Counted from the first letter of the stretch, positions 1 to 64,000 are shown. The stretch is 64,000 nt of DNA from an uncultured Chloroflexia bacterium (GCA_963754385.1 CAVWGE010000005.1:207565-271564); one strand, 5' to 3'. Translations and numbers: made by a program. Notes: generated by a model not told the origin, from the letters alone.

Positions 1-420
1 ACTCTCCTTATCAATGCCAATAATCCGGATGCGGTTTGTCCCCTCCACTACAATTTCTATCCCATCTGGTGGGGAAAAATCTACCGGATGGCTGAACCCA
101 ATTTGCAGCGAGAGCTTATTGCCGGTTTTCTGCGCCCGGTAACCTACACCGCTAAGCTCTACAACTTTTTCAAAACCTTTGGTAACGCCCTCAACCATGT
201 TAGCCAAAAGGCTACGAGTCAACCCGTGTAAAGCACGATGATTTCTATTATCAGTAGGTCGCGCTACTATAAGGTTTCCGTCTTTCAACGTAACTGAGAT
301 ATCAGGATGAAATGAGCGCGATAATTTACCCTTACTACCCTCCACAAGCACTTCATTGCCCTTAATATTAACTTTGACACCTTGAGGCACAGGTATAGGT
401 AATAATCCTATTCGAGACAT
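1..420 (-). CDS. rplF: 50S ribosomal protein L6 (3'-truncated by window edge)
   Basis: Manual translation from ATG at 420: MSRIGLLPIPVPQGVKV...RALHGLTRSLLANMVEGVTKGF...GVGYRA; follows rpsH. Confidence 0.96.
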   Translation of the reverse strand, partial: MSRIGLLPIPVPQGVKVNIKGNEVLVEGSKGKLSRSFHPDISVTLKDGNLIVARPTDNRNHRALHGLTRSLLANMVEGVTKGFEKVVELSGVGYRAQKTGNKLSLQIGFSHPVDFSPPDGIEIVVEGTNRIRIIGIDKES

Positions 421-442
421 AGACTCGCCTCCCGAAGTCTAT

Positions 443-835
443 TTACCAAACATAACATAACATTTCACCGCCGAGATTCCGACGCCATGCCTCTTGCCCG
501 GTCATGAGTCCTTTGGATGTGGATAAAATAGCCACACCAAGCCCACCATAGACACGAGGAATTTCTTTACGGCCAGCATACAGTCTAAGACCTGGCTTGC
601 TAACCCGCTCCAAACCAACAATGACAGGACGTCCATTTATATACTTTAATGATACCTTAATCATTCGTTGTGGCTTACCCTTGAGAACAGTATAATCAGC
701 TATAAATCCCTCATCTTTGAATATTTTGGCAATAGAAAGTTTAATCCTAGAAGCTGGCATGAGCACACTATCATGGTGCGCCATGATTGCATTGCGAATT
801 CGAGTCAACATATCAGCTATCGGGTCAGTTACCAT
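443..835 (-). CDS. rpsH: 30S ribosomal protein S8
   Basis: [14 protein letters not shown]...SKPGLRLY...GGEMLCYVW. Confidence 0.98.
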
Positions 836-860
836 GGACTTACGCCTCCAGCACTTTCAA

Positions 861-1046
861 TCACCAGCTTGATTTTCTAACCCCGGGAATTTCACCTCTT
901 AGGGCCAGCTGTCGAAAGCAAATACGACACAAACCGAATTTACGTATATAAGCACGCGGCCTGCCGCACAATTTGCATCTGTTCCGCTGCTGCACCCTAT
1001 ACTTCGGGGTACGCTTCGATTTCAGAACTTTAGATAACTTTGCCAT
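861..1046 (-). CDS. rpsN: 30S ribosomal protein S14, Zn-binding type Z (rpsZ)
   Basis: 61 aa, RCKLCGRPR...LCRICFR...PGVRKSSW. Confidence 0.97.
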
Positions 1047-1058
1047 TTTATTGAGATC

Positions 1059-1601
1059 TTAACTCCTTCTAAAAGGCATACCTAGAGACTCGAGCAAACT
1101 TCTGCCTTCCTCATTGCTTGCCGCAGTAGTGACGATAACTATTTCAAATCCTCGCAGCTTATCCACCTTATCATAATCAATCTCAGGGAAAACTACCTGC
1201 TCCTTGACTCCTAAGGTGTAGTTGCCTTCACCATCAAATGAATCGCGGGATATTCCTTGAAAATCCCTGATCCGCGCCAGAACAACACTGACGAGCTTAT
1301 CAAAGAAGTCGTACATTCGCTTGCCCCGCAGCGTCACCATCATACCGATAGGCATGCCGGCTCTAAGTTTAAAAGCAGCGATAGACTTCTTAGCCCGTGT
1401 CATTACCGGATGCTGCCCCGAAATAGCCACCAAATCCTTCTCGGCTCCTTCTAAAGCCTTAGGGTTTTGTATCGCTTCGCCCAGACCGATATTCAGCACG
1501 ATTTTATTAAGTCTCGGCACTTGCATCACATTCTTATACCCGAACTTACGCATTAGTTCAGGCACTACCTCTTTCTCATACCTTTCCTTCAACCGGGACA
1601 T
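1059..1601 (-). CDS. rplE: 50S ribosomal protein L5
   Basis: [16 protein letters not shown]...RIRDFQG...FPEIDYDK. Confidence 0.98.
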
Positions 1602-1621
1602 CCTTAAAATGCACCTCTCAA

Positions 1622-1933
1622 TTAATCAATCACTTCATGACAGGAACGACAAATTCGCGCTTTTTTACCATCGCCAAGAAAACGGAAGCCAACTCGAGCC
1701 GGCTTGTTACATTTATTGCAAACTAACATAACGTTTGATACGTCGAGCGGTGCTTCCAGCTCAATTATGCCAGCCTGCCTAGCTGCGCCACGAGCTTTGG
1801 AATGGCGCTTAATCATATTAACACCTTCGACTATCACCTTGTCGTTCACAGGCAAAGCCTTTCGTACCTTACCCTTTTTACCCCTGTCTTTGCCGGCGAT
1901 AACGAGAACCGTGTCATTCTTTCTGATATTCAT
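1622..1933 (-). CDS. rplX: 50S ribosomal protein L24
   Basis: KOW motif [15 protein letters not shown]; EAPLDVSNV. Confidence 0.97.
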
Positions 1934-1936
1934 TTT

Positions 1937-2305
1937 TCATAGGACCTCAGGAGCCAACGATATTATCTTCATAAAATTCTTATCTCGGAGTTCCCTAGCT
2001 ACCGGACCAAAAATGCGAGTGCCTCTGGGGTTGTTCTTATCATCCAAGATAACCGCAGCATTGTCATCAAATCTAACGTAAGAGCCGTCCGGACGATGAT
2101 GTTGTTTAGCAATGCGTACAACCACCGCCCGAACCACATCGCTCTTCTTCACCACACCGCCAGGTATGGCTCGCTTTACTGTACCTACAAAAACATCGCC
2201 AACAGTAGCATATCTTCTCCGCGTGCCACCAGGCACGTTGATGCACATAATCTGCCGAGCTCCGGTATTATCTGCTACTTTAAGTCTAGTATAAGGCTGA
2301 ATCAT
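1937..2305 (-). CDS. rplN: 50S ribosomal protein L14
   Basis: [14 protein letters not shown]...[12 protein letters not shown]...SLAPEVL. Confidence 0.98.
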
Positions 2306-2320
2306 GATTCCTTGTCTCTT

Positions 2321-2602
2321 TTAAATTATCTCAGTAGGCTCGACCTCAACCACTTCTTTTCTGCTTATTACCTCCACCACCCGCCAATGCTTTTCCTTAG
2401 ACAAAGGCCGAGTCTCAACAATCTTCACTACATCACCGACCTTACAGGCATTAGCCTCATCATGGGCCTTGAATTTAGAAGTATGCCTGACCACCTTCTT
2501 GTAAAGAGGATGACGCCTTAAACTCTCCACCAACACCACCACCGTTTTATCCATCTTATCGCTTATTACCGTGCCTGTTCTGGTTTTTCGTTTCGCTTTC
2601 AT
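2321..2602 (-). CDS. rpsQ: 30S ribosomal protein S17
   Basis: [10 protein letters not shown]...HPLYKK...ETRPLSK. Confidence 0.97.
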
Positions 2603-2605
2603 AAG

Positions 2606-2803
2606 CTATCCTATGCCAAGCTCCCTCTGTCTTATTACAGTCTCGATTCTGGCGATTCTTTTCCTGACTTTGGGCAATTCACGGTGATTAGCCATCTGTC
2701 GAGTAGCCACGCGAAGTCGTAAATTAAAAAACTCCTGGCGAGCTTCACCCAACCGCTTCAATAATTCCCCGTCACCCAGAGAACGAATTTCATCGATTTT
2801 CAA
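2606..2803 (-). CDS. rpmC: 50S ribosomal protein L29
   Basis: EFFNLR...[11 protein letters not shown]; position between rplP and rpsQ. Confidence 0.95.
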
Positions 2804-3231
2804 CTTTTCGCCTCTTCCTTAACCGTTTCTTTTGCTACAAACCTAGCACCAATAGGTAGCTTATAAGAAGCCAAATGCAATGCCTCGCGAGCCATATTTT
2901 CTTTTATGCCACCTACCTCAAATAGCATTCTTCCTGGTCTGACTACAGCTACCCAGTGGTCTGGAGGACCTTTGCCGCTGCCCATCCTCGTCTCTGCTGG
3001 CTTTTTGGTTACCGGCTTGTCCGGAAAGATGCGAATCCACATCTGACCACCACGACGTAGATAACGAACTATGACACGGCGAGCAGCTTCAATCTGCCTG
3101 GATGTTAGCCATGCCGCTTCCTGAGCCTGCAATCCGAACTCACCGAAGACAATAGTGCTTCCGGCTTGCGCCTTACCTCTCATTTGCCCTCGATGAACTT
3201 TACGATACTTCACTCGCTTCGGCTGTAACAC
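2800..3231 (-). CDS. rplP: 50S ribosomal protein L16
   Basis: [10 protein letters not shown]...ETRMGSGKG. Confidence 0.98.
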
Positions 3232-3871
3232 TTTCTTTCCTCACTTCAGGGTAAACACGACCTTTGTAAATCCAGACTTTAACGCCGATGTTCCCTAGCG
3301 TAGTACGAGCTTCAGCAAAACCATAATCGATATCGGCACAAAGTGTATGTAACGGTAACTGGCCCTGGAGAGTAGTTTCGCGACGAGCAATTTCGACGCC
3401 GCCTAGCCTTCCAGCACAGCTTATCTTCACTCCTTTAGCACCAGCCTGCATTGTCCGAAAAGCTGTTTGTTTCATTGCTCTCCTGAAAGCCATCCGACGC
3501 TCCAGCTGGTCAGCCACATTCCTGGCTACCAAACGAGCCTCAAGCTCAGGCTGTTCAACCTCTTTAATAGATAGCCGCACTCTCTTACCGCAAATTCCTT
3601 CTAAATGTGACCTCAACTCCTCAGCACGTTGTCCTCCCCTACCAATAACAATACCAGGCCGCGAAGAATACACAGTTATTGGAATTTCATTGCCCTGGTG
3701 GTCGATTTCCACCCTGGCAATGCCACCTTCAGCGCACTTTTCTTGAATAGCCTGGCGCAACTTCAAATCCTCGTGCAGAAATTCAGTATAATGCTTCTCA
3801 TCATACCACTTAGACTGCCAGCCACGAATTATACCGATTCTAAAACCATAAGGATGAACTTTATGTCCCAC
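3200..3871 (-). CDS. rpsC: 30S ribosomal protein S3 (GTG start at 3871 preferred)
   Basis: [12 protein letters not shown]...[10 protein letters not shown]...PLHTL. Confidence 0.97.
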
Positions 3872-4211
3872 TTTTCTCTCCCTCCTCGGCGACAAAAACA
3901 CTGATATGAGTGCAACGCTTCAAAATAGGAGCCGTTCGCCCTCTTGCCTGCGGTCGGAATCTTTTGAAAGTATGCCCCTCATTGGCGAAAATTTCGGCTA
4001 TCTTAAGCTCGGCAGGTTCCATCTGGAAATTGTTTTCTGCATTTGCCGCCGCCGATTTGATAGCCTTAGCCACAGCCTTAGCTACCGGCGTCGGCACAAA
4101 CTTAAGAACAGTCAAGGCATCTTCAACTTTTTTGCCCCGCACCATATCTACAACCAGCTTAGCTTTCCGAGGCGAAACACGAACATCTTTAGATACTGCT
4201 GCTACTTTCAT
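3861..4211 (-). CDS. rplV: 50S ribosomal protein L22
   Basis: RVSPRK...SAAANAENN...RPQARGR. Confidence 0.97.
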   Translation of the reverse strand: MKVAAVSKDVRVSPRKAKLVVDMVRGKKVEDALTVLKFVPTPVAKAVAKAIKSAAANAENNFQMEPAELKIAEIFANEGHTFKRFRPQARGRTAPILKRCTHISVFVAEEGEKSGT

Positions 4212-4214
4212 TGC

Positions 4215-4511
4215 TTACAAAATAGTCTTTCTTGCCTGAACAGTCACCTGCGCCTTACTAACATGCCCACGAAATGTCCGGGTCGCAGCGAATTCTCCTA
4301 GCTTATGCCCCACCATATTCTCAGTAATAAAGATGGGCACATGGCGCCGACCATCGTGCACTCCAAGGGTATGACCTATCATTTGAGGTAGGACAGTAGA
4401 GGCACGAGACCATGTCTTTATCACCACTTTTTCCCCAGAGCGATTAAGAGCCTCTATCTTTTTAACTAACTTAGCATCGCAATAAGGACCTTTTTTAGAT
4501 GAGCGTGACAT
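4215..4511 (-). CDS. rpsS: 30S ribosomal protein S19
   Basis: KTWSRAS...MVGHKLGEF. Confidence 0.98.
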
Positions 4512-4538
4512 TCTATCCCTGCCTTTTCAACTACCTTT

Positions 4539-5360
4539 CTATTTCCGACGCTTGACGATTAATCTATCCGAAGCCTTGTTACCCCGTGTTTTCTTACCCA
4601 AAGCCGTCTTACCCCAAGGCGTGCTAGGTTCCCTCCCCCGAGGGGCTCTACCTTCACCACCACCATGGGGATGGTCACGTGGTGTCATAGCTGAACCGCG
4701 AACTTGAGGGCGTCGTCCAAGCAACCTTATGCGTCCAGCCTTGCCCGACTTTATACCTTGATGTTCAACATTGCTTACTTGTCCCACAGTAGCCAGGCAA
4801 TCGCTCAAAAAACGCCGTAGCTCTCCAGAAGGCAAACGAACAAGCGAATATTTGCCCTCTTTACCCAAAAGCTGCGCCGCTGTACCAGCGCTTCGTACTA
4901 TCTGCCCGCCTTTTCCAGGTTCAAATTCAAGATTATGAACTAAAGTACCATCGGGAATCGAACTTAGCGGCAAAGCATTACCGGGCTTCATCTCCGCAGC
5001 CTCTCCTGCCATTATAACATCGCCCACCTTAAGCCCCAGGGGGGCCAGAATATAACGCTTCTCTCCATCCGCATAATGAATGAGAGCAATACGAGCTGAG
5101 CGATTGGGATCATATTCTATAGCAGCTACCTTACCCTGTATGCCAAGTTTATTTCGCTTAAAATCAATTATGCGCAATCTGCGCTTAGCACCGCCACCCC
5201 GATGTCGTACAGTTACTACACCCCTATTGTTACGCCCCGCCCTTTTCTTAATCGGCAGCAACAGAGACTTCTCGGGGACTGTCTTGGTTATCTCCTCAAA
5301 AGAGGCGCTAACCATGCCCCGCCTGCCAGGTGATGTTGGACGATAGGTTTTTAATGCCAA
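4539..5360 (-). CDS. rplB: 50S ribosomal protein L2
   Basis: [12 protein letters not shown]...DHPHGGGEG. Confidence 0.98.
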
Positions 5361-5379
5361 AGCTTATCTCCCCCTAATC

Positions 5380-5475
5380 CTAGGGATGTTTCCTTTGCCA
5401 TCGTGTCTTTCTCAGGAGTTTGCGATGCTTATGCTTCGCCATTTTTTTCTTACGTTTCTTTATTACTGAGCCCAA
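5380..5475 (-). CDS. 31-aa bS22-like (AURKAIP1/COX24-domain) small ribosomal protein, below the ORF-track cutoff
   Basis: TTG start with AGGGG SD; translation [31 protein letters not shown] closely matches the bS22 pattern [25 protein letters not shown]. Confidence 0.9.
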   Translation of the reverse strand: [31 protein letters not shown]

Positions 5476-5492
5476 TTCTATTCCCCTATTCT

Positions 5493-5777
5493 TTAAACTC
5501 CTTCGAAAAACTCTATTTTCTGGTCCGGCCCCAAGGTAACAACTGCTTTCTTCCAAGACGGAGTTAATACATACCGTCTGCCTATTCTTCTCATCTTCCC
5601 CGGAACACTCATTACATTAACCTTAACCACTTTGACCTTAAACGCTGCTTCCACAGCGTCTTTAATCTGACGTTTATTGGCCTGCTTCGCCACTTCAAAG
5701 GCATACCTGTTCTGTTCTTTCATCAGCGTAGCCTTTTCAGTGATTAAAGGCCGTCTTACTACCTCATAAATATGCAT
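5493..5777 (-). CDS. rplW: 50S ribosomal protein L23
   Basis: RPLITEKA...WKKAVVTL. Confidence 0.97.
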   Translation of the reverse strand: MHIYEVVRRPLITEKATLMKEQNRYAFEVAKQANKRQIKDAVEAAFKVKVVKVNVMSVPGKMRRIGRRYVLTPSWKKAVVTLGPDQKIEFFEGV

Positions 5778-5789
5778 AACCAATAAACC

Positions 5790-6458
5790 CTAAACTTTTG
5801 ATTTACTGACACTACCTGCTGCCTCCGGAGCCGACTTCTCGCCCCACAGCTCTTCCACCTTCCGCACCGCGTCCACAGTCATTACCAACGCTTTGAAGGA
5901 AAGTAAATCAGCCACGTTAAGCAGGGGCGCCGGCATTGTCTTAACGCCTAGTAAATTGCGCGCCGATTTAACCAAATTAGCCTCAGCTTCAGCGGTAGCG
6001 ATGATGACAGAATCACCGATCTCCAAGGCTATCAACATATCCAGTATCGCCTTAGTCTTCGGGCCGTCAAGCTCAAGCTTGTTAACAACCTTCAACTCTC
6101 CACCACTTGCCTTACCGGAAAGAACGCACCTCAAAGCCAAACGCCGCATCTTCCTGGGCATATCTTGCCGATAACTTCGAGGATGCGGTCCGAATATCAC
6201 TCCACCTCCCCGGAGAAGAGGTGACCTAACATCGCCGCGGCGTGCCCGACCGGTATGCTTCTGAGCAAAAAGTTTCCTGGTGCTACCTCTAACCTCGCCT
6301 CTTCTCTTGGTATCAGCAGTCCCCTGGCGACTATTAGCTAGGTGCCTGAGTAACGCTTGATGCACCACGGCTTCATTAAAGGGCACAGCAAAAACATCGT
6401 CCCTTACTTCGAGCTGCCCGGTTACTTTACCCTTCAAATTATGAACCTGAACTTGCAC
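5790..6458 (-). CDS. rplD: 50S ribosomal protein L4 (GTG start at 6458 preferred)
   Basis: RQGTADTK.RGEVRG...QKHTGRAR...GGGVIFGP. Confidence 0.97.
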   Translation of the reverse strand: MQVQVHNLKGKVTGQLEVRDDVFAVPFNEAVVHQALLRHLANSRQGTADTKRRGEVRGSTRKLFAQKHTGRARRGDVRSPLLRGGGVIFGPHPRSYRQDMPRKMRRLALRCVLSGKASGGELKVVNKLELDGPKTKAILDMLIALEIGDSVIIATAEAEANLVKSARNLLGVKTMPAPLLNVADLLSFKALVMTVDAVRKVEELWGEKSAPEAAGSVSKSKV

Positions 6459-7080
6459 TCTGCTTACCCTCACCAACTTTCTTAATCAGCAACAATCCTT
6501 TTTTAGAACCAGGCACCGCCCCCTTCACCAGCAACAAGTGACGAGCCAAATCGACATCGAGCACTTTAAGATTACGCTCGGTTACTCGCCTGTCCCCCAT
6601 ATGCCCGGCCATACGCGTTCCTTTTAATACCCGCCCCGGAGATGTAGTGGCGCCAATCGAGCCAGGAGCTCGATGACGGTCGGACTGCCCGTGGGTCTTA
6701 GGACCGCCAGCAAAATGATGGCGTTTGACTACACCGGCAAAACCTTTACCCTTTGATATACCGGTGACATCAAGCAAATCGCCCGGCTTAAACATATCCA
6801 CATCGACTTTCTGCCCCACTTGAACAGAGCTGATATCCTCTACGCTAAACTCACGGAGATGTTTGAATTGACCTATCTCCTTAAGATGGCCTTTTTGCGG
6901 AGAGTTAAGCAGCTTGGCTTCCCCGAAGCCAAGCTGAACAGCATTATAACCATCCTTAGCCTCGCTCTTTACTTGAGTAACAAAGCAAGGACCTACTTCA
7001 ATAGCAGTCACTACAACTTCTCCATCATCACGGAAAAGTTGTGTCATGCCTATTTTTCTACCAATCATGCCCTGAATCAT
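6439..7080 (-). CDS. rplC: 50S ribosomal protein L3
   Basis: KIGMTQ...SKGKGFAGVVKR...MAGHMG. Confidence 0.98.
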   Translation of the reverse strand: MIQGMIGRKIGMTQLFRDDGEVVVTAIEVGPCFVTQVKSEAKDGYNAVQLGFGEAKLLNSPQKGHLKEIGQFKHLREFSVEDISSVQVGQKVDVDMFKPGDLLDVTGISKGKGFAGVVKRHHFAGGPKTHGQSDRHRAPGSIGATTSPGRVLKGTRMAGHMGDRRVTERNLKVLDVDLARHLLLVKGAVPGSKKGLLLIKKVGEGKQSASSGS

Positions 7081-7088
7081 TTCTCTGA

Positions 7089-7397
7089 CTACAATCTAAT
7101 ATCTATCTCCACCCCGGAGGGCAGCTGAAGTTGAGTCAACGCATCTATAGTTTTAGAGGTCGGCCCAAGGATATCAATAAGGCGTTTATGCGTACGCATT
7201 TCGAACTGTTCACGTGAATCCTTATCGATAAAGGGCGAACGAATAACACAAAACTTTTCAATCCGAGTAGGCAAAGGCACCGGCCCGGCAATCACAGCAC
7301 CAGTACGCTCCGCAGTCTCCACAATTTGCTCCGCGGATTGGTCAACCAGCCTGTGGTCATACCCTCTAATTTTGATTCGAATCTTTTGCTTAGGCAT
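7089..7397 (-). CDS. rpsJ: 30S ribosomal protein S10
   Basis: GPVPLPT...[18 protein letters not shown]. Confidence 0.98.
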
Positions 7398-9476
7398 TTA
7401 TCTCCCTCTAACCCTAACCTCTATTTGCCCCGCTAGGCTAGCTGGTAATTCTCTATAGCAATAAAACTCCAAGGAATAGGTTGCTCTGCCCTGACTTAAT
7501 GACCTAAGGATAGTAGCATAACCGAAAATATCAGCTAGAGGAACAAGAGCACGAACAACACAGGTTTCACCGTGTGTCTCAATGCCCTCAATGTGTCCCC
7601 TCCTTGAATTCAAATCGCCGATAACGTCGCCCAAGAACTGGGCTGGCATCACTACTTCCAATTTCATAATCGGCTCGAGGAGTATGGGATTGGCCTTACT
7701 CACACCATTCTTCAAAGCTATCGAACCTGCCATCTTGAAAGCCAGGTCAGAGGAATCCACCTCGTGGTAACTACCATCAAACAGAGTTGCTTTAATATCT
7801 ACTATTGGATAGCCTGCCACCATACCGCTTTCCAGAGCCTCCCTAACTCCAACTTCGACTGCCGGAATATATTCCTTTGGTATGTCTCCACCTCGAACCT
7901 TGTCAACAAATCTAAAGCCGCTACCTCGTTCTCCGGGTTCAAGCTTGAGCCAGACATGACCATATTGTCCTCTGCCGCCAAACTGACGAATAAATCTACC
8001 TTCTATTTCTACCGTTATAGTAATGGTCTCTTTATAGGCTACCTGCGGCTTACCAACCCTCACCTTCACATTAAACTCACGAAGCATACGGTCTATCAAA
8101 ACCTCTAGATGTAATTCGCCCATCCCGGAAATAAGGGTTTGTCCGGTTTCCTTGTCAGTACGTACTTTAAAAGTGGGGTCCTCTTCCGAGAGCTTGTTCA
8201 TGGCTTCACCCAGCTTATCTTGGTCCGCCTTGCTCTTAGGTTCTACAACCATCGACAGCACCGGCTCGGGGAAGCGGATAGCCTCGAGAAGTACTGGTCG
8301 AGCTGGGTCACACAACGTGTCCCCGGTGAAGGTATCCTTAAGGCCTAAAGTAGCGGCGATGCTACCGGTATCGGTCTCTTCAATCTCTTCACGGCGATTG
8401 GCATGCATAAGAATCAACCTGCCGAGACGCTCCTTGCGTCCTTTGCTGGAGTTGAGCACCCGCATTCCCGCTTTAACTTTGCCTGAATAAACCCGAAAAT
8501 AAACCAGCCTACCCATAAATGGGTCAGCCACCACCTTAAAAGCTAGAGCCAAAAACGGAGCCTCATCGCTGGCCTGCCGAACATCCGCCTCACCAGTTTG
8601 CAAGTCAATAACAGGAACCGGAGGCACGTCCAACGGAGAAGGGAGATAATCCACAATGGCATCGAGCAGGGACTGAACTCCCCTATTACGCAAAGCACTA
8701 CCGCAAAGCACAGGCACTATCCGGTTAGCTACGGTTAATCTTCTTATGGCAGCCCTAATCTGATCGCTTTTAATTTCTCCGCCTTCAACATAAAGCAGCA
8801 TCAAATGGTCATCATTCTCGGCTAATCTCTCAATCATAGACTGTCTCTGCCTGGACACCTCTTCTTTCTCCTCTTCCGGAATAGGCGATTCCGCAGGCGG
8901 AACGCTCACGTCGTCAGAGAACAACCAGGCTTTATTATCAACCAAATCTATCGCACCCTTAAATTGACTTTCTTTACCCCAGGGCAACTGCACCGGTATC
9001 GCTTTAGCTTGCAGCCGCTCCTCGATCATAGTCACAGTGTGATTAAAATCGGCACCGACCCTGTCCATCTTATTGATAAAGCAGACCCTCGGCACACCAT
9101 ATCTATCCGCCTGCCGCCACACTGTCTCAGATTGGGCCTCCACCCCGGCCACGGCATCCAGCACCACCACTCCACCATCCAGGACCCGGAGACTTCGCTC
9201 GACTTCAGCAGTGAAATCGACGTGCCCCGGCGTGTCAATGATATTTATGCGGTTTTCCTGCCAGTGACAGGTTGTAGCTGCTGCAGTGATTGTAATCCCT
9301 CGTTCCCGCTCCTGTGCCATCCAATCCATCACCGCCGTTCCTTCATCCACTTCACCAACTTTATAGGTACGGCCTGTATGAAACAAAATTCTCTCAGTGA
9401 CAGTTGTCTTGCCAGCATCAATATGTGCAATGATGCCTATGTTCCGCACCTTGTCTAAAGGAAAAGTCCGGGTCAT
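7398..9476 (-). CDS. fusA: Elongation factor G (ATG at 9476 preferred)
   Basis: [33 protein letters not shown]. Confidence 0.98.
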
Positions 9477-9535
9477 GACATTGTTTCCTATACCAACCAC
9501 TTTTTTGGGCTGTTGGGACTTAATTTCTGCTGTAG

Positions 9536-10006
9536 TTACCATCGATAATGAGCAAAAGCTTTATTTGCCTCGGCCATCTTATGAGTATCCTGACGCTTCT
9601 TGATAGTTGCCCCCTGTCCCTGAGATGCATCTACAATCTCCGCCGCTAATTTCTCCGCCATAGACCTACCGCCACGAGCTTTAGCATAGCTGATCAGCCA
9701 GCGCATAGCCAGAGACAACCCGCGTGCAGCTTCAACCTCAATTGGCACCTGGTAAGTAGCGCCACCGACACGCCGAGATTTTACCTGAAGTAAAGGAGTA
9801 GCGTTCTTAAGTGCCTGGTCAAGAACCGCCAGAGGTTCTGTACTTAATTTCTTATTAACCAAATCCATAGCATCATAAACAATCCGCTCAGCCGTAGCTT
9901 TCCTTCCATCCGACATTATTTTTTTGATGAATATAGCCACAGTAACGTTCCCGTATTTCGGATCAGGGGGTGTTTGTCTTTTCAATACCCTAGATCGTCT
10001 TGGCAT
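9536..10006 (-). CDS. rpsG: 30S ribosomal protein S7
   Basis: [12 protein letters not shown]...[13 protein letters not shown]. Confidence 0.98.
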
Positions 10007-10489
10007 TTATTCCTCTCCCGCTCCCGCAGCCTTGACTTCTCCCGCAGCCCTGACTTCCTGCCCCGCAATCTTCACTGCTTTGCCTCGCTTAGCCCCATAT
10101 TTGCTGCGCCCCTGCTGGCGATTCTCCACGCCGGCGGTATCCAGAGCGCCCCGAACAATATGGTATCGAACCCCGGGCAAATCCTTCACCCTGCCGCCAC
10201 GGATAAGCACCACAGAGTGCTCCTGCAAATTATGGCCTTCGCCAGGTATATAAGCGGTAACTTCAATACCGTTGGTCAACCGCACGCGGGCGATCTTGCG
10301 CAAGGCGGAATTGGGCTTCTTAGGGGTCATCGTTTTGACCTGAACGCAAACCCCTCGCTTTTGCGGCGCGTGTGTATCCCGCCGAGTTATATTTTTCAGG
10401 GCATTGTGAGTAATACCCAGCGCCGGAGCTTTGGTTCGTTTACCGGTCTTCCGCCGCCCTTTTCGAACTAATTGATTTACTGTCGGCAT
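10007..10489 (-). CDS. rpsL: 30S ribosomal protein S12 with C-terminal extension
   Basis: [10 protein letters not shown]...[10 protein letters not shown]...KDLPGVRY. Confidence 0.98.
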
Positions 10490-10635
10490 TTCATTATTCC
10501 TTCTATTTATAACAATTAAAAAGCCACCTAGTTGTCTACCGGTCTACTTCCCGAGCAGGTTTGCGTTCCGGTTCAACCAGCCGGCTTAATCAGGTTTCCC
10601 GAACCCAGACTAATGGCTAGTAGACACAAAGCAGC

Positions 10636-10664
10636 AATATAACACAAGTATACAACAAAGTCAA
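10636..10664 (-). promoter_or_regulatory. sigma70-type promoter of the str/S10 operon
   Basis: Minus strand TTGACT-17 nt-TATATT with extended TG, about 140 nt upstream of rpsL. Confidence 0.6.
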
Positions 10665-10916
10665 CACGCTGACAATTTTGGGCTTGGTTAAGATGGTCGG
10701 CTCTCATCTTTTTTGAAAAGCCTGAGTAAAGATAACACTGCCATCTCGGGCTTTAAATTCCGGAGAGGATGTGATAAAATTAGTGTAATGCAATTTCTTG
10801 TGCAACTTGACTTTGCAGGCACTAAATATAGTATTGACAGGTTATTACCAAATCCCCAATATATTTATCCCTGAACCATTTATGAATATTTCCGTTCTAG
10901 TTAGGATTCAGTAGCC

Positions 10917-12848
10917 ATGCCAAAGCAAGCTAATAACAATACAAACAATAATGCAGTCGAAGACTACACTGCAGAGGATATCCGTATTCTGGACGGCCTC
11001 GAGGCGGTGCGCCGCCGCCCGGGCATGTACATCGGCAGCACCGACGAACACGGGCTGCACCACCTGGTCTATGAGATAGTCTACAACAGCATAGACGAGG
11101 CGATGGCCGGTTACTGCGACAAAACAGAGATAATAATTCATAAAGATAACTCGGTAACGGTTATCGACAATGGCCGGGGTATACCGGTGGACATTCACCC
11201 GGCAACCAATACCTCAGCCCTGGAAGCAGTTATGACCCGGCTACACGCCGGAGCTAAATTCGGCGGCCGCACCTACATAGTGTCCAGCGGCTTGCACGGC
11301 GTTGGTGCTTCGGTGGTAAACGCCCTGTCTTCCTGGCTCAACGCCGAGGTTAAACGGGAGGGGAAAGTCTACTGCCAGAAATATGAACGGGGTAATCCCA
11401 CCTGCGATTTGAAAGCTATCGGCGATACCGAAAGCACGGGAACTACCATCACTTTCCTGGCTGATACTGAAATCTTCGGTGTGATTAACTACGATTTCAA
11501 TACAATCCGCGAGCGCCTCAAGGAGTTGGCTTTTTTAAACAAAAATCTGGAAATAAGCCTCAAAGATGAGAGAACCGACCAGGAGGCAACGTTCCTATTT
11601 GAAGGTGGTATCGCCAGCCTTGTCAGCCGTTTCAATAAGAACCGGCAAGTCCTCCACGGCCTGCCCATTTACATATCCGGCACAACAAACAGCACCGTTG
11701 TAGAAGTAGCCCTGCAATACAATGATGGCTTTTCTGAATCCACACTTAGCTTTGCCAACTGCGTCAATACCATAGACGGAGGCAGCCATCTAACCGGGTT
11801 CCGCTCGGCGCTAACCCGCGTCCTGAATGACTATGCCCGGAAAAACAAGCTGTTGAAGGATTCCGACCCCAATTTGATAGGTGATGACGTTCGTGACGGG
11901 CTGACATCGGTCATCAGCGTCAAACTTGTCGAACCCCAGTTCGAGGGACAAACTAAAGCCAAACTAGGCAATCCTGAAATAAAAACACAGGTCGAAGCCA
12001 TAGTAGCTGACGGTCTTTCTCTGCATCTGGAGCAACACCCCGACGACGCAAAGGCAATCATAGATAAGTGCCTGGTCTCGGCTAAAGCCAGAGAGGCAGC
12101 CCGAAAGGCTCGCGACCTTATCTTTAAGAAAAGCGGCTTAGAAGCCGGCACGCTGCCCGGAAAGTTAGCCGGCTGTTCAGATAATGACCCGCGCGAGTGT
12201 GAGCTTTATCTGGTCGAGGGTGACTCAGCCGGAGGTTCAGCCAAGCAGGGGCGGGACCGCCGTTTCCAAGCCATTCTACCGCTGCGAGGTAAAATCCTTA
12301 ATGTGGAAAAAGCTCCTAAAGATAAGATTTTGGACCATGAAGAGATCCGGGCCATTATCACCGCAGTAGGAGCTGGCATCGGTGACCAACTCGACTTCTC
12401 CAAACTACGCTACCACCGCATAATCATTATGACTGATGCCGATGTCGATGGCTCACATATCCGGACGCTGCTTCTTACCTTCTTCTACCGCAACATGGTA
12501 GAGCTAATAAGCCAGGGTCACCTGTTCATCGCCCAGCCACCCCTCTTCCGCATTCAAGTGGGGAAAGAACTATTCTGGATTTACTCAGACAAAGAAAGGG
12601 ATGCCAAGCTTAAGGAGCTCAAAGGTAAAAAATTGGAAATCCAGCGCTATAAGGGGTTGGGAGAAATGAGCGCCGAGCAACTATGGGATACTACTATGAA
12701 CCCGGAATCGCGAACTCTGCTCAAGGTGGAAATAGAAGACGCCATGGCAGCCGACAGGGTATTCCATATGCTTATGGGCAGCGAAGTCCCACCACGAAAG
12801 TCCTTCATCCAGGCTCACGCCAAAAGCGTCAGGAACCTGGATATTTAG
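10917..12848 (+). CDS. gyrB: DNA gyrase subunit B
   Basis: GLEAVRRRPGMYIG, GLHGVG, VEGDSAGG, PLRGK, MTDADVDG, QRYKGLGEM. Confidence 0.96.
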   Translation: MPKQANNNTNNNAVEDYTAEDIRILDGLEAVRRRPGMYIGSTDEHGLHHLVYEIVYNSIDEAMAGYCDKTEIIIHKDNSVTVIDNGRGIPVDIHPATNTSALEAVMTRLHAGAKFGGRTYIVSSGLHGVGASVVNALSSWLNAEVKREGKVYCQKYERGNPTCDLKAIGDTESTGTTITFLADTEIFGVINYDFNTIRERLKELAFLNKNLEISLKDERTDQEATFLFEGGIASLVSRFNKNRQVLHGLPIYISGTTNSTVVEVALQYNDGFSESTLSFANCVNTIDGGSHLTGFRSALTRVLNDYARKNKLLKDSDPNLIGDDVRDGLTSVISVKLVEPQFEGQTKAKLGNPEIKTQVEAIVADGLSLHLEQHPDDAKAIIDKCLVSAKAREAARKARDLIFKKSGLEAGTLPGKLAGCSDNDPRECELYLVEGDSAGGSAKQGRDRRFQAILPLRGKILNVEKAPKDKILDHEEIRAIITAVGAGIGDQLDFSKLRYHRIIIMTDADVDGSHIRTLLLTFFYRNMVELISQGHLFIAQPPLFRIQVGKELFWIYSDKERDAKLKELKGKKLEIQRYKGLGEMSAEQLWDTTMNPESRTLLKVEIEDAMAADRVFHMLMGSEVPPRKSFIQAHAKSVRNLDI

Positions 12849-13467
12849 CCAATAAAATTTTGCCCCAATCGCCGTATAGCTTGTGTTCTTTTATATAACC
12901 CTCTACCCCCTCAGGCACAAGCCCGTGAATAGATAACCCCCGAGCTACTCTGTTTCGTATGTCCGTAGAACTGATGTCAACCGGCGGCATATCCAGCCAG
13001 ACTACACGCTGAGTTACCCCGGGAACCAACGATTCCAGAGCCTTCAAATCCGGGCGGCTGAAACCCGGCCTGGTAACCGCCACCAACTTGCAGAGCTGAA
13101 TCAGCCTGTCCGGCTCCTTCCATTGAGGCAGCTCAGCCAGGCTATCCCAGCCGACTAAGAAGAAGAGCCTTGCCCCGGCACCCAGTTGCTGCTGCAGAAT
13201 AGCTACGGTCTCCACGCTTAAAGAAGGGCCGGGGCGGTCTATCTCGATAGCCGAAAGCTCAAAATGAGGGTTGGCAGCAATCGCCCGCTTCACCATCTCT
13301 ACACGGTGAGCTGCCGGGGTGATTTTTCTGGCTGTCTTAAACCATGGCTGCCCTGCGGGAACAAAGAGAACTCTGGCAAGTCTGAACTTTAGCCTGGCTT
13401 TCTCAGCTATAACAAGATGCCCCGAATGTATGGGGTCGAAAGTGCCGCCTAATACACCTATATTCAT
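12829..13467 (-). CDS. nadD: Nicotinate-nucleotide adenylyltransferase
   Basis: GGTFDPIHSGH...ISSTDIR. Confidence 0.95.
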   Translation of the reverse strand: MNIGVLGGTFDPIHSGHLVIAEKARLKFRLARVLFVPAGQPWFKTARKITPAAHRVEMVKRAIAANPHFELSAIEIDRPGPSLSVETVAILQQQLGAGARLFFLVGWDSLAELPQWKEPDRLIQLCKLVAVTRPGFSRPDLKALESLVPGVTQRVVWLDMPPVDISSTDIRNRVARGLSIHGLVPEGVEGYIKEHKLYGDWGKILLAKYPGS

Positions 13468-14525
13468 TTACCCCGCCTAACCTTGGGCTTAGGTCTAAAA
13501 ACAGCCATCGGCGCCTCTGGGCCGGTGCCCTTCTCCTGAACCTCCTCCAACATTTTAGCTGTTTCCGACACAAGCTCAGACACGCCTTGCCTGGTAACTG
13601 CAGAAACAAAGAAGGCCTTTACCCCCAGAGAGCTGAAGAGCTGTCCAATCTCCGGCAACCGAGCTTTAACCTCCGGCAAATCTATCTTATTCACCACCAC
13701 AACCTGAGGCTTTTGAGCCATCTCTGACTTATATAAAGCCAGCTCCCTGTTCAGGTTGCTCATATCATCAATTATAGACGGAGACATACCATCAAGTACA
13801 TGAAGCAAAATCTTAGTCCTTTCAGCATGGCGCAGGAATTCATGCCCCAGCCCCCTGCCCAGATGAGCACCATCTACAAGCCCGGGAATCTCCGCTAAAA
13901 CAAATGTCTTCATCCCTACCTCAACTACACCCAGCGCCGGCTCAAGAGTGGTAAAAGGATAATCAGCTATTTTCGGCCTGGCTTTAGACACGGCTGCCAA
14001 AAGGGTGGATTTACCCACGTTAGGATAGCCCATAATACCCACATCAGCAATAAGCTTAAGGTCAAGGACAACACGATGTTCTTCGCCAGGCTTGCCTTTA
14101 GTAGCTGTTTTGGGAGCCTGGTTCGTAGACGTGGCAAAATGGACATTCCCCAACCCACCCCTACCCCCTTTAGCCACCAGGACTTTTTGCCCTTGCTGAC
14201 TCAAGTCAGCCAGCAGTACCTCTAGCTCACCCTCCTTAAGAAATACAACAGTTCCCAAAGGCACATTAATTACGAGGTCATCACCCTTTGCACCATGTTT
14301 TTTCTGCTTCCCCCCACTCTTCCCGGATACCGCCTTAAAGCGCCTCTTATGCCGAAAGTAATTCAGTGCAGTGATACTTCTATCAGCAACAATGTAGGCA
14401 CTCCCACCAGCCCCGCCGTCTCCACCATCAGGACCACCAAGCGGCACAAACTTCTCATGCCGGAAGCTAACTACACCATTACCACCATTACCACCCCCTA
14501 TCACAATTTCAGCTCTATTTACCAT
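13464..14525 (-). CDS. obgE: GTPase Obg/CgtA
   Basis: Gly-rich Obg fold GGPDGGDGG; GYPNVGKST; YPFTT; NKID. Confidence 0.96.
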   Translation of the reverse strand: MVNRAEIVIGGGNGGNGVVSFRHEKFVPLGGPDGGDGGAGGSAYIVADRSITALNYFRHKRRFKAVSGKSGGKQKKHGAKGDDLVINVPLGTVVFLKEGELEVLLADLSQQGQKVLVAKGGRGGLGNVHFATSTNQAPKTATKGKPGEEHRVVLDLKLIADVGIMGYPNVGKSTLLAAVSKARPKIADYPFTTLEPALGVVEVGMKTFVLAEIPGLVDGAHLGRGLGHEFLRHAERTKILLHVLDGMSPSIIDDMSNLNRELALYKSEMAQKPQVVVVNKIDLPEVKARLPEIGQLFSSLGVKAFFVSAVTRQGVSELVSETAKMLEEVQEKGTGPEAPMAVFRPKPKVRRGK

Positions 14526-14529
14526 CGTT

Positions 14530-14760
14530 AAACTTCACTTAATATAGTACTTATCTTAATCTAAGATAGGTAATTTGTTAATAATAAGTATAACGTAAGA
14601 CACTAAGTATATTTGATATATTATGGGGGGAACGAAGCGACATTGCAATATAGGGCGGATTTGTGAACAAGTTATGAACATTTATGGGGAAGTTATGAGC
14701 AGGCTTGTAAATAAGTCGGCGGGGGGATACACAACTTTTGCGGTTTTTACATAAGTGCCT
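14530..14760. other. Probable chromosomal replication origin (oriC): AT-rich DUE plus degenerate DnaA-box array
   Basis: Directly downstream of dnaA; AT-rich 14530-14625; boxes TGTGAACAA (14662) and TGTAAATAA (14706) plus weaker ones at 14673, 14683, 14694; gene orientation and apparent G/C bias switch around here. Confidence 0.65.
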
Positions 14761-14763
14761 AAA

Positions 14764-16133
14764 TCAAGATGCGGATGAGGTTCTTCTGGGCAGCAACTTC
14801 CGGCGTATCTCTTGGATTGAACTGTGAAGCTGGGGATTAACGTCTATTTCCGCAGCTATCTTTTCGGAACCATGTATTATTGTTCTGTGTCCCCTGCCGC
14901 CAAGCAATTCGCCGATTTCTGCCAGGCTACAGTGGTTGTGCTCACGTAACAGGTACATGGTGACCTGACGGGCTAGAGCGGTTTTCTTATCTCTCCCTTT
15001 ATCTGCCAGCCCTTCAAGGTTAATGCCGTAGTAGTTAGCCACAGTGGTCATTATGAGCTTCGGTGTAAGCATGGCTTCTTGCTTGCTGTCTTTTGGAATT
15101 ATGTCTGCCAGTGCCTGCGTGGTTAAGTGCATATCTAGTTTCCCGCCGCTCAGACTTGAGTAGGTGAGCACTCTGTTTAAGGCGCCTTCTAATTCTCGAA
15201 TATTGTGCTGGAACTGTGTGGCTAGAAACCGCAGGACTTCCGGTGGAATTGACATGTTTAGCCGCTTCGCCTTAACTTTGAGTATGGCCAGGCGTGTTGC
15301 CAAATCCGGTAGCCCCAAATCAGCAACAAGTCCCCATTCAAGCCGGGACTTTAATTTCTTGGTTACCGAGGGTATGGCTTTTGGTGGTCGGTCGCTGGTA
15401 ACTACAATTTGGCAGTTATTTTCATAGAGGTCGTTGAAAATGTGTAACAAGCATTCTTGGGTTTGTGCTTTGCCACTTAGGAATTGGACGTCATCGACCA
15501 GCAGGAAATCGACGCTCCTGAACTTGCGGTGGAAATCATCGATCCTGTTGTTCTTGAGTGCGATTACAAACTGGTTAGTAAACTGCTCAGCGCTAGCCAG
15601 CAGTACGCGGCAGCCCTTGGCTTTAACTGTGTGTCCGATGGCATGCAGGAGATGTGTTTTGCCTGTACCGGTATCACCGTAGATGAAGAGGGGATTGTAC
15701 TTATTCCCGGGTCCTCGGAAACATCTAAAGCTGCTGCATAAGCCAGGCGGTTGCATTCACCGACTACGAAGCTATCGAAAGTATATTTTAAATTGAGCCT
15801 GAATGCTGCTGTTGCCGGTTCCTTAAGTCTGGCGCTTGTCCCGCCGTCAGCATGGTAAGCGGGTACCGGGGAGGTATCCTGGCTCGGAGCCCGAATTGCA
15901 AACTGGATGTCAACGGTGTTGCCGGTAATGCCGGTCAACGTCCTTTTAATCAGAGAGTGGAGGCGGCTTCTTAGCCATTCGGCGATGAAGACGTTAGGGA
16001 CACCGATAACAAAGACATCTTCTTTATAACTTACACCGGTGGTGTCCTTAAGCCAGGTATCATAATTCGGCTTATTGACTTGAAGTTGAAGTTCTCCTAG
16101 AGCTGCTTCCCATATTGCTTGTGCTGACTTCAA
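14764..16133 (-). CDS. dnaA: Chromosomal replication initiator DnaA, interrupted by a 1-nt frameshift at about 15705-15711
   Basis: ORF 15564-16133 gives domains I-II and YTFDSFVVG..N; ORF 14764-15756 gives YNPLFIYG..G.GKTHL, DDVQF, NIRELEGAL and domain IV; the two join at EDPG/NKYNP. Confidence 0.93.
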
Positions 16134-16385
16134 CTTCTTTTCCCCATAGAAATTTGGTTGGGCAGCCCCGGCAAATGAAACAAAAATCCCCCCACCCTAA
16201 GGTCTATTTCTATTGCATTTTTCGAATTTTAAAGCTTGTATTAAGCTACACTTTTGTGATGAAAAAAATAAAGTGAATAGACCGGGGACCACACCACAAA
16301 CGCCTCTAATAATAGCACAGTGGGTCTTTCGGGGTGTCAAGGGGGTTTTTGACATAATGAAGAAAGATGTTAAAATTTTATTGCC

Positions 16386-17330
16386 ATGTCAGAACGCATC
16401 ATTTTTATGGGGACCCCGGAGTTTGCTGTTCCCAGTTTGGAGGCTTTGATTCGCAGCACTTACCGGTTGGTTGCCGTATATACTCAACCAGACAGGAAGG
16501 CTGGCCGGGGGCAGAGCGTTGCTTTCTCTCCTGTAAGGCAACTGGCTTTATCTCAGGGGCTCGAGGTGGTTCAGCCGGATAGCTTGAAAGACACTGGCAC
16601 AGTTGAGAAGCTGGCTGGTTTTGCTCCGGACCTGATTGTGGTGGCAGCTTTTGGGCAGATTCTGCCGCCGGAGGTGCTGGCTTTGCCGAAGTTTGGTTGT
16701 GTCAATGTCCATCCCTCTCTTCTGCCTCAATATCGGGGTGCCTCACCGATAGCCACGGCAATTTTGCGAGGTGATGAAATTACCGGCGTCACCATTATGT
16801 TGCTGGATGCCGGCATGGATACCGGCCCTATTTTGAGCCGGAAGGAAGTCCCCATATCTGCTGATGATACTACCGGTTCGCTCGCCGCTAAGTTAGCTCA
16901 AGTCGGAGCACAATCGCTTATGGAGATATTGCCTTTGTGGATCGATGGGCGAATTAAGCCGCGGCCTCAGGCGGAAAGTCAGGCCAGTTATAGTAAGGTT
17001 ATAACCAAAGGCGATGGAGAGATGGACTGGCGACTTCCGGCTCTGGACTTATGGCGACGCGTCCGCGCTTTCGACCCCTGGCCGGGTTGCTTCACCTGGT
17101 GGCGAGGTAAACGTTTAAGGCTTATTAAGGTAGTGCCGCTGCATGGCGACAGGTCCGGCGAACCTGGCAAGGTGATAGCCTTATCTCCGCCGGCGCCGGC
17201 GACAGTTGGGGTCGAAACCGGAGATGGAGTTCTGGGGCTGCTCAGGGTCCAATTGGAGGGTAAGCGGGAGATGTCGGCAGATGAGTTTGTGCGCGGGCAG
17301 CGGGATTTCATTGGCAGCAGTCTGCTTTGA
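16386..17330 (+). CDS. fmt: Methionyl-tRNA formyltransferase
   Basis: FMGTPEFAVPSL, TQPDR, NVHPSLLP.YRGASPI, MDTGP. Confidence 0.97.
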   Translation: MSERIIFMGTPEFAVPSLEALIRSTYRLVAVYTQPDRKAGRGQSVAFSPVRQLALSQGLEVVQPDSLKDTGTVEKLAGFAPDLIVVAAFGQILPPEVLALPKFGCVNVHPSLLPQYRGASPIATAILRGDEITGVTIMLLDAGMDTGPILSRKEVPISADDTTGSLAAKLAQVGAQSLMEILPLWIDGRIKPRPQAESQASYSKVITKGDGEMDWRLPALDLWRRVRAFDPWPGCFTWWRGKRLRLIKVVPLHGDRSGEPGKVIALSPPAPATVGVETGDGVLGLLRVQLEGKREMSADEFVRGQRDFIGSSLL

Positions 17331-17384
17331 CTTTAATTCCTGTTTTGATTAAAATTATGTTTTACATAAGGAGTGATGTAGAAG

Positions 17385-18089
17385 ATGTTTTTCTTTGACC
17401 CGGTGTGGTTTCTCGTTATGCTGCCCCCCTTTATCTTCATGATTTATGCCCAGGTGAAGGTGAATTCAGCCTTTAATAAGTATTCCAAGATGGCTAATTC
17501 ACAAAATGTCACCGGGGCTGAAGCAGCCGAAAGATTGCTTCGGGCCAACGACTTGAGCAATATCAAAGTTGAGGGGGTGAAAAGCAAGCTGGGTGACCAC
17601 TACGACCCGGGTAAAAAAGTGTTACGTCTATCCCCGGCGGTAGCTAATACCCCGTCTGTTGCCGCACTTGGAATCGTGGCTCACGAGGTAGGGCATGCCG
17701 TTCAAGATAAGACGGGCTATGCCTTTCTTAGATTTCGCACTTCTCTGGTGCCGGCGGCTAGCCTGGGCAGTACCCTTGGCTACATCTTTGTTATCCTGGG
17801 TTTATTATTGGTTATGTTCGGCACCCAGTTCGGTATGACTGTTGTCTGGGTGGGTGTTTTTCTCTTCTCCCTGGCGGTGATTTTCAGCCTGATTACATTA
17901 CCTGTAGAGTTCAATGCCAGCAATCGGGCCAGGCAGATGTTACGCAGCACCGGAATGGTCTCTACCGAGGAATATAACGGAGCCAGCGCTGTCTTGTCGG
18001 CTGCTGCCCTCACCTATGTGGCGGCTACGCTTCAGGCGGTGGCTCAGCTTTTCTATTTTGTCATGATTGCCCTGGGCGGCCGCAGGTAA
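17385..18089 (+). CDS. Membrane zinc metallopeptidase (YugP-like)
   Basis: DHYDP, AHEVGHAVQ, TLPVEFNAS.RA, AALTYVAA. Confidence 0.9.
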   Translation: MFFFDPVWFLVMLPPFIFMIYAQVKVNSAFNKYSKMANSQNVTGAEAAERLLRANDLSNIKVEGVKSKLGDHYDPGKKVLRLSPAVANTPSVAALGIVAHEVGHAVQDKTGYAFLRFRTSLVPAASLGSTLGYIFVILGLLLVMFGTQFGMTVVWVGVFLFSLAVIFSLITLPVEFNASNRARQMLRSTGMVSTEEYNGASAVLSAAALTYVAATLQAVAQLFYFVMIALGGRR

Positions 18090-18093
18090 TCGA

Positions 18094-18280
18094 GTCAGTG
18101 CGAGTCCCGATGCAATCGGGATCCCTGTCATTGCGAGCCCTTCGCCTTGGTTATTCCGAGCCCTTCACTTTTTGTCATCCTGAGCCCTCCCCCTGTCATT
18201 CTGAGTCCTTCTCTTTGTGTCATTCTGAGGGAGCGAAGCGACGAAGAATCTCGCTCAGGGTAAACTCCGCGAAGAATCTC
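18094..18280. repeat. Nested/tandem palindromic intergenic repeat, copy A
   Basis: About six tandem GTCATT(G/C)(C/T)GAG heads at roughly 21-32 bp spacing, inner hairpin CCCGATGCAATCGGG, two GAAGAATCTC tails. Confidence 0.8.
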
Positions 18281-18351
18281 CGGGATTGCTAATTTATATC
18301 CGCCCCTATTATAATTGCGCCGAGACAAGTAAGTCCTATCGGGGTTACATT

Positions 18352-19134
18352 TTGTCTAAAGACAAGAATCCAGGCACCTTTGCTGCGCTCAAGAAGATTA
18401 TTGCCAGGCTGCGTGGCCCGGCTGGCTGTCCCTGGGATAAAAAGCAAACTCACGCCTCGTTAAAACCGTACTTAATTGAGGAGTGCTACGAGGTCTTGCA
18501 AGCTCTGGATGAGGGGACTCCGCAAAAAATCTGCGAGGAGTTAGGTGACCTTCTGCTTCAGATTATGCTTCATGCCCAAATTGCTGCCGAGGCAGGGCAA
18601 TTTAACATCGATGATGTTGTCCGGGGTATAAGCAGCAAGCTGATTCATCGCCATCCCCATGTCTTCGGTGGCCAGAAAGTACAGGATGCCGGGGAGGTAG
18701 AGCTGAACTGGGAGGCTTTAAAGCAGGAAGAGCGGGAGGAAGGAGAATCGCTTTTAGCCGGCGTACCTGAGCAAATGCCGGCGCTGGCCTACAGTCTATC
18801 TATTCAGCGGCGGGTAGCCAGAGTCGGTTTTGACTGGGAGAAAGTGGAGGAAATCATAGATAAGCTGGCTGAAGAGGTGGCTGAGATTAGACAGGCACCC
18901 GACCAGCAGGAGAGAGCCAAAGAGTTCGGCGATTTGTTTTTCACGCTGGCCAATGTAGCTCGCCGGCTGGATATAGACCCGGAGATGGCGCTCCGCTCGG
19001 CAAATCAGCGCTTCTATCGTCGCTTCGCCTACATGGAAAAAGTCTGCCGTGAGCGCGGTATCAACTTCGGCAGCCTGTCTTTGGACGACCAAAACGTCTT
19101 GTGGGAAGAAGCCAAGAAAAAGGTGGAGAAATAG
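18352..19134 (+). CDS. mazG: Nucleoside triphosphate pyrophosphohydrolase MazG
   Basis: LRGPAGCPWD.KQTH.SL, EELGDLLLQ, RHPHVF, GFDW, EFGD; start uncertain (TTG 18352). Confidence 0.95.
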   Translation: MSKDKNPGTFAALKKIIARLRGPAGCPWDKKQTHASLKPYLIEECYEVLQALDEGTPQKICEELGDLLLQIMLHAQIAAEAGQFNIDDVVRGISSKLIHRHPHVFGGQKVQDAGEVELNWEALKQEEREEGESLLAGVPEQMPALAYSLSIQRRVARVGFDWEKVEEIIDKLAEEVAEIRQAPDQQERAKEFGDLFFTLANVARRLDIDPEMALRSANQRFYRRFAYMEKVCRERGINFGSLSLDDQNVLWEEAKKKVEK

Positions 19135-19141
19135 GTAACCT

Positions 19142-19519
19142 TTAATAAGAGCCTTGTTCTTTAGGCTGAGGCCCTTGTTGTCGCTTTCTTTCTCGCATTC
19201 GCTTAAGGTGCCGTATTAGTTCCTGCATTTCCTCATCGGTAATATCCAATGATAAGATAGATTGTGGCCAGTATGCCCTTCGCTGGATATCTTCAATTGA
19301 TATCTCATAAGCGATTGCAATTTCATATAATATTTCGCCTCGGAGAGATTTCTGAGTTCTTTGCCCCCTTTCTATTTTACAAATACAACTCTTATCTCTT
19401 CCGATCCTATCTGCTATTTCCTGTTGAGTTTTTCCCTGAGATAGTCTTATTTCTGTCAAGTACTTGCCAATATCTGATGAAGTTCGTTCTTTTCTCGAAG
19501 ATCCCTTTCGCTTGGCCAT
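19142..19519 (-). CDS. XRE/Cro-C1 family HTH transcriptional regulator
   Basis: IGKYLTEIRLSQGKTQQEIADRIGRDKSCICKIERG. Confidence 0.88.
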   Translation of the reverse strand: MAKRKGSSRKERTSSDIGKYLTEIRLSQGKTQQEIADRIGRDKSCICKIERGQRTQKSLRGEILYEIAIAYEISIEDIQRRAYWPQSILSLDITDEEMQELIRHLKRMRERKRQQGPQPKEQGSY

Positions 19520-19557
19520 GATATAGTCATCCTAGCTTATCAAATAAACTGATTTGG

Positions 19558-19608
19558 TAGTTGACATTTTGAGCTTTAGTTGACATTTTGTCAATTAAAG
19601 CATATAAT
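19558..19608 (+). promoter_or_regulatory. Consensus sigma70 promoter with overlapping operator-like repeats
   Basis: TTGACA(19580)-17 nt-TATAAT(19603); palindrome TTGACA-TTT-TGTCAA 19580-19594; direct repeat TAGTTGACATTTTG at 19558 and 19577. Confidence 0.8.
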
Positions 19609-19715
19609 TTTATTGATAGGACAGTTTGCTGTTGCAAATAACCCAAACAGCAGGTAAAATATGAGTCCTAGAGGTTCAGGCCGGTCGGGGGGCCAATGTA
19701 GAAGGAGGAGGTAGA

Positions 19716-20141
19716 ATGGCGAAACAGACGGCAAGAGAACTGACAGATCCTCGTTCGTATATTACATTTGACGATATCATAGCCCTAGCCCTAGCAAAGA
19801 CCAAATCTAATCAGTTTAATGCTTCCTCTAGCAAATGGCAGGAGGTTCTTTACGATATACGTGAGCGGTTTAAGGGTGAAATCGTAGAACTTAGGATGAT
19901 GTTGTTTGACGAAAGTCGATCAGATATTCCACCCCAGAGCGAGGAGTTCTATCAGCTCATCAATATATTATCTGCGGCAAAGCTGATAAGCCTTCCCAAC
20001 CCGACTTACGAGAACATCCTCATGGATAATTTACAAAAGGAACGCGCAGTAAGTTTGGAAGAGAGATTGCTCAGGAAATATGAAAATCATATTAATGATA
20101 TTGCCGATATTATTGAAGAAAAATTAGCAGTACGCTCATAG
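19716..20141 (+). CDS. Hypothetical protein, possibly winged-helix (YwgA/DUF4065-like)
   Basis: Strong SD AGGAGGAGGT; motif PPQSEEFYQLINIL..AKLI resembles the P.S.E....L..L...GLI segment of YwgA/SocA-type folds (by eye only). Confidence 0.7.
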   Translation: MAKQTARELTDPRSYITFDDIIALALAKTKSNQFNASSSKWQEVLYDIRERFKGEIVELRMMLFDESRSDIPPQSEEFYQLINILSAAKLISLPNPTYENILMDNLQKERAVSLEERLLRKYENHINDIADIIEEKLAVRS

Positions 20142-20160
20142 TCCTTTTGCCATGTAAATA

Positions 20161-21690
20161 ATGGACGGCGAAGAGGCATTCACCCAATTAAGAGCGCAAA
20201 CAGAAGCCTGGCTAGCCTCGATCACACCAAGCGATTATCTAAAACTCCTTCGAATGCCTAAGAAGGATGATGTCAAAATCATCCGGGATGCTGTCAGTGG
20301 CTATCAGATTCTCGAACCACATGAATATCTTGTTCTAGACCATCCCATCCTGCAAAGGCTCCGTTATATTCACCAAACTGCTCTTGCCTATCTTGTATAT
20401 CCTACCGCCAATCACACACGCTTTGACCACAGCCTTGGATGTGCAAAGATTGCACAAGAGATAGGCGTCCATCTTATTCCAGAGGACAAGACGCGAATAG
20501 CGGAACTCAGGCTCGCCGCGCTCCTTCACGATATTGGGCACACCTTCTTTTCGCACTTGTCGGAGACAATTATGGAAAGCCATTTCAAGGATTTCTATGA
20601 CGCATTGAGCGAAGCCAAGGAATTTAAAGGGCTTAAGTTGAAACTTTCGGAGATGATGTCTTATCTCATCGTCACAAGTGAGACATTTCATAACTTCTTA
20701 GATAGGGTAGTCCATTACTATTATGAATCTGGGTTTGACCTTGATAATGTCGCAAATTTAATAATACACAAGCCTACTAATACACTTGCCTATATGGCAG
20801 ACATCATAAGCGGACCGTTTGATGTGGACAAGCTAGACTATCTGGTGAGAGATTGCTACTTCACTGGAATACGTGCAGATGTAGATGTTGAGCGTGTGGT
20901 GGTTTCCACAAGTCTGCTTGACAAGGACAGATTTCCGGCGACTGACCTAAAATGGCAAAGGCGCTCATTGGTTATGCAGACCGGTGGTGTGAGTATACTA
21001 GAGCAAATTACCTTCAATAAAATGCTGCTTTTTCCCGCAATTTATCACCACCATAAGGTTCGAGCGCTTGAGTGCATGGTCAAGTCAATCTTCGAAATCA
21101 TATGGGAAAATGGCCAAGTAAAAGATCGTCGGCTAAATTTTAAAGACATTCTTGATTTCTATAAATTAACGGAGCCGGAGTTTTTTACCTTGGCAAAAGC
21201 GGAACCAAAACTGGAGCCTATCATCAATAGATTGTTGAAGCGAGATTTATTGGAGCGATGTTTGGTGCTTTTACCTCGCTATGCGAAAGACCCTAGTGGC
21301 TGGAAACATTTAGGGAAACGCCATTATGAAGATGATCCCGGGCAGATAAAATGGCTACGTGAGTGTATCTGGCAGGAGTTACCAGGAGAAGTAAGAGGTC
21401 TTGTCAGTATATGCGATCTTTGGGTGGATATCCCAAAGACTCCAGACTTGGGTGACCCAGACAGGGCTTTTGTGGATATCGGCACCAATGAATTGCTTTC
21501 TCTTTCTGAATTCTTTTCCTATCCGCATTGGATTTCTGCCTACGAAACTAACAAATTAAAGGGACATGTGTTTTCATTATGTGCGCTAGAGATAAGGAAG
21601 ACGGTGAACAAGGTGGCCCAAGAAGTGCTGAAAGAACAGTTTGGACTAGAGTTTAAGCCCCGGGCCACTCTAGAGTGTAGACTCGACTGA
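20161..21690 (+). CDS. HD-domain phosphohydrolase, SAMHD1/YwfO/EF1143-like dNTP triphosphohydrolase
   Basis: IRD, LQRLRYIHQ, YP.A.HTRFDHSLG, AALLHDIGH.FFSH..E, DVDKLDYLVRD, IYHHHKVR. Confidence 0.9.
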   Translation: MDGEEAFTQLRAQTEAWLASITPSDYLKLLRMPKKDDVKIIRDAVSGYQILEPHEYLVLDHPILQRLRYIHQTALAYLVYPTANHTRFDHSLGCAKIAQEIGVHLIPEDKTRIAELRLAALLHDIGHTFFSHLSETIMESHFKDFYDALSEAKEFKGLKLKLSEMMSYLIVTSETFHNFLDRVVHYYYESGFDLDNVANLIIHKPTNTLAYMADIISGPFDVDKLDYLVRDCYFTGIRADVDVERVVVSTSLLDKDRFPATDLKWQRRSLVMQTGGVSILEQITFNKMLLFPAIYHHHKVRALECMVKSIFEIIWENGQVKDRRLNFKDILDFYKLTEPEFFTLAKAEPKLEPIINRLLKRDLLERCLVLLPRYAKDPSGWKHLGKRHYEDDPGQIKWLRECIWQELPGEVRGLVSICDLWVDIPKTPDLGDPDRAFVDIGTNELLSLSEFFSYPHWISAYETNKLKGHVFSLCALEIRKTVNKVAQEVLKEQFGLEFKPRATLECRLD

Positions 21691-21762
21691 AATTTTCAAT
21701 GTTGGTTATCCGGCTGCTGCAACTTAGCAAAACTAGATTCGCATAAACCTAAATATGGAGAA

Positions 21763-21793
21763 TCGGGGCGAGAGGACTCGAACCTCCGACCTC
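21763..21793 (-). repeat. att-like 31-bp duplicate of the tRNA-Pro 3' end
   Basis: tcggggcgagaggactcgaacctccgacctc is identical to 23113-23143. Confidence 0.93.
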
Positions 21794-21821
21794 TCTTACA
21801 GGTCTTAATTGTTCTGGCGTT

Positions 21822-21850
21822 TTGACATTTGTATTTTAAAATAGTATACT
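21822..21850 (+). promoter_or_regulatory. sigma70 promoter of the parA operon
   Basis: TTGACA(21822)-17 nt-TATACT(21845); the -10 lies inside the first 9-bp repeat. Confidence 0.75.
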
Positions 21851-21932
21851 GAGTATACGTAGTACACTGGGTTTACATAGTAATCAGAGTAAACAGAGTA
21901 TACAGAGCAAACGTAGTAAACGTAGTAAACAA
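21843..21932 (+). repeat. 10 x 9-bp tandem array, putative centromere/operator (parS/parC-like)
   Basis: AGTATACTG AGTATACGT AGTACACTG GGTTTACAT AGTAATCAG AGTAAACAG AGTATACAG AGCAAACGT AGTAAACGT AGTAAACAA, followed directly by the SD TAAGGAGG. Confidence 0.88.
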
Positions 21933-21946
21933 TAAGGAGGTATTTA

Positions 21947-22714
21947 TTGAGAATAATAAGTTTAACCAATGAAAAAGGTGGGGTAGGAAAAACGACATGT
22001 ACTTTAAACCTGGGAGCTGCCCTGGTTAGCCTTGGTAAAAAGTGTCTTTTAATTGACCTGGACCAGCAAATGGCTTTGACTTATAGTTTTGGTATACCAC
22101 CTGACCAAATAAAAGAGAGCATATATGAGGTCTTACGTGGAGAGGCTAAGCTGGATGCTGCTATGTGGGGGCAGCCCAATAACAACTTATTTGTCGTGCC
22201 CGCAAGCCCTAAACTGGCTGGTTTCGACGTGGAAATGGCTAACGAAGTAGGTAGTCAGATGTTATTAAAGGAAATCGTGTCCGGCGTCAATGGCTTTGAC
22301 TATATACTATTCGACTGTCCACCAAGTCTAGGTATGATAGTGGTTAATGCCCTTACTGCTGCCAGGGAGATTTTTGTGCCTATGCAAGCTGAATATTTAA
22401 GCATGCAAGGCATGGCGAGACTGTTAGAGATTGTAGAACGTGTTAAAAAGCGACTTAATAGCAACCTGGAAATAACGGGAATTATAGGTACGATGTACGA
22501 CCAGAGGCGTATTTTGAACAGAGAGGTTATTGCGAAAGTAGAGGAGCATTTCCCAGGCAAAGTTATAGGCGTAATTCGGGATTGTATAAGCCTGGCAGAA
22601 GCACCATCAAGGTGCTGGGATATTCTAGAATACAGACCGAATAGCCTGGGTGCTCAGGATTTTATGGCTCTAGCTCAGAGAGTAGTACAGATGGAGGTGC
22701 ATTATGGAGCGTAG
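21947..22714 (+). CDS. parA: ParA/Soj family Walker-A ATPase (no N-terminal HTH, type Ib-like)
   Basis: NEKGGVGKTT, LIDLDQQ, DYILFDCPPSLG, LAEAPS. Confidence 0.93.
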   Translation: MRIISLTNEKGGVGKTTCTLNLGAALVSLGKKCLLIDLDQQMALTYSFGIPPDQIKESIYEVLRGEAKLDAAMWGQPNNNLFVVPASPKLAGFDVEMANEVGSQMLLKEIVSGVNGFDYILFDCPPSLGMIVVNALTAAREIFVPMQAEYLSMQGMARLLEIVERVKKRLNSNLEITGIIGTMYDQRRILNREVIAKVEEHFPGKVIGVIRDCISLAEAPSRCWDILEYRPNSLGAQDFMALAQRVVQMEVHYGA

Positions 22715-23063
22715 GTTAGGCAGAGACCCTTTTGCTCAAAGTGGCTTAGATAAGATTTTTACGCCAGTTGTAGAGCAAGCGACTACACCTACTCCAAAGC
22801 CAACAATAGTTAAGGCAAAACCACGTATTAAAGCAAGTGGCGGGGTAAATATCCCCGACGTGTCCGCTGTTAGTACCTCTGAATCATCTAGTCTCTCTAC
22901 ATCAGCTAAAGGATTGCCAGAAGGCTGGACTAGAGCTACTTTTATCGTGCGTCAGGACCTGGTACACAAGGTAAAAAGAGCTGCTTATTGGGATAGGAGG
23001 CAGATTAAAGACTTGGTAACCGAAGCTTTAGACGCTTATCTGGTAGACAAAAAGACGGACTAA
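22704..23063 (+). CDS. ParG-like ribbon-helix-helix partition adaptor
   Basis: Overlaps parA stop; N-terminal RRLGRDP..GLD ParA-activating-like peptide, disordered S/T/P linker, C-terminal RHH-like TRATFIVRQDLVHKVKRAA...IKDLVTEALDAYL. Confidence 0.75.
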   Translation: MERRLGRDPFAQSGLDKIFTPVVEQATTPTPKPTIVKAKPRIKASGGVNIPDVSAVSTSESSSLSTSAKGLPEGWTRATFIVRQDLVHKVKRAAYWDRRQIKDLVTEALDAYLVDKKTD

Positions 23064-23112
23064 CCTTAGAGCGAAAAACACGGATTAACAGGGATTAACA
23101 CAATTTTGAATG

Positions 23113-23186
23113 TCGGGGCGAGAGGACTCGAACCTCCGACCTCAGCGTCCCGAACGCTGCGCGCTACCAGACTGCGCTACGCCCCG
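23113..23186 (-). tRNA. tRNA-Pro(CGG)
   Basis: CGGGGCG acceptor stem, anticodon arm CAGCG-TTCGGGA-CGCTG, T arm GGAGGTTCGAGTCCTCT; CCA not encoded. Confidence 0.96.
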
Positions 23187-23286
23187 CCACCGCATATTAT
23201 AAGCGGCTTTAATTTCTGGGGCAAGCAGTGGTACACTAACAGTGTCCATATGACGGTGAAGCGCAATGACAATGGACTAAAAGAAG

Positions 23287-24474
23287 ATGAAGTACTGTGT
23301 TCTTATAATCGACGGTGCCGCCGGCTGGGCATTGCCTGAGCGTGGAAATAAGACCTGTCTGGAGCTTGCCCATGTCCCGAATCTGGAGGCAATGGCACGG
23401 GAAGGGTTTGTCGGGCTGGTCCGGACTGTGCCGCAGGGGATGGAGCCCAGCAGCGCCTGTGCCTGTATGTCGGTGCTTGGCTATGACCCGAAGGTCTATT
23501 ACCGGGGAAGGAGCGCTATCGAAGCCAGGAGTATGGATATTCCTGTTGCCAAAGACGAGGTTGTTTTCCGCTGCAATTTGGTCGCCGTCCGTGACGGAAA
23601 GATGTGGAGCTATAGCTCGGGGCATATCGACACCGACGAAGCCCAGGCACTTGTCGCAGCTCTAAATGAAAAGCTTGGCAATGACAAGATACATTTTTAT
23701 CCCGGTGTTCGGTATCGGCATATATGCAAGATAAAAGGGCATGATGATACGCTTCTGGCTAACTGCACTCCGCCGCATGATATACCGGATAAGCCCATCG
23801 CTGAGTTTCTTCCTCAAGGCTCTGGCAGCGACCTGTTACGAGACCTTATGGAAAGGTCTAAAGCTGTGCTTAAAAAGCATCCGGTGAATTTAGAGAGGCA
23901 GGCTCGCGGTGATATTCCGGTGACGATGATTTGGCTATTCTGGGGCAGCGGGCGAATACCCGAGATGCCGTCTTTCAAGCAGATTTATGGCCTCGGGGCG
24001 GCTATGACATCCGGGGTTGACCTTCTCCGCGGCTTAGCCGGGATGGCGGATATGGCAGTGTTGGATATACCGGGTGTGACCGATGGTCTGGATAATGATT
24101 ACGCAGCCCAGGCGGTCGGAGCTTTGAAGGCGCTGGAAAAGTATGATTTGGTTGTCATCCACATTGAAGCACCGGATGAGGCAGCTCATGCCGGTTCGGT
24201 CGATGATAAGATAGAGGCTATACAGATGGTGGATAAAGAAGTTGTCAGCCGCATACGCTCCTGGAATCCGGATGCAATTCGGGTTCTAGTCTTGCCTGAC
24301 CACCCAACGCCGATAAAGATTCAGACTCACACTGATGAGCCGGTACCATTTATGCTCTGGGGTTCCGGGTTTGCCTCCAACGGGGCAAGAGGGTTCACCG
24401 AGACCGAGGCTAAAAGCACTGGCATCTTTATTGAAGACGGTTATAATATTATGATTCAACTGAAACGTATATAG
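23287..24474 (+). CDS. Cofactor-independent phosphoglycerate mutase family (ApgM-like; proposed homoserine kinase type)
   Basis: IIDGA, SVLGYDP.VYY.GR..IEA, TPPHDI, HIEAPDEAAH.G, PDHPTP; adjacent to aspartokinase. Confidence 0.85.
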   Translation: MKYCVLIIDGAAGWALPERGNKTCLELAHVPNLEAMAREGFVGLVRTVPQGMEPSSACACMSVLGYDPKVYYRGRSAIEARSMDIPVAKDEVVFRCNLVAVRDGKMWSYSSGHIDTDEAQALVAALNEKLGNDKIHFYPGVRYRHICKIKGHDDTLLANCTPPHDIPDKPIAEFLPQGSGSDLLRDLMERSKAVLKKHPVNLERQARGDIPVTMIWLFWGSGRIPEMPSFKQIYGLGAAMTSGVDLLRGLAGMADMAVLDIPGVTDGLDNDYAAQAVGALKALEKYDLVVIHIEAPDEAAHAGSVDDKIEAIQMVDKEVVSRIRSWNPDAIRVLVLPDHPTPIKIQTHTDEPVPFMLWGSGFASNGARGFTETEAKSTGIFIEDGYNIMIQLKRI

Positions 24475-24522
24475 GCAAGTAGAAACTGCTTTCCAGATAG
24501 TTTAGAATAGGCAGGAGGGGAA

Positions 24523-25734
24523 ATGGCACTAATAGTCCAGAAATACGGCGGTAGCTCGGTGGCCGATGCTGAGAAGATCAAAAATGTGGCTCGGCGCATA
24601 GTTGAAACCAGGGATAAGGGAAATGAAGTGGTTGTGGTTGTCTCAGCCATGGGCGAGACCACCGACGAACTGATTCAGCTAGCGAGACAAGTCAATCCAA
24701 AGCCTGAGGAGCGGGAGCTCGATGTCTTACTGTCAACCGGCGAGATAGTTTCCAGTACTCTCCTGGCTATGGCTTTGCATAGCTTAGGCTGTAAGGCGGT
24801 GAGTTTGAGTGGTTTTCAGGCAGGCATCAAGACCGATACTACACACAGCAAGGCTCGCATTCTGCATGTTGAACCCAAACGGGTTATTGAAGAGTTGGAG
24901 AAAGGCAATGTTGTTATTGTAGCCGGGTTTCAGGGAATGACTAAGGATATGGACATTACTACTTTGGGTCGTGGCGGCTCGGATACCACGGCGGTAGCTT
25001 TGGCTGCTGCGCTAAAGGCTCAGATATGCCAAATATACACAGATGTTGAAGGTGTGTTTACCGCTGACCCTCGACTTGTGCCTGGAGCTCGTAAACTCAA
25101 TGAAATAAGCTATGAGGAGATGCTGGAGCTGGCGACCTCAGGTGCCAGGGTGATGCATTCCCGAGCCGTGGAGCTAGGTGAGGTTTATAATATGCCGATA
25201 CTGGTAGCTTCCAGCTTCAGTGATAGGTCTGGTACTATTATTCATGGAGGTATTCCAATGGAAGTAAGAAACAAAGTGCGGGGTATTGCGCATGACCTTA
25301 ATGTGGCTAAGATTACTGTGGTCGGTGTTCCTGACCAACCGGGGATAGCTTCAGCAATCTTCGAATTATTGGCTAAAGCAAATATAAGCGTAGATACTAT
25401 CGTTCAAAATGCCAGTATTAACAAGATTACTGATTTAACCTTTACCGTAGCCAGAGGTGATTTGGATAAGGCAATGTCCCTGGTGCGGCCGATAGCCAAG
25501 TCCATCGGGGCTAAGGAGTGTGTCAGTGATTCGACTCTAGCCAAGGTTAGCATTATAGGTACAGGAATGCAGAATACGCCGGGCTATGCGGCTAATATGT
25601 TTCGGGCTCTCTCTGGACAGGGCATCAATATCCAGCTAATTACCACTTCTGAAATAAGGATAACCTGTATTATTGGTGAGGACAGGGTAGAGGACGCCGT
25701 TAGGACGCTACACAAGGCTTTCGAACTAGAGTGA
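24523..25734 (+). CDS. lysC: Aspartate kinase
   Basis: [28 protein letters not shown]...ADPR, two ACT domains. Confidence 0.96.
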
Positions 25735-25748
25735 GACGCGGCTTAGCG

Positions 25749-25967
25749 CTATACAGCGACAACTTCTTTTATATCGGATATTTCTTGTTTCAGTATCTTC
25801 TCTATGCTGTTCTTTAGGGTCATAGATGAGAATGGACAACCAGCGCAGGCACCAGTAAGTCTCAGGCTGACTATGCCTTCTTTAACGTCAACTAATTCTA
25901 CGTCTCCTCCGTCGGCATTAAGACTCGGTCTGATGTTGTTTAAGACTTCTTGTATTTTATCTTTCAC
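25749..25967 (-). CDS. NifU/NfuA C-terminal domain Fe-S carrier
   Basis: IRPSL.ADGGDVELV...GACAGCP.S.MTLK. Confidence 0.92.
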   Translation of the reverse strand: MKDKIQEVLNNIRPSLNADGGDVELVDVKEGIVSLRLTGACAGCPFSSMTLKNSIEKILKQEISDIKEVVAV

Positions 25968-26146
25968 AGGTTCTTCCTCTTGCTTTCGTTTATTTTTTTA
26001 TGAAAATAAGCTAACATAATCAGTCTGTTTTGTCAAAGTTAACTTTTTATTTAGCTTGAGGTACTTGACATTGTCCGCTTTTTTTGACACAGTGACTGCG
26101 GTAAAATAGTAAGGTTATTCTGGAGAGGTAATACAGAGGAAAAGCA

Positions 26147-26983
26147 ATGCCTGACCGTGAAGAAGATAAGGCTAGACTGAGACGAAAAGCCAGCCAGGAA
26201 GCTATTTCTCTGGCTATGCAGAGTCGGTGGCAGGAAGCAGTGACTGTCAATCAGAATATAATAGAGCTTTTCCCCACCGATATCGACGCCTACAACCGCT
26301 TAGGCAGAGCGTTTATGGAATTGGGCGAATTTGCCAAAGCTAAAGAGGCCTATAGCCGAGGTTTAAAGCTTGACCCGAATAATGCTATCGCTCAGAAGAA
26401 TCTACAGCGGCTGTCTCTGTTGCCAGCTTCCAAGGTTAAAGTAAAAGAGGAACGCCGTGAGGTCGCCCCGGACCTTTTCATCGGTGAAATGGGAAAAGCC
26501 GGGGTGGTAAACCTCCAAAATCCGGCACCGGCAAAGGTATTAGCCAGGATGGCTGCCGGTAACCAGGTTTATTTGAAGGTGAAGCGGCAGCAGCTTATCA
26601 TAGAAAACGAGCAGGGAGAATACCTCGGGCTGGTTGAGCCACCTCATGGTTTTCGCCTGGCTAGATTGATAGAGGGTGGCAATAAGTACGCTGCGGCTAT
26701 CGTGAAGATTGATAATAGTACTGTAAGGGTAATTATTCGAGAGGTATTTCAGCACCCAAGCCAGATTGGGCGTCCTTCTTTTCCAGTTAAGGCTGTCGAA
26801 GGTTTTCAACCTCATGTTAAAGATACTCTGCTTAGACACGAGGCTGGGGAAGAGGAAGCCTTTGAGGAGGGTGAGGAAGTCGAACTAGAAGAGGGTGAAC
26901 TCATACCCGAAGGCTTCTCAATATTTGAGGGAGTACCGCCTGACGAGGAAACGATGATAGAAGAAGAGTTCCCGGAGGAATAG
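26147..26983 (+). CDS. TPR-containing protein with acidic C-terminal tail
   Basis: AYNRLGRAFMELGEFAKAKEAYSRGLKLDPNNAIAQKNL; E-rich tail. Confidence 0.85.
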   Translation: MPDREEDKARLRRKASQEAISLAMQSRWQEAVTVNQNIIELFPTDIDAYNRLGRAFMELGEFAKAKEAYSRGLKLDPNNAIAQKNLQRLSLLPASKVKVKEERREVAPDLFIGEMGKAGVVNLQNPAPAKVLARMAAGNQVYLKVKRQQLIIENEQGEYLGLVEPPHGFRLARLIEGGNKYAAAIVKIDNSTVRVIIREVFQHPSQIGRPSFPVKAVEGFQPHVKDTLLRHEAGEEEAFEEGEEVELEEGELIPEGFSIFEGVPPDEETMIEEEFPEE

Positions 26984-27026
26984 TTAATTGCCTTTGAAGC
27001 CAGCGAATCTTTCAGGAGAAGATTAA

Positions 27027-29486
27027 ATGGAAGTCGGAGTAATAAAGCCGGTTATCATTGAAGAGGAGATGAAGAGCTCCTACCTTGCCTATGCCATGAG
27101 TGTCATAGTTTCTCGAGCTCTGCCCGATGTGCGTGATGGCTTGAAACCGGTGCACAGACGGATACTCTATGGCATGGATGGCCTGGGTCTCCGTCATACC
27201 AGTTCATATAAGAAGAGCGCTCGCATAGTCGGTGACGTGATGGGTAAGTATCATCCTCACGGGGATGCGCCGATATATGAAGCTATGGTCAGAATGGCAC
27301 AAGATTTTTCTATGCGTTACAGGCTTGTTGACGGGCAGGGCAATTTCGGCAGCATGGATGATGACCCGCCGGCGGCCATGCGTTATACCGAAGCTCGCCT
27401 GGCGAAAATTGCCGAAGAAGTGCTGGTTGATATTGATAAAGATACCGTTGATTTCATGCCTAATTTTGATGATAGCTTGAAGGAGCCAACGGTTTTGCCA
27501 GCCAGATTGCCCAATCTGCTGGTGAATGGCTCATCAGGTATTGCTGTAGGCATGGCTACCAATATCCCGCCTCATAACTTAAGTGAGGTGTGCGAGGCTA
27601 TCAGCTATCTTATCGATAACCCTGAGGCTGATGTTGAAGATTTGATGAAGATTGTTAAGGGGCCTGATTTCCCCACCGGAGGCATTATTTTAGGGCGGCA
27701 GGGTATTAAGAGCGCTTATGCCAGCGGGCAAGGAAAGGTTGTGGTTCAGGCTAAAGTTACCGATGAAAAATTGAGGGGTGGACGTCAGCAATTGATCATA
27801 ACCGAGCTCCCTTATCAGACCAATAAAGCTGCCTTGGTGGGAAGGATAGCTGAACTGGCCAGGGAGAGGAGAATCGAGGGGATAAGTGAGGTTCGCGATG
27901 AATCGGACCGCCATGGTATGAGGGTAGTTATAGGGCTGCGAAAGGATGCTCAACCCACCAAGATTTGCAACAACCTCTACAAATATACTCCCATGCGGTC
28001 CTCTTTCTTTATTAACATGTTGGCTCTGGTCGATGGGCAGCCTCGAGTCATTAACCTTAAGGAAGCTTTAACTTGCTATATAGATTTTCGTCGGGAGGTT
28101 ATCACCCGCCGTTCCCAGTTTGACCTCCAGAAGGCGAAGGACCGAGCCCATATCCTGGAAGGCTTCAGAATTGCCCTCGACCGCCTGGATGCGGTTATTC
28201 AGACTATACGAAAAGCAGAGACGGTTGATTCAGCTCGAGCCAGCCTGATGAAGAACTTCGACCTGTCTCAGATTCAAGCTCAGGCTATACTTGATATGCA
28301 GCTACGTCGGTTGGCTCAGTTGGAGCAGCAAAAAATAGTCGATGAGTATAGCGAAGTGGTCAAGAACATCGCTTATCTTGAAGACCTTCTGGCAAATCCG
28401 AAGAAAATACTCTTTCTTATTAAGCAGGATGCCACCGAGCTTAAGAAGGGGTATGGCGACCAGCGCCGCACTGCGATTAAACGGGAAGAGGCTGAGGAGT
28501 TTCAGGATGAGGACCTTATTCCCCATCAGGATGTGGTGATTACGCTTAGCGAACAGGGGTATATAAAGAGAATACCGGCTACAACGTATCAAAAACAGCA
28601 TCGGGGAGGTGTCGGCGTCACGGGAATGGTTACCCGGGAAGCTGACATGGTGAAGCATTGCGTAGTAGCTGATACTCATGATAACTTACTGCTGTTTACC
28701 AATCGGGGTAAGGTTTACCGGCTTAAATGTTATGATATCACTCAGGATTTATCGCGGACGACGAAAGGGACAGCTTTGGCTAACCTGTTGTCCATCGACC
28801 CGAAGGAGCAGATAACCGCATTGGTGGTGGCAAAAGATTTCACCCCCGGCTTGTTTATGGTTATGGCTACTTCGAGAGGTATAGTGAAGAAGACAAGTTT
28901 TGACAAATTTGCTTCGGTCAGAAGCAGCGGGCTTATCGCCATGAAGCTTCGAGGAGACGAAGAGTTGGTGGCGGCTGAGATGGTGACGCAAAAAGGTGAG
29001 GTCATTTTGGTATCTCAAAATGGCCAAGGTATCAGGTTTGCTGTAAAGGGCTTACGTCCGGCATCTCGGACTAGTGGTGGAGTGCGTGGCATCAGGCTTA
29101 GTTCCGGTGACTGCATGGTGGCGATGGGTGCCGTCTTTCGTGATGCTGACCTGCTTACGGTTACGGAGAACGGTTTTGGTAAGCGTAGCCGTGTGCGGAA
29201 CTTTCCCCTGCGGGCGCGTGGTGGTAAGGGTGTAATCGCCCATCGAGTTAATGAAAAGACGGGCAAGGTTATCGCAGCTAACCTTGTCCCTAGAAATCAG
29301 CACGTTATTATCGTTTCAGCCAAGGGCATTGTCATCCGTATCTCTGTGGATGAAGAGGTTTCGCTTCAGGGCAGAGCTACCCAAGGGGTACATTTGAAGA
29401 GGCTGGAACAGGATGACAGTGTGGTCTCAATCGCCTTTGTCCATCAGGGAAATAATAAGGGAGGCGACAAGGCTAAGGCTGGGTAG
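27027..29486 (+). CDS. gyrA: DNA gyrase subunit A
   Basis: [29 protein letters not shown], GyrA-box QHRGGVG. Confidence 0.97.
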
Positions 29487-29510
29487 AGGCGCCTTTCCTG
29501 TTTGCAAGCC

Positions 29511-30116
29511 ATGGAAAAAGTGCTACAAATTCTGCAGGAATTCGGCTTGACTTTTGTGCCTCTCTTCGTGGCTATGGATGCCATCGGTGTCCTGCCCATA
29601 TTGGTTCCCTTGACGCAGGAAATGAAGACCAAGGAGCGCAGCCGAACAGTGCGTCTGGCGGTAATTACCGCTCTGGGATTAGGCTTAGGCTTCGTTGCTA
29701 TCGGCAAGGGCATTTTTATCTTTTTGGGCATTGAGGTATCCGACTTTCTGGTCGCCGGCGGGCTTATCCTTTTCCTCTTAGCCGCCAAGGAATTAATCAC
29801 TGGAAAGATGTTTGAAGCTCAGGCTTCGGTTGGAGCCGATATGCTGGGTGTCGTCCCCATAGGTACTCCTCTTGTAGTTGGACCGGCAGTGCTTACCACC
29901 CTGCTGATACTGATTGACCAGTATTCCATCATTATCGTGGTCGTTTCTTTCATTATTAATCTGGCAATAGCCTGGCTGCTCTTTGCTCAGGCTAACCGAG
30001 TGGTGGCTTTCCTGGGACAGGGAGGCGTCAGAGCCACATCTAAAATAGTCAGTCTCTTTTTGGCGGCTATTGCCATAAAGATGATTCGCCAAGGTGTCTT
30101 ACAGGTTTTAGGATAA
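29511..30116 (+). CDS. MarC family membrane protein
   Basis: FLVAGGLILF, VVPIGTPLVVGPAVL. Confidence 0.9.
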   Translation: MEKVLQILQEFGLTFVPLFVAMDAIGVLPILVPLTQEMKTKERSRTVRLAVITALGLGLGFVAIGKGIFIFLGIEVSDFLVAGGLILFLLAAKELITGKMFEAQASVGADMLGVVPIGTPLVVGPAVLTTLLILIDQYSIIIVVVSFIINLAIAWLLFAQANRVVAFLGQGGVRATSKIVSLFLAAIAIKMIRQGVLQVLG

Positions 30117-30147
30117 CGCTCAAACGCGAAGCTGAGCAGACAGATAG

Positions 30148-30837
30148 GTGAAACTCCTCTTTATTCATGGTTCTGGTAATAACGGCCTGGTCTGGCATTA
30201 TCAAACCAGACATTTCGCCGATTCTGAAGTTGTCAGCCTGCCCGGCCATCCTGAAGGCAAGCCTTGCAGCAGCATTGAGGACTATGCCGAATGGCTTCAT
30301 CAATATGTTCTGGGTAAAGGTTATTCAGAGCTCGTACTGGCCGGGCATTCTATGGGCGGTGCCGTCGCTCAGATATACGCGCTGAACTATCCGCAGGATG
30401 TTAAAGGCCTTATCCTAATCGGTACCGGAGCCAGACTAAGGGTGAAGCCTGACTTTCTTAGCTCGATGGAAGCTGGCATTGAGGCTCCGGCTACCTGGAT
30501 TAAGAATTTAGTCGAACCCTTCTATAGACGGGTAGACCCTGCCGTACGGGAGGAGGTGATTAGTAAAGTAGCTGAGGTGGGCGCTGCCGTGCAGCTTAAT
30601 GATTTCAGGTGCTGTGACGAGTTCGACATCATGGACAGAGTTCACCAGATTACAGCTCCCACATTGGTCATTTGCGGCGCTGAAGACGATATGACTCCGG
30701 TCAAGTATTCTCAGTATTTAGCCAATAAAATCGCTGGCGCCAGGCTGTTTATCTTTGACGGCGGCTCACACTTTGTTTTCATGGAAAAATCTGAGGAGGT
30801 GAATCGGGCCATTGAGGAGTTTTTGCGCGGGCTTTAG
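30148..30837 (+). CDS. Alpha/beta hydrolase
   Basis: FIHG, LPGH, GHSMGG nucleophile elbow, G.ED, GSH. Confidence 0.9.
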   Translation: MKLLFIHGSGNNGLVWHYQTRHFADSEVVSLPGHPEGKPCSSIEDYAEWLHQYVLGKGYSELVLAGHSMGGAVAQIYALNYPQDVKGLILIGTGARLRVKPDFLSSMEAGIEAPATWIKNLVEPFYRRVDPAVREEVISKVAEVGAAVQLNDFRCCDEFDIMDRVHQITAPTLVICGAEDDMTPVKYSQYLANKIAGARLFIFDGGSHFVFMEKSEEVNRAIEEFLRGL

Positions 30838-30887
30838 AATCTCCTTTAGCTTGTTTGAGATTTCGGAATAGGGCCGGGGCCGATTTT

Positions 30888-31346
30888 ATGAAAATAGGTG
30901 TGCTTTCTGATACACATATTCATCTGGCGGAAGAGATATCTCCGGAGGTCGTCAAGGCTTTTTCAAATGTTGACCTGATAGTCCACGCCGGTGATTTCGT
31001 TGGCTCACAAGTCCTCGAAGGACTTAAGCGGCTGGGTGAGGTTAAAGCGGTACACGGCAACATGGATTCGATGGAACTCAGAGGTTTGCTGCCGGAGAAA
31101 GAACTTTTGGTGGCAGGAGGTAAGAAAATCGGGATTATCCACGGGTGGGGTGGTCCGGAAGGTATAGAGCAGAAGGTGAGAGAGCGATTCGGCGATGTGG
31201 ATATCATCATATACGGGCATAGTCATCGCGCCAATATTGAGCGAATCGGTGACGTTCTCTTTTTTAACCCCGGGCCGGGGTACCGGTCCTTTGGCATACT
31301 GACAATTGGGAAAGATGTGCGAGGGGAGATAATAAAGATCGGTTAA
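30888..31346 (+). CDS. YfcE/MJ0936-family metallophosphoesterase
   Basis: SDTH, HAGD, GNMD, HG, GHSH, NPG. Confidence 0.92.
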   Translation: MKIGVLSDTHIHLAEEISPEVVKAFSNVDLIVHAGDFVGSQVLEGLKRLGEVKAVHGNMDSMELRGLLPEKELLVAGGKKIGIIHGWGGPEGIEQKVRERFGDVDIIIYGHSHRANIERIGDVLFFNPGPGYRSFGILTIGKDVRGEIIKIG

Positions 31347-31356
31347 CAATACATTT

Positions 31357-31397
31357 TGTCATTGCGAGCCCCGATGCAATCGGGGCGTGGCAATCTC
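31357..31397 (+). repeat. Palindromic intergenic repeat, copy B
   Basis: TGTCATTGCGAG-CCCCGATGCAATCGGGG-CGTGGCAATCTC. Confidence 0.8.
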
Positions 31398-31459
31398 ACT
31401 GCACTCCTTCAGGCTGTGAAAGGCTATGTTTCATCACATAGCTAAGGTCGATGTGGCGG

Positions 31460-32134
31460 TTATTCCTCTTCGCCGGGCTCGGCCTTGGCTTCCGCAGCTT
31501 CTCCAGCCTCTTCAGCTCCTTCTGCCACCTCAATCTCTTCCGCAACCGGGGCTTCTACCGGTATTTCCTCTTTGCGAGCCTCGATTACTTTGACTGCCAT
31601 CTGTTCCGGGTCGCTGAGTAGGGTTATTTTATCGCCGAAATGGATGTCTTTGACGTGGATGGCGCTGTCCAGCTCTTCAAGACTGGACACATCAATCTCG
31701 AGGCTATGAGGCAGGTCATCAGGCAAAGCTTCGATATGCAGAGAATCAATCAGGTGAAGTACGGAGCTGTTCTTGACTTTCTTCAGCACCGGCGCCTCTC
31801 CAACGAATACTATAGGAACATCAGCTTTTATTTTTTCATCCATCCTGACCTGGTAGAAGTCCACATGAAGCAGGTCATCGTTTAAAGGATTCCTCTGAAC
31901 CTCTCGGACTACAACCCTTAGCGGGTTTTTGGCATCGTCAATCTTCAGAGAGATAAGGTCGGTCATTCCGGCATGAGCCAGCAAATGTTTCAGGTTTTTG
32001 GCGTCGACATTGATGGCAGTGGAGTCGATTCCGTGTCCATAAATGTTGGCCGGAACGATACCTTGACGGCGTAGAAATCTCACTTTCTTGCCGGTTATAT
32101 CTCTTTTGGAAACTTCGAGTTCAAGACGTTTCAT
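31460..32134 (-). CDS. rplY: 50S ribosomal protein L25/Ctc
   Basis: LRRQGIVPANIYG, REVQRNP...LHVDFY; long form with acidic tail. Confidence 0.94.
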   Translation of the reverse strand: MKRLELEVSKRDITGKKVRFLRRQGIVPANIYGHGIDSTAINVDAKNLKHLLAHAGMTDLISLKIDDAKNPLRVVVREVQRNPLNDDLLHVDFYQVRMDEKIKADVPIVFVGEAPVLKKVKNSSVLHLIDSLHIEALPDDLPHSLEIDVSSLEELDSAIHVKDIHFGDKITLLSDPEQMAVKVIEARKEEIPVEAPVAEEIEVAEGAEEAGEAAEAKAEPGEEE

Positions 32135-32221
32135 CTTGTTAATCCCTCTGCTTAATTCGAACGATACAGCATAGTCGTTTTTGGGTGAGAAGTCAAATTT
32201 CTGGGTAGTCGAGTACGTACT

Positions 32222-34144
<1,923 letters not shown>

Positions 34145-34182
34145 AGCTATTCTCAGTTATCCTCCTTATGTTTTATATAACA

Positions 34183-36018
34183 TTATATCAATTTGGCGGT
34201 TGTCTTGAATTTTTGCTGGCAATCTGGATGCCTTTGTTGGAGACCGCAGGCATTGCAAGGACCATAGCGGCAGTCCGGGGTCGCTTTTTCCTGCCACATA
34301 TCCTGATATTCTTTCTTGAGAAAGTCTGGCGTTACTCCGGTATCAACATGCTGCCAGGGTAATATCTCGTCCAGGGGTCGTTCTCTGTTGGCGTAGAAGG
34401 CAGGGTCGAGTCCGCTTTCGTGGAAGGCATGCAGCCAGTTGTCGTAGCTAAAACATTCATGCCAGGCATCAAATCTGCTGCCCAGCTCCCAGGCCTTGTG
34501 GATAACCTTTCCCAGCCTGCGGTCACCGCGGGACACGACTGCTTCAAGTTGACTGGTTTTGGTGTCCTGCCATGAAAGGTGGGTTCCAGTTCGACGTAAG
34601 CCTTGTTTGAGCAGTTCATGTTTTGTGGTTAGCTGTTCTGCTGTATCCTGCGCTAGCCATTGACAAGGTGTGTGGGGCTTGGGAACAAAGGTGGCTACAC
34701 TGACTCTAAGCCTCGGTGAGTTGCTTCTGGTCTTCCTGCCTAGCTGGCAGGTTTTGGTTACCAGGTCGATTATGCCCTTTACGTCATCAATGGTCTCGGT
34801 GGGCAGGCCAACCATGAAATATAGTTTAAGGTTCAGCCAGCCTTTTTCAAAGGCGGCGGCGAAAGTGTCAAGCATCGCCTCTTCGGAGATACTTTTGTTT
34901 ATGACTCGTCGTAGCCTTTCGGTCCCAGCTTCAGGGGCAAAGGTGAGTGTGGTCTTGCGTCGGTAAGGTAGCGACTCTATCAACTCTATCGATGACGCGT
35001 CTATGCGGAGGCTGGGCAAGGACAGGGTAAGGTTATCCCGGTAATATTTGCGGGACAGCTGACTGATTAGCTCACTTATGTTATGGTAATCTCCGGTGCT
35101 TAGAGAAACCAGGGAAACTTCGTTATAGCCGCAGTTACTTACGAGCGCTGCCACGGCCTCGGTTACCTCTGATTCTGAGAGTTCGCGGACCGGACGGTAA
35201 ATCATGCCGGCCTGGCAGAAGCGGCAGCCCCGGCTGCACCCCCGCTGGATTTCGACTGCGCCGCGGTCGTGGACTACTTTTGTGTAAGGTACTACTGGCT
35301 TGGTAACGGGCCGCGGTAGGCTGGCTAATATCTGTCGCTGGATCGGCAGTCTGGCTTCGGGCACTTTTGGCGTGATGCTTGCGAAGCTGCCATCTTTGTG
35401 ATAGGTCACCTCATATAAACTAGGCACATATACACCAGGAAGAGAAGAGGCTTCTCGGAACAGTCGCTTCTTATTGTCCTTGTAAGCCCGGAAGACTTTC
35501 AGTAATTTCAATATTGCCTCTTCAGCCTCGCCGATGACAAATAGGTCTATAAAATCGGCCATTGGCTCCGGGTTAAGAGCGCAACTGCCTCCAGCTATTA
35601 TCAGAGGGTGCGAATCATTCCGCTGATGACTGAACAGTGGAACTTTGGCCAGGTCGAGCATGTTTAGCACATTGGTGTAGGTGAGTTCGTAGCCTAAGGA
35701 GAAACCGATGATGTCAAAATCTGCCAGAGGGTGTTTGGTCTCTAGGCTGAACAATGGGAGGTTATGCTGTCGCAGCAGCGCCTCCATATCCATCCAGGGA
35801 GCATAGACTCTCTCAGCGAGGACATCGGGCTGGTCATTCAGTATCTTATAAAGTATCGGCAGTGCCAGATTGGACATACCCACTTCGTATACGTCGGGGA
35901 AAGCCAGGGCAACTCGGATTGGAGTCGCCTGCCAATCTTTAATGATGCTATTCCATTCGCCCCCGGTGTAGCGAGCCGGCTTGGAGACCTGATAAAGGAT
36001 GTTATCGAGAGCGTTCAT
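34183..36018 (-). CDS. B12-binding radical SAM protein (TIGR03960-like)
   Basis: KPARYTGGE.N, FPD.YEVGMSNL, RGCSRGCRFCQAG, APEAG. Confidence 0.9.
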   Translation of the reverse strand: MNALDNILYQVSKPARYTGGEWNSIIKDWQATPIRVALAFPDVYEVGMSNLALPILYKILNDQPDVLAERVYAPWMDMEALLRQHNLPLFSLETKHPLADFDIIGFSLGYELTYTNVLNMLDLAKVPLFSHQRNDSHPLIIAGGSCALNPEPMADFIDLFVIGEAEEAILKLLKVFRAYKDNKKRLFREASSLPGVYVPSLYEVTYHKDGSFASITPKVPEARLPIQRQILASLPRPVTKPVVPYTKVVHDRGAVEIQRGCSRGCRFCQAGMIYRPVRELSESEVTEAVAALVSNCGYNEVSLVSLSTGDYHNISELISQLSRKYYRDNLTLSLPSLRIDASSIELIESLPYRRKTTLTFAPEAGTERLRRVINKSISEEAMLDTFAAAFEKGWLNLKLYFMVGLPTETIDDVKGIIDLVTKTCQLGRKTRSNSPRLRVSVATFVPKPHTPCQWLAQDTAEQLTTKHELLKQGLRRTGTHLSWQDTKTSQLEAVVSRGDRRLGKVIHKAWELGSRFDAWHECFSYDNWLHAFHESGLDPAFYANRERPLDEILPWQHVDTGVTPDFLKKEYQDMWQEKATPDCRYGPCNACGLQQRHPDCQQKFKTTAKLI

Positions 36019-36148
36019 TTTCATTAACCTGATTAGTCAATTATAGCTTCAGCCCCTGTAGCTTTCAATTTCCTCTGTGGTTCTCTGCTCAGTGCAACAT
36101 CTCCTCTTCTTCACTCTCATCGCTTCGTTTAATTAGGTACAAATGCTG

Positions 36149-36177
36149 TTGACGCTCATATTATGAAATGATACAAT
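36149..36177 (+). promoter_or_regulatory. Promoter of acsE-acsD with a palindrome in the spacer
   Basis: TTGACG-17 nt-TACAAT, extended TG; TCATA-T-TATGA at 36156-36166. Confidence 0.6.
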
Positions 36178-36218
36178 TATTTGCTGGTTTTGGCCTAATC
36201 TCACAAAAGGGGGCAGAC

Positions 36219-37097
36219 ATGATTTTAATAGGCGAAAGCATCCATATTATTTCCAAGGACGTCAATGACGCTGTCAAGGAACGCAATCCCAAGGTAATAC
36301 AAGACTTAGCCAAAGCACAGGCTGAAGCCGGGGCTGATTACATAGACTTAAATCTCGGCCCGGCGAAAAGAGACCCGGAAGAGGTAACCCAGTGGCTGGT
36401 CAATACAATTCAAGGAGTCACCGATTTACCTATATCCGTGGACACCTTGAATCCCATAGCTATGGAGGCTGGCCTTAAAACCTGTAAGAAAAGACCTCTG
36501 CTTAATTCGGCTTCAGGAAGGACCGACAGCAAAGAGCTGATGCTGCCTCTGGCCAAGAAATACAATACCAATGTGGTCATCTCGGTGCTGACCGACAAAG
36601 GTTGTCCCCCTGACATCGATTCCAGGACAGAAAGCATCATGGAAACGGTTGCCCTGGCTAACGAGCTTGGTATACCAAACGAAGATATCTGGGTTGACCC
36701 CATCATCTTGCCGGTGAGTGCTGACCAGAAACAGGTGGCTGAAGCTTTAGAGTTTATAAATATATTGCAGGATCTCTTACCCGGTGTTAAATCTACGGTG
36801 GGGTTGTCAAACGTGTCCAATGGTACACCTGAGGAACTCAGGGGTATTCTCAACCGGACCTATATGGTTATGCTGGGGAGGCGTGGGCTCTACTCAGCTA
36901 TTGCTGATGTCCTGGATAAGGAGCTGGTGAGCTTGAACAAAGGCGAATTGTCTAACATCGTTGGTCTTATTTACAAGACGATGGATGGAGAGGCTATAAA
37001 CATGTCTTCTTTGCCGCAAAAAGAGCAGGATTACGTGAAAACCACCAGAGTGCTCATGGGAGAGACGCTTTATTCTCATGCCTGGCTTGAGAGCTAG
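36219..37097 (+). CDS. acsE: Methyltetrahydrofolate:corrinoid methyltransferase (AcsE; pterin-binding TIM barrel)
   Basis: LIGESI, AGADYIDLN, SVDT, DPI, GLSNVSNG; first gene of the ACS cluster. Confidence 0.85.
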   Translation: MILIGESIHIISKDVNDAVKERNPKVIQDLAKAQAEAGADYIDLNLGPAKRDPEEVTQWLVNTIQGVTDLPISVDTLNPIAMEAGLKTCKKRPLLNSASGRTDSKELMLPLAKKYNTNVVISVLTDKGCPPDIDSRTESIMETVALANELGIPNEDIWVDPIILPVSADQKQVAEALEFINILQDLLPGVKSTVGLSNVSNGTPEELRGILNRTYMVMLGRRGLYSAIADVLDKELVSLNKGELSNIVGLIYKTMDGEAINMSSLPQKEQDYVKTTRVLMGETLYSHAWLES

Positions 37098-37119
37098 AAA
37101 TCTTTAGAAGGAGTGAACG

Positions 37120-38025
37120 ATGGAATACAAAGCAGCCTTGGAGACCTATTCAGGAAAAGTAGCCGAGGTGGTGATTGGAAAGGGAGAAAAAGCTATGAAG
37201 ATTGGGGGGGAGAATGTTCTCCCCTTTCATTTTTTTGAGGGAACAATTCAGAACCGACCACGCCTGGCTCTCGAAGTTCTTGATGCCGAGCCGCAGGGTT
37301 GGAGTGAGTGGGAGCTTAAGCCCTATAAGGACATTGCTTCAGACCCGGTAGCCTGGGCTAAGAAGTGCCTGGAACTTGGTGCTGACCTGGTCTGTCTCCG
37401 TCTGGTGAGCACTGACCCGGCGGGAAAGAATGCTCCGGCTGATAAGGCTGCCAGTGTGGTTAAGCAGGTGGCATCGGCCATAAAGTCGCCGCTCATTGTC
37501 TACGGCTCGGGAGATGGGACGAAGGATATCGAGGTTTTGACCAAGGTAGCTGAAGCCTGCGCGGGCGAAAATCTCCTCCTGGGCCCGTTGGCCAAGGAAA
37601 ACTATGAGCCGATAAGCAAAGCAGCTCTAGACCACGGCCATTGCATAATAGCTCAGAGTCCGCTGGATATAAATCTGGAGAAGGAATTAAATGTGAAGCT
37701 TTTGAAGTCCTTCCCACGTGAGCGGATAGTCATCGACCCGTTGAGCTCAGCTCTGGGCTATGGCATGGAGTATAGCTTCACCATAACAGAGAGAACGAAG
37801 CACATTGGCGTTATGTTCGGAGACAACACCATGCAGATGCCTATTATAGCTGACCTGGGCAGCGAGTGTGCCAGGACCAAACAGGCAAAGGGAAACGAGA
37901 AGCAGGGACTACTGTGGGAAAGCATTACCGCGCTCAGCCTGCTTCTAGCCGGGGCTAATATACTGGTATTGCGGCTGCCTGAAAGCCTTAAGCTTATGAA
38001 AGAGGTTATTGAGGGCAAAATTTAG
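37120..38025 (+). CDS. acsD: Corrinoid Fe-S protein small (delta) subunit
   Basis: LPFHFFEG, DPVAWAKKC, DINL.KELN, ALGYGMEYS. Confidence 0.92.
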   Translation: MEYKAALETYSGKVAEVVIGKGEKAMKIGGENVLPFHFFEGTIQNRPRLALEVLDAEPQGWSEWELKPYKDIASDPVAWAKKCLELGADLVCLRLVSTDPAGKNAPADKAASVVKQVASAIKSPLIVYGSGDGTKDIEVLTKVAEACAGENLLLGPLAKENYEPISKAALDHGHCIIAQSPLDINLEKELNVKLLKSFPRERIVIDPLSSALGYGMEYSFTITERTKHIGVMFGDNTMQMPIIADLGSECARTKQAKGNEKQGLLWESITALSLLLAGANILVLRLPESLKLMKEVIEGKI

Positions 38026-38027
38026 TA

Positions 38028-38057
38028 TTGATAACCATTCCTAATTATAGTATAATT
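38028..38057 (+). promoter_or_regulatory. Internal promoter upstream of cdhA with a palindrome over the -10
   Basis: TTGATA-17 nt-TATAAT; AATTATA-G-TATAATT at 38043-38057. Confidence 0.65.
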
Positions 38058-38091
38058 GTTGTGCTAATAGATTTAATGGGGGTTAAAACAG

Positions 38092-40398
38092 ATGGCAGTA
38101 GTTACCAAGAAAAAGCATACAAGAAAAGACGAAGTTAACGAGATAATAAGGGCTGAAGATAACTGGGAACCTGTAGGGCATACGCCGATGCCTGAACTCC
38201 CGGACTTAAGAAACTGGGATATGAGGCTGCTTAAGACCTATAAACCTTTTTATGCCCCTATGTGTGATTTGTGTTGCTTCTGTACTTATGGAAAGTGTGA
38301 CCTAACCGGTGATAAGAGAGGCGCTTGCGGAATTGATATTTCCACTCAGCAGGCTAGAGTCGTGCTCCTAGCCTGCTGCATGGGCATGTCAGCCCATGGT
38401 GGACATGCTCGCCATGTGCTTCACTATTTAATTGAGAAACACGGTAGAGATTATAAGATTAACCTTGGCGACCAGATATTTGTTGAGGCGCCGCATATAA
38501 GGACGGTTCTTGGGCTAAAGCCGGAAACCTTGGGTGACCTGGAAAAGGCTATTGAATATGTGGAAAGCCAGCTTATTCATGCTATCTCGGCGCTGCATAC
38601 AGGTCAGGAAGGGTCAGCTCTAGACTATGAATCGAAGGCTCTGCATATTTCGATGTTAGACCACGTGGCTATGGAGGTTGGCGATATTGCCGAGATAGTC
38701 GGCTTTGGCTATCCGACTTCGGTGGCCGATACTCCATTGGTTGACCTGGGTTGGGGGGCGGTAGACAGGACGAAGCCAGTGATTTGCTTGGTTGGTCATA
38801 ATCCGGTTACAGCTATTCCTATCGTTGATTACCTGAATGCCAATGGTCTTCAAGATAAGGTTGAAGTTGCCGGCATTTGTTGTACCGCTCTGGAGGTGAC
38901 CAGATACAGCAGTAGGGCCAAGGTGGTTGGGCCCTTGTCACGCCAGCTTTTCTTCATTAGAACTGGCATCGCCGATGTTATCGTCACCGATGAGCAGTGC
39001 ATCAGGACTGATATGCCCATAGAGGCGGCCAAAGTTGGCTCAGCTGTGATTGCCACCTCGGACAAAGCTTGCTATGGGCTTGAGGATGTGACCAAGAAGG
39101 AAGCAGACGAAATAGTCAGGGAAATGGTAAACGGAAAGCAAACATTGATATTCGACCCGGATAAGGCAGCCGAGGTAGCGGTCAGAGTAGCTATGGAACT
39201 GGCGCCGAAGAGAAACAAAGTGCTGGTCAAGCCCGAAGAGGTACCGGACTTGGCTAAAGACCATAAGCTGTGCAACATGTGCAGTCAGGTTTGCCCCAAT
39301 TTGCTTCCGGTTGGCGATGCCATCGAAGCAGCCAAGAATGGCAATATACAGCCACTGGTGGAAGTGTTTAATAAATGCATTGGCTGCGGCAAATGTGACC
39401 AAGAGTGCCCTCGCCATGTGCCCATAATCAAGATGATGCAGGCGGCTGCTAGCTGGGAAACGTGGAAAGTGAGGGTGGGGCGGGGGCCGATTATGGATAC
39501 TGAGATCAGAAAAGTAGGCGCACCTATCGTGCTGGGAACCATCCCCGGTATAATCGCCATTGTTGGCTGCTCTAACTTTCCCGAAGAAATCACTGAAATA
39601 GCTGATATCGCTGAGGAATTCGCCAAAAGGAAATATATCGTGGTTCTCAGCGGTTGCTCGGCTATGGCAGCGGGGATGAAGAAGGACAAAGACGGCAAAA
39701 CTATTTATGAGAAATATCCGCCTAATTTCGATGCCGGTGGTGTTCTCAATGTTGGCTCCTGTGTGGCGAATTCCCATATCACAGGAGCTGCCATGAAAGT
39801 GGCTAATATCTTTGCCACCTTGCCATTGAGGGGAAATTACGAGGTCATAGCCGACTATATCTTGAACCGCGTTGGTGCCTGCGGCCTAGCCTGGGGAGCT
39901 TATTCTCAAAAGGCAGCATCCATCGCCACGGGATGCAACAGGTTAGGAATTCCGGTGGTTTTAGGGCCACATGGCTCTAAGTATAGAAGGCTCTATCTGA
40001 GCCGGAAGGAAGAGGATGACTGGACGGTAATGGACGGAAGAGAAAAGAAGCTGGTGAATACCGAGGAGCCGTCGCCGGAACACCTGATTACCGTGGTGGA
40101 GTCCAAGGAGAGGGCGATGGTCACCATGGCTAAGCTGTGTATCAGGAAAAACGATACTCCCCAGGGACGGCAGCTAAAGCTCACCCATTATATCAGTCTG
40201 CACAAACAATACCTGGGAACTTTGCCAGATGACCTTCACCTATTCGTTAGAAAGACTTCGGATATACCCATCTTCTTTAAGAAAGAAGTGATGGCCTATC
40301 TGGAGAAAGTGGGCTGGAAGGAGAAGCCGGTTTTGACTCTGCCTACCTTGATCGGAACTTATCCGTCCGAGGTTCCGCTGGAGGCTGTTGTCCACTAG
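38092..40398 (+). CDS. cdhA: Archaeal-type CO dehydrogenase alpha subunit
   Basis: LRNWDMRLL..Y.P.Y.P.CD.CC.CTYGKCDL; C-cluster ligands GHN, ICCT, DEQC, VGC, SGC, GSC; inserted ferredoxin domain. Confidence 0.96.
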   Translation: MAVVTKKKHTRKDEVNEIIRAEDNWEPVGHTPMPELPDLRNWDMRLLKTYKPFYAPMCDLCCFCTYGKCDLTGDKRGACGIDISTQQARVVLLACCMGMSAHGGHARHVLHYLIEKHGRDYKINLGDQIFVEAPHIRTVLGLKPETLGDLEKAIEYVESQLIHAISALHTGQEGSALDYESKALHISMLDHVAMEVGDIAEIVGFGYPTSVADTPLVDLGWGAVDRTKPVICLVGHNPVTAIPIVDYLNANGLQDKVEVAGICCTALEVTRYSSRAKVVGPLSRQLFFIRTGIADVIVTDEQCIRTDMPIEAAKVGSAVIATSDKACYGLEDVTKKEADEIVREMVNGKQTLIFDPDKAAEVAVRVAMELAPKRNKVLVKPEEVPDLAKDHKLCNMCSQVCPNLLPVGDAIEAAKNGNIQPLVEVFNKCIGCGKCDQECPRHVPIIKMMQAAASWETWKVRVGRGPIMDTEIRKVGAPIVLGTIPGIIAIVGCSNFPEEITEIADIAEEFAKRKYIVVLSGCSAMAAGMKKDKDGKTIYEKYPPNFDAGGVLNVGSCVANSHITGAAMKVANIFATLPLRGNYEVIADYILNRVGACGLAWGAYSQKAASIATGCNRLGIPVVLGPHGSKYRRLYLSRKEEDDWTVMDGREKKLVNTEEPSPEHLITVVESKERAMVTMAKLCIRKNDTPQGRQLKLTHYISLHKQYLGTLPDDLHLFVRKTSDIPIFFKKEVMAYLEKVGWKEKPVLTLPTLIGTYPSEVPLEAVVH

Positions 40399-40419
40399 GG
40401 AGATTCAGAAAGGAACTGA

Positions 40420-41118
40420 ATGCGTATTCTGGTAGCTGTACAAGGCCATTATGGCCAGAGAATTGGTGATAACATAAGGAAGTATGGGCCGGCTGACTGG
40501 AAGGTTTATTCTTACACCTTACCACAGGACTTGCCAGCCGTAATTGATGATGCTGACCAGTTTCTGCCTAAGGAGTTGCCAGCGGCCGATTTGCTGATAT
40601 CTCTCGGTGAGCATCCTGGAGTGGCCCAGATGATTCCCGACATGGTGAAGAAGAGCGGCGCCAAAGCAGTGATCGCCCCGGCGGATAACCGCGTCTGGCT
40701 GCCACCCGGCTTGGCCAAGCAGATTAAGCGGAAGCTGGAATCTATGGGAGTGGACATGGTCTATCCAGTTCCATTCTGCACCTTGACGGAGAAGGATAGT
40801 CAAAACCAGTATATCCGTGAATTTGCTAAGTATTTTGGCAGACTGGAAGTAGACATAGAGCTTGATAAAGATAGAATAAAGCGGGTTGCGGTTATCAGGG
40901 GGGCTCCGTGTGGCTGCAGTCCGTACGTGGCTGATGGCCTGGCTGGAGTCTGGGAAAGAGACGCTGTGGAAAAAGCCGGACTTCTGCATCACCAGTACCC
41001 GTGTCTGTCAACTATGGTGATGGACCAGGAATTTGAAGATACCTTGATGCACCGTGCCGGGCTTATGACCAAGCTGGCAGTGGACAAAGCTATTAAGGGT
41101 GTAAAGGTAGCCAAGTAA
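40420..41118 (+). CDS. DUF166-family protein
   Basis: QGHYGQRI, PFCTL, RGAPCG, HHQYPCL..M...D.LMH. Confidence 0.75.
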   Translation: MRILVAVQGHYGQRIGDNIRKYGPADWKVYSYTLPQDLPAVIDDADQFLPKELPAADLLISLGEHPGVAQMIPDMVKKSGAKAVIAPADNRVWLPPGLAKQIKRKLESMGVDMVYPVPFCTLTEKDSQNQYIREFAKYFGRLEVDIELDKDRIKRVAVIRGAPCGCSPYVADGLAGVWERDAVEKAGLLHHQYPCLSTMVMDQEFEDTLMHRAGLMTKLAVDKAIKGVKVAK

Positions 41119-41130
41119 GGGGGTTTCATT

Positions 41131-41685
41131 ATGACAACGACTTTACCCTATCATCGAGTTAACGTGTTGACAGGGACCAAAACAGCTAGGCTTATTGAAG
41201 ATCCTAGCGAGTATGCGCACCTGATCAAGCGGGCTAATAGGCCTCTTCTAGTGCTTGGCTCGTGGGCTCTTACCACGACCTTGGGTGGTAAGCTCCTTAT
41301 TGAGTATGGCGTGGACATAGCTAAGACACTTGATATTCCCATATGCGCCACAGCTCACACCAAGAAGAAGCTGCTAGAGCTGGGCGTTGAGCCAGCCAGC
41401 AGCTACGACATTATAGAGATAATCAACCATCTCAAAGACCCGGCATGGAATGGGGTTAAAAAGGAAGGGAATCACGATTTGGTTATGTTTTTGGGATTCA
41501 GGACTGACCTCGGTGAGCAGGGACTTTCCACCCTGAAACATTACGCCCCACACCTCAAAACGATGACCTTGTGCAAATTCTATTATCCACATGCCAGCTA
41601 TTCCCTTCCTAATTTCAGAAAAGACGAACAATGGAAGGAATTTCTAGATAATCTAATTACAAATTTAAAGAGTAAGGAGGCATAA
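41131..41685 (+). CDS. cdhB: CODH/ACS epsilon subunit
   Basis: IKRANRPLLVLG, L.DP.W.G...EGNHDLV.F.G, LSTLKHYA, YPHA..S.PN. Confidence 0.92.
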   Translation: MTTTLPYHRVNVLTGTKTARLIEDPSEYAHLIKRANRPLLVLGSWALTTTLGGKLLIEYGVDIAKTLDIPICATAHTKKKLLELGVEPASSYDIIEIINHLKDPAWNGVKKEGNHDLVMFLGFRTDLGEQGLSTLKHYAPHLKTMTLCKFYYPHASYSLPNFRKDEQWKEFLDNLITNLKSKEA

Positions 41686-41687
41686 AA

Positions 41688-42914
41688 ATGGCAGGAATTT
41701 TCCCGGTAGATGTTGGGCCCCAGTATGAAGGCGAAGTAATCAGGAGAGCCGACTTATATGTCGAGCTCGGTGGGCCGAATGTGAAAAGCAAATTTGAGTT
41801 GGTGACGCTGAAGGGTCTTGATGAGGTCGAGAACGAGAAGATAGAAGTCATCGGCCCGGACATCAAGGATATGAAGGAAGGTGGTAGTTACCCCATCGGC
41901 TTAATGATTGATGTCGCCGGCGAAAAACTGGAAAAAGACATGGAGCCGGTCTTCGAGAGAAGGATGCACCTTTATGCTAACTACATAGAAGGCTTTTATC
42001 ATATGAACCAGAGAGACGACGTCTGGATGAGGTTAAATAAGGATTCCTTTAATAAGGGGCTTAATTCGCTTGAGGGGATCGGCAAGATATTGATGTTTCT
42101 TTATACATCGGAGTTGGACGTTATCGAGAAGATTTCCATCACCTTCGTTACCGATGAGAAGAAGGTTGAGGAGCTCATAGTGAAGGCTCGCGAAATCTAT
42201 AAAGCCAGGGATGAGAGGGCCAGGGGCTTAAAAGAAGACGATGTTCAGGAGTTCTATAGCTGTGCCCTGTGTCAGAGCTTTGCTCCGACTCATATCTGCA
42301 TTGCTACTCCGGAGAGGATTGCTAATTGCGGAGCCATAAGCTGGTTCGATGGTAGAGCCGCGTATAAGCTAGACCCGGAGGGGCCGGTGCAGGAGGTGAA
42401 GAAGGGTGAGTGCCTGGACCCGATAAGAGGCGAGTACATTGGCTGTAACGAACTGGCGGCAGTGAAGTCCATGGGGACTTATAACCGCGTTTATCTGCAC
42501 AGTGCTTTCGAGCATCCGCATACCTCGTGCGGTTGCTTCCAGGCGATTTGGTTTTACATCCCTGAAGTTGATGCCTTTGGTCTCGTCCATCGCGATTTCG
42601 TCGGCCCAGCTGTGGTTGGTGTACCTTTCTCTACCATGGCTGCAGATACCAGCGGCGGCCGGCAGGTAGAGGGCTTTTTGGGAATAGCGCTGGAATATCT
42701 CAGGTCACCAAAATTCCTGTATGCCGATGGCGGCTTAAGGCGTTTGGTGTGGATGCCAAAGGAGATAAAAGAGAGATATAAGGAGGCTATACCTGCAGAC
42801 GTGTACGATAAGATAGCTACGGAGGAAGATGCCAAAAACATTGATGAGCTGATGGCGTTTTTGGATAAGGTAGGACATCCATGGGTGAAGGGTGAAGTGG
42901 AGCTTCCTGTATAA
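41688..42914 (+). CDS. cdhC: Acetyl-CoA synthase beta subunit, short archaeal type
   Basis: FPVDVGPQYEGE.IR, C.LCQSFAPTHIC, CGAISW, TSCGCF; lacks the bacterial N-terminal domain. Confidence 0.95.
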   Translation: MAGIFPVDVGPQYEGEVIRRADLYVELGGPNVKSKFELVTLKGLDEVENEKIEVIGPDIKDMKEGGSYPIGLMIDVAGEKLEKDMEPVFERRMHLYANYIEGFYHMNQRDDVWMRLNKDSFNKGLNSLEGIGKILMFLYTSELDVIEKISITFVTDEKKVEELIVKAREIYKARDERARGLKEDDVQEFYSCALCQSFAPTHICIATPERIANCGAISWFDGRAAYKLDPEGPVQEVKKGECLDPIRGEYIGCNELAAVKSMGTYNRVYLHSAFEHPHTSCGCFQAIWFYIPEVDAFGLVHRDFVGPAVVGVPFSTMAADTSGGRQVEGFLGIALEYLRSPKFLYADGGLRRLVWMPKEIKERYKEAIPADVYDKIATEEDAKNIDELMAFLDKVGHPWVKGEVELPV

Positions 42915-42934
42915 AATGGACTAGGAGGATTGAC

Positions 42935-44302
42935 ATGGCGCTAAAAGGAACTGACGTTGTAAAGAGGCTTCCAGATGGAGGCAAAAAGAATTGCCGTGAA
43001 TGTGGCTTTCCCACCTGTTTTGCCTTTGCCATGAAGCTGGCTGCTGGAGGTGTCTCGCTTGATAAATGTCCCTACCTTCTGCCAGATGTTAAGGCCGAAC
43101 TTGAAGAAGCCCTGGCACCGCCTATTAAGCCGGTAACCATTGGCACTGGCAAAAATGCCCTTGCGATCGGCGGTGAAGAGGTGATTTACCGGCATGAGAA
43201 GACCTTTATCCATCAGCCAGGAATTGCCCTGCTTATCTCAGACAAGGAGGCGGAAGCAAAGGTAGATGAGAAGCTGAAGAAAACAAAAGAGTTACAGTTC
43301 CCCTGGGTAGGGCTGACTCTCAAGGCGAACGTTCTGGCGCTGCGGTTTGAGTCAGGCGATAAGGCCAAGTTCGAGGCATTGGTGAAGAAGGTCTGCGAGG
43401 ACAACGACCTGCCTATGGTGCTAATGTCCGAGGATGTTGATGTCCTGCTTTCAGCTAGAAATATATGCGGTGACAGGAAGCCATTACTTTATCCGGTCAC
43501 CAAAGAGAATATTGATAAGGTAATTGCTGGAATTAAGAGTTCGCCGGTGCCAGTGGTGGTGAGGGCTAACAGTGTGGAGGAGTTGATACCGTTGACCACC
43601 AAGTTGAAGGATGCCGGCCTTGACGAGATAGTTTTGGACCCAATCGCTAAGAATATGCAGGAAGCTATCAGGGACCAGACGCTGATTCGGCGAGCGGCTT
43701 TGAAGCAGAATTTCAGACCTCTGGGTTATCCGACCATCGGATTTCCTTGCTTCATAGCTAAAGACGAAATCAGGCAAGTCCTTCTAGCTGCCATGTTTGT
43801 GATTAAGTATCCTGGCATTATTGTCCTTTCTGACTTTGATAAATACTCGCTATTGCCGTTGCTGGTTCAGAGGCTCAACATCTACACTGACCCGCGAATA
43901 CCGATGTCAGTGGAACAGAAGGTCTACGAGATAGGTGAGCCGAATGATGAATCACCGGTGTTGATTACCAGCAACTGGGCGCTGACTTATTTTATTGTCG
44001 CTTCGGAAATCGAAGGTAGTAAAGTTTCGTCGTGGTTGTGTGTCAAGGACACTGAAGGGCTTGGTGTTCTTACTGGCTGGGCTGCCGGTAAGTTCTCTGG
44101 CGACTCTATCGGACCATTCATCAAGAAGTCAGGTATTGAGGATAGAGTAAAGCACAGACGGCTGGTTATTCCGGGCAAGGTCGCCCGGATTAGAGGTGAG
44201 CTAGAGGAGGCGCTGCCGGGTTGGGAAATCATAGTTGGGCCCAGGGAAGCCAGCGAGATACCAGCTTACCTGCCGGGCCTAGTGAAGAAGTGGAAAAACT
44301 GA
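42935..44302 (+). CDS. acsC: Corrinoid Fe-S protein large (gamma) subunit
   Basis: NCRECGFPTCFAFAMKL...CPY, NIYTDPR, TSNWALTYF, AAGKF, VGPREAS. Confidence 0.95.
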   Translation: MALKGTDVVKRLPDGGKKNCRECGFPTCFAFAMKLAAGGVSLDKCPYLLPDVKAELEEALAPPIKPVTIGTGKNALAIGGEEVIYRHEKTFIHQPGIALLISDKEAEAKVDEKLKKTKELQFPWVGLTLKANVLALRFESGDKAKFEALVKKVCEDNDLPMVLMSEDVDVLLSARNICGDRKPLLYPVTKENIDKVIAGIKSSPVPVVVRANSVEELIPLTTKLKDAGLDEIVLDPIAKNMQEAIRDQTLIRRAALKQNFRPLGYPTIGFPCFIAKDEIRQVLLAAMFVIKYPGIIVLSDFDKYSLLPLLVQRLNIYTDPRIPMSVEQKVYEIGEPNDESPVLITSNWALTYFIVASEIEGSKVSSWLCVKDTEGLGVLTGWAAGKFSGDSIGPFIKKSGIEDRVKHRRLVIPGKVARIRGELEEALPGWEIIVGPREASEIPAYLPGLVKKWKN

Positions 44303-44778
44303 AGCAAGAACTGGTAGACATCCTGACCCCGAACAAGAAGGATAGGCGCCATTTAATCTCCCTTCTTCAGCAAGTTCAATATAAACTTGGCTATATTTCC
44401 AGAGAGGCGATGCTAGCAATCGCTGATTTCTTGGACATTCCAGGAAGCACGGTCTACGGCATCGCCACTTTTTATAATCAATTCCGCTTCATACCTCTCG
44501 GCAAGCACCCGGTGAAAGTTTGCATGGGCACTGCCTGCCACTTGGCCGGCGGCAAGCTTGTCCTGGAGGCTATGGCCAGGGAGCTTGACATCCAGGTTGG
44601 CAGCATTACACCTGACCGTGAGTTCAGTCTGGACAGGGTAGCTTGTGTTGGCTGCTGTGCTTTGGCTCCAGTTGTGGTGGTCGGCGATTCCGTTTACCCT
44701 AAGATGACTCCCCCGAAGGTGGAGGAAGTCTTGGTGACCATCAAGCCGGTGAGCCAGGAGCAATCAGAAAAGCAGTAA
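44290..44778 (+). CDS. nuoE: NuoE/HydC-like [2Fe-2S] subunit
   Basis: ATFYNQF, CMGTACHL, VACVGCC; GTG start overlapping the acsC end. Confidence 0.9.
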   Translation: MEKLKQELVDILTPNKKDRRHLISLLQQVQYKLGYISREAMLAIADFLDIPGSTVYGIATFYNQFRFIPLGKHPVKVCMGTACHLAGGKLVLEAMARELDIQVGSITPDREFSLDRVACVGCCALAPVVVVGDSVYPKMTPPKVEEVLVTIKPVSQEQSEKQ

Positions 44779-44800
44779 TTGTTTAGTTGATTGTGCTATG

Positions 44801-44879
44801 TGCCATTCTGAGCGAAGCGAAGAATCTATGGTTACTTTGCTACAGAGATTGCCACGTCGCTACGCTTCTCGCAATGACA
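44801..44879. repeat. Inverted pair of palindromic repeats, copy C
   Basis: TGCCATTCTGAGCGAAGCGAAGAATCT ... GAGATTGCCACGTCGCTACGCTTCTCGCAATGACA. Confidence 0.8.
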
Positions 44880-44901
44880 GAAAATATGCCCTGGTAAATG
44901 G

Positions 44902-46809
44902 TTGCTTATGACCTTTGAAGAGATTCAAAAACAGGCGAAGGCAGACTGGGACTCCCGGTATCACGGCGAGGTTCCACACATCCTCGTCGGTACAGCTACC
45001 TGTGGCCGAGCTGCCGGCGCATTGTCGGTAGTCGAAGCCTTCAACAAAGAGCTGGCGAAGAAAAATAGCCGGGCCAAGTTGACCGAAGTTGGCTGTATCG
45101 GACTTTGCTCACTTGAGCCGCTGGTCACCGTAATCAAGCCCGGTTCCTTCACCGTCTGCTACAACAATGTTACTCCTCAGGTTGTACCCACGCTTGTCGA
45201 AGGCTATGTACTGGGTGACGACCCTTGCCTTGACCTGGCTTTGGGCACGCTGGGTGGTGGTGACGGCGAAGCGGCTTATATTCCGGAGCTTTCCAGATTT
45301 GAGCATGAGTATCGTTTGCTTCTGCGTAACTGCGGTTACATCGACCCGGCGAATATAAACCATTACATTGCTAATGGTGGCTACAGCAGCCTGGTTAAGG
45401 CTCTGCAGATGGAGCCTGCTGCCATAATCGCGGAGATAAAGAAATCCGGCCTAAGAGGGCGGGGTGGTGCTGGCTTCCCTACCGGCAGAAAGTGGGAGCA
45501 GTGCCGGGAAGCATCTGGCCCGCCTAAATATATAATCTGTAATGCTGATGAGGGAGACCCGGGGGCTTTTATGGACCGCGTGGTCTTGGAGAGCGACCCG
45601 CAGCAAGTTATAGAAGGCATGACTATGGCCGCTTATGCTGTCGGTGCCCACGACGGCTTTGTATACATTCGGGCCGAGTATCCTCTGGCTATCGAGCGGC
45701 TGAAGGTTGCTCTGGAACAGGCAAAGAATCTGGGATTATTAGGCAAGAATATCCTTGGCAGTGGTTTCAGCTTCGATATAGAGATAGTCGAGGGGGCTGG
45801 TGCCTTCGTCTCCGGCGAATCAACCGCTTTAATGTATGCTATCGAAGGGAGGCGGAGCATGCCCAGAGCCCGGCCGCCTCATTCGGTGAAGGCTGGTTTA
45901 TGGGGCAAGCCGACGGTTCTTAATAATGTCAAGACTTATGCCTACATTCCTCTGATACTTGAGCGTGGAGCTGGCTGGTTTTCCAGCCTCGGCACTGAAG
46001 GCAGCAAAGGCACGGCAGTGTTTGCTCTAGCCGGAAAGATGGTTAACACCGGACTGGCGGAAGTGCTCATGGGTAAAACTCTTCACGAGCTCATCTTTGA
46101 TATAGGTGGAGGCATTCGGGGTGGCAAGAAGTTCAAAGCAGTGCAAATCGGCGGGCCTTCCGGTGGCTGCTTGCCGGAAAGCATGCTGCGGACCCCGGTA
46201 GATTTCGATTCACTTCGCAAAGCCGGGGCAGTTATGGGCTCCGGCGGCGTCATTGCCATGGATGAGGACAACTGCATGGTTGACACGGCTAAATTCTTTC
46301 TTGACTTCATACAGAAAGAGTCCTGCGGCAAATGCTCCACCTGTCGCATCGGCACCAAGCACATGCTGGATATACTGGAGGACATCACCGTCGGCAAAGG
46401 CAAGGCCGGTGATATGGATTTGTTGGTTGAGCTGGGGGAGGATATCAGGGGTGGTTCATTGTGTGGCTTGGGCAGGACAGCACCTAATCCAGCCCTAACC
46501 ACTATCCGCTATTTTAGAGACGAGTACGAGGCTCATGTTTTGGAGAAGCGGTGTCCGGCGCTGGTATGCAAGGAGCTTATCGCCTACTATATCCTTCCTG
46601 AGAAATGCGAGCGGGGCTGTGAACATTGTGTATTATCCTGTCCGGTGAAAGCCATCACCAGCGATGAAAAAGGTATAAAGGTAATCGACCAGAGCAAGTG
46701 CACCAAGTGCGGCAGCTGTCAGCTCGTCTGCCCGCCGGAATATAATGCCGTGGTGAAATTATCACCGCCGAGCTTGGTGCCAACACCAGTAGCCAAAGAT
46801 AAAGAGTAG
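44902..46809 (+). CDS. nuoF: NuoF/HydB-like flavoprotein (N-terminal 2Fe-2S, FMN/NAD(P)H site, C-terminal 2x[4Fe-4S])
   Basis: GLRGRGGAGFPTG, NADEGDPGAFMDR, GGPSGG, ESCGKC..CR.G, SLCGLG. Confidence 0.93.
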   Translation: MLMTFEEIQKQAKADWDSRYHGEVPHILVGTATCGRAAGALSVVEAFNKELAKKNSRAKLTEVGCIGLCSLEPLVTVIKPGSFTVCYNNVTPQVVPTLVEGYVLGDDPCLDLALGTLGGGDGEAAYIPELSRFEHEYRLLLRNCGYIDPANINHYIANGGYSSLVKALQMEPAAIIAEIKKSGLRGRGGAGFPTGRKWEQCREASGPPKYIICNADEGDPGAFMDRVVLESDPQQVIEGMTMAAYAVGAHDGFVYIRAEYPLAIERLKVALEQAKNLGLLGKNILGSGFSFDIEIVEGAGAFVSGESTALMYAIEGRRSMPRARPPHSVKAGLWGKPTVLNNVKTYAYIPLILERGAGWFSSLGTEGSKGTAVFALAGKMVNTGLAEVLMGKTLHELIFDIGGGIRGGKKFKAVQIGGPSGGCLPESMLRTPVDFDSLRKAGAVMGSGGVIAMDEDNCMVDTAKFFLDFIQKESCGKCSTCRIGTKHMLDILEDITVGKGKAGDMDLLVELGEDIRGGSLCGLGRTAPNPALTTIRYFRDEYEAHVLEKRCPALVCKELIAYYILPEKCERGCEHCVLSCPVKAITSDEKGIKVIDQSKCTKCGSCQLVCPPEYNAVVKLSPPSLVPTPVAKDKE

Positions 46810-46828
46810 CGCAAGCAACGAGGAGAGC

Positions 46829-47488
46829 ATGTGGGAATCTGAAAAGAAAGCAGTGATTGAGGCGGCACAGGAGATGGCTAAGAAGGGGCTGGTGGTGGGC
46901 ACGGCGGGAAATGTGAGCCTGCGCCTTAAAGACTCCAGCGGACGGGAGCTGCTGGCTATTACTCCCAGCGGGCGATATTATGATTCGCTCAAGGTTGACG
47001 ACATAGTGGTAGTTGACTTTGCCGGACAGCGGGTTGAAGGTGAGCTAAAAGCTTCCATAGAGACGGTAATGCACATCGAGGTTCACAAGGCGCGGAAAAA
47101 AGTCAATGCTGTCGTTCATGCTCACCCCGCTTTTTGCAGCGTCATTGCCGTTGCCGGCATGGATATACCTCCACTCATCGATGAGCAAGTCATCTATATC
47201 GGCGGGGAGATAAAAGTTGCCGAGTATGCTTTTCCCGGCACGCCGGAGCTGGCGAAAAGTGTGGTCTCGGCGCTGGGGTCGAGAAACGCCGTCATACTGG
47301 CAAATCATGGCGTTCTTTCCGTGGGCAGGGACATGCGTGAAGCCCTGACTATTTGTGAGCTGGCGGAGGAGATGGCAAAAATATACGTTTCTGCCCTGAG
47401 TCTGGGCAAGGTTAACCAGCTTCCGGCTGAGGTAGTTGAGCTGGAGAAGGCGTTCTTCGCTTCCGTATACGGAGAGGGTGAGGGATAG
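46829..47488 (+). CDS. Class II aldolase/adducin family (fuculose-1-P aldolase-like)
   Basis: GTAGNVS, ITPSG, AS.E..MH, HAH, LANHG. Confidence 0.9.
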   Translation: MWESEKKAVIEAAQEMAKKGLVVGTAGNVSLRLKDSSGRELLAITPSGRYYDSLKVDDIVVVDFAGQRVEGELKASIETVMHIEVHKARKKVNAVVHAHPAFCSVIAVAGMDIPPLIDEQVIYIGGEIKVAEYAFPGTPELAKSVVSALGSRNAVILANHGVLSVGRDMREALTICELAEEMAKIYVSALSLGKVNQLPAEVVELEKAFFASVYGEGEG

Positions 47489-47539
47489 CCTCAGCCCGTT
47501 AACTTCCGGCCGGCTCGGTTCCTAAGATGATTAGGCAGT

Positions 47540-47860
47540 TTAGTATCTTTTCCGGCCTCCTCCTCTGTCAGACCTACCGCCTCCGCTGCCGCCGTAGGAA
47601 CCACGGCTTCTGTTATCGGTGCGAGGACGAGCCCCGCTTACAGCGAGCTGCCGGTTGTTTAGCATTTTACCATTCAGGCCGTTAATTGCCGCTTGACCTG
47701 CGGACAACAATGGCATTTCAACAAACGCAAATCCCTTAGATTGCCCGCTATACTTGTCCTTTATGATACTTACAGACGTCACGTCTCCAAAAGCCGCGAA
47801 TTCTTCCCGCAATTCCTCTTCCGTTGTCTCATAGGTTAGGTTGCCCACATAGATATTCAA
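47540..47860 (-). CDS. RRM RNA-binding protein
   Basis: RNP2 IYVGNL, RNP1 KGFAFVEM, Gly/Arg tail. Confidence 0.95.
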   Translation of the reverse strand: MNIYVGNLTYETTEEELREEFAAFGDVTSVSIIKDKYSGQSKGFAFVEMPLLSAGQAAINGLNGKMLNNRQLAVSGARPRTDNRSRGSYGGSGGGRSDRGGGRKRY

Positions 47861-47896
47861 TCGGCACCTCCTTTAATTGATATGTAATGGAAACAC

Positions 47897-47924
47897 ACAT
47901 AGGCCAGGCATCCCCGGCCTATGT
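47897..47924 (-). terminator. Intergenic hairpin (terminator or stabiliser) between the zinc-ribbon and RRM genes
   Basis: ACATAGGCC/GGCCTATGT 9-bp stem; weak U tract. Confidence 0.45.
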
Positions 47925-47943
47925 ATGTCCTTAAAAAGCAGCC

Positions 47944-48255
47944 TTATCTGCTTAGTTTGACCTTATTGTAGCAATCGCTACAATATACTGGTCTGCCTTC
48001 GCGCGGCTCGAACGGTACTTCGGTCTCTTTGCCACATTGGGCGCAAGTTGCGGGAAACATTTGCCGTTGGGGCCTGTAGCCGTAGCCACTGTTTCCGCTT
48101 CCGTAGCGCTCTGACTTCCTTGCCTGCCGGCAGGATTGACAGCGCTTGGGCTCGTTAGTATAGCCTCTGGACGCGAAGAGTTCTTGTTCTTCAGCCGTGA
48201 AGGTGAAGGTAGTTCCGCAATCGGAACACTGGATTGACTTGTCCTTAAAACCCAT
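47944..48255 (-). CDS. Zinc-ribbon / CxxC-x17-CxxC domain protein
   Basis: DKSIQCSDCG..FTFT..EQ...NEPKRC..CR; CAQCG....VPFEP...RPVYCSDC. Confidence 0.92.
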   Translation of the reverse strand: MGFKDKSIQCSDCGTTFTFTAEEQELFASRGYTNEPKRCQSCRQARKSERYGSGNSGYGYRPQRQMFPATCAQCGKETEVPFEPREGRPVYCSDCYNKVKLSR

Positions 48256-48553
48256 TGGATGACCTCCTCTCTTATAAATAGTTGGTTGGAGCCTTGGTCA
48301 TCCAGCACTTGAGTAGATATGAGTGATATAAACTAAGTTTGTGATAACCTAAACTGAAACCACTAAAAGAGTATTGTACACTAAAGTCTCCCACTTTGCA
48401 ATAGACGGTAAGAAGTCCATAGGAAGAAGGACCGCAGGGGCTAAAATGGCTATGATTTTCATTTAAAGGTATAATAATATGTCGCAAAACAGGTGGCAAT
48501 GCCCTGGCTTCTTGATGGTTGCGAGACCTGAAAAGTAAGACTGGAGGTGTGAA

Positions 48554-49309
48554 GTGACAACGACGATTGTAGTGGCTGGAAAAGGGGGTGTGGGCAAGAC
48601 GGCTATCGCTGCCCTGCTTATAGATTTGCTGTCCAAAAAGGGGGTGGTTCTGGCTATCGATGCTGACCCTGCCACCAACCTTAATGCCGCTTTGGGTCTG
48701 CCTCTGGGAGAAACTGTGGGCCGGGCTCGTGAGGACGTTACTGAGGATATACAGAAGGGGCGCCTTTCACCAACTGTTTCCAAGCAAGATGTTCTGGATA
48801 TGAAGATAAGGGAAGCCCTGGTGGAGTCGGCTAAGGTTGACCTGCTGGCTATGGGGCGGCCTGAAGGTCCGGGGTGCTACTGTGCCGCCAATCACATGCT
48901 GCGTCTTTCTATAGACCGGCTGGCTAAGAATTACGATTATACGGTTATCGATTCTGAAGCTGGAATGGAGCACATAAGCCGTCAGACGACACGGGATGTG
49001 GACTTGTTGCTGATTGTCTCCGACGTAACTATGAGGGGTATCACCACGGCGGCTAGAATGAAAGATTTGATTAAGGAGATGAGAACTAAGGTCGGCAAGG
49101 TGTCCCTGGCAGTAAACCGGGTTAAGAACGGTCTGCCGCAGGAGATCGGAAAGGCAATCAGCGATTTCGGCCTTGAGCTTGTGGCTATTGTACCTGAAGA
49201 CCCGAATCTTGCCGATTTGGATATAAAAGGCAAGCCGATTACCGAACTTCCTGAGAATTCACCGCTCAGGCAGGCGGCAAAAGAGATAATCTCTAAACTT
49301 GGGCTATAA
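48554..49309 (+). CDS. cooC: CooC/AcsF nickel-insertion ATPase
   Basis: GKGGVGKT, DADP, GPGCYC, D.EAGMEH.SR. Confidence 0.92.
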   Translation: MTTTIVVAGKGGVGKTAIAALLIDLLSKKGVVLAIDADPATNLNAALGLPLGETVGRAREDVTEDIQKGRLSPTVSKQDVLDMKIREALVESAKVDLLAMGRPEGPGCYCAANHMLRLSIDRLAKNYDYTVIDSEAGMEHISRQTTRDVDLLLIVSDVTMRGITTAARMKDLIKEMRTKVGKVSLAVNRVKNGLPQEIGKAISDFGLELVAIVPEDPNLADLDIKGKPITELPENSPLRQAAKEIISKLGL

Positions 49310-49333
49310 GCCGCTTGTGCAGGAGGCTATCAA

Positions 49334-49747
49334 ATGGGGCTTAAGGATAAGAAATTGATTGGTCTACAGGAAATCGAGGGAGCGGTAAGTCCGCACCAGA
49401 AGCAGATTGGTATGGCGCTGAAAGCCAGGAAGGAAGCCCTTGAATACGTTACTGACGTGTCTAAATTAGCTGAGTTTGTCGGCGGCAAGGTGGAATCCCT
49501 GGGAATGGGTGAGGACTGGGTGATAAGCAAGGAAGTCTTTCCCGGGGTGGAAATCTTCTTTATTTACAATCGTGCCGATGATGAATTCCAGAGCAATCTT
49601 AAAGTTCTGTTCTCTGGCGACAGGATAAGGATGATGAGGGGGGAGGACCTGGCTGTCTTTGTCATTTTTTATGTAAATCATATGCTTAGATATGTGCGAG
49701 ATAGCAATCCGGGGAAACGTCTTCCCGAGGTTTGTTATAGAGTATAG
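49334..49747 (+). CDS. Hypothetical protein, DUF3786-like
   Basis: FPGV....Y..ADDEF.....VLF...ED pattern; ACS-cluster context. Confidence 0.6.
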   Translation: MGLKDKKLIGLQEIEGAVSPHQKQIGMALKARKEALEYVTDVSKLAEFVGGKVESLGMGEDWVISKEVFPGVEIFFIYNRADDEFQSNLKVLFSGDRIRMMRGEDLAVFVIFYVNHMLRYVRDSNPGKRLPEVCYRV

Positions 49748-49757
49748 GGCGTTCGGT

Positions 49758-49854
49758 TGTCCTGGCGAGGAGTCCCGATTGCATCGGGACGGCATGGCAG
49801 TCTCAGTGGTAAGTTATGATAGTGAGATTGCCACGCCCTCAGCTTGCAATGGCA
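49758..49854. repeat. Degenerate inverted pair of palindromic repeats, copy D
   Basis: TGTCCTGGCGAG..GTCCCGATTGCATCGGGAC..ATGGCAGTCTC ... GAGATTGCCACG...CTTGCAATGGCA. Confidence 0.7.
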
Positions 49855-49872
49855 GTTTAAAAGAGGTGATAA

Positions 49873-51336
49873 ATGGCAGGTAATGCCGATCTCGATAAGG
49901 TGTTCAACCCCAAATCGGTAGCTGTAGTCGGAGTTCCGGCTAGCAGTTCCCGCCATAGTATGGCTAGAACTTATCTTAGGGCCTTAATCGAGTGCAAGTT
50001 CAATGGCCCGATTTATCCTATTAATCCCAAGGGCGGCGAGATTAATGGCTTAGAAATCTATGCCAGCGTCAAAGATACTCCAGATTCGGTTGACTACGTC
50101 ATCTCCTGTATTCCAGCGGCTTTGGCGCCACAGTTGGTTAGGGATTGTGTTGCCAAGGGGGTGAAGGCGATACAGTTTTTCACCTCTGGCTTTAGTGAAG
50201 AAGGCACAGAAGAAGGCAGAAGGCTGGAGACGGAGATTTGCGATATAGCTCGACAGGGTGGCATCAGGCTCATCGGCCCTAATTGTATGGGGGTGTATTG
50301 TCCCAAATCCGGCTTATCTTTTGCTCCTGATTATTCCACGGAAAGCGGGCCGGTGGCGCTCATTTGCCAGAGCGGTGGCAATGCTATTTATTTCGTTCGG
50401 CATGCCGCCCAGCGCGGCGTTCGTTTTAGCAAGGTGGTCTCCTTCGGCAATGCTGCTGATGTGGATGAGAGCGACCTGCTGGAATATCTTACTAATGACA
50501 CTGAAACCAAAATTATAATTGCCTATATTGAGGGATTGAAGGACGGTAGACGCTTTAGTGAAGTCGTGAGAAAGGCGGCAGCAGCCAAGCCTGTTATAAT
50601 GATGAAAGGCGGCAGCACTGAGGCTGGGGCAAGGGCAGTGGCTTCCCATACCGGAGCTTTGGCCGGGTCAGCCAGGATATGGGATGGACTTTTGCGGCAG
50701 GCAGGGGTTATTCCTGCGTTCACTCTGGAGGAGTTAGGCGATATTCTGGTTGCTCTACTTTATTTGCCTGTGCCTCACGGGCGGAGACTTGGTGTTATCG
50801 ACGTCGGTGGGGGGGCTGTAGTTGTGGCTACTGATGCGTATATTTCCGCCGGGCTTGATTTGCCGCGACTGCCTCAGGAGTTGCGACAGAAGCTCAGGAG
50901 TTTCCTCAGCACAGGTGCCGCCGGCCTAAGCGTCAACAATCCTGTTGACCTCGGCGGTCAGTTTTTTAATGTTTCAGGTGCCTATTCCGTAATGAAGGAA
51001 CTGGCTGATTACGATGGTATTGATATGCTTGTTTTCCATTTACATTTAGGCATTAATCCGCCGTTTGCCTCTTTCCCCAAGGAGTATTCTGTTGCCATAC
51101 TGGATAACGCGATTAGAGTCCACAATGAGACTGGCAAACCGATGGTGGTAGTTATTGACCAGCTTACCACTATTGAAAGCTGCGAAACAACCTTTGCTTG
51201 TCAGCAAAAGTGCCAGCAGGCGGGGATTCCTGTTTATTCCTCGGTAAATGGGGCTGCCAAAGCCCTTGAGCAGTTTATGCGTTACCACGAGATACCGCTA
51301 TCCGGTTCTACCGAATTCCTTATCCAGTTGCCGTGA
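49873..51336 (+). CDS. ADP-forming acyl-CoA synthetase alpha subunit (CoA-binding)
   Basis: FNPKSVAVVG, YPINPK, GPNCMG, QSGG, ASHTG (phospho-His), NPVD. Confidence 0.88.
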   Translation: MAGNADLDKVFNPKSVAVVGVPASSSRHSMARTYLRALIECKFNGPIYPINPKGGEINGLEIYASVKDTPDSVDYVISCIPAALAPQLVRDCVAKGVKAIQFFTSGFSEEGTEEGRRLETEICDIARQGGIRLIGPNCMGVYCPKSGLSFAPDYSTESGPVALICQSGGNAIYFVRHAAQRGVRFSKVVSFGNAADVDESDLLEYLTNDTETKIIIAYIEGLKDGRRFSEVVRKAAAAKPVIMMKGGSTEAGARAVASHTGALAGSARIWDGLLRQAGVIPAFTLEELGDILVALLYLPVPHGRRLGVIDVGGGAVVVATDAYISAGLDLPRLPQELRQKLRSFLSTGAAGLSVNNPVDLGGQFFNVSGAYSVMKELADYDGIDMLVFHLHLGINPPFASFPKEYSVAILDNAIRVHNETGKPMVVVIDQLTTIESCETTFACQQKCQQAGIPVYSSVNGAAKALEQFMRYHEIPLSGSTEFLIQLP

Positions 51337-52938
51337 GCTTAAATGAATCATTGTTGGTCTGCCATGGGGGCAGGTGCGGGGTTGGTTGGTCTGTTCCAAT
51401 TGTTTTATCAGCTCTCTCATCTCCTCGGCGGTTAGCGACTGCCCGGCTTTGACGGCGCTGTGACAGGCTACGGATTGAGCTATGTTTTCCTCTCGCTTGG
51501 ATGGTTCTTCTTCGGCGACGAGAGAGTCCAAAAGTGTCCTCACCGCTTCAGCCAGGTTTCCTTCCTTCATGATAGCTGGCACGGCTCTTAGCAGGTAGCT
51601 CCTGGCTCCAAAGGGCTCGAGGTTGAAGCCGAACTCGCCGAGAAGCTCGCGCTTCATTTTCAAAACCTCTTCTTGCTTGGGGCTTAATTCTATGTTTACC
51701 GGCTCGAGCAGTCCCTGAATTTCTATCTTCTGCTGGGAGCGCTGGGATAAGATTTTTTCGAAGAGGACACGCTCGTGGGCGGCATGCTGGTCGATAAGGT
51801 AAAGCCCCTCAGGTCCCTCAGCCATGATGTAGTTGCTGGCTAACTGTCCCAACACCCTGAGTATAGGCAGGGAGGCCGTCTCAGCGCCTTTTACCGTCCA
51901 CAAGCTTGGCGGCGGGGTAAATGACGTTGTGTCAGTCTTGATTTTAGGTGGCGGTGCTTTAGCCAACACCTTCGCTACTGTCTTTTGTACTGCTGTATAG
52001 ACAATCTGGCTGTTGCGGAATTTCACCTCTGTCTTTGTGGGGTGGACATTGACATCAATCTCTTGCGATATCACTGAAACGTTTAAGATTACAATAGGGT
52101 GCTTGCCGGTCATAAGCAAGCCGTGATAGGCATCTTCGGCGGCTCGCGCCAGCAGGCTGCTGCGCACCCAGCGGCGGTTGACGAAAAAGCTGAGATAGCC
52201 GCGGCTGGAGCGGGCTAAAGAAGGTGGACTTACCAGGCCAGTAACGCTGAGAACCTGGTCTACTTCGCCAATCTCCAACATTTGTTTGGCTATTTCTAAT
52301 CCGTAGACCTCGGCGACAACATCTCTGAGGCTGCCGTTGCCCGGTGTCTTTAAGCTTAGGCGCCCGTCGAGGACAAGATTGAATTTTACTTCGGGAAAAG
52401 CCAGTGCATACTGGCTTAAGACATTGGCTATGTGTCCGTTTTCGGTAGTTGCCGACTTCAGGAATTTCAGCCGCACCGGGAAGTTGTGGAAAAGGTGATG
52501 CACGGTGACGGTGGTGCCTTGAGGCCGGCTGCGTTTCTCGTGCTTTATTACTGAGCCGTTCTTAAGGTAGAGGTAGGTGCCAGCGGTATCGATGTCGGCT
52601 TTGGTCAAAACTTCCACCTCAGCCGCAGCAGCTATGCTGGGCAGAGCTTCACCGCGGAAGCCGAGGGTAGATATCTGTTCTAGGTCGGTTAGTGCATCAA
52701 TCTTGCTGGTGGCGTAGCGATGGAAGGCGAGCTCCACGTCGTCTGCTGGTATGCCGCTGTCGTTGTCGGTGACCCTGATAAGGCTGATGCCACCACCCTG
52801 CGCCTCGACATTTATCTGTGTGGCGCCGGCATCCAGAGCGTTCTCCACCAGCTCCTTCACCACCGAAGCTGGCCTCTCCACCACCTCCCCAGCGGCAATC
52901 TTGGATATAACTTCCTGAGCTAGAATTTTGATGGGCAT
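51298..52938 (-). CDS. mutL: DNA mismatch repair endonuclease MutL
   Basis: IAAGEVVERPASVVKELVEN, GFRGEAL, DQHAAHER, CPHGRP. Confidence 0.97.
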   Translation of the reverse strand: MPIKILAQEVISKIAAGEVVERPASVVKELVENALDAGATQINVEAQGGGISLIRVTDNDSGIPADDVELAFHRYATSKIDALTDLEQISTLGFRGEALPSIAAAAEVEVLTKADIDTAGTYLYLKNGSVIKHEKRSRPQGTTVTVHHLFHNFPVRLKFLKSATTENGHIANVLSQYALAFPEVKFNLVLDGRLSLKTPGNGSLRDVVAEVYGLEIAKQMLEIGEVDQVLSVTGLVSPPSLARSSRGYLSFFVNRRWVRSSLLARAAEDAYHGLLMTGKHPIVILNVSVISQEIDVNVHPTKTEVKFRNSQIVYTAVQKTVAKVLAKAPPPKIKTDTTSFTPPPSLWTVKGAETASLPILRVLGQLASNYIMAEGPEGLYLIDQHAAHERVLFEKILSQRSQQKIEIQGLLEPVNIELSPKQEEVLKMKRELLGEFGFNLEPFGARSYLLRAVPAIMKEGNLAEAVRTLLDSLVAEEEPSKREENIAQSVACHSAVKAGQSLTAEEMRELIKQLEQTNQPRTCPHGRPTMIHLSSRQLDKEFGRTG

Positions 52939-53005
52939 GCTGGCTTATTTTACTCGCTTGGGGAGGGTGAGACAAAGGAAGTGATAATTAGGATTTCGGG
53001 AAACC

Positions 53006-53758
53006 TTATTTCTCTCTCTTTTTAGTGGTGGCCTTGTCATTTTTAGTGCCACTTACGAATTGCACAAGCTTCTCCCAATCTATATTGCCATTTGAAAAAC
53101 AGAAGTTTTCAACAAATTCGCGTGTGAATCTGTTTATAGCCGCGTCCCAAGCTGGGGCATACTTCCGTCTATGCTTGGCTGGTTCCTCTCTCATTAATCT
53201 TATTAACTTTAGGTAGAAATCCCCGTCACCGGTAATTTCAGTCCAGAAATCTTGTCCTGATCTACGTCTATAAACAGTATCTTTGGTGGGCTCTGACCTA
53301 GCTCGCCCATAACCGGCCGCTAACATGGGGTCAAATTGTTTGTGGAGTTTGTAAAGGCGACTTCGTAAAGCTAGGAATTCTTGAGTCTGTCGTTTCTTCT
53401 GACTAGCGTTATAGATATTGGGCCCCGATTTCATCGCAACAGCGATTTGTCTATCCTTGGTTTCGATTACAAAATCAACGCCTTCAGCATCCGACACTTT
53501 AGCACCTGCGGCAATCCTGGCGATCGGCTCAAAAAAAGCTTCACCGAATATCGTTTCGTCCGAAGAACCGATATAGGCGGTCAATATTTGTTCGACAATT
53601 TCAGAAGCCTTTTGCGTTCCTAGCGCCTTGAAAAGGTAAGGATTCTTTCTTCGTAGAATACCTTTCAGTCTGAGTTGTCCTAACTTACGTACGCGCCGCT
53701 CATAGAAGTCTTGGAGACATTTGCTTATCAGGCTCTGGAGTTCCTCTGCGTTTACCAT
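53006..53758 (-). CDS. Type II restriction endonuclease (PmeII/EcoO109I-like PD-(D/E)xK)
   Basis: KNPYLF, SSDETIFG, GVD...KSGPN..N, GQDFW; coupled to the MTase. Confidence 0.8.
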   Translation of the reverse strand: MVNAEELQSLISKCLQDFYERRVRKLGQLRLKGILRRKNPYLFKALGTQKASEIVEQILTAYIGSSDETIFGEAFFEPIARIAAGAKVSDAEGVDFVIETKDRQIAVAMKSGPNIYNASQKKRQTQEFLALRSRLYKLHKQFDPMLAAGYGRARSEPTKDTVYRRRSGQDFWTEITGDGDFYLKLIRLMREEPAKHRRKYAPAWDAAINRFTREFVENFCFSNGNIDWEKLVQFVSGTKNDKATTKKREK

Positions 53759-54644
53759 TGTTTCTCCTTACTGCTGCCACAAGGCGGTGATGACCAGCGA
53801 CGGCTTCGAGAGCCAGCTTATAGTATTCTTCCATTAATTCGATGCCTATATAATGTCGGTCGAGTTCAATACAAGCGAGTGCTGTTGTACCGGACCCAAT
53901 GAAGGGATCCAATACTATATCTCCAGGCTGAGTGAACAATTTTATAAACCAAGAAGGTAATGATATGGGGAAAGCCGCGCTATGATTGCGGTTGGAGCAC
54001 TCTGTAGCGAGATGTAAAACATTTGTGGGATAAACATATTTCTTACCAAGCCAGTTAGAAACATTCTTGCCAAAGCCACTTAGAGAACGAGATTCATCAC
54101 GAATGCGGTCGGCATCACTTAGTTTTGCTAGCCGCTTTTCTGCCCAACTACCCATAGGCACCATGACCTCTTGTTGGAACATTTTAAACTTCTTTTGTTT
54201 GGTAAAGTGTAAACATCGCTCCCAGGCGTCTCTGAATCGATTAGGCCATTTCCCCGGATAGCAGTTCTTTTTATGCCATATATATTCTTCTGTCCAAAGC
54301 CAGCCCTGCTTTCTCATCTCGAGGATTAGTTCTAATACGTAAGTTTGCCGTTCACCGTCGGCGGTTCGCTCTTTGATATTTAGTACAAAAGAGCCTTCAG
54401 GTTTAAGGACGCGTTTCAATTCATAAGATATGGGTAAGAACCATTGCACATATTGATTGGTGGGGATACCTTTGTAGCTTTTTTTTCGGTTATCTGCGTA
54501 GGGTGGGGAAGTGATGATTAAGTCGATACTATCTGGAGGTAAGGTTTTTATAATATCTAAGCAATCTCCATGGATAATCTCATCCCAATGCAAAGCGAAA
54601 CCTTGGAGTTTATGCTTATTATTTGTCTCTATTATTTGAGCCAT
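53700..54644 (-). CDS. Beta-class amino DNA methyltransferase (SPPY; likely N4-cytosine)
   Basis: TSPPY precedes VLDPFIGSGTT; HSAAFP. Confidence 0.92.
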   Translation of the reverse strand: MAQIIETNNKHKLQGFALHWDEIIHGDCLDIIKTLPPDSIDLIITSPPYADNRKKSYKGIPTNQYVQWFLPISYELKRVLKPEGSFVLNIKERTADGERQTYVLELILEMRKQGWLWTEEYIWHKKNCYPGKWPNRFRDAWERCLHFTKQKKFKMFQQEVMVPMGSWAEKRLAKLSDADRIRDESRSLSGFGKNVSNWLGKKYVYPTNVLHLATECSNRNHSAAFPISLPSWFIKLFTQPGDIVLDPFIGSGTTALACIELDRHYIGIELMEEYYKLALEAVAGHHRLVAAVRRNNGKRRGTPEPDKQMSPRLL

Positions 54645-54659
54645 ACTATGCTCACTATT

Positions 54660-54688
54660 ATTTTACACGGTTTCGTGTATATTGTCAA
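54660..54688 (-). promoter_or_regulatory. sigma70 promoter of the R-M operon
   Basis: Minus strand TTGACA-17 nt-TAAAAT just upstream of the MTase ATG. Confidence 0.6.
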
Positions 54689-54709
54689 TTAGTTTTAAGA
54701 CATAAAATC

Positions 54710-56881
54710 TCAATTTTTCTCAACTTTTTCCAGAGGTGCCAGGCTGAGCAGCAGCCTTTTGACGCCGGCTCCTTCGAAGGCGACGGTTATCTCCTGGTCG
54801 TCTTTGTTTGGTGAGCAGTTTATGACCACTCCGTCACCAAATATCTTGTGGTGAACACGGTCGCCAATCTCTAAAATCAGGTTGCTGACTGGTCTCGATG
54901 TTGCCTTGGGAAAAAGAGCGGTTACCGGGGTGAACTCCTCTTCCTTTTCCTGCCAAAAACCTTTGCCGGCTATAAGGTGTGGCGGGATGTCTTCGAGGAA
55001 ACGGGATGGAATGGTCGCTGCGCTGTTGCCGAACAGGTTGCGGTGATAGGTATGAAGCAGATAGACTCGCTGCCGCGCTCGGGTTACACCTACGTAGCAC
55101 AGGCGGCGCTCTTCCTCTAACTCATCAGGGTCTTCCATCGACCTTCGATGTGGCAGCAGACCTTCTTCCATGCCGATGATGAAAACAACTGGGAATTCCA
55201 AGCCTTTGGCTTGATGTAGGGTGATTAAGGTGGTGGCCTCAACCTTTTCATTAAGTTCGTCTGTATCTGAGTATAGGCTTGCCTTTTCCAAAAAAGCAGC
55301 TAACGCCTCTGCCGGGCTCAGCTCATTGTAGTCTCTGGCTACGGTGTACAGCTCCTGTATGTTCTCCCAGCGCTCCTCGCCGTCTTCTTCGTTGAGGATA
55401 TACGCTTTGTAGCCTGTCTGCTCCAGTATTGCGTCCATTAAACCTGTAAGGCTTAGCTCCTGGCTTCTGGTGATGAGCTCGGCAATCAAGTCGAAGAAGC
55501 TTTTTAAGGCGTAGTTGGCTCGGGGTGTTAAAGATGGACCTTTTTTATCTGCTACCAGCTTCAATGCTTCATATAGAGGCATGTCCTGATTTTTTGCCCA
55601 GCCTGATAGCTCAGCTAAGGTGCGCTGACCGATGCCCCTGCCGGGGACATTTATTATGCGGGCCAGGCTGATGCTGTCGGAAGGGTTTTGAATCAGCCTC
55701 AGGTAGGCGATTATATCTTTAATCTCTCGCCTCTGGTAGAAGCGGGTGCCGCCGACAAGCTTGTAGGGCACACCGTAGCGCATGAAAGCTTCTTCTAAAG
55801 CTCGTGACTGGGCATTGACCCGGTACATCACGGCACAGCCGCCGGGTGAGACCAGGTCTTGTTCCGCCAGTCTGGCTATTTCGCTGATGACAAACTGGGC
55901 CTCTTCATCTTCGTTGTAAGTTTCGATTAAGGAAATTGGAACGCCGGCCTCGTTCTCTGTCCACAGGCGTTTTGGTTTACGCCGTGAGTTCATCGAGATG
56001 ATGCTGGAAGCCACATCCAGTATGGTCTTTGTGGAGCGATAGTTCTGCTCTAGATAGGCTACTTTGGCATCCGGGTAGTCCTTCTCGAAGCTGAGTATGT
56101 TGCGCAGGTCGGCGAATCTCCAGGAATAGATGGACTGGTCGGGGTCACCGACAACGCAGACATTGCGGTGTTTTCCGGCTAGCTGTTTTACCAGCATGTA
56201 CTGGGTGATATTAGTATCCTGGAACTCGTCAACAAGTATATGCAGATAGCGAGACTGATATTTGGACAGAACCTTGGGGTGGTCATCGAAGAGTTGTACT
56301 GTTCTCATCAGTAGGTCATCGAAGTCAACCCCATGGCTCCGAATTAGGGACTGCTGGTAGCGCTCGTAGACGCGCTGGACTACACCTTCGAAATAATTGC
56401 TGGTCTGTTGGGCGTAATCTGAAGGGGTCAGCAGCCGACTTTTGGCGTATTTGATGGCTGATTGAATAGCTTTGGGTGTGTATTGCTTGGGGTCGAGGTC
56501 GAGCTCCTGCAGGCTCTGCTTTATCAGGCTTAGCTGGTCTTCCTCATCATAAATAACGAATCTGGAGTCGAGCCCGATGGCTTTACCTTCCTGGCGCAGG
56601 ATACGGGCGCAAATGGCGTGGAAGGTGCCCAGAGTTAAGTCACCTGCTGTCTGCCCCAGCAGCTTCTCCAGCCTTTCCGCCATCTCCCGGGCAGCCTTGT
56701 TGGTGAAGGTGACCGCCATGATGCGGTGAGGATTTATTCCGCAGACCTTTATCAGGTAAGCGACGCGGTGGGTGATGACCCTGGTCTTGCCGCTGCCGGG
56801 GCCGGCTACAATAAGCAACGGCCCGTCAATGGTTTCTACGGCTTCTCTCTGGGCCGGATTCAGTTTAGCTAGGACGTCCAT
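54710..56881 (-). CDS. pcrA: UvrD/PcrA superfamily I helicase
   Basis: AGPGSGKT, VDEFQDTN, GDPDQSIY, QNYRS, H.AKGLEF, EERRLCYV; C-terminal Tudor-like domain. Confidence 0.95.
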   Translation of the reverse strand: MDVLAKLNPAQREAVETIDGPLLIVAGPGSGKTRVITHRVAYLIKVCGINPHRIMAVTFTNKAAREMAERLEKLLGQTAGDLTLGTFHAICARILRQEGKAIGLDSRFVIYDEEDQLSLIKQSLQELDLDPKQYTPKAIQSAIKYAKSRLLTPSDYAQQTSNYFEGVVQRVYERYQQSLIRSHGVDFDDLLMRTVQLFDDHPKVLSKYQSRYLHILVDEFQDTNITQYMLVKQLAGKHRNVCVVGDPDQSIYSWRFADLRNILSFEKDYPDAKVAYLEQNYRSTKTILDVASSIISMNSRRKPKRLWTENEAGVPISLIETYNEDEEAQFVISEIARLAEQDLVSPGGCAVMYRVNAQSRALEEAFMRYGVPYKLVGGTRFYQRREIKDIIAYLRLIQNPSDSISLARIINVPGRGIGQRTLAELSGWAKNQDMPLYEALKLVADKKGPSLTPRANYALKSFFDLIAELITRSQELSLTGLMDAILEQTGYKAYILNEEDGEERWENIQELYTVARDYNELSPAEALAAFLEKASLYSDTDELNEKVEATTLITLHQAKGLEFPVVFIIGMEEGLLPHRRSMEDPDELEEERRLCYVGVTRARQRVYLLHTYHRNLFGNSAATIPSRFLEDIPPHLIAGKGFWQEKEEEFTPVTALFPKATSRPVSNLILEIGDRVHHKIFGDGVVINCSPNKDDQEITVAFEGAGVKRLLLSLAPLEKVEKN

Positions 56882-56893
56882 AAATTTTTATGA

Positions 56894-57235
56894 TTACTCT
56901 GTGCTCTGCCACTTTATTTCTACCTGCTCCGGCTTGACGCCGCTAAAGTTTATGCCATTTGGGCCGCTTACTATGGTGGCACCCGAAGGGCTCAGTTTAA
57001 TGGTGGTCTCCTCGCCAGTGGTGCTTATAGTTATTTTGTTGGCATTAACATTAAGAAGAAGGTTTACCTTCTGTGAGGGCAGCCCGCTAACCGGTTTTCC
57101 CTCGACTGATACTGAGCCGATGGTTACGCCTTCCAGATATACATCGGCACCGGTGGCACCGCAGCTCAGACTGGCAATTAATCCCAGTGTCAAAAGCGCT
57201 GCAAGAGCAAGCATGGTTACCAGGTTTGTTTTCAT
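56894..57235 (-). CDS. Hypothetical lipoprotein
   Basis: MKT + hydrophobic stretch + SLSC lipobox; SD AGAGGAGG upstream. Confidence 0.65.
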   Translation of the reverse strand: MKTNLVTMLALAALLTLGLIASLSCGATGADVYLEGVTIGSVSVEGKPVSGLPSQKVNLLLNVNANKITISTTGEETTIKLSPSGATIVSGPNGINFSGVKPEQVEIKWQSTE

Positions 57236-57445
57236 ATTGTATCCTCCTCTATCAGTGGTGAGTCTTCGGCAGAAGTTGGCTCGATTGTGGATGTTCATGA
57301 GGCTTTAGAGCAATTATAACATTGGGGGGAGCAGGGCTTCAAAGATTTGAAGCTTTGCTAGACGGGAGGTTTTTCCATATAATGTGGGGGCAAATTTGTC
57401 TGCTAAGATGGCGGCTGTTGTCAAAATTCCTATTGTAAGCAGTGA

Positions 57446-57991
57446 ATGATGAAGGTGATATCGATTGTGGGCATGGCTGGTTCGGGCAAGTCCGAGGTGG
57501 CTAGGGTGTTTGAGAGGAATGGCTTTAAGAAGATAAGATTTGGTGATATTACCGACGAGGAAATTAGGAAAAGGGAGCTTGAGCTGAACGAAGAGAACGA
57601 ACGAAATGTCAGGCAGCAATTGAGAAAAGAGCATGGTATGGCAGCCTACGCCAAACTGAACCTGCCGAAGATTGACGTCCTGCTCAAGTCTTCAGATGTT
57701 GTCGTGGATGGCCTCTATTCTTGGGAAGAGTACACATTGCTCAAAAGTCGTTATGGCGATGATTTTCGTGTGGTCGCTGTTTGGGCATCGCCTAAGATGC
57801 GGTATGGGAGGCTGTCGAAGAGAAAGGTTCGACCTCTAACGGTGGAGGAAGCTGCGGGCCGTGATATCGCTGAGCTGGAGAGCACCAATAAAGGCGGACC
57901 TATCGCCATGGCGGACTTCACCATCATAAACGAATCATCCTTGGAAGACTTAGAAAGGGAAACGAGAAAGGTTATCTCAGCGTTGAGATGA
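57446..57991 (+). CDS. P-loop nucleotide kinase (UPF0200/dephospho-CoA kinase-like)
   Basis: GMAGSGKS, VVDG, RD..E, IAMADF.I.N. Confidence 0.8.
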   Translation: MMKVISIVGMAGSGKSEVARVFERNGFKKIRFGDITDEEIRKRELELNEENERNVRQQLRKEHGMAAYAKLNLPKIDVLLKSSDVVVDGLYSWEEYTLLKSRYGDDFRVVAVWASPKMRYGRLSKRKVRPLTVEEAAGRDIAELESTNKGGPIAMADFTIINESSLEDLERETRKVISALR

Positions 57992-58470
57992 AAAAAGTAA
58001 CCAGGCCTGATATTGATGAATATTTTCTCAAGATAGCTTCTGTGGTGGCGGAGCGCTCGACCTGCCGCCGGCACCATGTTGGAGCTGTGGCGGTGAGGGA
58101 CAAGCATATATTAGCCACGGGCTACAATGGTGCTGCCGCCGGGCTTAAGGACTGCCTTGAGCTTGGCTGCCTTCGAGACGAGAGGAACATACCCTCTGGA
58201 ACGAGGCACGAAATATGTCGCGGCATTCATGCCGAGCAGAATGCAATCATACAGGCATCGCTTCACGGTGTTAGCCTCGAGGGTGCTACGGTCTATGTCA
58301 CCCATACGCCGTGTATACTCTGTGCCAAGATGCTGGTCAATGCTAGGATAAAGCGGTTTGTCACCTTCGGCAAATATGCTGATAATTCCTTCATGGAGCT
58401 GTTCAGCGAGGCAGGGATAGAGTTCGAAGTCCGGGAGCGGCCGTCTTCACAGATAACCCATCTGGCCTAG
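57988..58470 (+). CDS. dCMP deaminase (ComEB family)
   Basis: RSTC.RH.VGAV, TGYNG, HAEQNA, PCILC. Confidence 0.93.
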   Translation: MKKVTRPDIDEYFLKIASVVAERSTCRRHHVGAVAVRDKHILATGYNGAAAGLKDCLELGCLRDERNIPSGTRHEICRGIHAEQNAIIQASLHGVSLEGATVYVTHTPCILCAKMLVNARIKRFVTFGKYADNSFMELFSEAGIEFEVRERPSSQITHLA

Positions 58471-58561
58471 AACTGCTTATACTCGAACTCGCCTGAAAAG
58501 GTCTTAGGCTCTCTGACAAACTGTATTGAAATTGAAAATTCGTCATTTCATATGACAGACT

Positions 58562-59944
58562 TCATAACCAGGGAGGCTCTTTGACGTTGTTGTTTTCAAA
58601 ATAGTCATCGTCTAAAGGTCGCTGGGCAACACCTGACTCTATAGCGGCCTTCGCTACTTCATGAGTCACAGCCAGATGTACATTAGAGTCAAGGGCATTG
58701 GGGAGAAGTTCTCCTTCACTGGCAGCACCGGCAATGGATGTGGCAGCCGCTGTGTACATCTCATGGGTGAGCCTGCTGGCCAATGCATCTAATGTACCAC
58801 GCCAGATTCCGGGATAGGCGAGCAAGTTGTTGACTGTCCTACCATCAGCAGCCAGAGCGGCACCAGATGTTCTGGCAAGCTCTGGGTTAATTTCTGGATA
58901 TGGATTCGATAGAGCAAAGATAATCTGACCTCGTCTTACCATTCTCGGTTGTATGAGCTCTTTCACCCCGCTTGTCGCAATGACAATATCAGCCGTTTTC
59001 ATAATCTCATCAAAGTTGGATGGAATGCCTCCTTGCTCGGCGTGTCGTCTAAGGCTGGCCTCGGTCTTTGCTACTCCTAACGCAGGATTACCTGTGTACC
59101 GTAGCAAGAATTTTCCTATAGAAAGGCCAGCAGCGCCGAGACCAATAAGCCCGATTTTTGCATCTTCCAGTGTGCGTCCGGTAAGCTTACAGGCATTGAT
59201 TAAAGCCGCCAATGTTACTACAGCAGTGGCTTGCTGGTCGTCATGCATGACAGGCATATCAAGCTCGTTCTCTAGCCTGCCATGAATCAGGAAACATCTT
59301 GGCGATGCTATATCTTCCAGATGGATGCCACTAAATGTCGGCGCAATGTGTTTCACCGTTTCCACAATTTCATCAGGGTCTGTAGTGTCTAGTAAAACAG
59401 GTATACCACTGATTCCGACCATTTGCTGGAGTAGGGCGGCTTTCCCTTCCATAACCGGCATTCCCGCAATCGGGCCAATGTTTCCCAATCCAAGAATAGC
59501 TGTCCCATCAGTAACGATAGCTACAGAAGAGGCGATGCTAGTGTAAGTATATTTATCACTTGGTTGGGCGAAGATTAAATTACATACTTCAGCCACTCCC
59601 GGGGTGTATACCTTCTGGAGAATGTCTACTGAGGTTATAGGAACAGTACTGACCATTTTAATCTTGCCGTTCTTGTGAAAGTTGAGCACCTCGTCCCTAA
59701 CCTCAAGGACGACGACTTCTTTAAGTTTCGACACTTCGTCTATTAACTGTTTGAGATGGCTTTCACTATCGGAAAGCACCTCAATATCTCTGACCGTGTA
59801 ATGGTGCCCCAAATGTAATGTTGTTATATTCCCGATATCTACTCCAACTTTGCCGATGGTTGTAGCCAATTTACCTAGGGTACCAGGGATATTAGCGTTT
59901 TTGCAGCGCAGAGTTCTCGCAATTTTATAATTGACATTTTCCAT
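58562..59944 (-). CDS. NAD(P)-dependent malic enzyme with N-terminal ACT domain
   Basis: YTPGVA, TDGTAILGLGNIG, MPVMEGK, LEDI..P.CF, HDDQQ, ALSNP. Confidence 0.9.
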   Translation of the reverse strand: MENVNYKIARTLRCKNANIPGTLGKLATTIGKVGVDIGNITTLHLGHHYTVRDIEVLSDSESHLKQLIDEVSKLKEVVVLEVRDEVLNFHKNGKIKMVSTVPITSVDILQKVYTPGVAEVCNLIFAQPSDKYTYTSIASSVAIVTDGTAILGLGNIGPIAGMPVMEGKAALLQQMVGISGIPVLLDTTDPDEIVETVKHIAPTFSGIHLEDIASPRCFLIHGRLENELDMPVMHDDQQATAVVTLAALINACKLTGRTLEDAKIGLIGLGAAGLSIGKFLLRYTGNPALGVAKTEASLRRHAEQGGIPSNFDEIMKTADIVIATSGVKELIQPRMVRRGQIIFALSNPYPEINPELARTSGAALAADGRTVNNLLAYPGIWRGTLDALASRLTHEMYTAAATSIAGAASEGELLPNALDSNVHLAVTHEVAKAAIESGVAQRPLDDDYFENNNVKEPPWL

Positions 59945-60027
59945 TATCTCACCTCTTAACTCTCGAATTATTCCGATTTGAACACCAATTGATTATATCA
60001 AAACTAAATACCAGTCTAACTGTTTTG

Positions 60028-60810
60028 TCACTCCTGGGCAACCACGAAGTTTCTTAGTGTATCTATGTTTTGTATCTTGATTTCAACTACATCGCCCGGA
60101 TTCATCGGGCCGATGCCTGACGGGGTGCCTGTGGCGATGACATCACCCGGCAGCAGCGTCATTACACTAGAAATGAAGCTGATCAGTTTGGATATCCCGA
60201 AAATGAGGTCGCTGGTGGAAGCGGATTGTCGGAGTTCATCGTTGAGGTAGGTTTCGACTTTTAGATTGTCTGGATTGGCTTCTGTTTCTATCCAAGGGCC
60301 TATCGGGGCGAAGGTATCGTAGCCTTTAGCTCTGCTCCATTGGCCGTCTGCAGCCTGGGCATGTCGGTCGGAGACATCATTGAAACAGGTGTAACCGAGT
60401 ACGTATTCCTTTGCCGCCTTTTCTGGAATATCCTTTGCCTTCTTGCCGATAACCACGCCCAGCTCGCCTTCGTAGTCAATGCGTTTCCAGTCTCGGGGCA
60501 AGATTATTTTATCGTCGGGGCCAATGACTGCGGTGGATGGCTTGAGGAAGATGAGCGGCACGGGGGGCATAGGCAGTTTAAGTTCCTCGACATGGCTGCG
60601 GTAGTTAAGCCCCAGGCAAACTATTTTGGAAGGGAGACAGGGGGCGAGCAGCCTGACCTTATCCAATTTGTAATTGCTTCCGTCAAGTATGGAGGGGCTA
60701 CTGAGATGTTGAAAGTGGGCGTAGGGGCTGCCGCGGAGTCCGCTTATGGTATTTTGGGCTAGCAGGCCATATTTGGCTCTACCCTGGGCAACAAAGCGGA
60801 CGATTCGCAC
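60028..60810 (-). CDS. Fumarylacetoacetate hydrolase family protein
   Basis: GLNY..H, FLKP, DYEGEL, NDVS, KGYDTF.PIGP, TGTP. Confidence 0.93.
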   Translation of the reverse strand: MRIVRFVAQGRAKYGLLAQNTISGLRGSPYAHFQHLSSPSILDGSNYKLDKVRLLAPCLPSKIVCLGLNYRSHVEELKLPMPPVPLIFLKPSTAVIGPDDKIILPRDWKRIDYEGELGVVIGKKAKDIPEKAAKEYVLGYTCFNDVSDRHAQAADGQWSRAKGYDTFAPIGPWIETEANPDNLKVETYLNDELRQSASTSDLIFGISKLISFISSVMTLLPGDVIATGTPSGIGPMNPGDVVEIKIQNIDTLRNFVVAQE

Positions 60811-60831
60811 ATCTGACCCCTTATCCTGGTG

Positions 60832-61698
60832 TTACAACTTGGCGGCATCGAGAATTGCCGGCACCTTGGATTCCAGACCGATAGCCATTATATGGGTGCC
60901 CTGGCATATGCCCTTCATCTCATTTATCAGGCGGGCGGCTATCTCTATACCTTTCTGTAATTTGTTCTCGGCCTTATCCATCTCTTCAATAAGCTTATCT
61001 GGGACATATATGCCGGCGACGTTCTTATTCATAAATTTGGCCATAGCTGCTGACCTGAGCACTACTATGCCGACTAAAACCGGCACGCCGAATTTTTTAG
61101 CTTCTTTCATAAAGGCTTCGAATGTTTCGGGCTCGTAGATAGCCTGGGTCTGGAAGAACTGGGCACCGGCCTTTACCTTTCTCTCCATCTTGATAAGCTG
61201 TGGTTCGATGGGGTCAGCGCCGGGAGTCACGCAGGCGCCGAGGAAGAACTTTGGTGTGCCTTTCAGCTCTTTGCCAGCTAAATCCTTGCCCTGCTCCAGT
61301 TGCCGGGCAGCATACAGTAAGGAAACGGAATCGAGGTCGAAGACGGGTTTGGCGTCAGGATGGTCTCCTAAGGTGACATAGTCTCCGGTAAGACAGAGAA
61401 CATTTTCAACACCCATAACGTAAGCGCTAAGCAAGTCCGACTGGAGCGCTATGCGGTTGCGGTCGCGGCATGTCATCTGGAACACCGGCTCAATGCCCTT
61501 CTGCTTGAGCAAATAGCAGGCGGCCAGGGAACCCAACCTCATAACAGCGCTTTGCTGGTCGGTGCAATTAACCGCATCTACTCTGCTTTTAAGTAACTCG
61601 GCATTCTCATTGAACTCGTGTATATCCACGCCTTTAGCCGGGCCGATTTCAGCGGTGACTACAAACTTGCCATTCTGAAGTTTTTCACGCAGACTCAT
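60832..61698 (-). CDS. metF: Methylenetetrahydrofolate reductase MetF
   Basis: TCRDRNRIALQSDL, LTGD, AGAQFFQTQ. Confidence 0.93.
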   Translation of the reverse strand: MSLREKLQNGKFVVTAEIGPAKGVDIHEFNENAELLKSRVDAVNCTDQQSAVMRLGSLAACYLLKQKGIEPVFQMTCRDRNRIALQSDLLSAYVMGVENVLCLTGDYVTLGDHPDAKPVFDLDSVSLLYAARQLEQGKDLAGKELKGTPKFFLGACVTPGADPIEPQLIKMERKVKAGAQFFQTQAIYEPETFEAFMKEAKKFGVPVLVGIVVLRSAAMAKFMNKNVAGIYVPDKLIEEMDKAENKLQKGIEIAARLINEMKGICQGTHIMAIGLESKVPAILDAAKL

Positions 61699-61724
61699 AG
61701 TATGGTTACCTCCTTCAAGGGTAG

Positions 61725-62408
61725 CTAAACTTTTGTCTCTTGTTGCTCCAGCGCCCACATTATGGTGGACCTCAAGTGTTTTGGCGGCTGCATTTTGGCG
61801 TAGTTTTTGATTACTGGCATGTTTTGCAGTTTATCCAGCCGGCCTAGCTTTTTCAGCCTCTCGTAGATTAGATGCCAGCCGCAATCGCGTACATCTGGTT
61901 CAACTTCACACCTGCCATTTTTGGCACCGCCGCAAGTTCCGTTAATCAGCCATTTGGTGCAGGCAGTCAGGGGGCAGATGCCGCCGGTCAAGTCCAGCAC
62001 GCAGTCACCGCATTCACGGCAGCGCTCGCTGCCTCGCCATGTCCCACCGGCACCGCCGACATTGATGGTGTTAGCCGCCGGATGAACCAGTTTGTTTACT
62101 ACCGCCGCGGTAGCTTGAACTCCGATGCCGCAGGTCATTACCAGCAGAGAATCGGCAGCATCTATCTCATCCTCATGTGGGAACAGCCTGGTCTTGACCA
62201 GCGCTTTGTCACAGAGGAAATCGACGACGCAGTAACCGGTGACCGTCTTGCCTTCCTGCTCCAGTTTCTGCTTCATTTCCAGAACCTGAGGCTCATCACC
62301 GGTGTGGCAAACCTCAGCGCAGCCTTTGCAGCCGACTATAAAGATTTTCTTTTCCCCGTTTAAATAGCCAAGGATTTCCGGAAACGGCTTTAATTCAGAG
62401 ATTATCAT
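61725..62408 (-). CDS. metV: MetV (MTHFR Cys-rich small subunit)
   Basis: GCKGCA..C, CGIGVQ, CRECGDC, CPLTAC.K...NG.CGG...GRCEV...CGW. Confidence 0.9.
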   Translation of the reverse strand: MIISELKPFPEILGYLNGEKKIFIVGCKGCAEVCHTGDEPQVLEMKQKLEQEGKTVTGYCVVDFLCDKALVKTRLFPHEDEIDAADSLLVMTCGIGVQATAAVVNKLVHPAANTINVGGAGGTWRGSERCRECGDCVLDLTGGICPLTACTKWLINGTCGGAKNGRCEVEPDVRDCGWHLIYERLKKLGRLDKLQNMPVIKNYAKMQPPKHLRSTIMWALEQQETKV

Positions 62409-62926
62409 TTGTTTACCTCCATAGCTCTATTGGTTTCCTCTATTTCTTGGAGAACTAATTTGATCATCTCGGATAATTTGTCTTCTACTTCTGGGGAAGG
62501 CTCAAGTCCGAAGTCTATGGTCTTGGGTTCGATGCCAATAACGACCGTAGATTTTGGCTGTCTGTTAAGCAAAGCCATCATTTTTAAGCTATCCGATACT
62601 CCTATATCGTGCAAGGAAATAGGTGGCGCTGAATCCAGGTCTACGTTATCGAAGCTGAATCGATATATAGTCCCCGGCTTGTCGCCAGCTTTGACAGCGT
62701 CAATGATGATTAATTTATCCGTATCGTCATTTACCAGAGATAAGAAGTCGGGGTAAGTGCCAGCATCAACTATGTTGACATTGGCATCGTCTACAATACC
62801 GGTTAGTTTTTGAACCAGATGGACTCCTACACCTTCGTCTTTGAGCAGCAGGTTGCCTATCCCCAGAACGGTTATTTTAGGGCTACTGCGAAGCGTTTGC
62901 GTTTTAACAGACTTTGTATACTCCAA
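62405..62926 (-). CDS. Hydrogenase maturation protease (HyaD/HybD family)
   Basis: GIGNLLLKDEGVG, DAGT, IIDAV, SLH. Confidence 0.93.
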   Translation of the reverse strand: MEYTKSVKTQTLRSSPKITVLGIGNLLLKDEGVGVHLVQKLTGIVDDANVNIVDAGTYPDFLSLVNDDTDKLIIIDAVKAGDKPGTIYRFSFDNVDLDSAPPISLHDIGVSDSLKMMALLNRQPKSTVVIGIEPKTIDFGLEPSPEVEDKLSEMIKLVLQEIEETNRAMEVNK

Positions 62927-64000
62927 GAGTTCTCCCTTTAGGCGTGATAACGTGGATGGCGCAAGCTAGACATGGGTCGAAGGAGCGGACTATGCGCCCG
63001 ATTTCAAAGGGATTGCTTTCGTCCTTAATTTTGGTGCCGATAAGGGCTTGTTCCACCGGACCTGGTTGGTTCTTATCATCTCTCGGCCCTAGGTTCCAGG
63101 TGCTAGGCACCACGCACTGGTAATTGGCGATTTTCTTATCTTTTATCTCAATCCAGTGACCCAGAGCGCCTCTGGCACCATCAACCAAACCCATTCCGAA
63201 GGCTTCATCAGGTATGGTGTAGTCTATGTAAGCGGGCGCACCGGGCTTGAGCTGTAGCAGCCACTCCGGCATGGAATCAGCCACGAATTTGGTATAAAGG
63301 GCACGGGCGGCATGGCGACCGAGTACTGAGAATAAGGCCTTGGGGCTGGCCTTGAACTTGGAGAGAACGGAATCAACCAGTTTTTTCACCGTTGGCTCGC
63401 CACTGACATAAGTAGCTGCTATTCGGGCCAGCGGGCCAACTTCATATACTTTTCCATCGTAGCGGGGAGCTTTGGCCCATGAATAAGCCCCTTGTTTGTT
63501 AGGCTGCGGCTCTGTCATGCCCTGAGTTGGATGTTTTCCGGTACTTGAGTCGGTATACCAGGAGTGTTTTACATACTCCATAATCTTGTTCGTGTCCAGG
63601 GCACCAAGCTTGAGGTCAGTTGATACCGTTCCCTGCTTCATAAGTCTCTTCCTCTTAGTGTAATCGGGGTTATTGCCTTCGAGGTCGAAGCTCCCGTAAG
63701 AAAGCAGGTTGCCGCAGCCAGCGCCGATTTCAAAATAGTCGGTATAGGCTTCAGCCACTGCCAGGACATCAGGAATATAGACATTGTCTATAAAGTCCCT
63801 CAGTTCGTTTAGTCTCCACAGGAAAGAAGCTATTTTGTCGACGGTAACGGTCTCGGTAACTCCGCCGGGCATGACTGCCATATTGTGAGGCATTTTGCCC
63901 CCGAAAATAACCAGCATCTCCTGAGCCTTGCGTCTCATCTCCAGGGCTTTAATGTAGTTGGCTGTAGCCGCTATATTTATCTGGTCGCTAAGACGGTAAT
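62904..64000 (-). CDS. [NiFe] hydrogenase large subunit, group 1-like (5' part outside window)
   Basis: Frame open to the window edge; FGGKMPH, YSW.KAPRY, RGALGHW, VPSTWN, RSFDPCLACAIH plus cleavable tail. Confidence 0.95.
   Translation of the reverse strand, partial: YRLSDQINIAATANYIKALEMRRKAQEMLVIFGGKMPHNMAVMPGGVTETVTVDKIASFLWRLNELRDFIDNVYIPDVLAVAEAYTDYFEIGAGCGNLLSYGSFDLEGNNPDYTKRKRLMKQGTVSTDLKLGALDTNKIMEYVKHSWYTDSSTGKHPTQGMTEPQPNKQGAYSWAKAPRYDGKVYEVGPLARIAATYVSGEPTVKKLVDSVLSKFKASPKALFSVLGRHAARALYTKFVADSMPEWLLQLKPGAPAYIDYTIPDEAFGMGLVDGARGALGHWIEIKDKKIANYQCVVPSTWNLGPRDDKNQPGPVEQALIGTKIKDESNPFEIGRIVRSFDPCLACAIHVITPKGRTLGVYKVC

Follow-up and report, generated by a model that had tools for sequence, protein, structure and literature searches.

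The window, a 64,000-nucleotide stretch of DNA from an uncultured Chloroflexia bacterium, carries beside mazG a set of three genes which looks like a toxin-antitoxin or anti-phage system acting by nucleotide depletion, under tight control and apparently undescribed. The genes specify an XRE-family regulator, a 141-aa protein and a SAMHD1-like HD phosphohydrolase (Table 1). Our preferred explanation, to which we would give about an even chance, is that of a nucleotide-depletion module under the control of a repressor, with the small protein restraining the enzyme. A preliminary description of this DNA had proposed an XRE-regulated pair of a winged-helix protein and a dNTPase acting in phage defence or as a toxin-antitoxin system; taken as a whole, that interpretation is partly supported, its structural claims being borne out and strengthened.

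Table 1. Coordinates of the module, its genes and signals, and the flanking landmarks
Feature	Position	Strand	Basis or remark
mazG	18286-19134		Pfam MazG, E 9e-34
Three-gene module (XRE, 141-aa gene, HD gene)	19135-21763		mazG stop to tRNA-Pro 3' end
XRE-family HTH regulator, 125 aa	19142-19519	-	divergent from operon; Pfam HTH_3
Putative operator	19558-19601		direct repeats and palindrome
Candidate XRE promoter TTGACA-17-CAAAAT	19566-19594	-	consensus match only, 10/12 positions
Sigma-70-type promoter TTGACA-17-TATAAT, small-gene/HD operon	19580-19608	+	consensus match
141-aa partner protein gene	19716-20141	+	ORF preceded by GGAGGAGG
SAMHD1-like HD phosphohydrolase, 509 aa	20161-21690	+	HD domain, HD_assoc_2 region, C-terminal lobe
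att-like repeat, duplicated tRNA-Pro 3' end	21752-21793		direct repeat of 23102-23143
tRNA-Pro(cgg), integration landmark	23112-23186	-	ARAGORN; Rfam tRNA, 65.4 bits

Borders and base composition

The XRE stop codon lies 7 bases from the end of mazG, and homology to genomes of the same genus ends at approximately 19116-19131, to pick up again at the tRNA. In locus L022 the order mazG, module, tRNA-Pro, iPGM is uninterrupted. The right border of the module is an att-like direct repeat of 42 nt (88% identity overall, with an identical core), which is also the left border of an adjacent ParA element. Within it the tRNA-Pro 3'-end fragment 21765-21792 is identical to part of the full tRNA-Pro(cgg); two such matches were found, against none expected from 100 shuffles. 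The location between mazG and a tRNA att-like site had been pointed out in the preliminary description, as had a higher AT content than that of the flanks, and both observations hold. Among 307 sliding segments of 2.6 kb the block occupied by the module has the lowest G+C (0.422; median 0.494), and GC3 is 0.32-0.46 in its genes versus 0.56-0.59 in the flanking fmt, mazG and iPGM. The Rfam search returned tRNA above threshold and no other RNA, and the 5' leader of the operon folds no better than its shuffles (z 0.01). As a whole the block is best read as a laterally acquired, small mobile cassette of three genes and ~2.6 kb.

The XRE regulator and its putative operator

The promoter of the small-gene/HD operon agrees with the sigma-70 consensus at 12/12 positions (TTGACA at 19580, TATAAT at 19608), just as had been claimed from the first inspection, and the XRE gene is indeed divergent from it. 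Of the 15 promoter-like sites in 18900-23300, a region whose shuffles gave 8.3 +/- 2.7, no other matches the consensus perfectly. The XRE protein scores above the Pfam HTH_3 cut-off (27.7 bits versus 23). Between the two divergent genes a putative operator contains TAGTTGACATTTTG in two direct copies (19558-19571 and 19577-19590) and a palindrome of 13 pairs (19573-19601, centre TTGACAtttTGTCAA), the arms of which are the -35 boxes, one for the operon promoter and the other for the candidate XRE promoter.

The motif GTTGACA-N3-TGTCAAC, with longer arms, recurs in the XRE/small-gene intergenic region of L022, L006 (G041) and L007 (G042); altogether the palindrome is kept in four loci, in which the XRE proteins show 43-47% identity. 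L006 and L007 have their XRE homologues, within that same range of identity, in the equivalent divergent position, and HTH_3 genes above the cut-off occupy this position in L023, L024, L025 and L047. A divergent XRE gene scoring above the Pfam cut-off accompanies the pair in 8 of 16 loci, with one weak match in addition. On the strength of these sequence features we infer that the XRE protein binds the palindrome as a repressor.

The SAMHD1-like HD protein

Open reading frames for proteins of 141 and 509 aa, the latter bearing the SAMHD1 catalytic motifs, had been reported in the preliminary description, and both were recovered. The larger protein matches the Pfam families HD [PF01966; 47.5 bits, cut-off 22] and HD_assoc_2 [PF19276; 33.6 bits, cut-off 23.1]. 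Its motifs HxRFxHSLG, LLHDxGHxxFSH and DxDKxDYxxRD align to SAMHD1 and to 2hek [1e-18 to 1e-24], and H85, R87, H90, H123, D124, H132, E135, D221, D223, K224, Y227, R230 and D231 are invariant in 56 homologues; these residues make up the metal-binding H...HD...D set together with the neighbouring catalytic R/H/K/Y. When the C-terminal 164 residues were compared with 48,161 chains, the top three were C-terminal lobes of SAMHD1 orthologues, all with Z scores below the noise mark of 8: 6pwy (Z 7.2, rmsd 4.6, 135 aligned), 9mr6 (Z 7.0, rmsd 4.3, 136 aligned) and 7ujn (Z 6.8, rmsd 4.2, 133 aligned).

The HD superfamily is catalytically diverse, and one might ask whether this enzyme hydrolyses a substrate other than dNTPs (NTPs, alarmones, cyclic or oligonucleotide signals, nucleic acid), which would make the module a different kind of effector-partner pair. 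Besides this diversity, the low identity to characterised dNTPases outside the motifs, where the best stretches against the PDB are residues 28-150 and 192-314, would favour such a view. So would locus L050, in which a related HD protein is fused to a PRTase-CE domain and adjoins SIR2_2 and nucleoside 2-deoxyribosyltransferase-like genes. Against it are the full SAMHD1-type motifs, the HD_assoc_2 region, the presumably SAMHD1-like C-terminal lobe and the fact that the closest functionally named solved relatives are all SAMHD1 dNTPases (two closer matches bear no functional name). We consider a substrate of this kind improbable.

We also considered the enzyme as a curated anti-phage dGTPase and rejected this assignment. 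It falls far below the cut-offs of NF041026 (13.4 bits versus 400) and NF003701 (11.8 versus 383), and the PADLOC dGTPase model PDLC02374 matched residues 85-144 only (31.5 bits). In the PADLOC comparison, which had been put forward as a check on the preliminary description, the match to the HD protein covers ~60 residues only and none was accepted for the small protein. On another contig the same genome encodes a separate canonical Dgt-type dGTPase (TIGR01353, 214 bits), so that the HD protein is an additional enzyme.

The 141-aa partner protein

The smaller product of the operon has no match in Pfam, NCBIfam or PHROGs. Its family amounts to 40 representative clusters among 1.84 billion, and 0 of 42 members matched Pfam at E <= 0.01. 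The same holds at that threshold for SocA_Panacea (PF13274), for which the window protein gave nothing at E <= 0.1, and neither it nor its 41 relatives matched NTase families. A PADLOC PDC-S63 match [E 0.03] was treated as noise. Relatives of the small protein were absent from the genome-contig and viral-contig collections searched with the close-family alignment A1, and from the phage collection searched by tblastn; the latter search did find HD proteins with 26-30% identity in Klebsiella, Listeria, Staphylococcus and Enterococcus phage records.

The first inspection had likened this protein to YwgA and Panacea. With hhalign its family matched a Bacillota YwgA-like family at 89.9% probability [E 1.7e-6, 64 columns], whereas 30 column shuffles reached at most 1.3% and the reversed alignment 0.3%; the match is confined to the C-terminal half of the 141-aa protein, and weaker profiles gave 20.5% (close-family profile A1) and 15% (a 4-sequence YwgA-like template). 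SocA_Panacea in turn is matched by 6 of 27 YwgA-like proteins [best E 5.5e-7]. At the position of the GPV signature the window protein has PPQS, versus GPYS in the YwgA-like family; the G is not kept, and the second P (P73) alone is invariant. Profile comparison would make the 141-aa family a remote relative of the YwgA-like/Panacea proteins, and the original likeness gains indirect support, for the C-terminal half and not as a direct Pfam assignment.

The designation as a winged-helix protein fared less well. The AlphaFold2 model (pLDDT 84.5) is a compact alpha/beta structure with two short strands, and its resemblance to known folds is generic and not significant: the best Foldseek match [E 0.03] lies within noise, and with VIA-align the best is Z 7.5, where noise means Z under 8. 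A search of PDB sequences with the small-family profile returned TssA only [E 0.14], and in the ESM Atlas the matches were unnamed clusters (0.95) and MJ1567 (0.91). It might nevertheless be argued that the protein, as a second transcription factor of the operon, chiefly regulates by binding DNA through a winged helix and makes no contact with the enzyme: most of the weak matches are to winged-helix DNA-binding proteins (SarS at Z 7.5, SarA, ORC/Cdc6 WH domains, PadR, MarR). All of these are in the noise range (Z < 8; Foldseek E >= 0.03), however, several loci show translational coupling of the small gene to the HD gene, the operon has a dedicated XRE regulator as it is, and the invariant residues of the protein map to a predicted protein-protein interface (see below). 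This alternative strikes us as very improbable.

Predicted complex of partner and HD protein

Modelling of the pair, one of the checks suggested together with the preliminary description, came out in its favour. Three runs gave ipSAE values of 0.88, 0.89 and 0.89, versus 0.00 for the best of three controls; the pLDDT of the partner was 86, and at least 83% of the contacts were common to the runs. By way of calibration, 58 of 80 solved complexes come up to the mark applied, as do 2 of 110 mismatched pairs. The predicted interface is formed by the invariant residues of the partner and residues 372-399 and 426-462 of the HD protein, so that the small protein is predicted to sit on the C-terminal lobe of the enzyme in direct contact with it. 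A model gives no direction of regulation, and the small protein might act there as an inhibitor, an activator or a sensor.

Conservation of the gene pair

That the two genes be conserved together had been set beforehand as a test, and in 16 of 16 distinct loci the small gene is directly upstream of the HD gene on the same strand. These loci (the window, L022-L025, G084, G041, G042, G012, G299 [L027 = L043], L044-L048 and L051) are recorded under Chloroflexota, Proteobacteria, Gemmatimonadales, Acidobacteriaceae, Terriglobia and Stellaceae. The small-gene stop and the HD start overlap, as in L005, L025 and L006, or lie within ~20 nt of one another (19 nt in the window). Neighbouring genes read in one direction, separated by under 100 nt and paired across species, are the layout of type II toxin-antitoxin systems. 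In a set of 80 GTDB loci encoding HD homologues, 10 have an HD protein which aligns over its full length, C-terminal lobe included; the small gene is present in 7 of these 10 and in 0 of the other 70.

A comparable pair in the Bacillota consists of what we take to be a YwfO-like HD protein and a YwgA-like small protein, YwfO presumably being the SAMHD1 relative of B. subtilis. It too has a SAMHD1-family HD enzyme encoded beside a small Panacea-related protein, the stop and start codons often overlapping. The order is reversed, however: the HD gene is immediately upstream of the small gene in 29 of 32 loci, whereas here the small gene comes first. The Bacillota small protein is longer (175-191 aa, versus 141 aa here), and the HD protein is shorter (~405-435 aa), with a C-terminal region not alignable with the lobe of the enzyme described here. 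Occurring in 58 of 301 genomes, the Bacillota pair is also far commoner than the XRE-controlled module. A frequency of this order would fit an enzyme and its regulator with housekeeping duties, as opposed to a conflict system. Our literature search on YwfO and YwgA turned up incidental mentions only, and a word-index search with one YwgA-like protein returned four proteins, all without names.

Distribution and neighbourhoods

Of 202 genomes of the order 3 carry the small gene; the 13 other genomes of the genus all lack it, and in a sample of the phylum it was found in 2 of 401. At the mazG/tRNA-Pro site 7 of 13 same-genus genomes have no insert, and a sister species (G138) has a type III restriction-modification pair (N6_N4_Mtase and ResIII) there. 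The module is accessory, at a tRNA-linked variable site. Known defence genes adjoin a confirmed pair at 1 of 16 loci only (L044, with type I HsdR/S/M genes directly upstream), and a PADLOC scan of 10 neighbouring proteins gave matches in L050 alone, whose small partner is unconfirmed. In L047 and L045, as we read these loci, the pair is among apparent core replication-origin genes (gyrB/gyrA/dnaN/dnaA; mnmE/yidC), and at three loci, that of the window included, dnaA/origin-region genes are within a few kb.

These last loci would suit a different explanation, namely that of an accessory nucleotide-pool enzyme with no toxin-antitoxin or anti-phage role. The small protein would then belong to a dNTPase as its constitutive subunit, or serve it as an allosteric adaptor; the enzyme would keep dNTP pools trimmed or in balance, in stationary phase, for instance, or while DNA is repaired, and the XRE protein would do no more than tune expression. 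The frequency and regular gene order of the related Bacillota pair point the same way, as does the failure of the HD protein to fit any curated defence model. The very patchy distribution of the family is set against this explanation, as are the G+C content foreign to the flanks, the variable site with its restriction-modification genes in the sister species, and the Dgt enzyme already present in the genome. A dedicated repressor with an operator overlapping the promoters would, moreover, be typical of costly or toxic cargo. We regard a pool enzyme as possible, on the unlikely side.

Comparison with known systems

With SAMHD1 and its prokaryotic relatives (the Aquifex protein 2hek, EF1143-type) the module enzyme shares the metal-binding and catalytic motifs and the combination of HD and HD_assoc_2; the best structural matches of its C-terminal lobe are those of SAMHD1 itself. 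It differs from SAMHD1 in lacking a SAM domain, and also in its genetic setting, a mobile cassette on which it is accompanied by an obligatory small partner and by an XRE regulator.

Clover (PMC12265719) combines the dNTPase CloA with the nucleotidyltransferase CloB. As proposed for the module, one of its two genes supplies a toxic dNTPase effector and the other an accessory protein that restrains it. CloB is a Pol-beta-type NTase making an inhibitory nucleotide, whereas in the module the partner, a protein of 141 aa, looks non-enzymatic, has no NTase match and is predicted to bind the enzyme directly; CloA is Dgt-like and the module enzyme SAMHD1-like. Assignment of the module to Clover was rejected, its partner showing weak winged-helix-like fold matches in place of a Pol-beta-superfamily NTase. 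The anti-phage dGTPases specified by single genes (bioRxiv 10.1101/2021.04.26.441389; Vdg, PMC13519002) resemble the module in the proposed depletion of dNTPs by an HD enzyme from defence contexts. Unlike it, they stand alone, with neither partner nor repressor.

Panacea (DUF4065, PF13274), called 'universal', is the antitoxin domain of the PanA-PanT toxin-antitoxin systems (PMC8832971, PMC10440598). Here the likeness consists in a small protein beside a potentially toxic enzyme, with a direct complex predicted, and in the remote profile similarity by way of the YwgA-like family, which partly matches PF13274. Panacea has a conserved GPV signature motif (PMC8832971) and an architecture of alpha1-7 and beta1-2 (PMC10440598), to be compared with the compact alpha/beta model and two short strands of the 141-aa protein. 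The latter differs from PanA in having no direct Pfam match among its 42 family members and no G of GPV, and DNA binding would in this module be done by the separate XRE gene product. The terms 'HD domain', 'phosphohydrolase' and 'SAMHD1' are absent from the main texts of PMC8832971 and PMC10440598, 'dNTP' occurring once in the latter. Our literature search found no paper tying Panacea/PanA antitoxins to SAMHD1 or the HD domain; the Panacea/NetFlax supplementary tables could list HD-type partners.

Proposed mechanism and significance

If the module is indeed a repressor-controlled depletion system, the XRE repressor, bound to the palindrome over both divergent -35 boxes, would keep its own gene and the operon low. 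The operon would co-produce the Panacea-related 141-aa protein and the SAMHD1-like HD triphosphohydrolase, which may form the predicted complex, and the small protein, placed on the SAMHD1-type C-terminal lobe, would leave the enzyme inactive or regulated. Were the partner lost, displaced or triggered, for example by phage infection or halted host gene expression, the enzyme would be freed to hydrolyse dNTPs, and DNA replication would stop. By analogy with SAMHD1, bacterial dGTPase, Clover and PanA-PanT, the outcome might be a toxin-antitoxin-like nucleotide depletion of the abortive-infection type.

That HD enzymes counter viruses by depleting nucleotides is established, from bacteria up to humans, and to our knowledge the safeguarding of a toxic nucleotide-depleting enzyme is understood for very few systems. 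The module suggests a safeguard other than the inhibitory nucleotide of Clover, that is, a Panacea-related partner on the regulatory lobe together with a dedicated repressor. As a compact cassette (three genes, ~2.6 kb) it is open to synthesis, and it offers a hypothesis for the widespread, uncharacterised HD/small-gene pair of the Bacillota.

In human SAMHD1 the C-terminal lobe controls the stability of the tetramer and is the target of viral antagonists. One might speculate, and we think it rather unlikely, that bacterial SAMHD1-like dNTPases are governed as a rule by small Panacea-type partners on this lobe, the partner being an infection sensor or a safety catch. If this were true, a single ancient immune or toxin-antitoxin system of partner-gated nucleotide depletion would have the rare XRE cassette as one branch and the common YwfO/YwgA-like pair of the Bacillota as another, and this system would be distinct from both the single-gene dGTPases and Clover.

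Gene content and the A+T-rich block

The sequence comes from a 1.98 Mb genome in six contigs with an estimated completeness of 96%. The dnaA gene is represented by two overlapping ORFs in different frames, of 189 (15564–16133) and 330 (14764–15756) amino acids, which suggests a frameshift, genuine or introduced during assembly. A short repeat of about 90–160 bp lies in the intergenic stretch at about 18124–18290, behind the Zn-peptidase gene and ahead of mazG. It has many copies across the genomes of the genus and several in this genome, showing 74–94% identity among the matches listed, and it looks like a MITE- or REP-like element.

Features of the region around the three-gene module
Feature	Position	Strand	Basis or remark
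obg	13464–14525	-	name from reading of translation
dnaA	14764–16133	-	name from reading of translation
fmt	16386–17330	+	name from reading of translation
Zn-peptidase	17385–18089	+	Pfam
mazG	18286–19134	+	Pfam
XRE gene	19142–19519	-	HTH_3 domain (Pfam)
141-aa gene	19716–20141	+	
509-aa HD gene	20161–21690	+	Pfam HD + HD_assoc_2
ParA + small-protein segment	21794–23111		1.3 kb; contains ParA-like and 119-aa genes
ParA-like gene	21947–22714	+	Pfam
119-aa gene	22704–23063	+	
tRNA-Pro(cgg)	23112–23186	-	
Phosphoglycerate mutase (iPGM)	23287–24474	+	name from reading of translation

The preliminary description had proposed an XRE gene, a perfect promoter and a block richer in A+T than its flanks. 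The Pfam domain bears out the first, and the TTGACA-17-TATAAT sequence was confirmed at 19580–19608. The G+C content of the block is 0.422, where the median is 0.494; of the 307 stretches of 2.6 kb compared across the window, none is richer in A+T.

The insertion site

Comparison of the window with the DNA of 13 other genomes of the genus gave four site states. In seven genomes (G127, G128, G129, G132, G133, G134 and G137) about 20 bp separate mazG from the tRNA-Pro/iPGM block; two (G131 and G136) carry the ParA/119-aa segment alone; contigs break at the site in three (G126, G130 and G135); and G138, a sister species, has 4.3 kb of different cargo. This cargo (L158, G138:C10:300-5500; 523–4427) specifies an N6_N4 DNA methylase of 556 amino acids and a ResIII helicase of 745, by sequence a type III restriction-modification pair. 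The site is thus variable, and the module is an insertion into it.

L022, a metagenome contig of a near-identical strain (proteins 94–99% identical), has the order mazG, XRE gene, small gene, HD gene, tRNA-Pro and iPGM, without the ParA segment. In the window, two direct copies of the tRNA-Pro 3' end (21752–21793 and 23102–23143) enclose that segment. Two separate cargoes, the three-gene module (about 19135–21763) and the ParA element, therefore lie side by side at the tRNA gene; no integrase was found in either. The ParA segment also occurs at other sites in G133, G135 and G137 (79–91% identical DNA).

Conservation of the gene pair

The family of the 141-aa protein is small and carries no annotation. 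A word-indexed search of 5.8 billion proteins gave 24 relatives, and HMMER run exhaustively over 1.84 billion representatives gave 40 clusters at E ≤ 1e-3. The small gene is rare: 3 of 202 genomes of the order carry it, as do 2 of 401 sampled across the phylum, and it is absent from the 13 other genomes in the genus. Every small gene found is followed directly, on the same strand, by a full-length HD homologue, often with overlapping stop and start codons. Nine loci from order genomes and metagenomes have this arrangement. Of the 80 GTDB loci that the HD alignment brought up, 7 have it as well, one of these 7 duplicating a contig already counted. Including the window, there are 16 distinct loci, labeled Chloroflexota, Proteobacteria, Gemmatimonadales, Acidobacteriaceae, Terriglobia and Stellaceae in their records, and conservation of the pair, the test named beforehand, holds in all 16.

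In the 80 GTDB loci, 10 HD proteins align full-length, C-terminal 140 residues included, and 7 of these have the small gene beside them; the 70 that are shorter or align in part all lack it. The partner is strictly co-inherited with the HD enzyme. The three full-length HD proteins for which no small gene was confirmed are at L049, L073 and L050. The last of these, from a Spartobacteria MAG (3159–10619), carries a 917-aa SAMHD1-like HD–PRTase-CE fusion (PADLOC PRTase_III-A, E 1.4e-22), and the 146-aa ORF upstream reaches only 60.6% in hhalign. Its neighbors encode a SIR2_2+AAA protein and a nucleoside 2-deoxyribosyltransferase-like protein; this is likely a conflict island in which the same enzyme is wired differently.

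The HD enzyme

The SAMHD1-type catalytic motifs read in the preliminary description align with those of solved SAMHD1 structures (E about 1e-18 to 1e-20) and 2hek (1.4e-24); they are intact, and invariant across 56 homologues. The cut-offs of curated anti-phage dGTPase models were missed. That the enzyme acts on a different substrate we consider improbable, given these motifs.

Beyond the HD core, the C-terminal 164 residues are modeled with confidence (pLDDT 85.5). When 48,161 chains were compared with them, the three closest in structure were the SAMHD1 C-terminal lobes of C. elegans, Rhizophagus and human, at Z 7.2, 7.0 and 6.8 over 133–136 residues. These values lie below the tool's noise mark of 8; we take them as meaningful because all three hits come from one protein family and correspond in position. 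In human SAMHD1 this lobe has a role in tetramer formation and allosteric nucleotide binding; the mapping of the lobe onto the HD protein is approximate.

The partner protein

AF2 models the 141-aa protein (pLDDT 84.5) as a compact alpha/beta fold containing two short strands. A winged-helix fold had been proposed; fold searches returned no more than a generic resemblance to such folds, within noise.

Modeled together with the HD protein, the partner (pLDDT 86) gave complex scores of 0.88, 0.89 and 0.89, versus 0.00 in each of three controls, with at least 83% of contacts common to the runs; 58 of 80 solved complexes passed the mark applied to such scores, compared with 2 of 110 mismatched pairs. 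The predicted interface involves invariant partner residues (P12, Y15, T17, D19, D20, Q42, F64, Q74, Y79, S86 and L90–P96) and, on the enzyme, mainly residues 372–399 and 426–462, inside the putative SAMHD1-type lobe. The model supports binding of the partner to the enzyme and fits inhibition and activation alike. Set beside the generic winged-helix matches, it leaves a plain DNA-binding role for the small protein very improbable.

The suggested YwgA/Panacea likeness was supported indirectly. No consistent Pfam family was matched by any of 42 members of the 141-aa family. Profile comparison with the YwgA-like family of Bacillota gave a probability of 89.9% over 64 columns (residues 71–135 of the window protein), against at most 1.3% for 30 column shuffles and 0.3% for the reversed alignment. 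Thinner profiles gave 15% and 20.5%, so the relationship is probable, not proven. Pfam SocA_Panacea was matched by 6 of 27 YwgA-like proteins (best E 5.5e-7). Panacea proteins bear a "GPV" signature (PMC8832971); at this position the 141-aa protein has PPQS, keeping the proline alone.

Genomic context of the pair

A 157–191-aa gene adjoins the HD gene in three YwfO-like loci of Bacillota and in a single locus of Gastranaerophilales. Sampling 301 genomes of its phylum showed the YwgA-like family in 58, and in 29 of 32 loci (L123–L154; G592, G824 and others) a YwfO-like HD gene lies directly upstream of it, the downstream genes specifying 150–191 amino acids and often overlapping the HD gene at stop and start. 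The literature searched mentions YwfO/YwgA no more than in passing, and the Bacillota pair appears uncharacterised. It is common enough for a core function, which counts against a conflict system.

Core contexts were encountered at a few loci. As read from ORF translations, the pair lies between gyrB and gyrA, beside dnaN and dnaA, in a Terriglobia MAG (L047; 32–10621), and beside mnmE and yidC in a Gemmatimonadales MAG (L045; 5761–9037); on the same basis the unpaired HD gene of L073 lies among core purine and cell-wall genes. With the dnaA gene of the window, 3 of 16 loci lie within a few kb of origin-region genes, which may reflect chance or a replication-linked role. Defence genes adjoin the confirmed pair only in L044 (type I HsdR/S/M directly upstream), which we count against a defence role; the G138 restriction-modification genes stand at the module's site but belong to another genome. 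An accessory housekeeping enzyme–regulator pair would suit these contexts, but the window module itself sits at a variable tRNA site, and a canonical Dgt-type dGTPase is encoded on another contig of the same genome, which makes the HD enzyme additional and non-core. On balance we regard the housekeeping role as rather unlikely.

Putative transcriptional control

A divergent XRE-type gene (121–133 aa) is present above the Pfam cut-off in 8 of 16 loci, with a weak match in one more. In the window one arm of the palindrome TTGACAtttTGTCAA is the -35 box of the operon promoter, and the other is the -35 box of a candidate XRE-gene promoter on the opposite strand. The palindrome GTTGACA-N3-TGTCAAC recurs in the XRE/small-gene spacer of L022, L006 (G041) and L007 (G042), with arms of up to 10–11 bases; in L006 and L007 the XRE protein shares just 43–47% identity with that of the window. 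A palindrome shared by both -35 boxes fits a putative autoregulating repressor which would shut both promoters.

In L005 (3572–3802, minus strand) and L008 (3548–3778, minus strand) a co-directional 76-aa ORF upstream of the pair replaces the divergent XRE gene. The two ORFs are mutually similar, matched no Pfam family, and may specify an alternative regulator.

Proposed function

The XRE, small and HD genes make up a mobile cassette. Its operator-like palindrome is conserved, the catalytic residues of its enzyme are intact, and the interface of enzyme and partner is modeled with confidence. None of the curated family and defence models searched covers the partner or the pair. In the literature searched, no link of Panacea or PanA with SAMHD1 or HD-domain partners was found; the HD-type toxin terms looked for are absent from the main text of PMC8832971 and limited to a single "dNTP" in that of PMC10440598. 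On these grounds we rate the module a new form of a known principle, partner-gated nucleotide depletion. The nearest precedents are Clover, whose toxic dNTPase is held back by an accessory enzyme (PMC12265719), and PanA–PanT, whose Panacea proteins bind diverse toxins and may be sensors (PMC8832971, PMC10440598). The likeness to Clover would lie in a toxic dNTPase under the restraint of an accessory protein, although that of Clover is itself an enzyme.

We suggest that the XRE repressor would hold expression low, and that the partner, produced together with the putative dNTPase, would keep it inactive or gated through the C-terminal lobe. Loss or triggering of the partner would release dNTP hydrolysis and halt DNA synthesis. 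As a whole, this scheme of repressor-controlled, partner-gated dNTP depletion has in our estimation an even chance of being correct. The module would then behave like a toxin-antitoxin system, and could serve abortive infection or stabilisation of the element.
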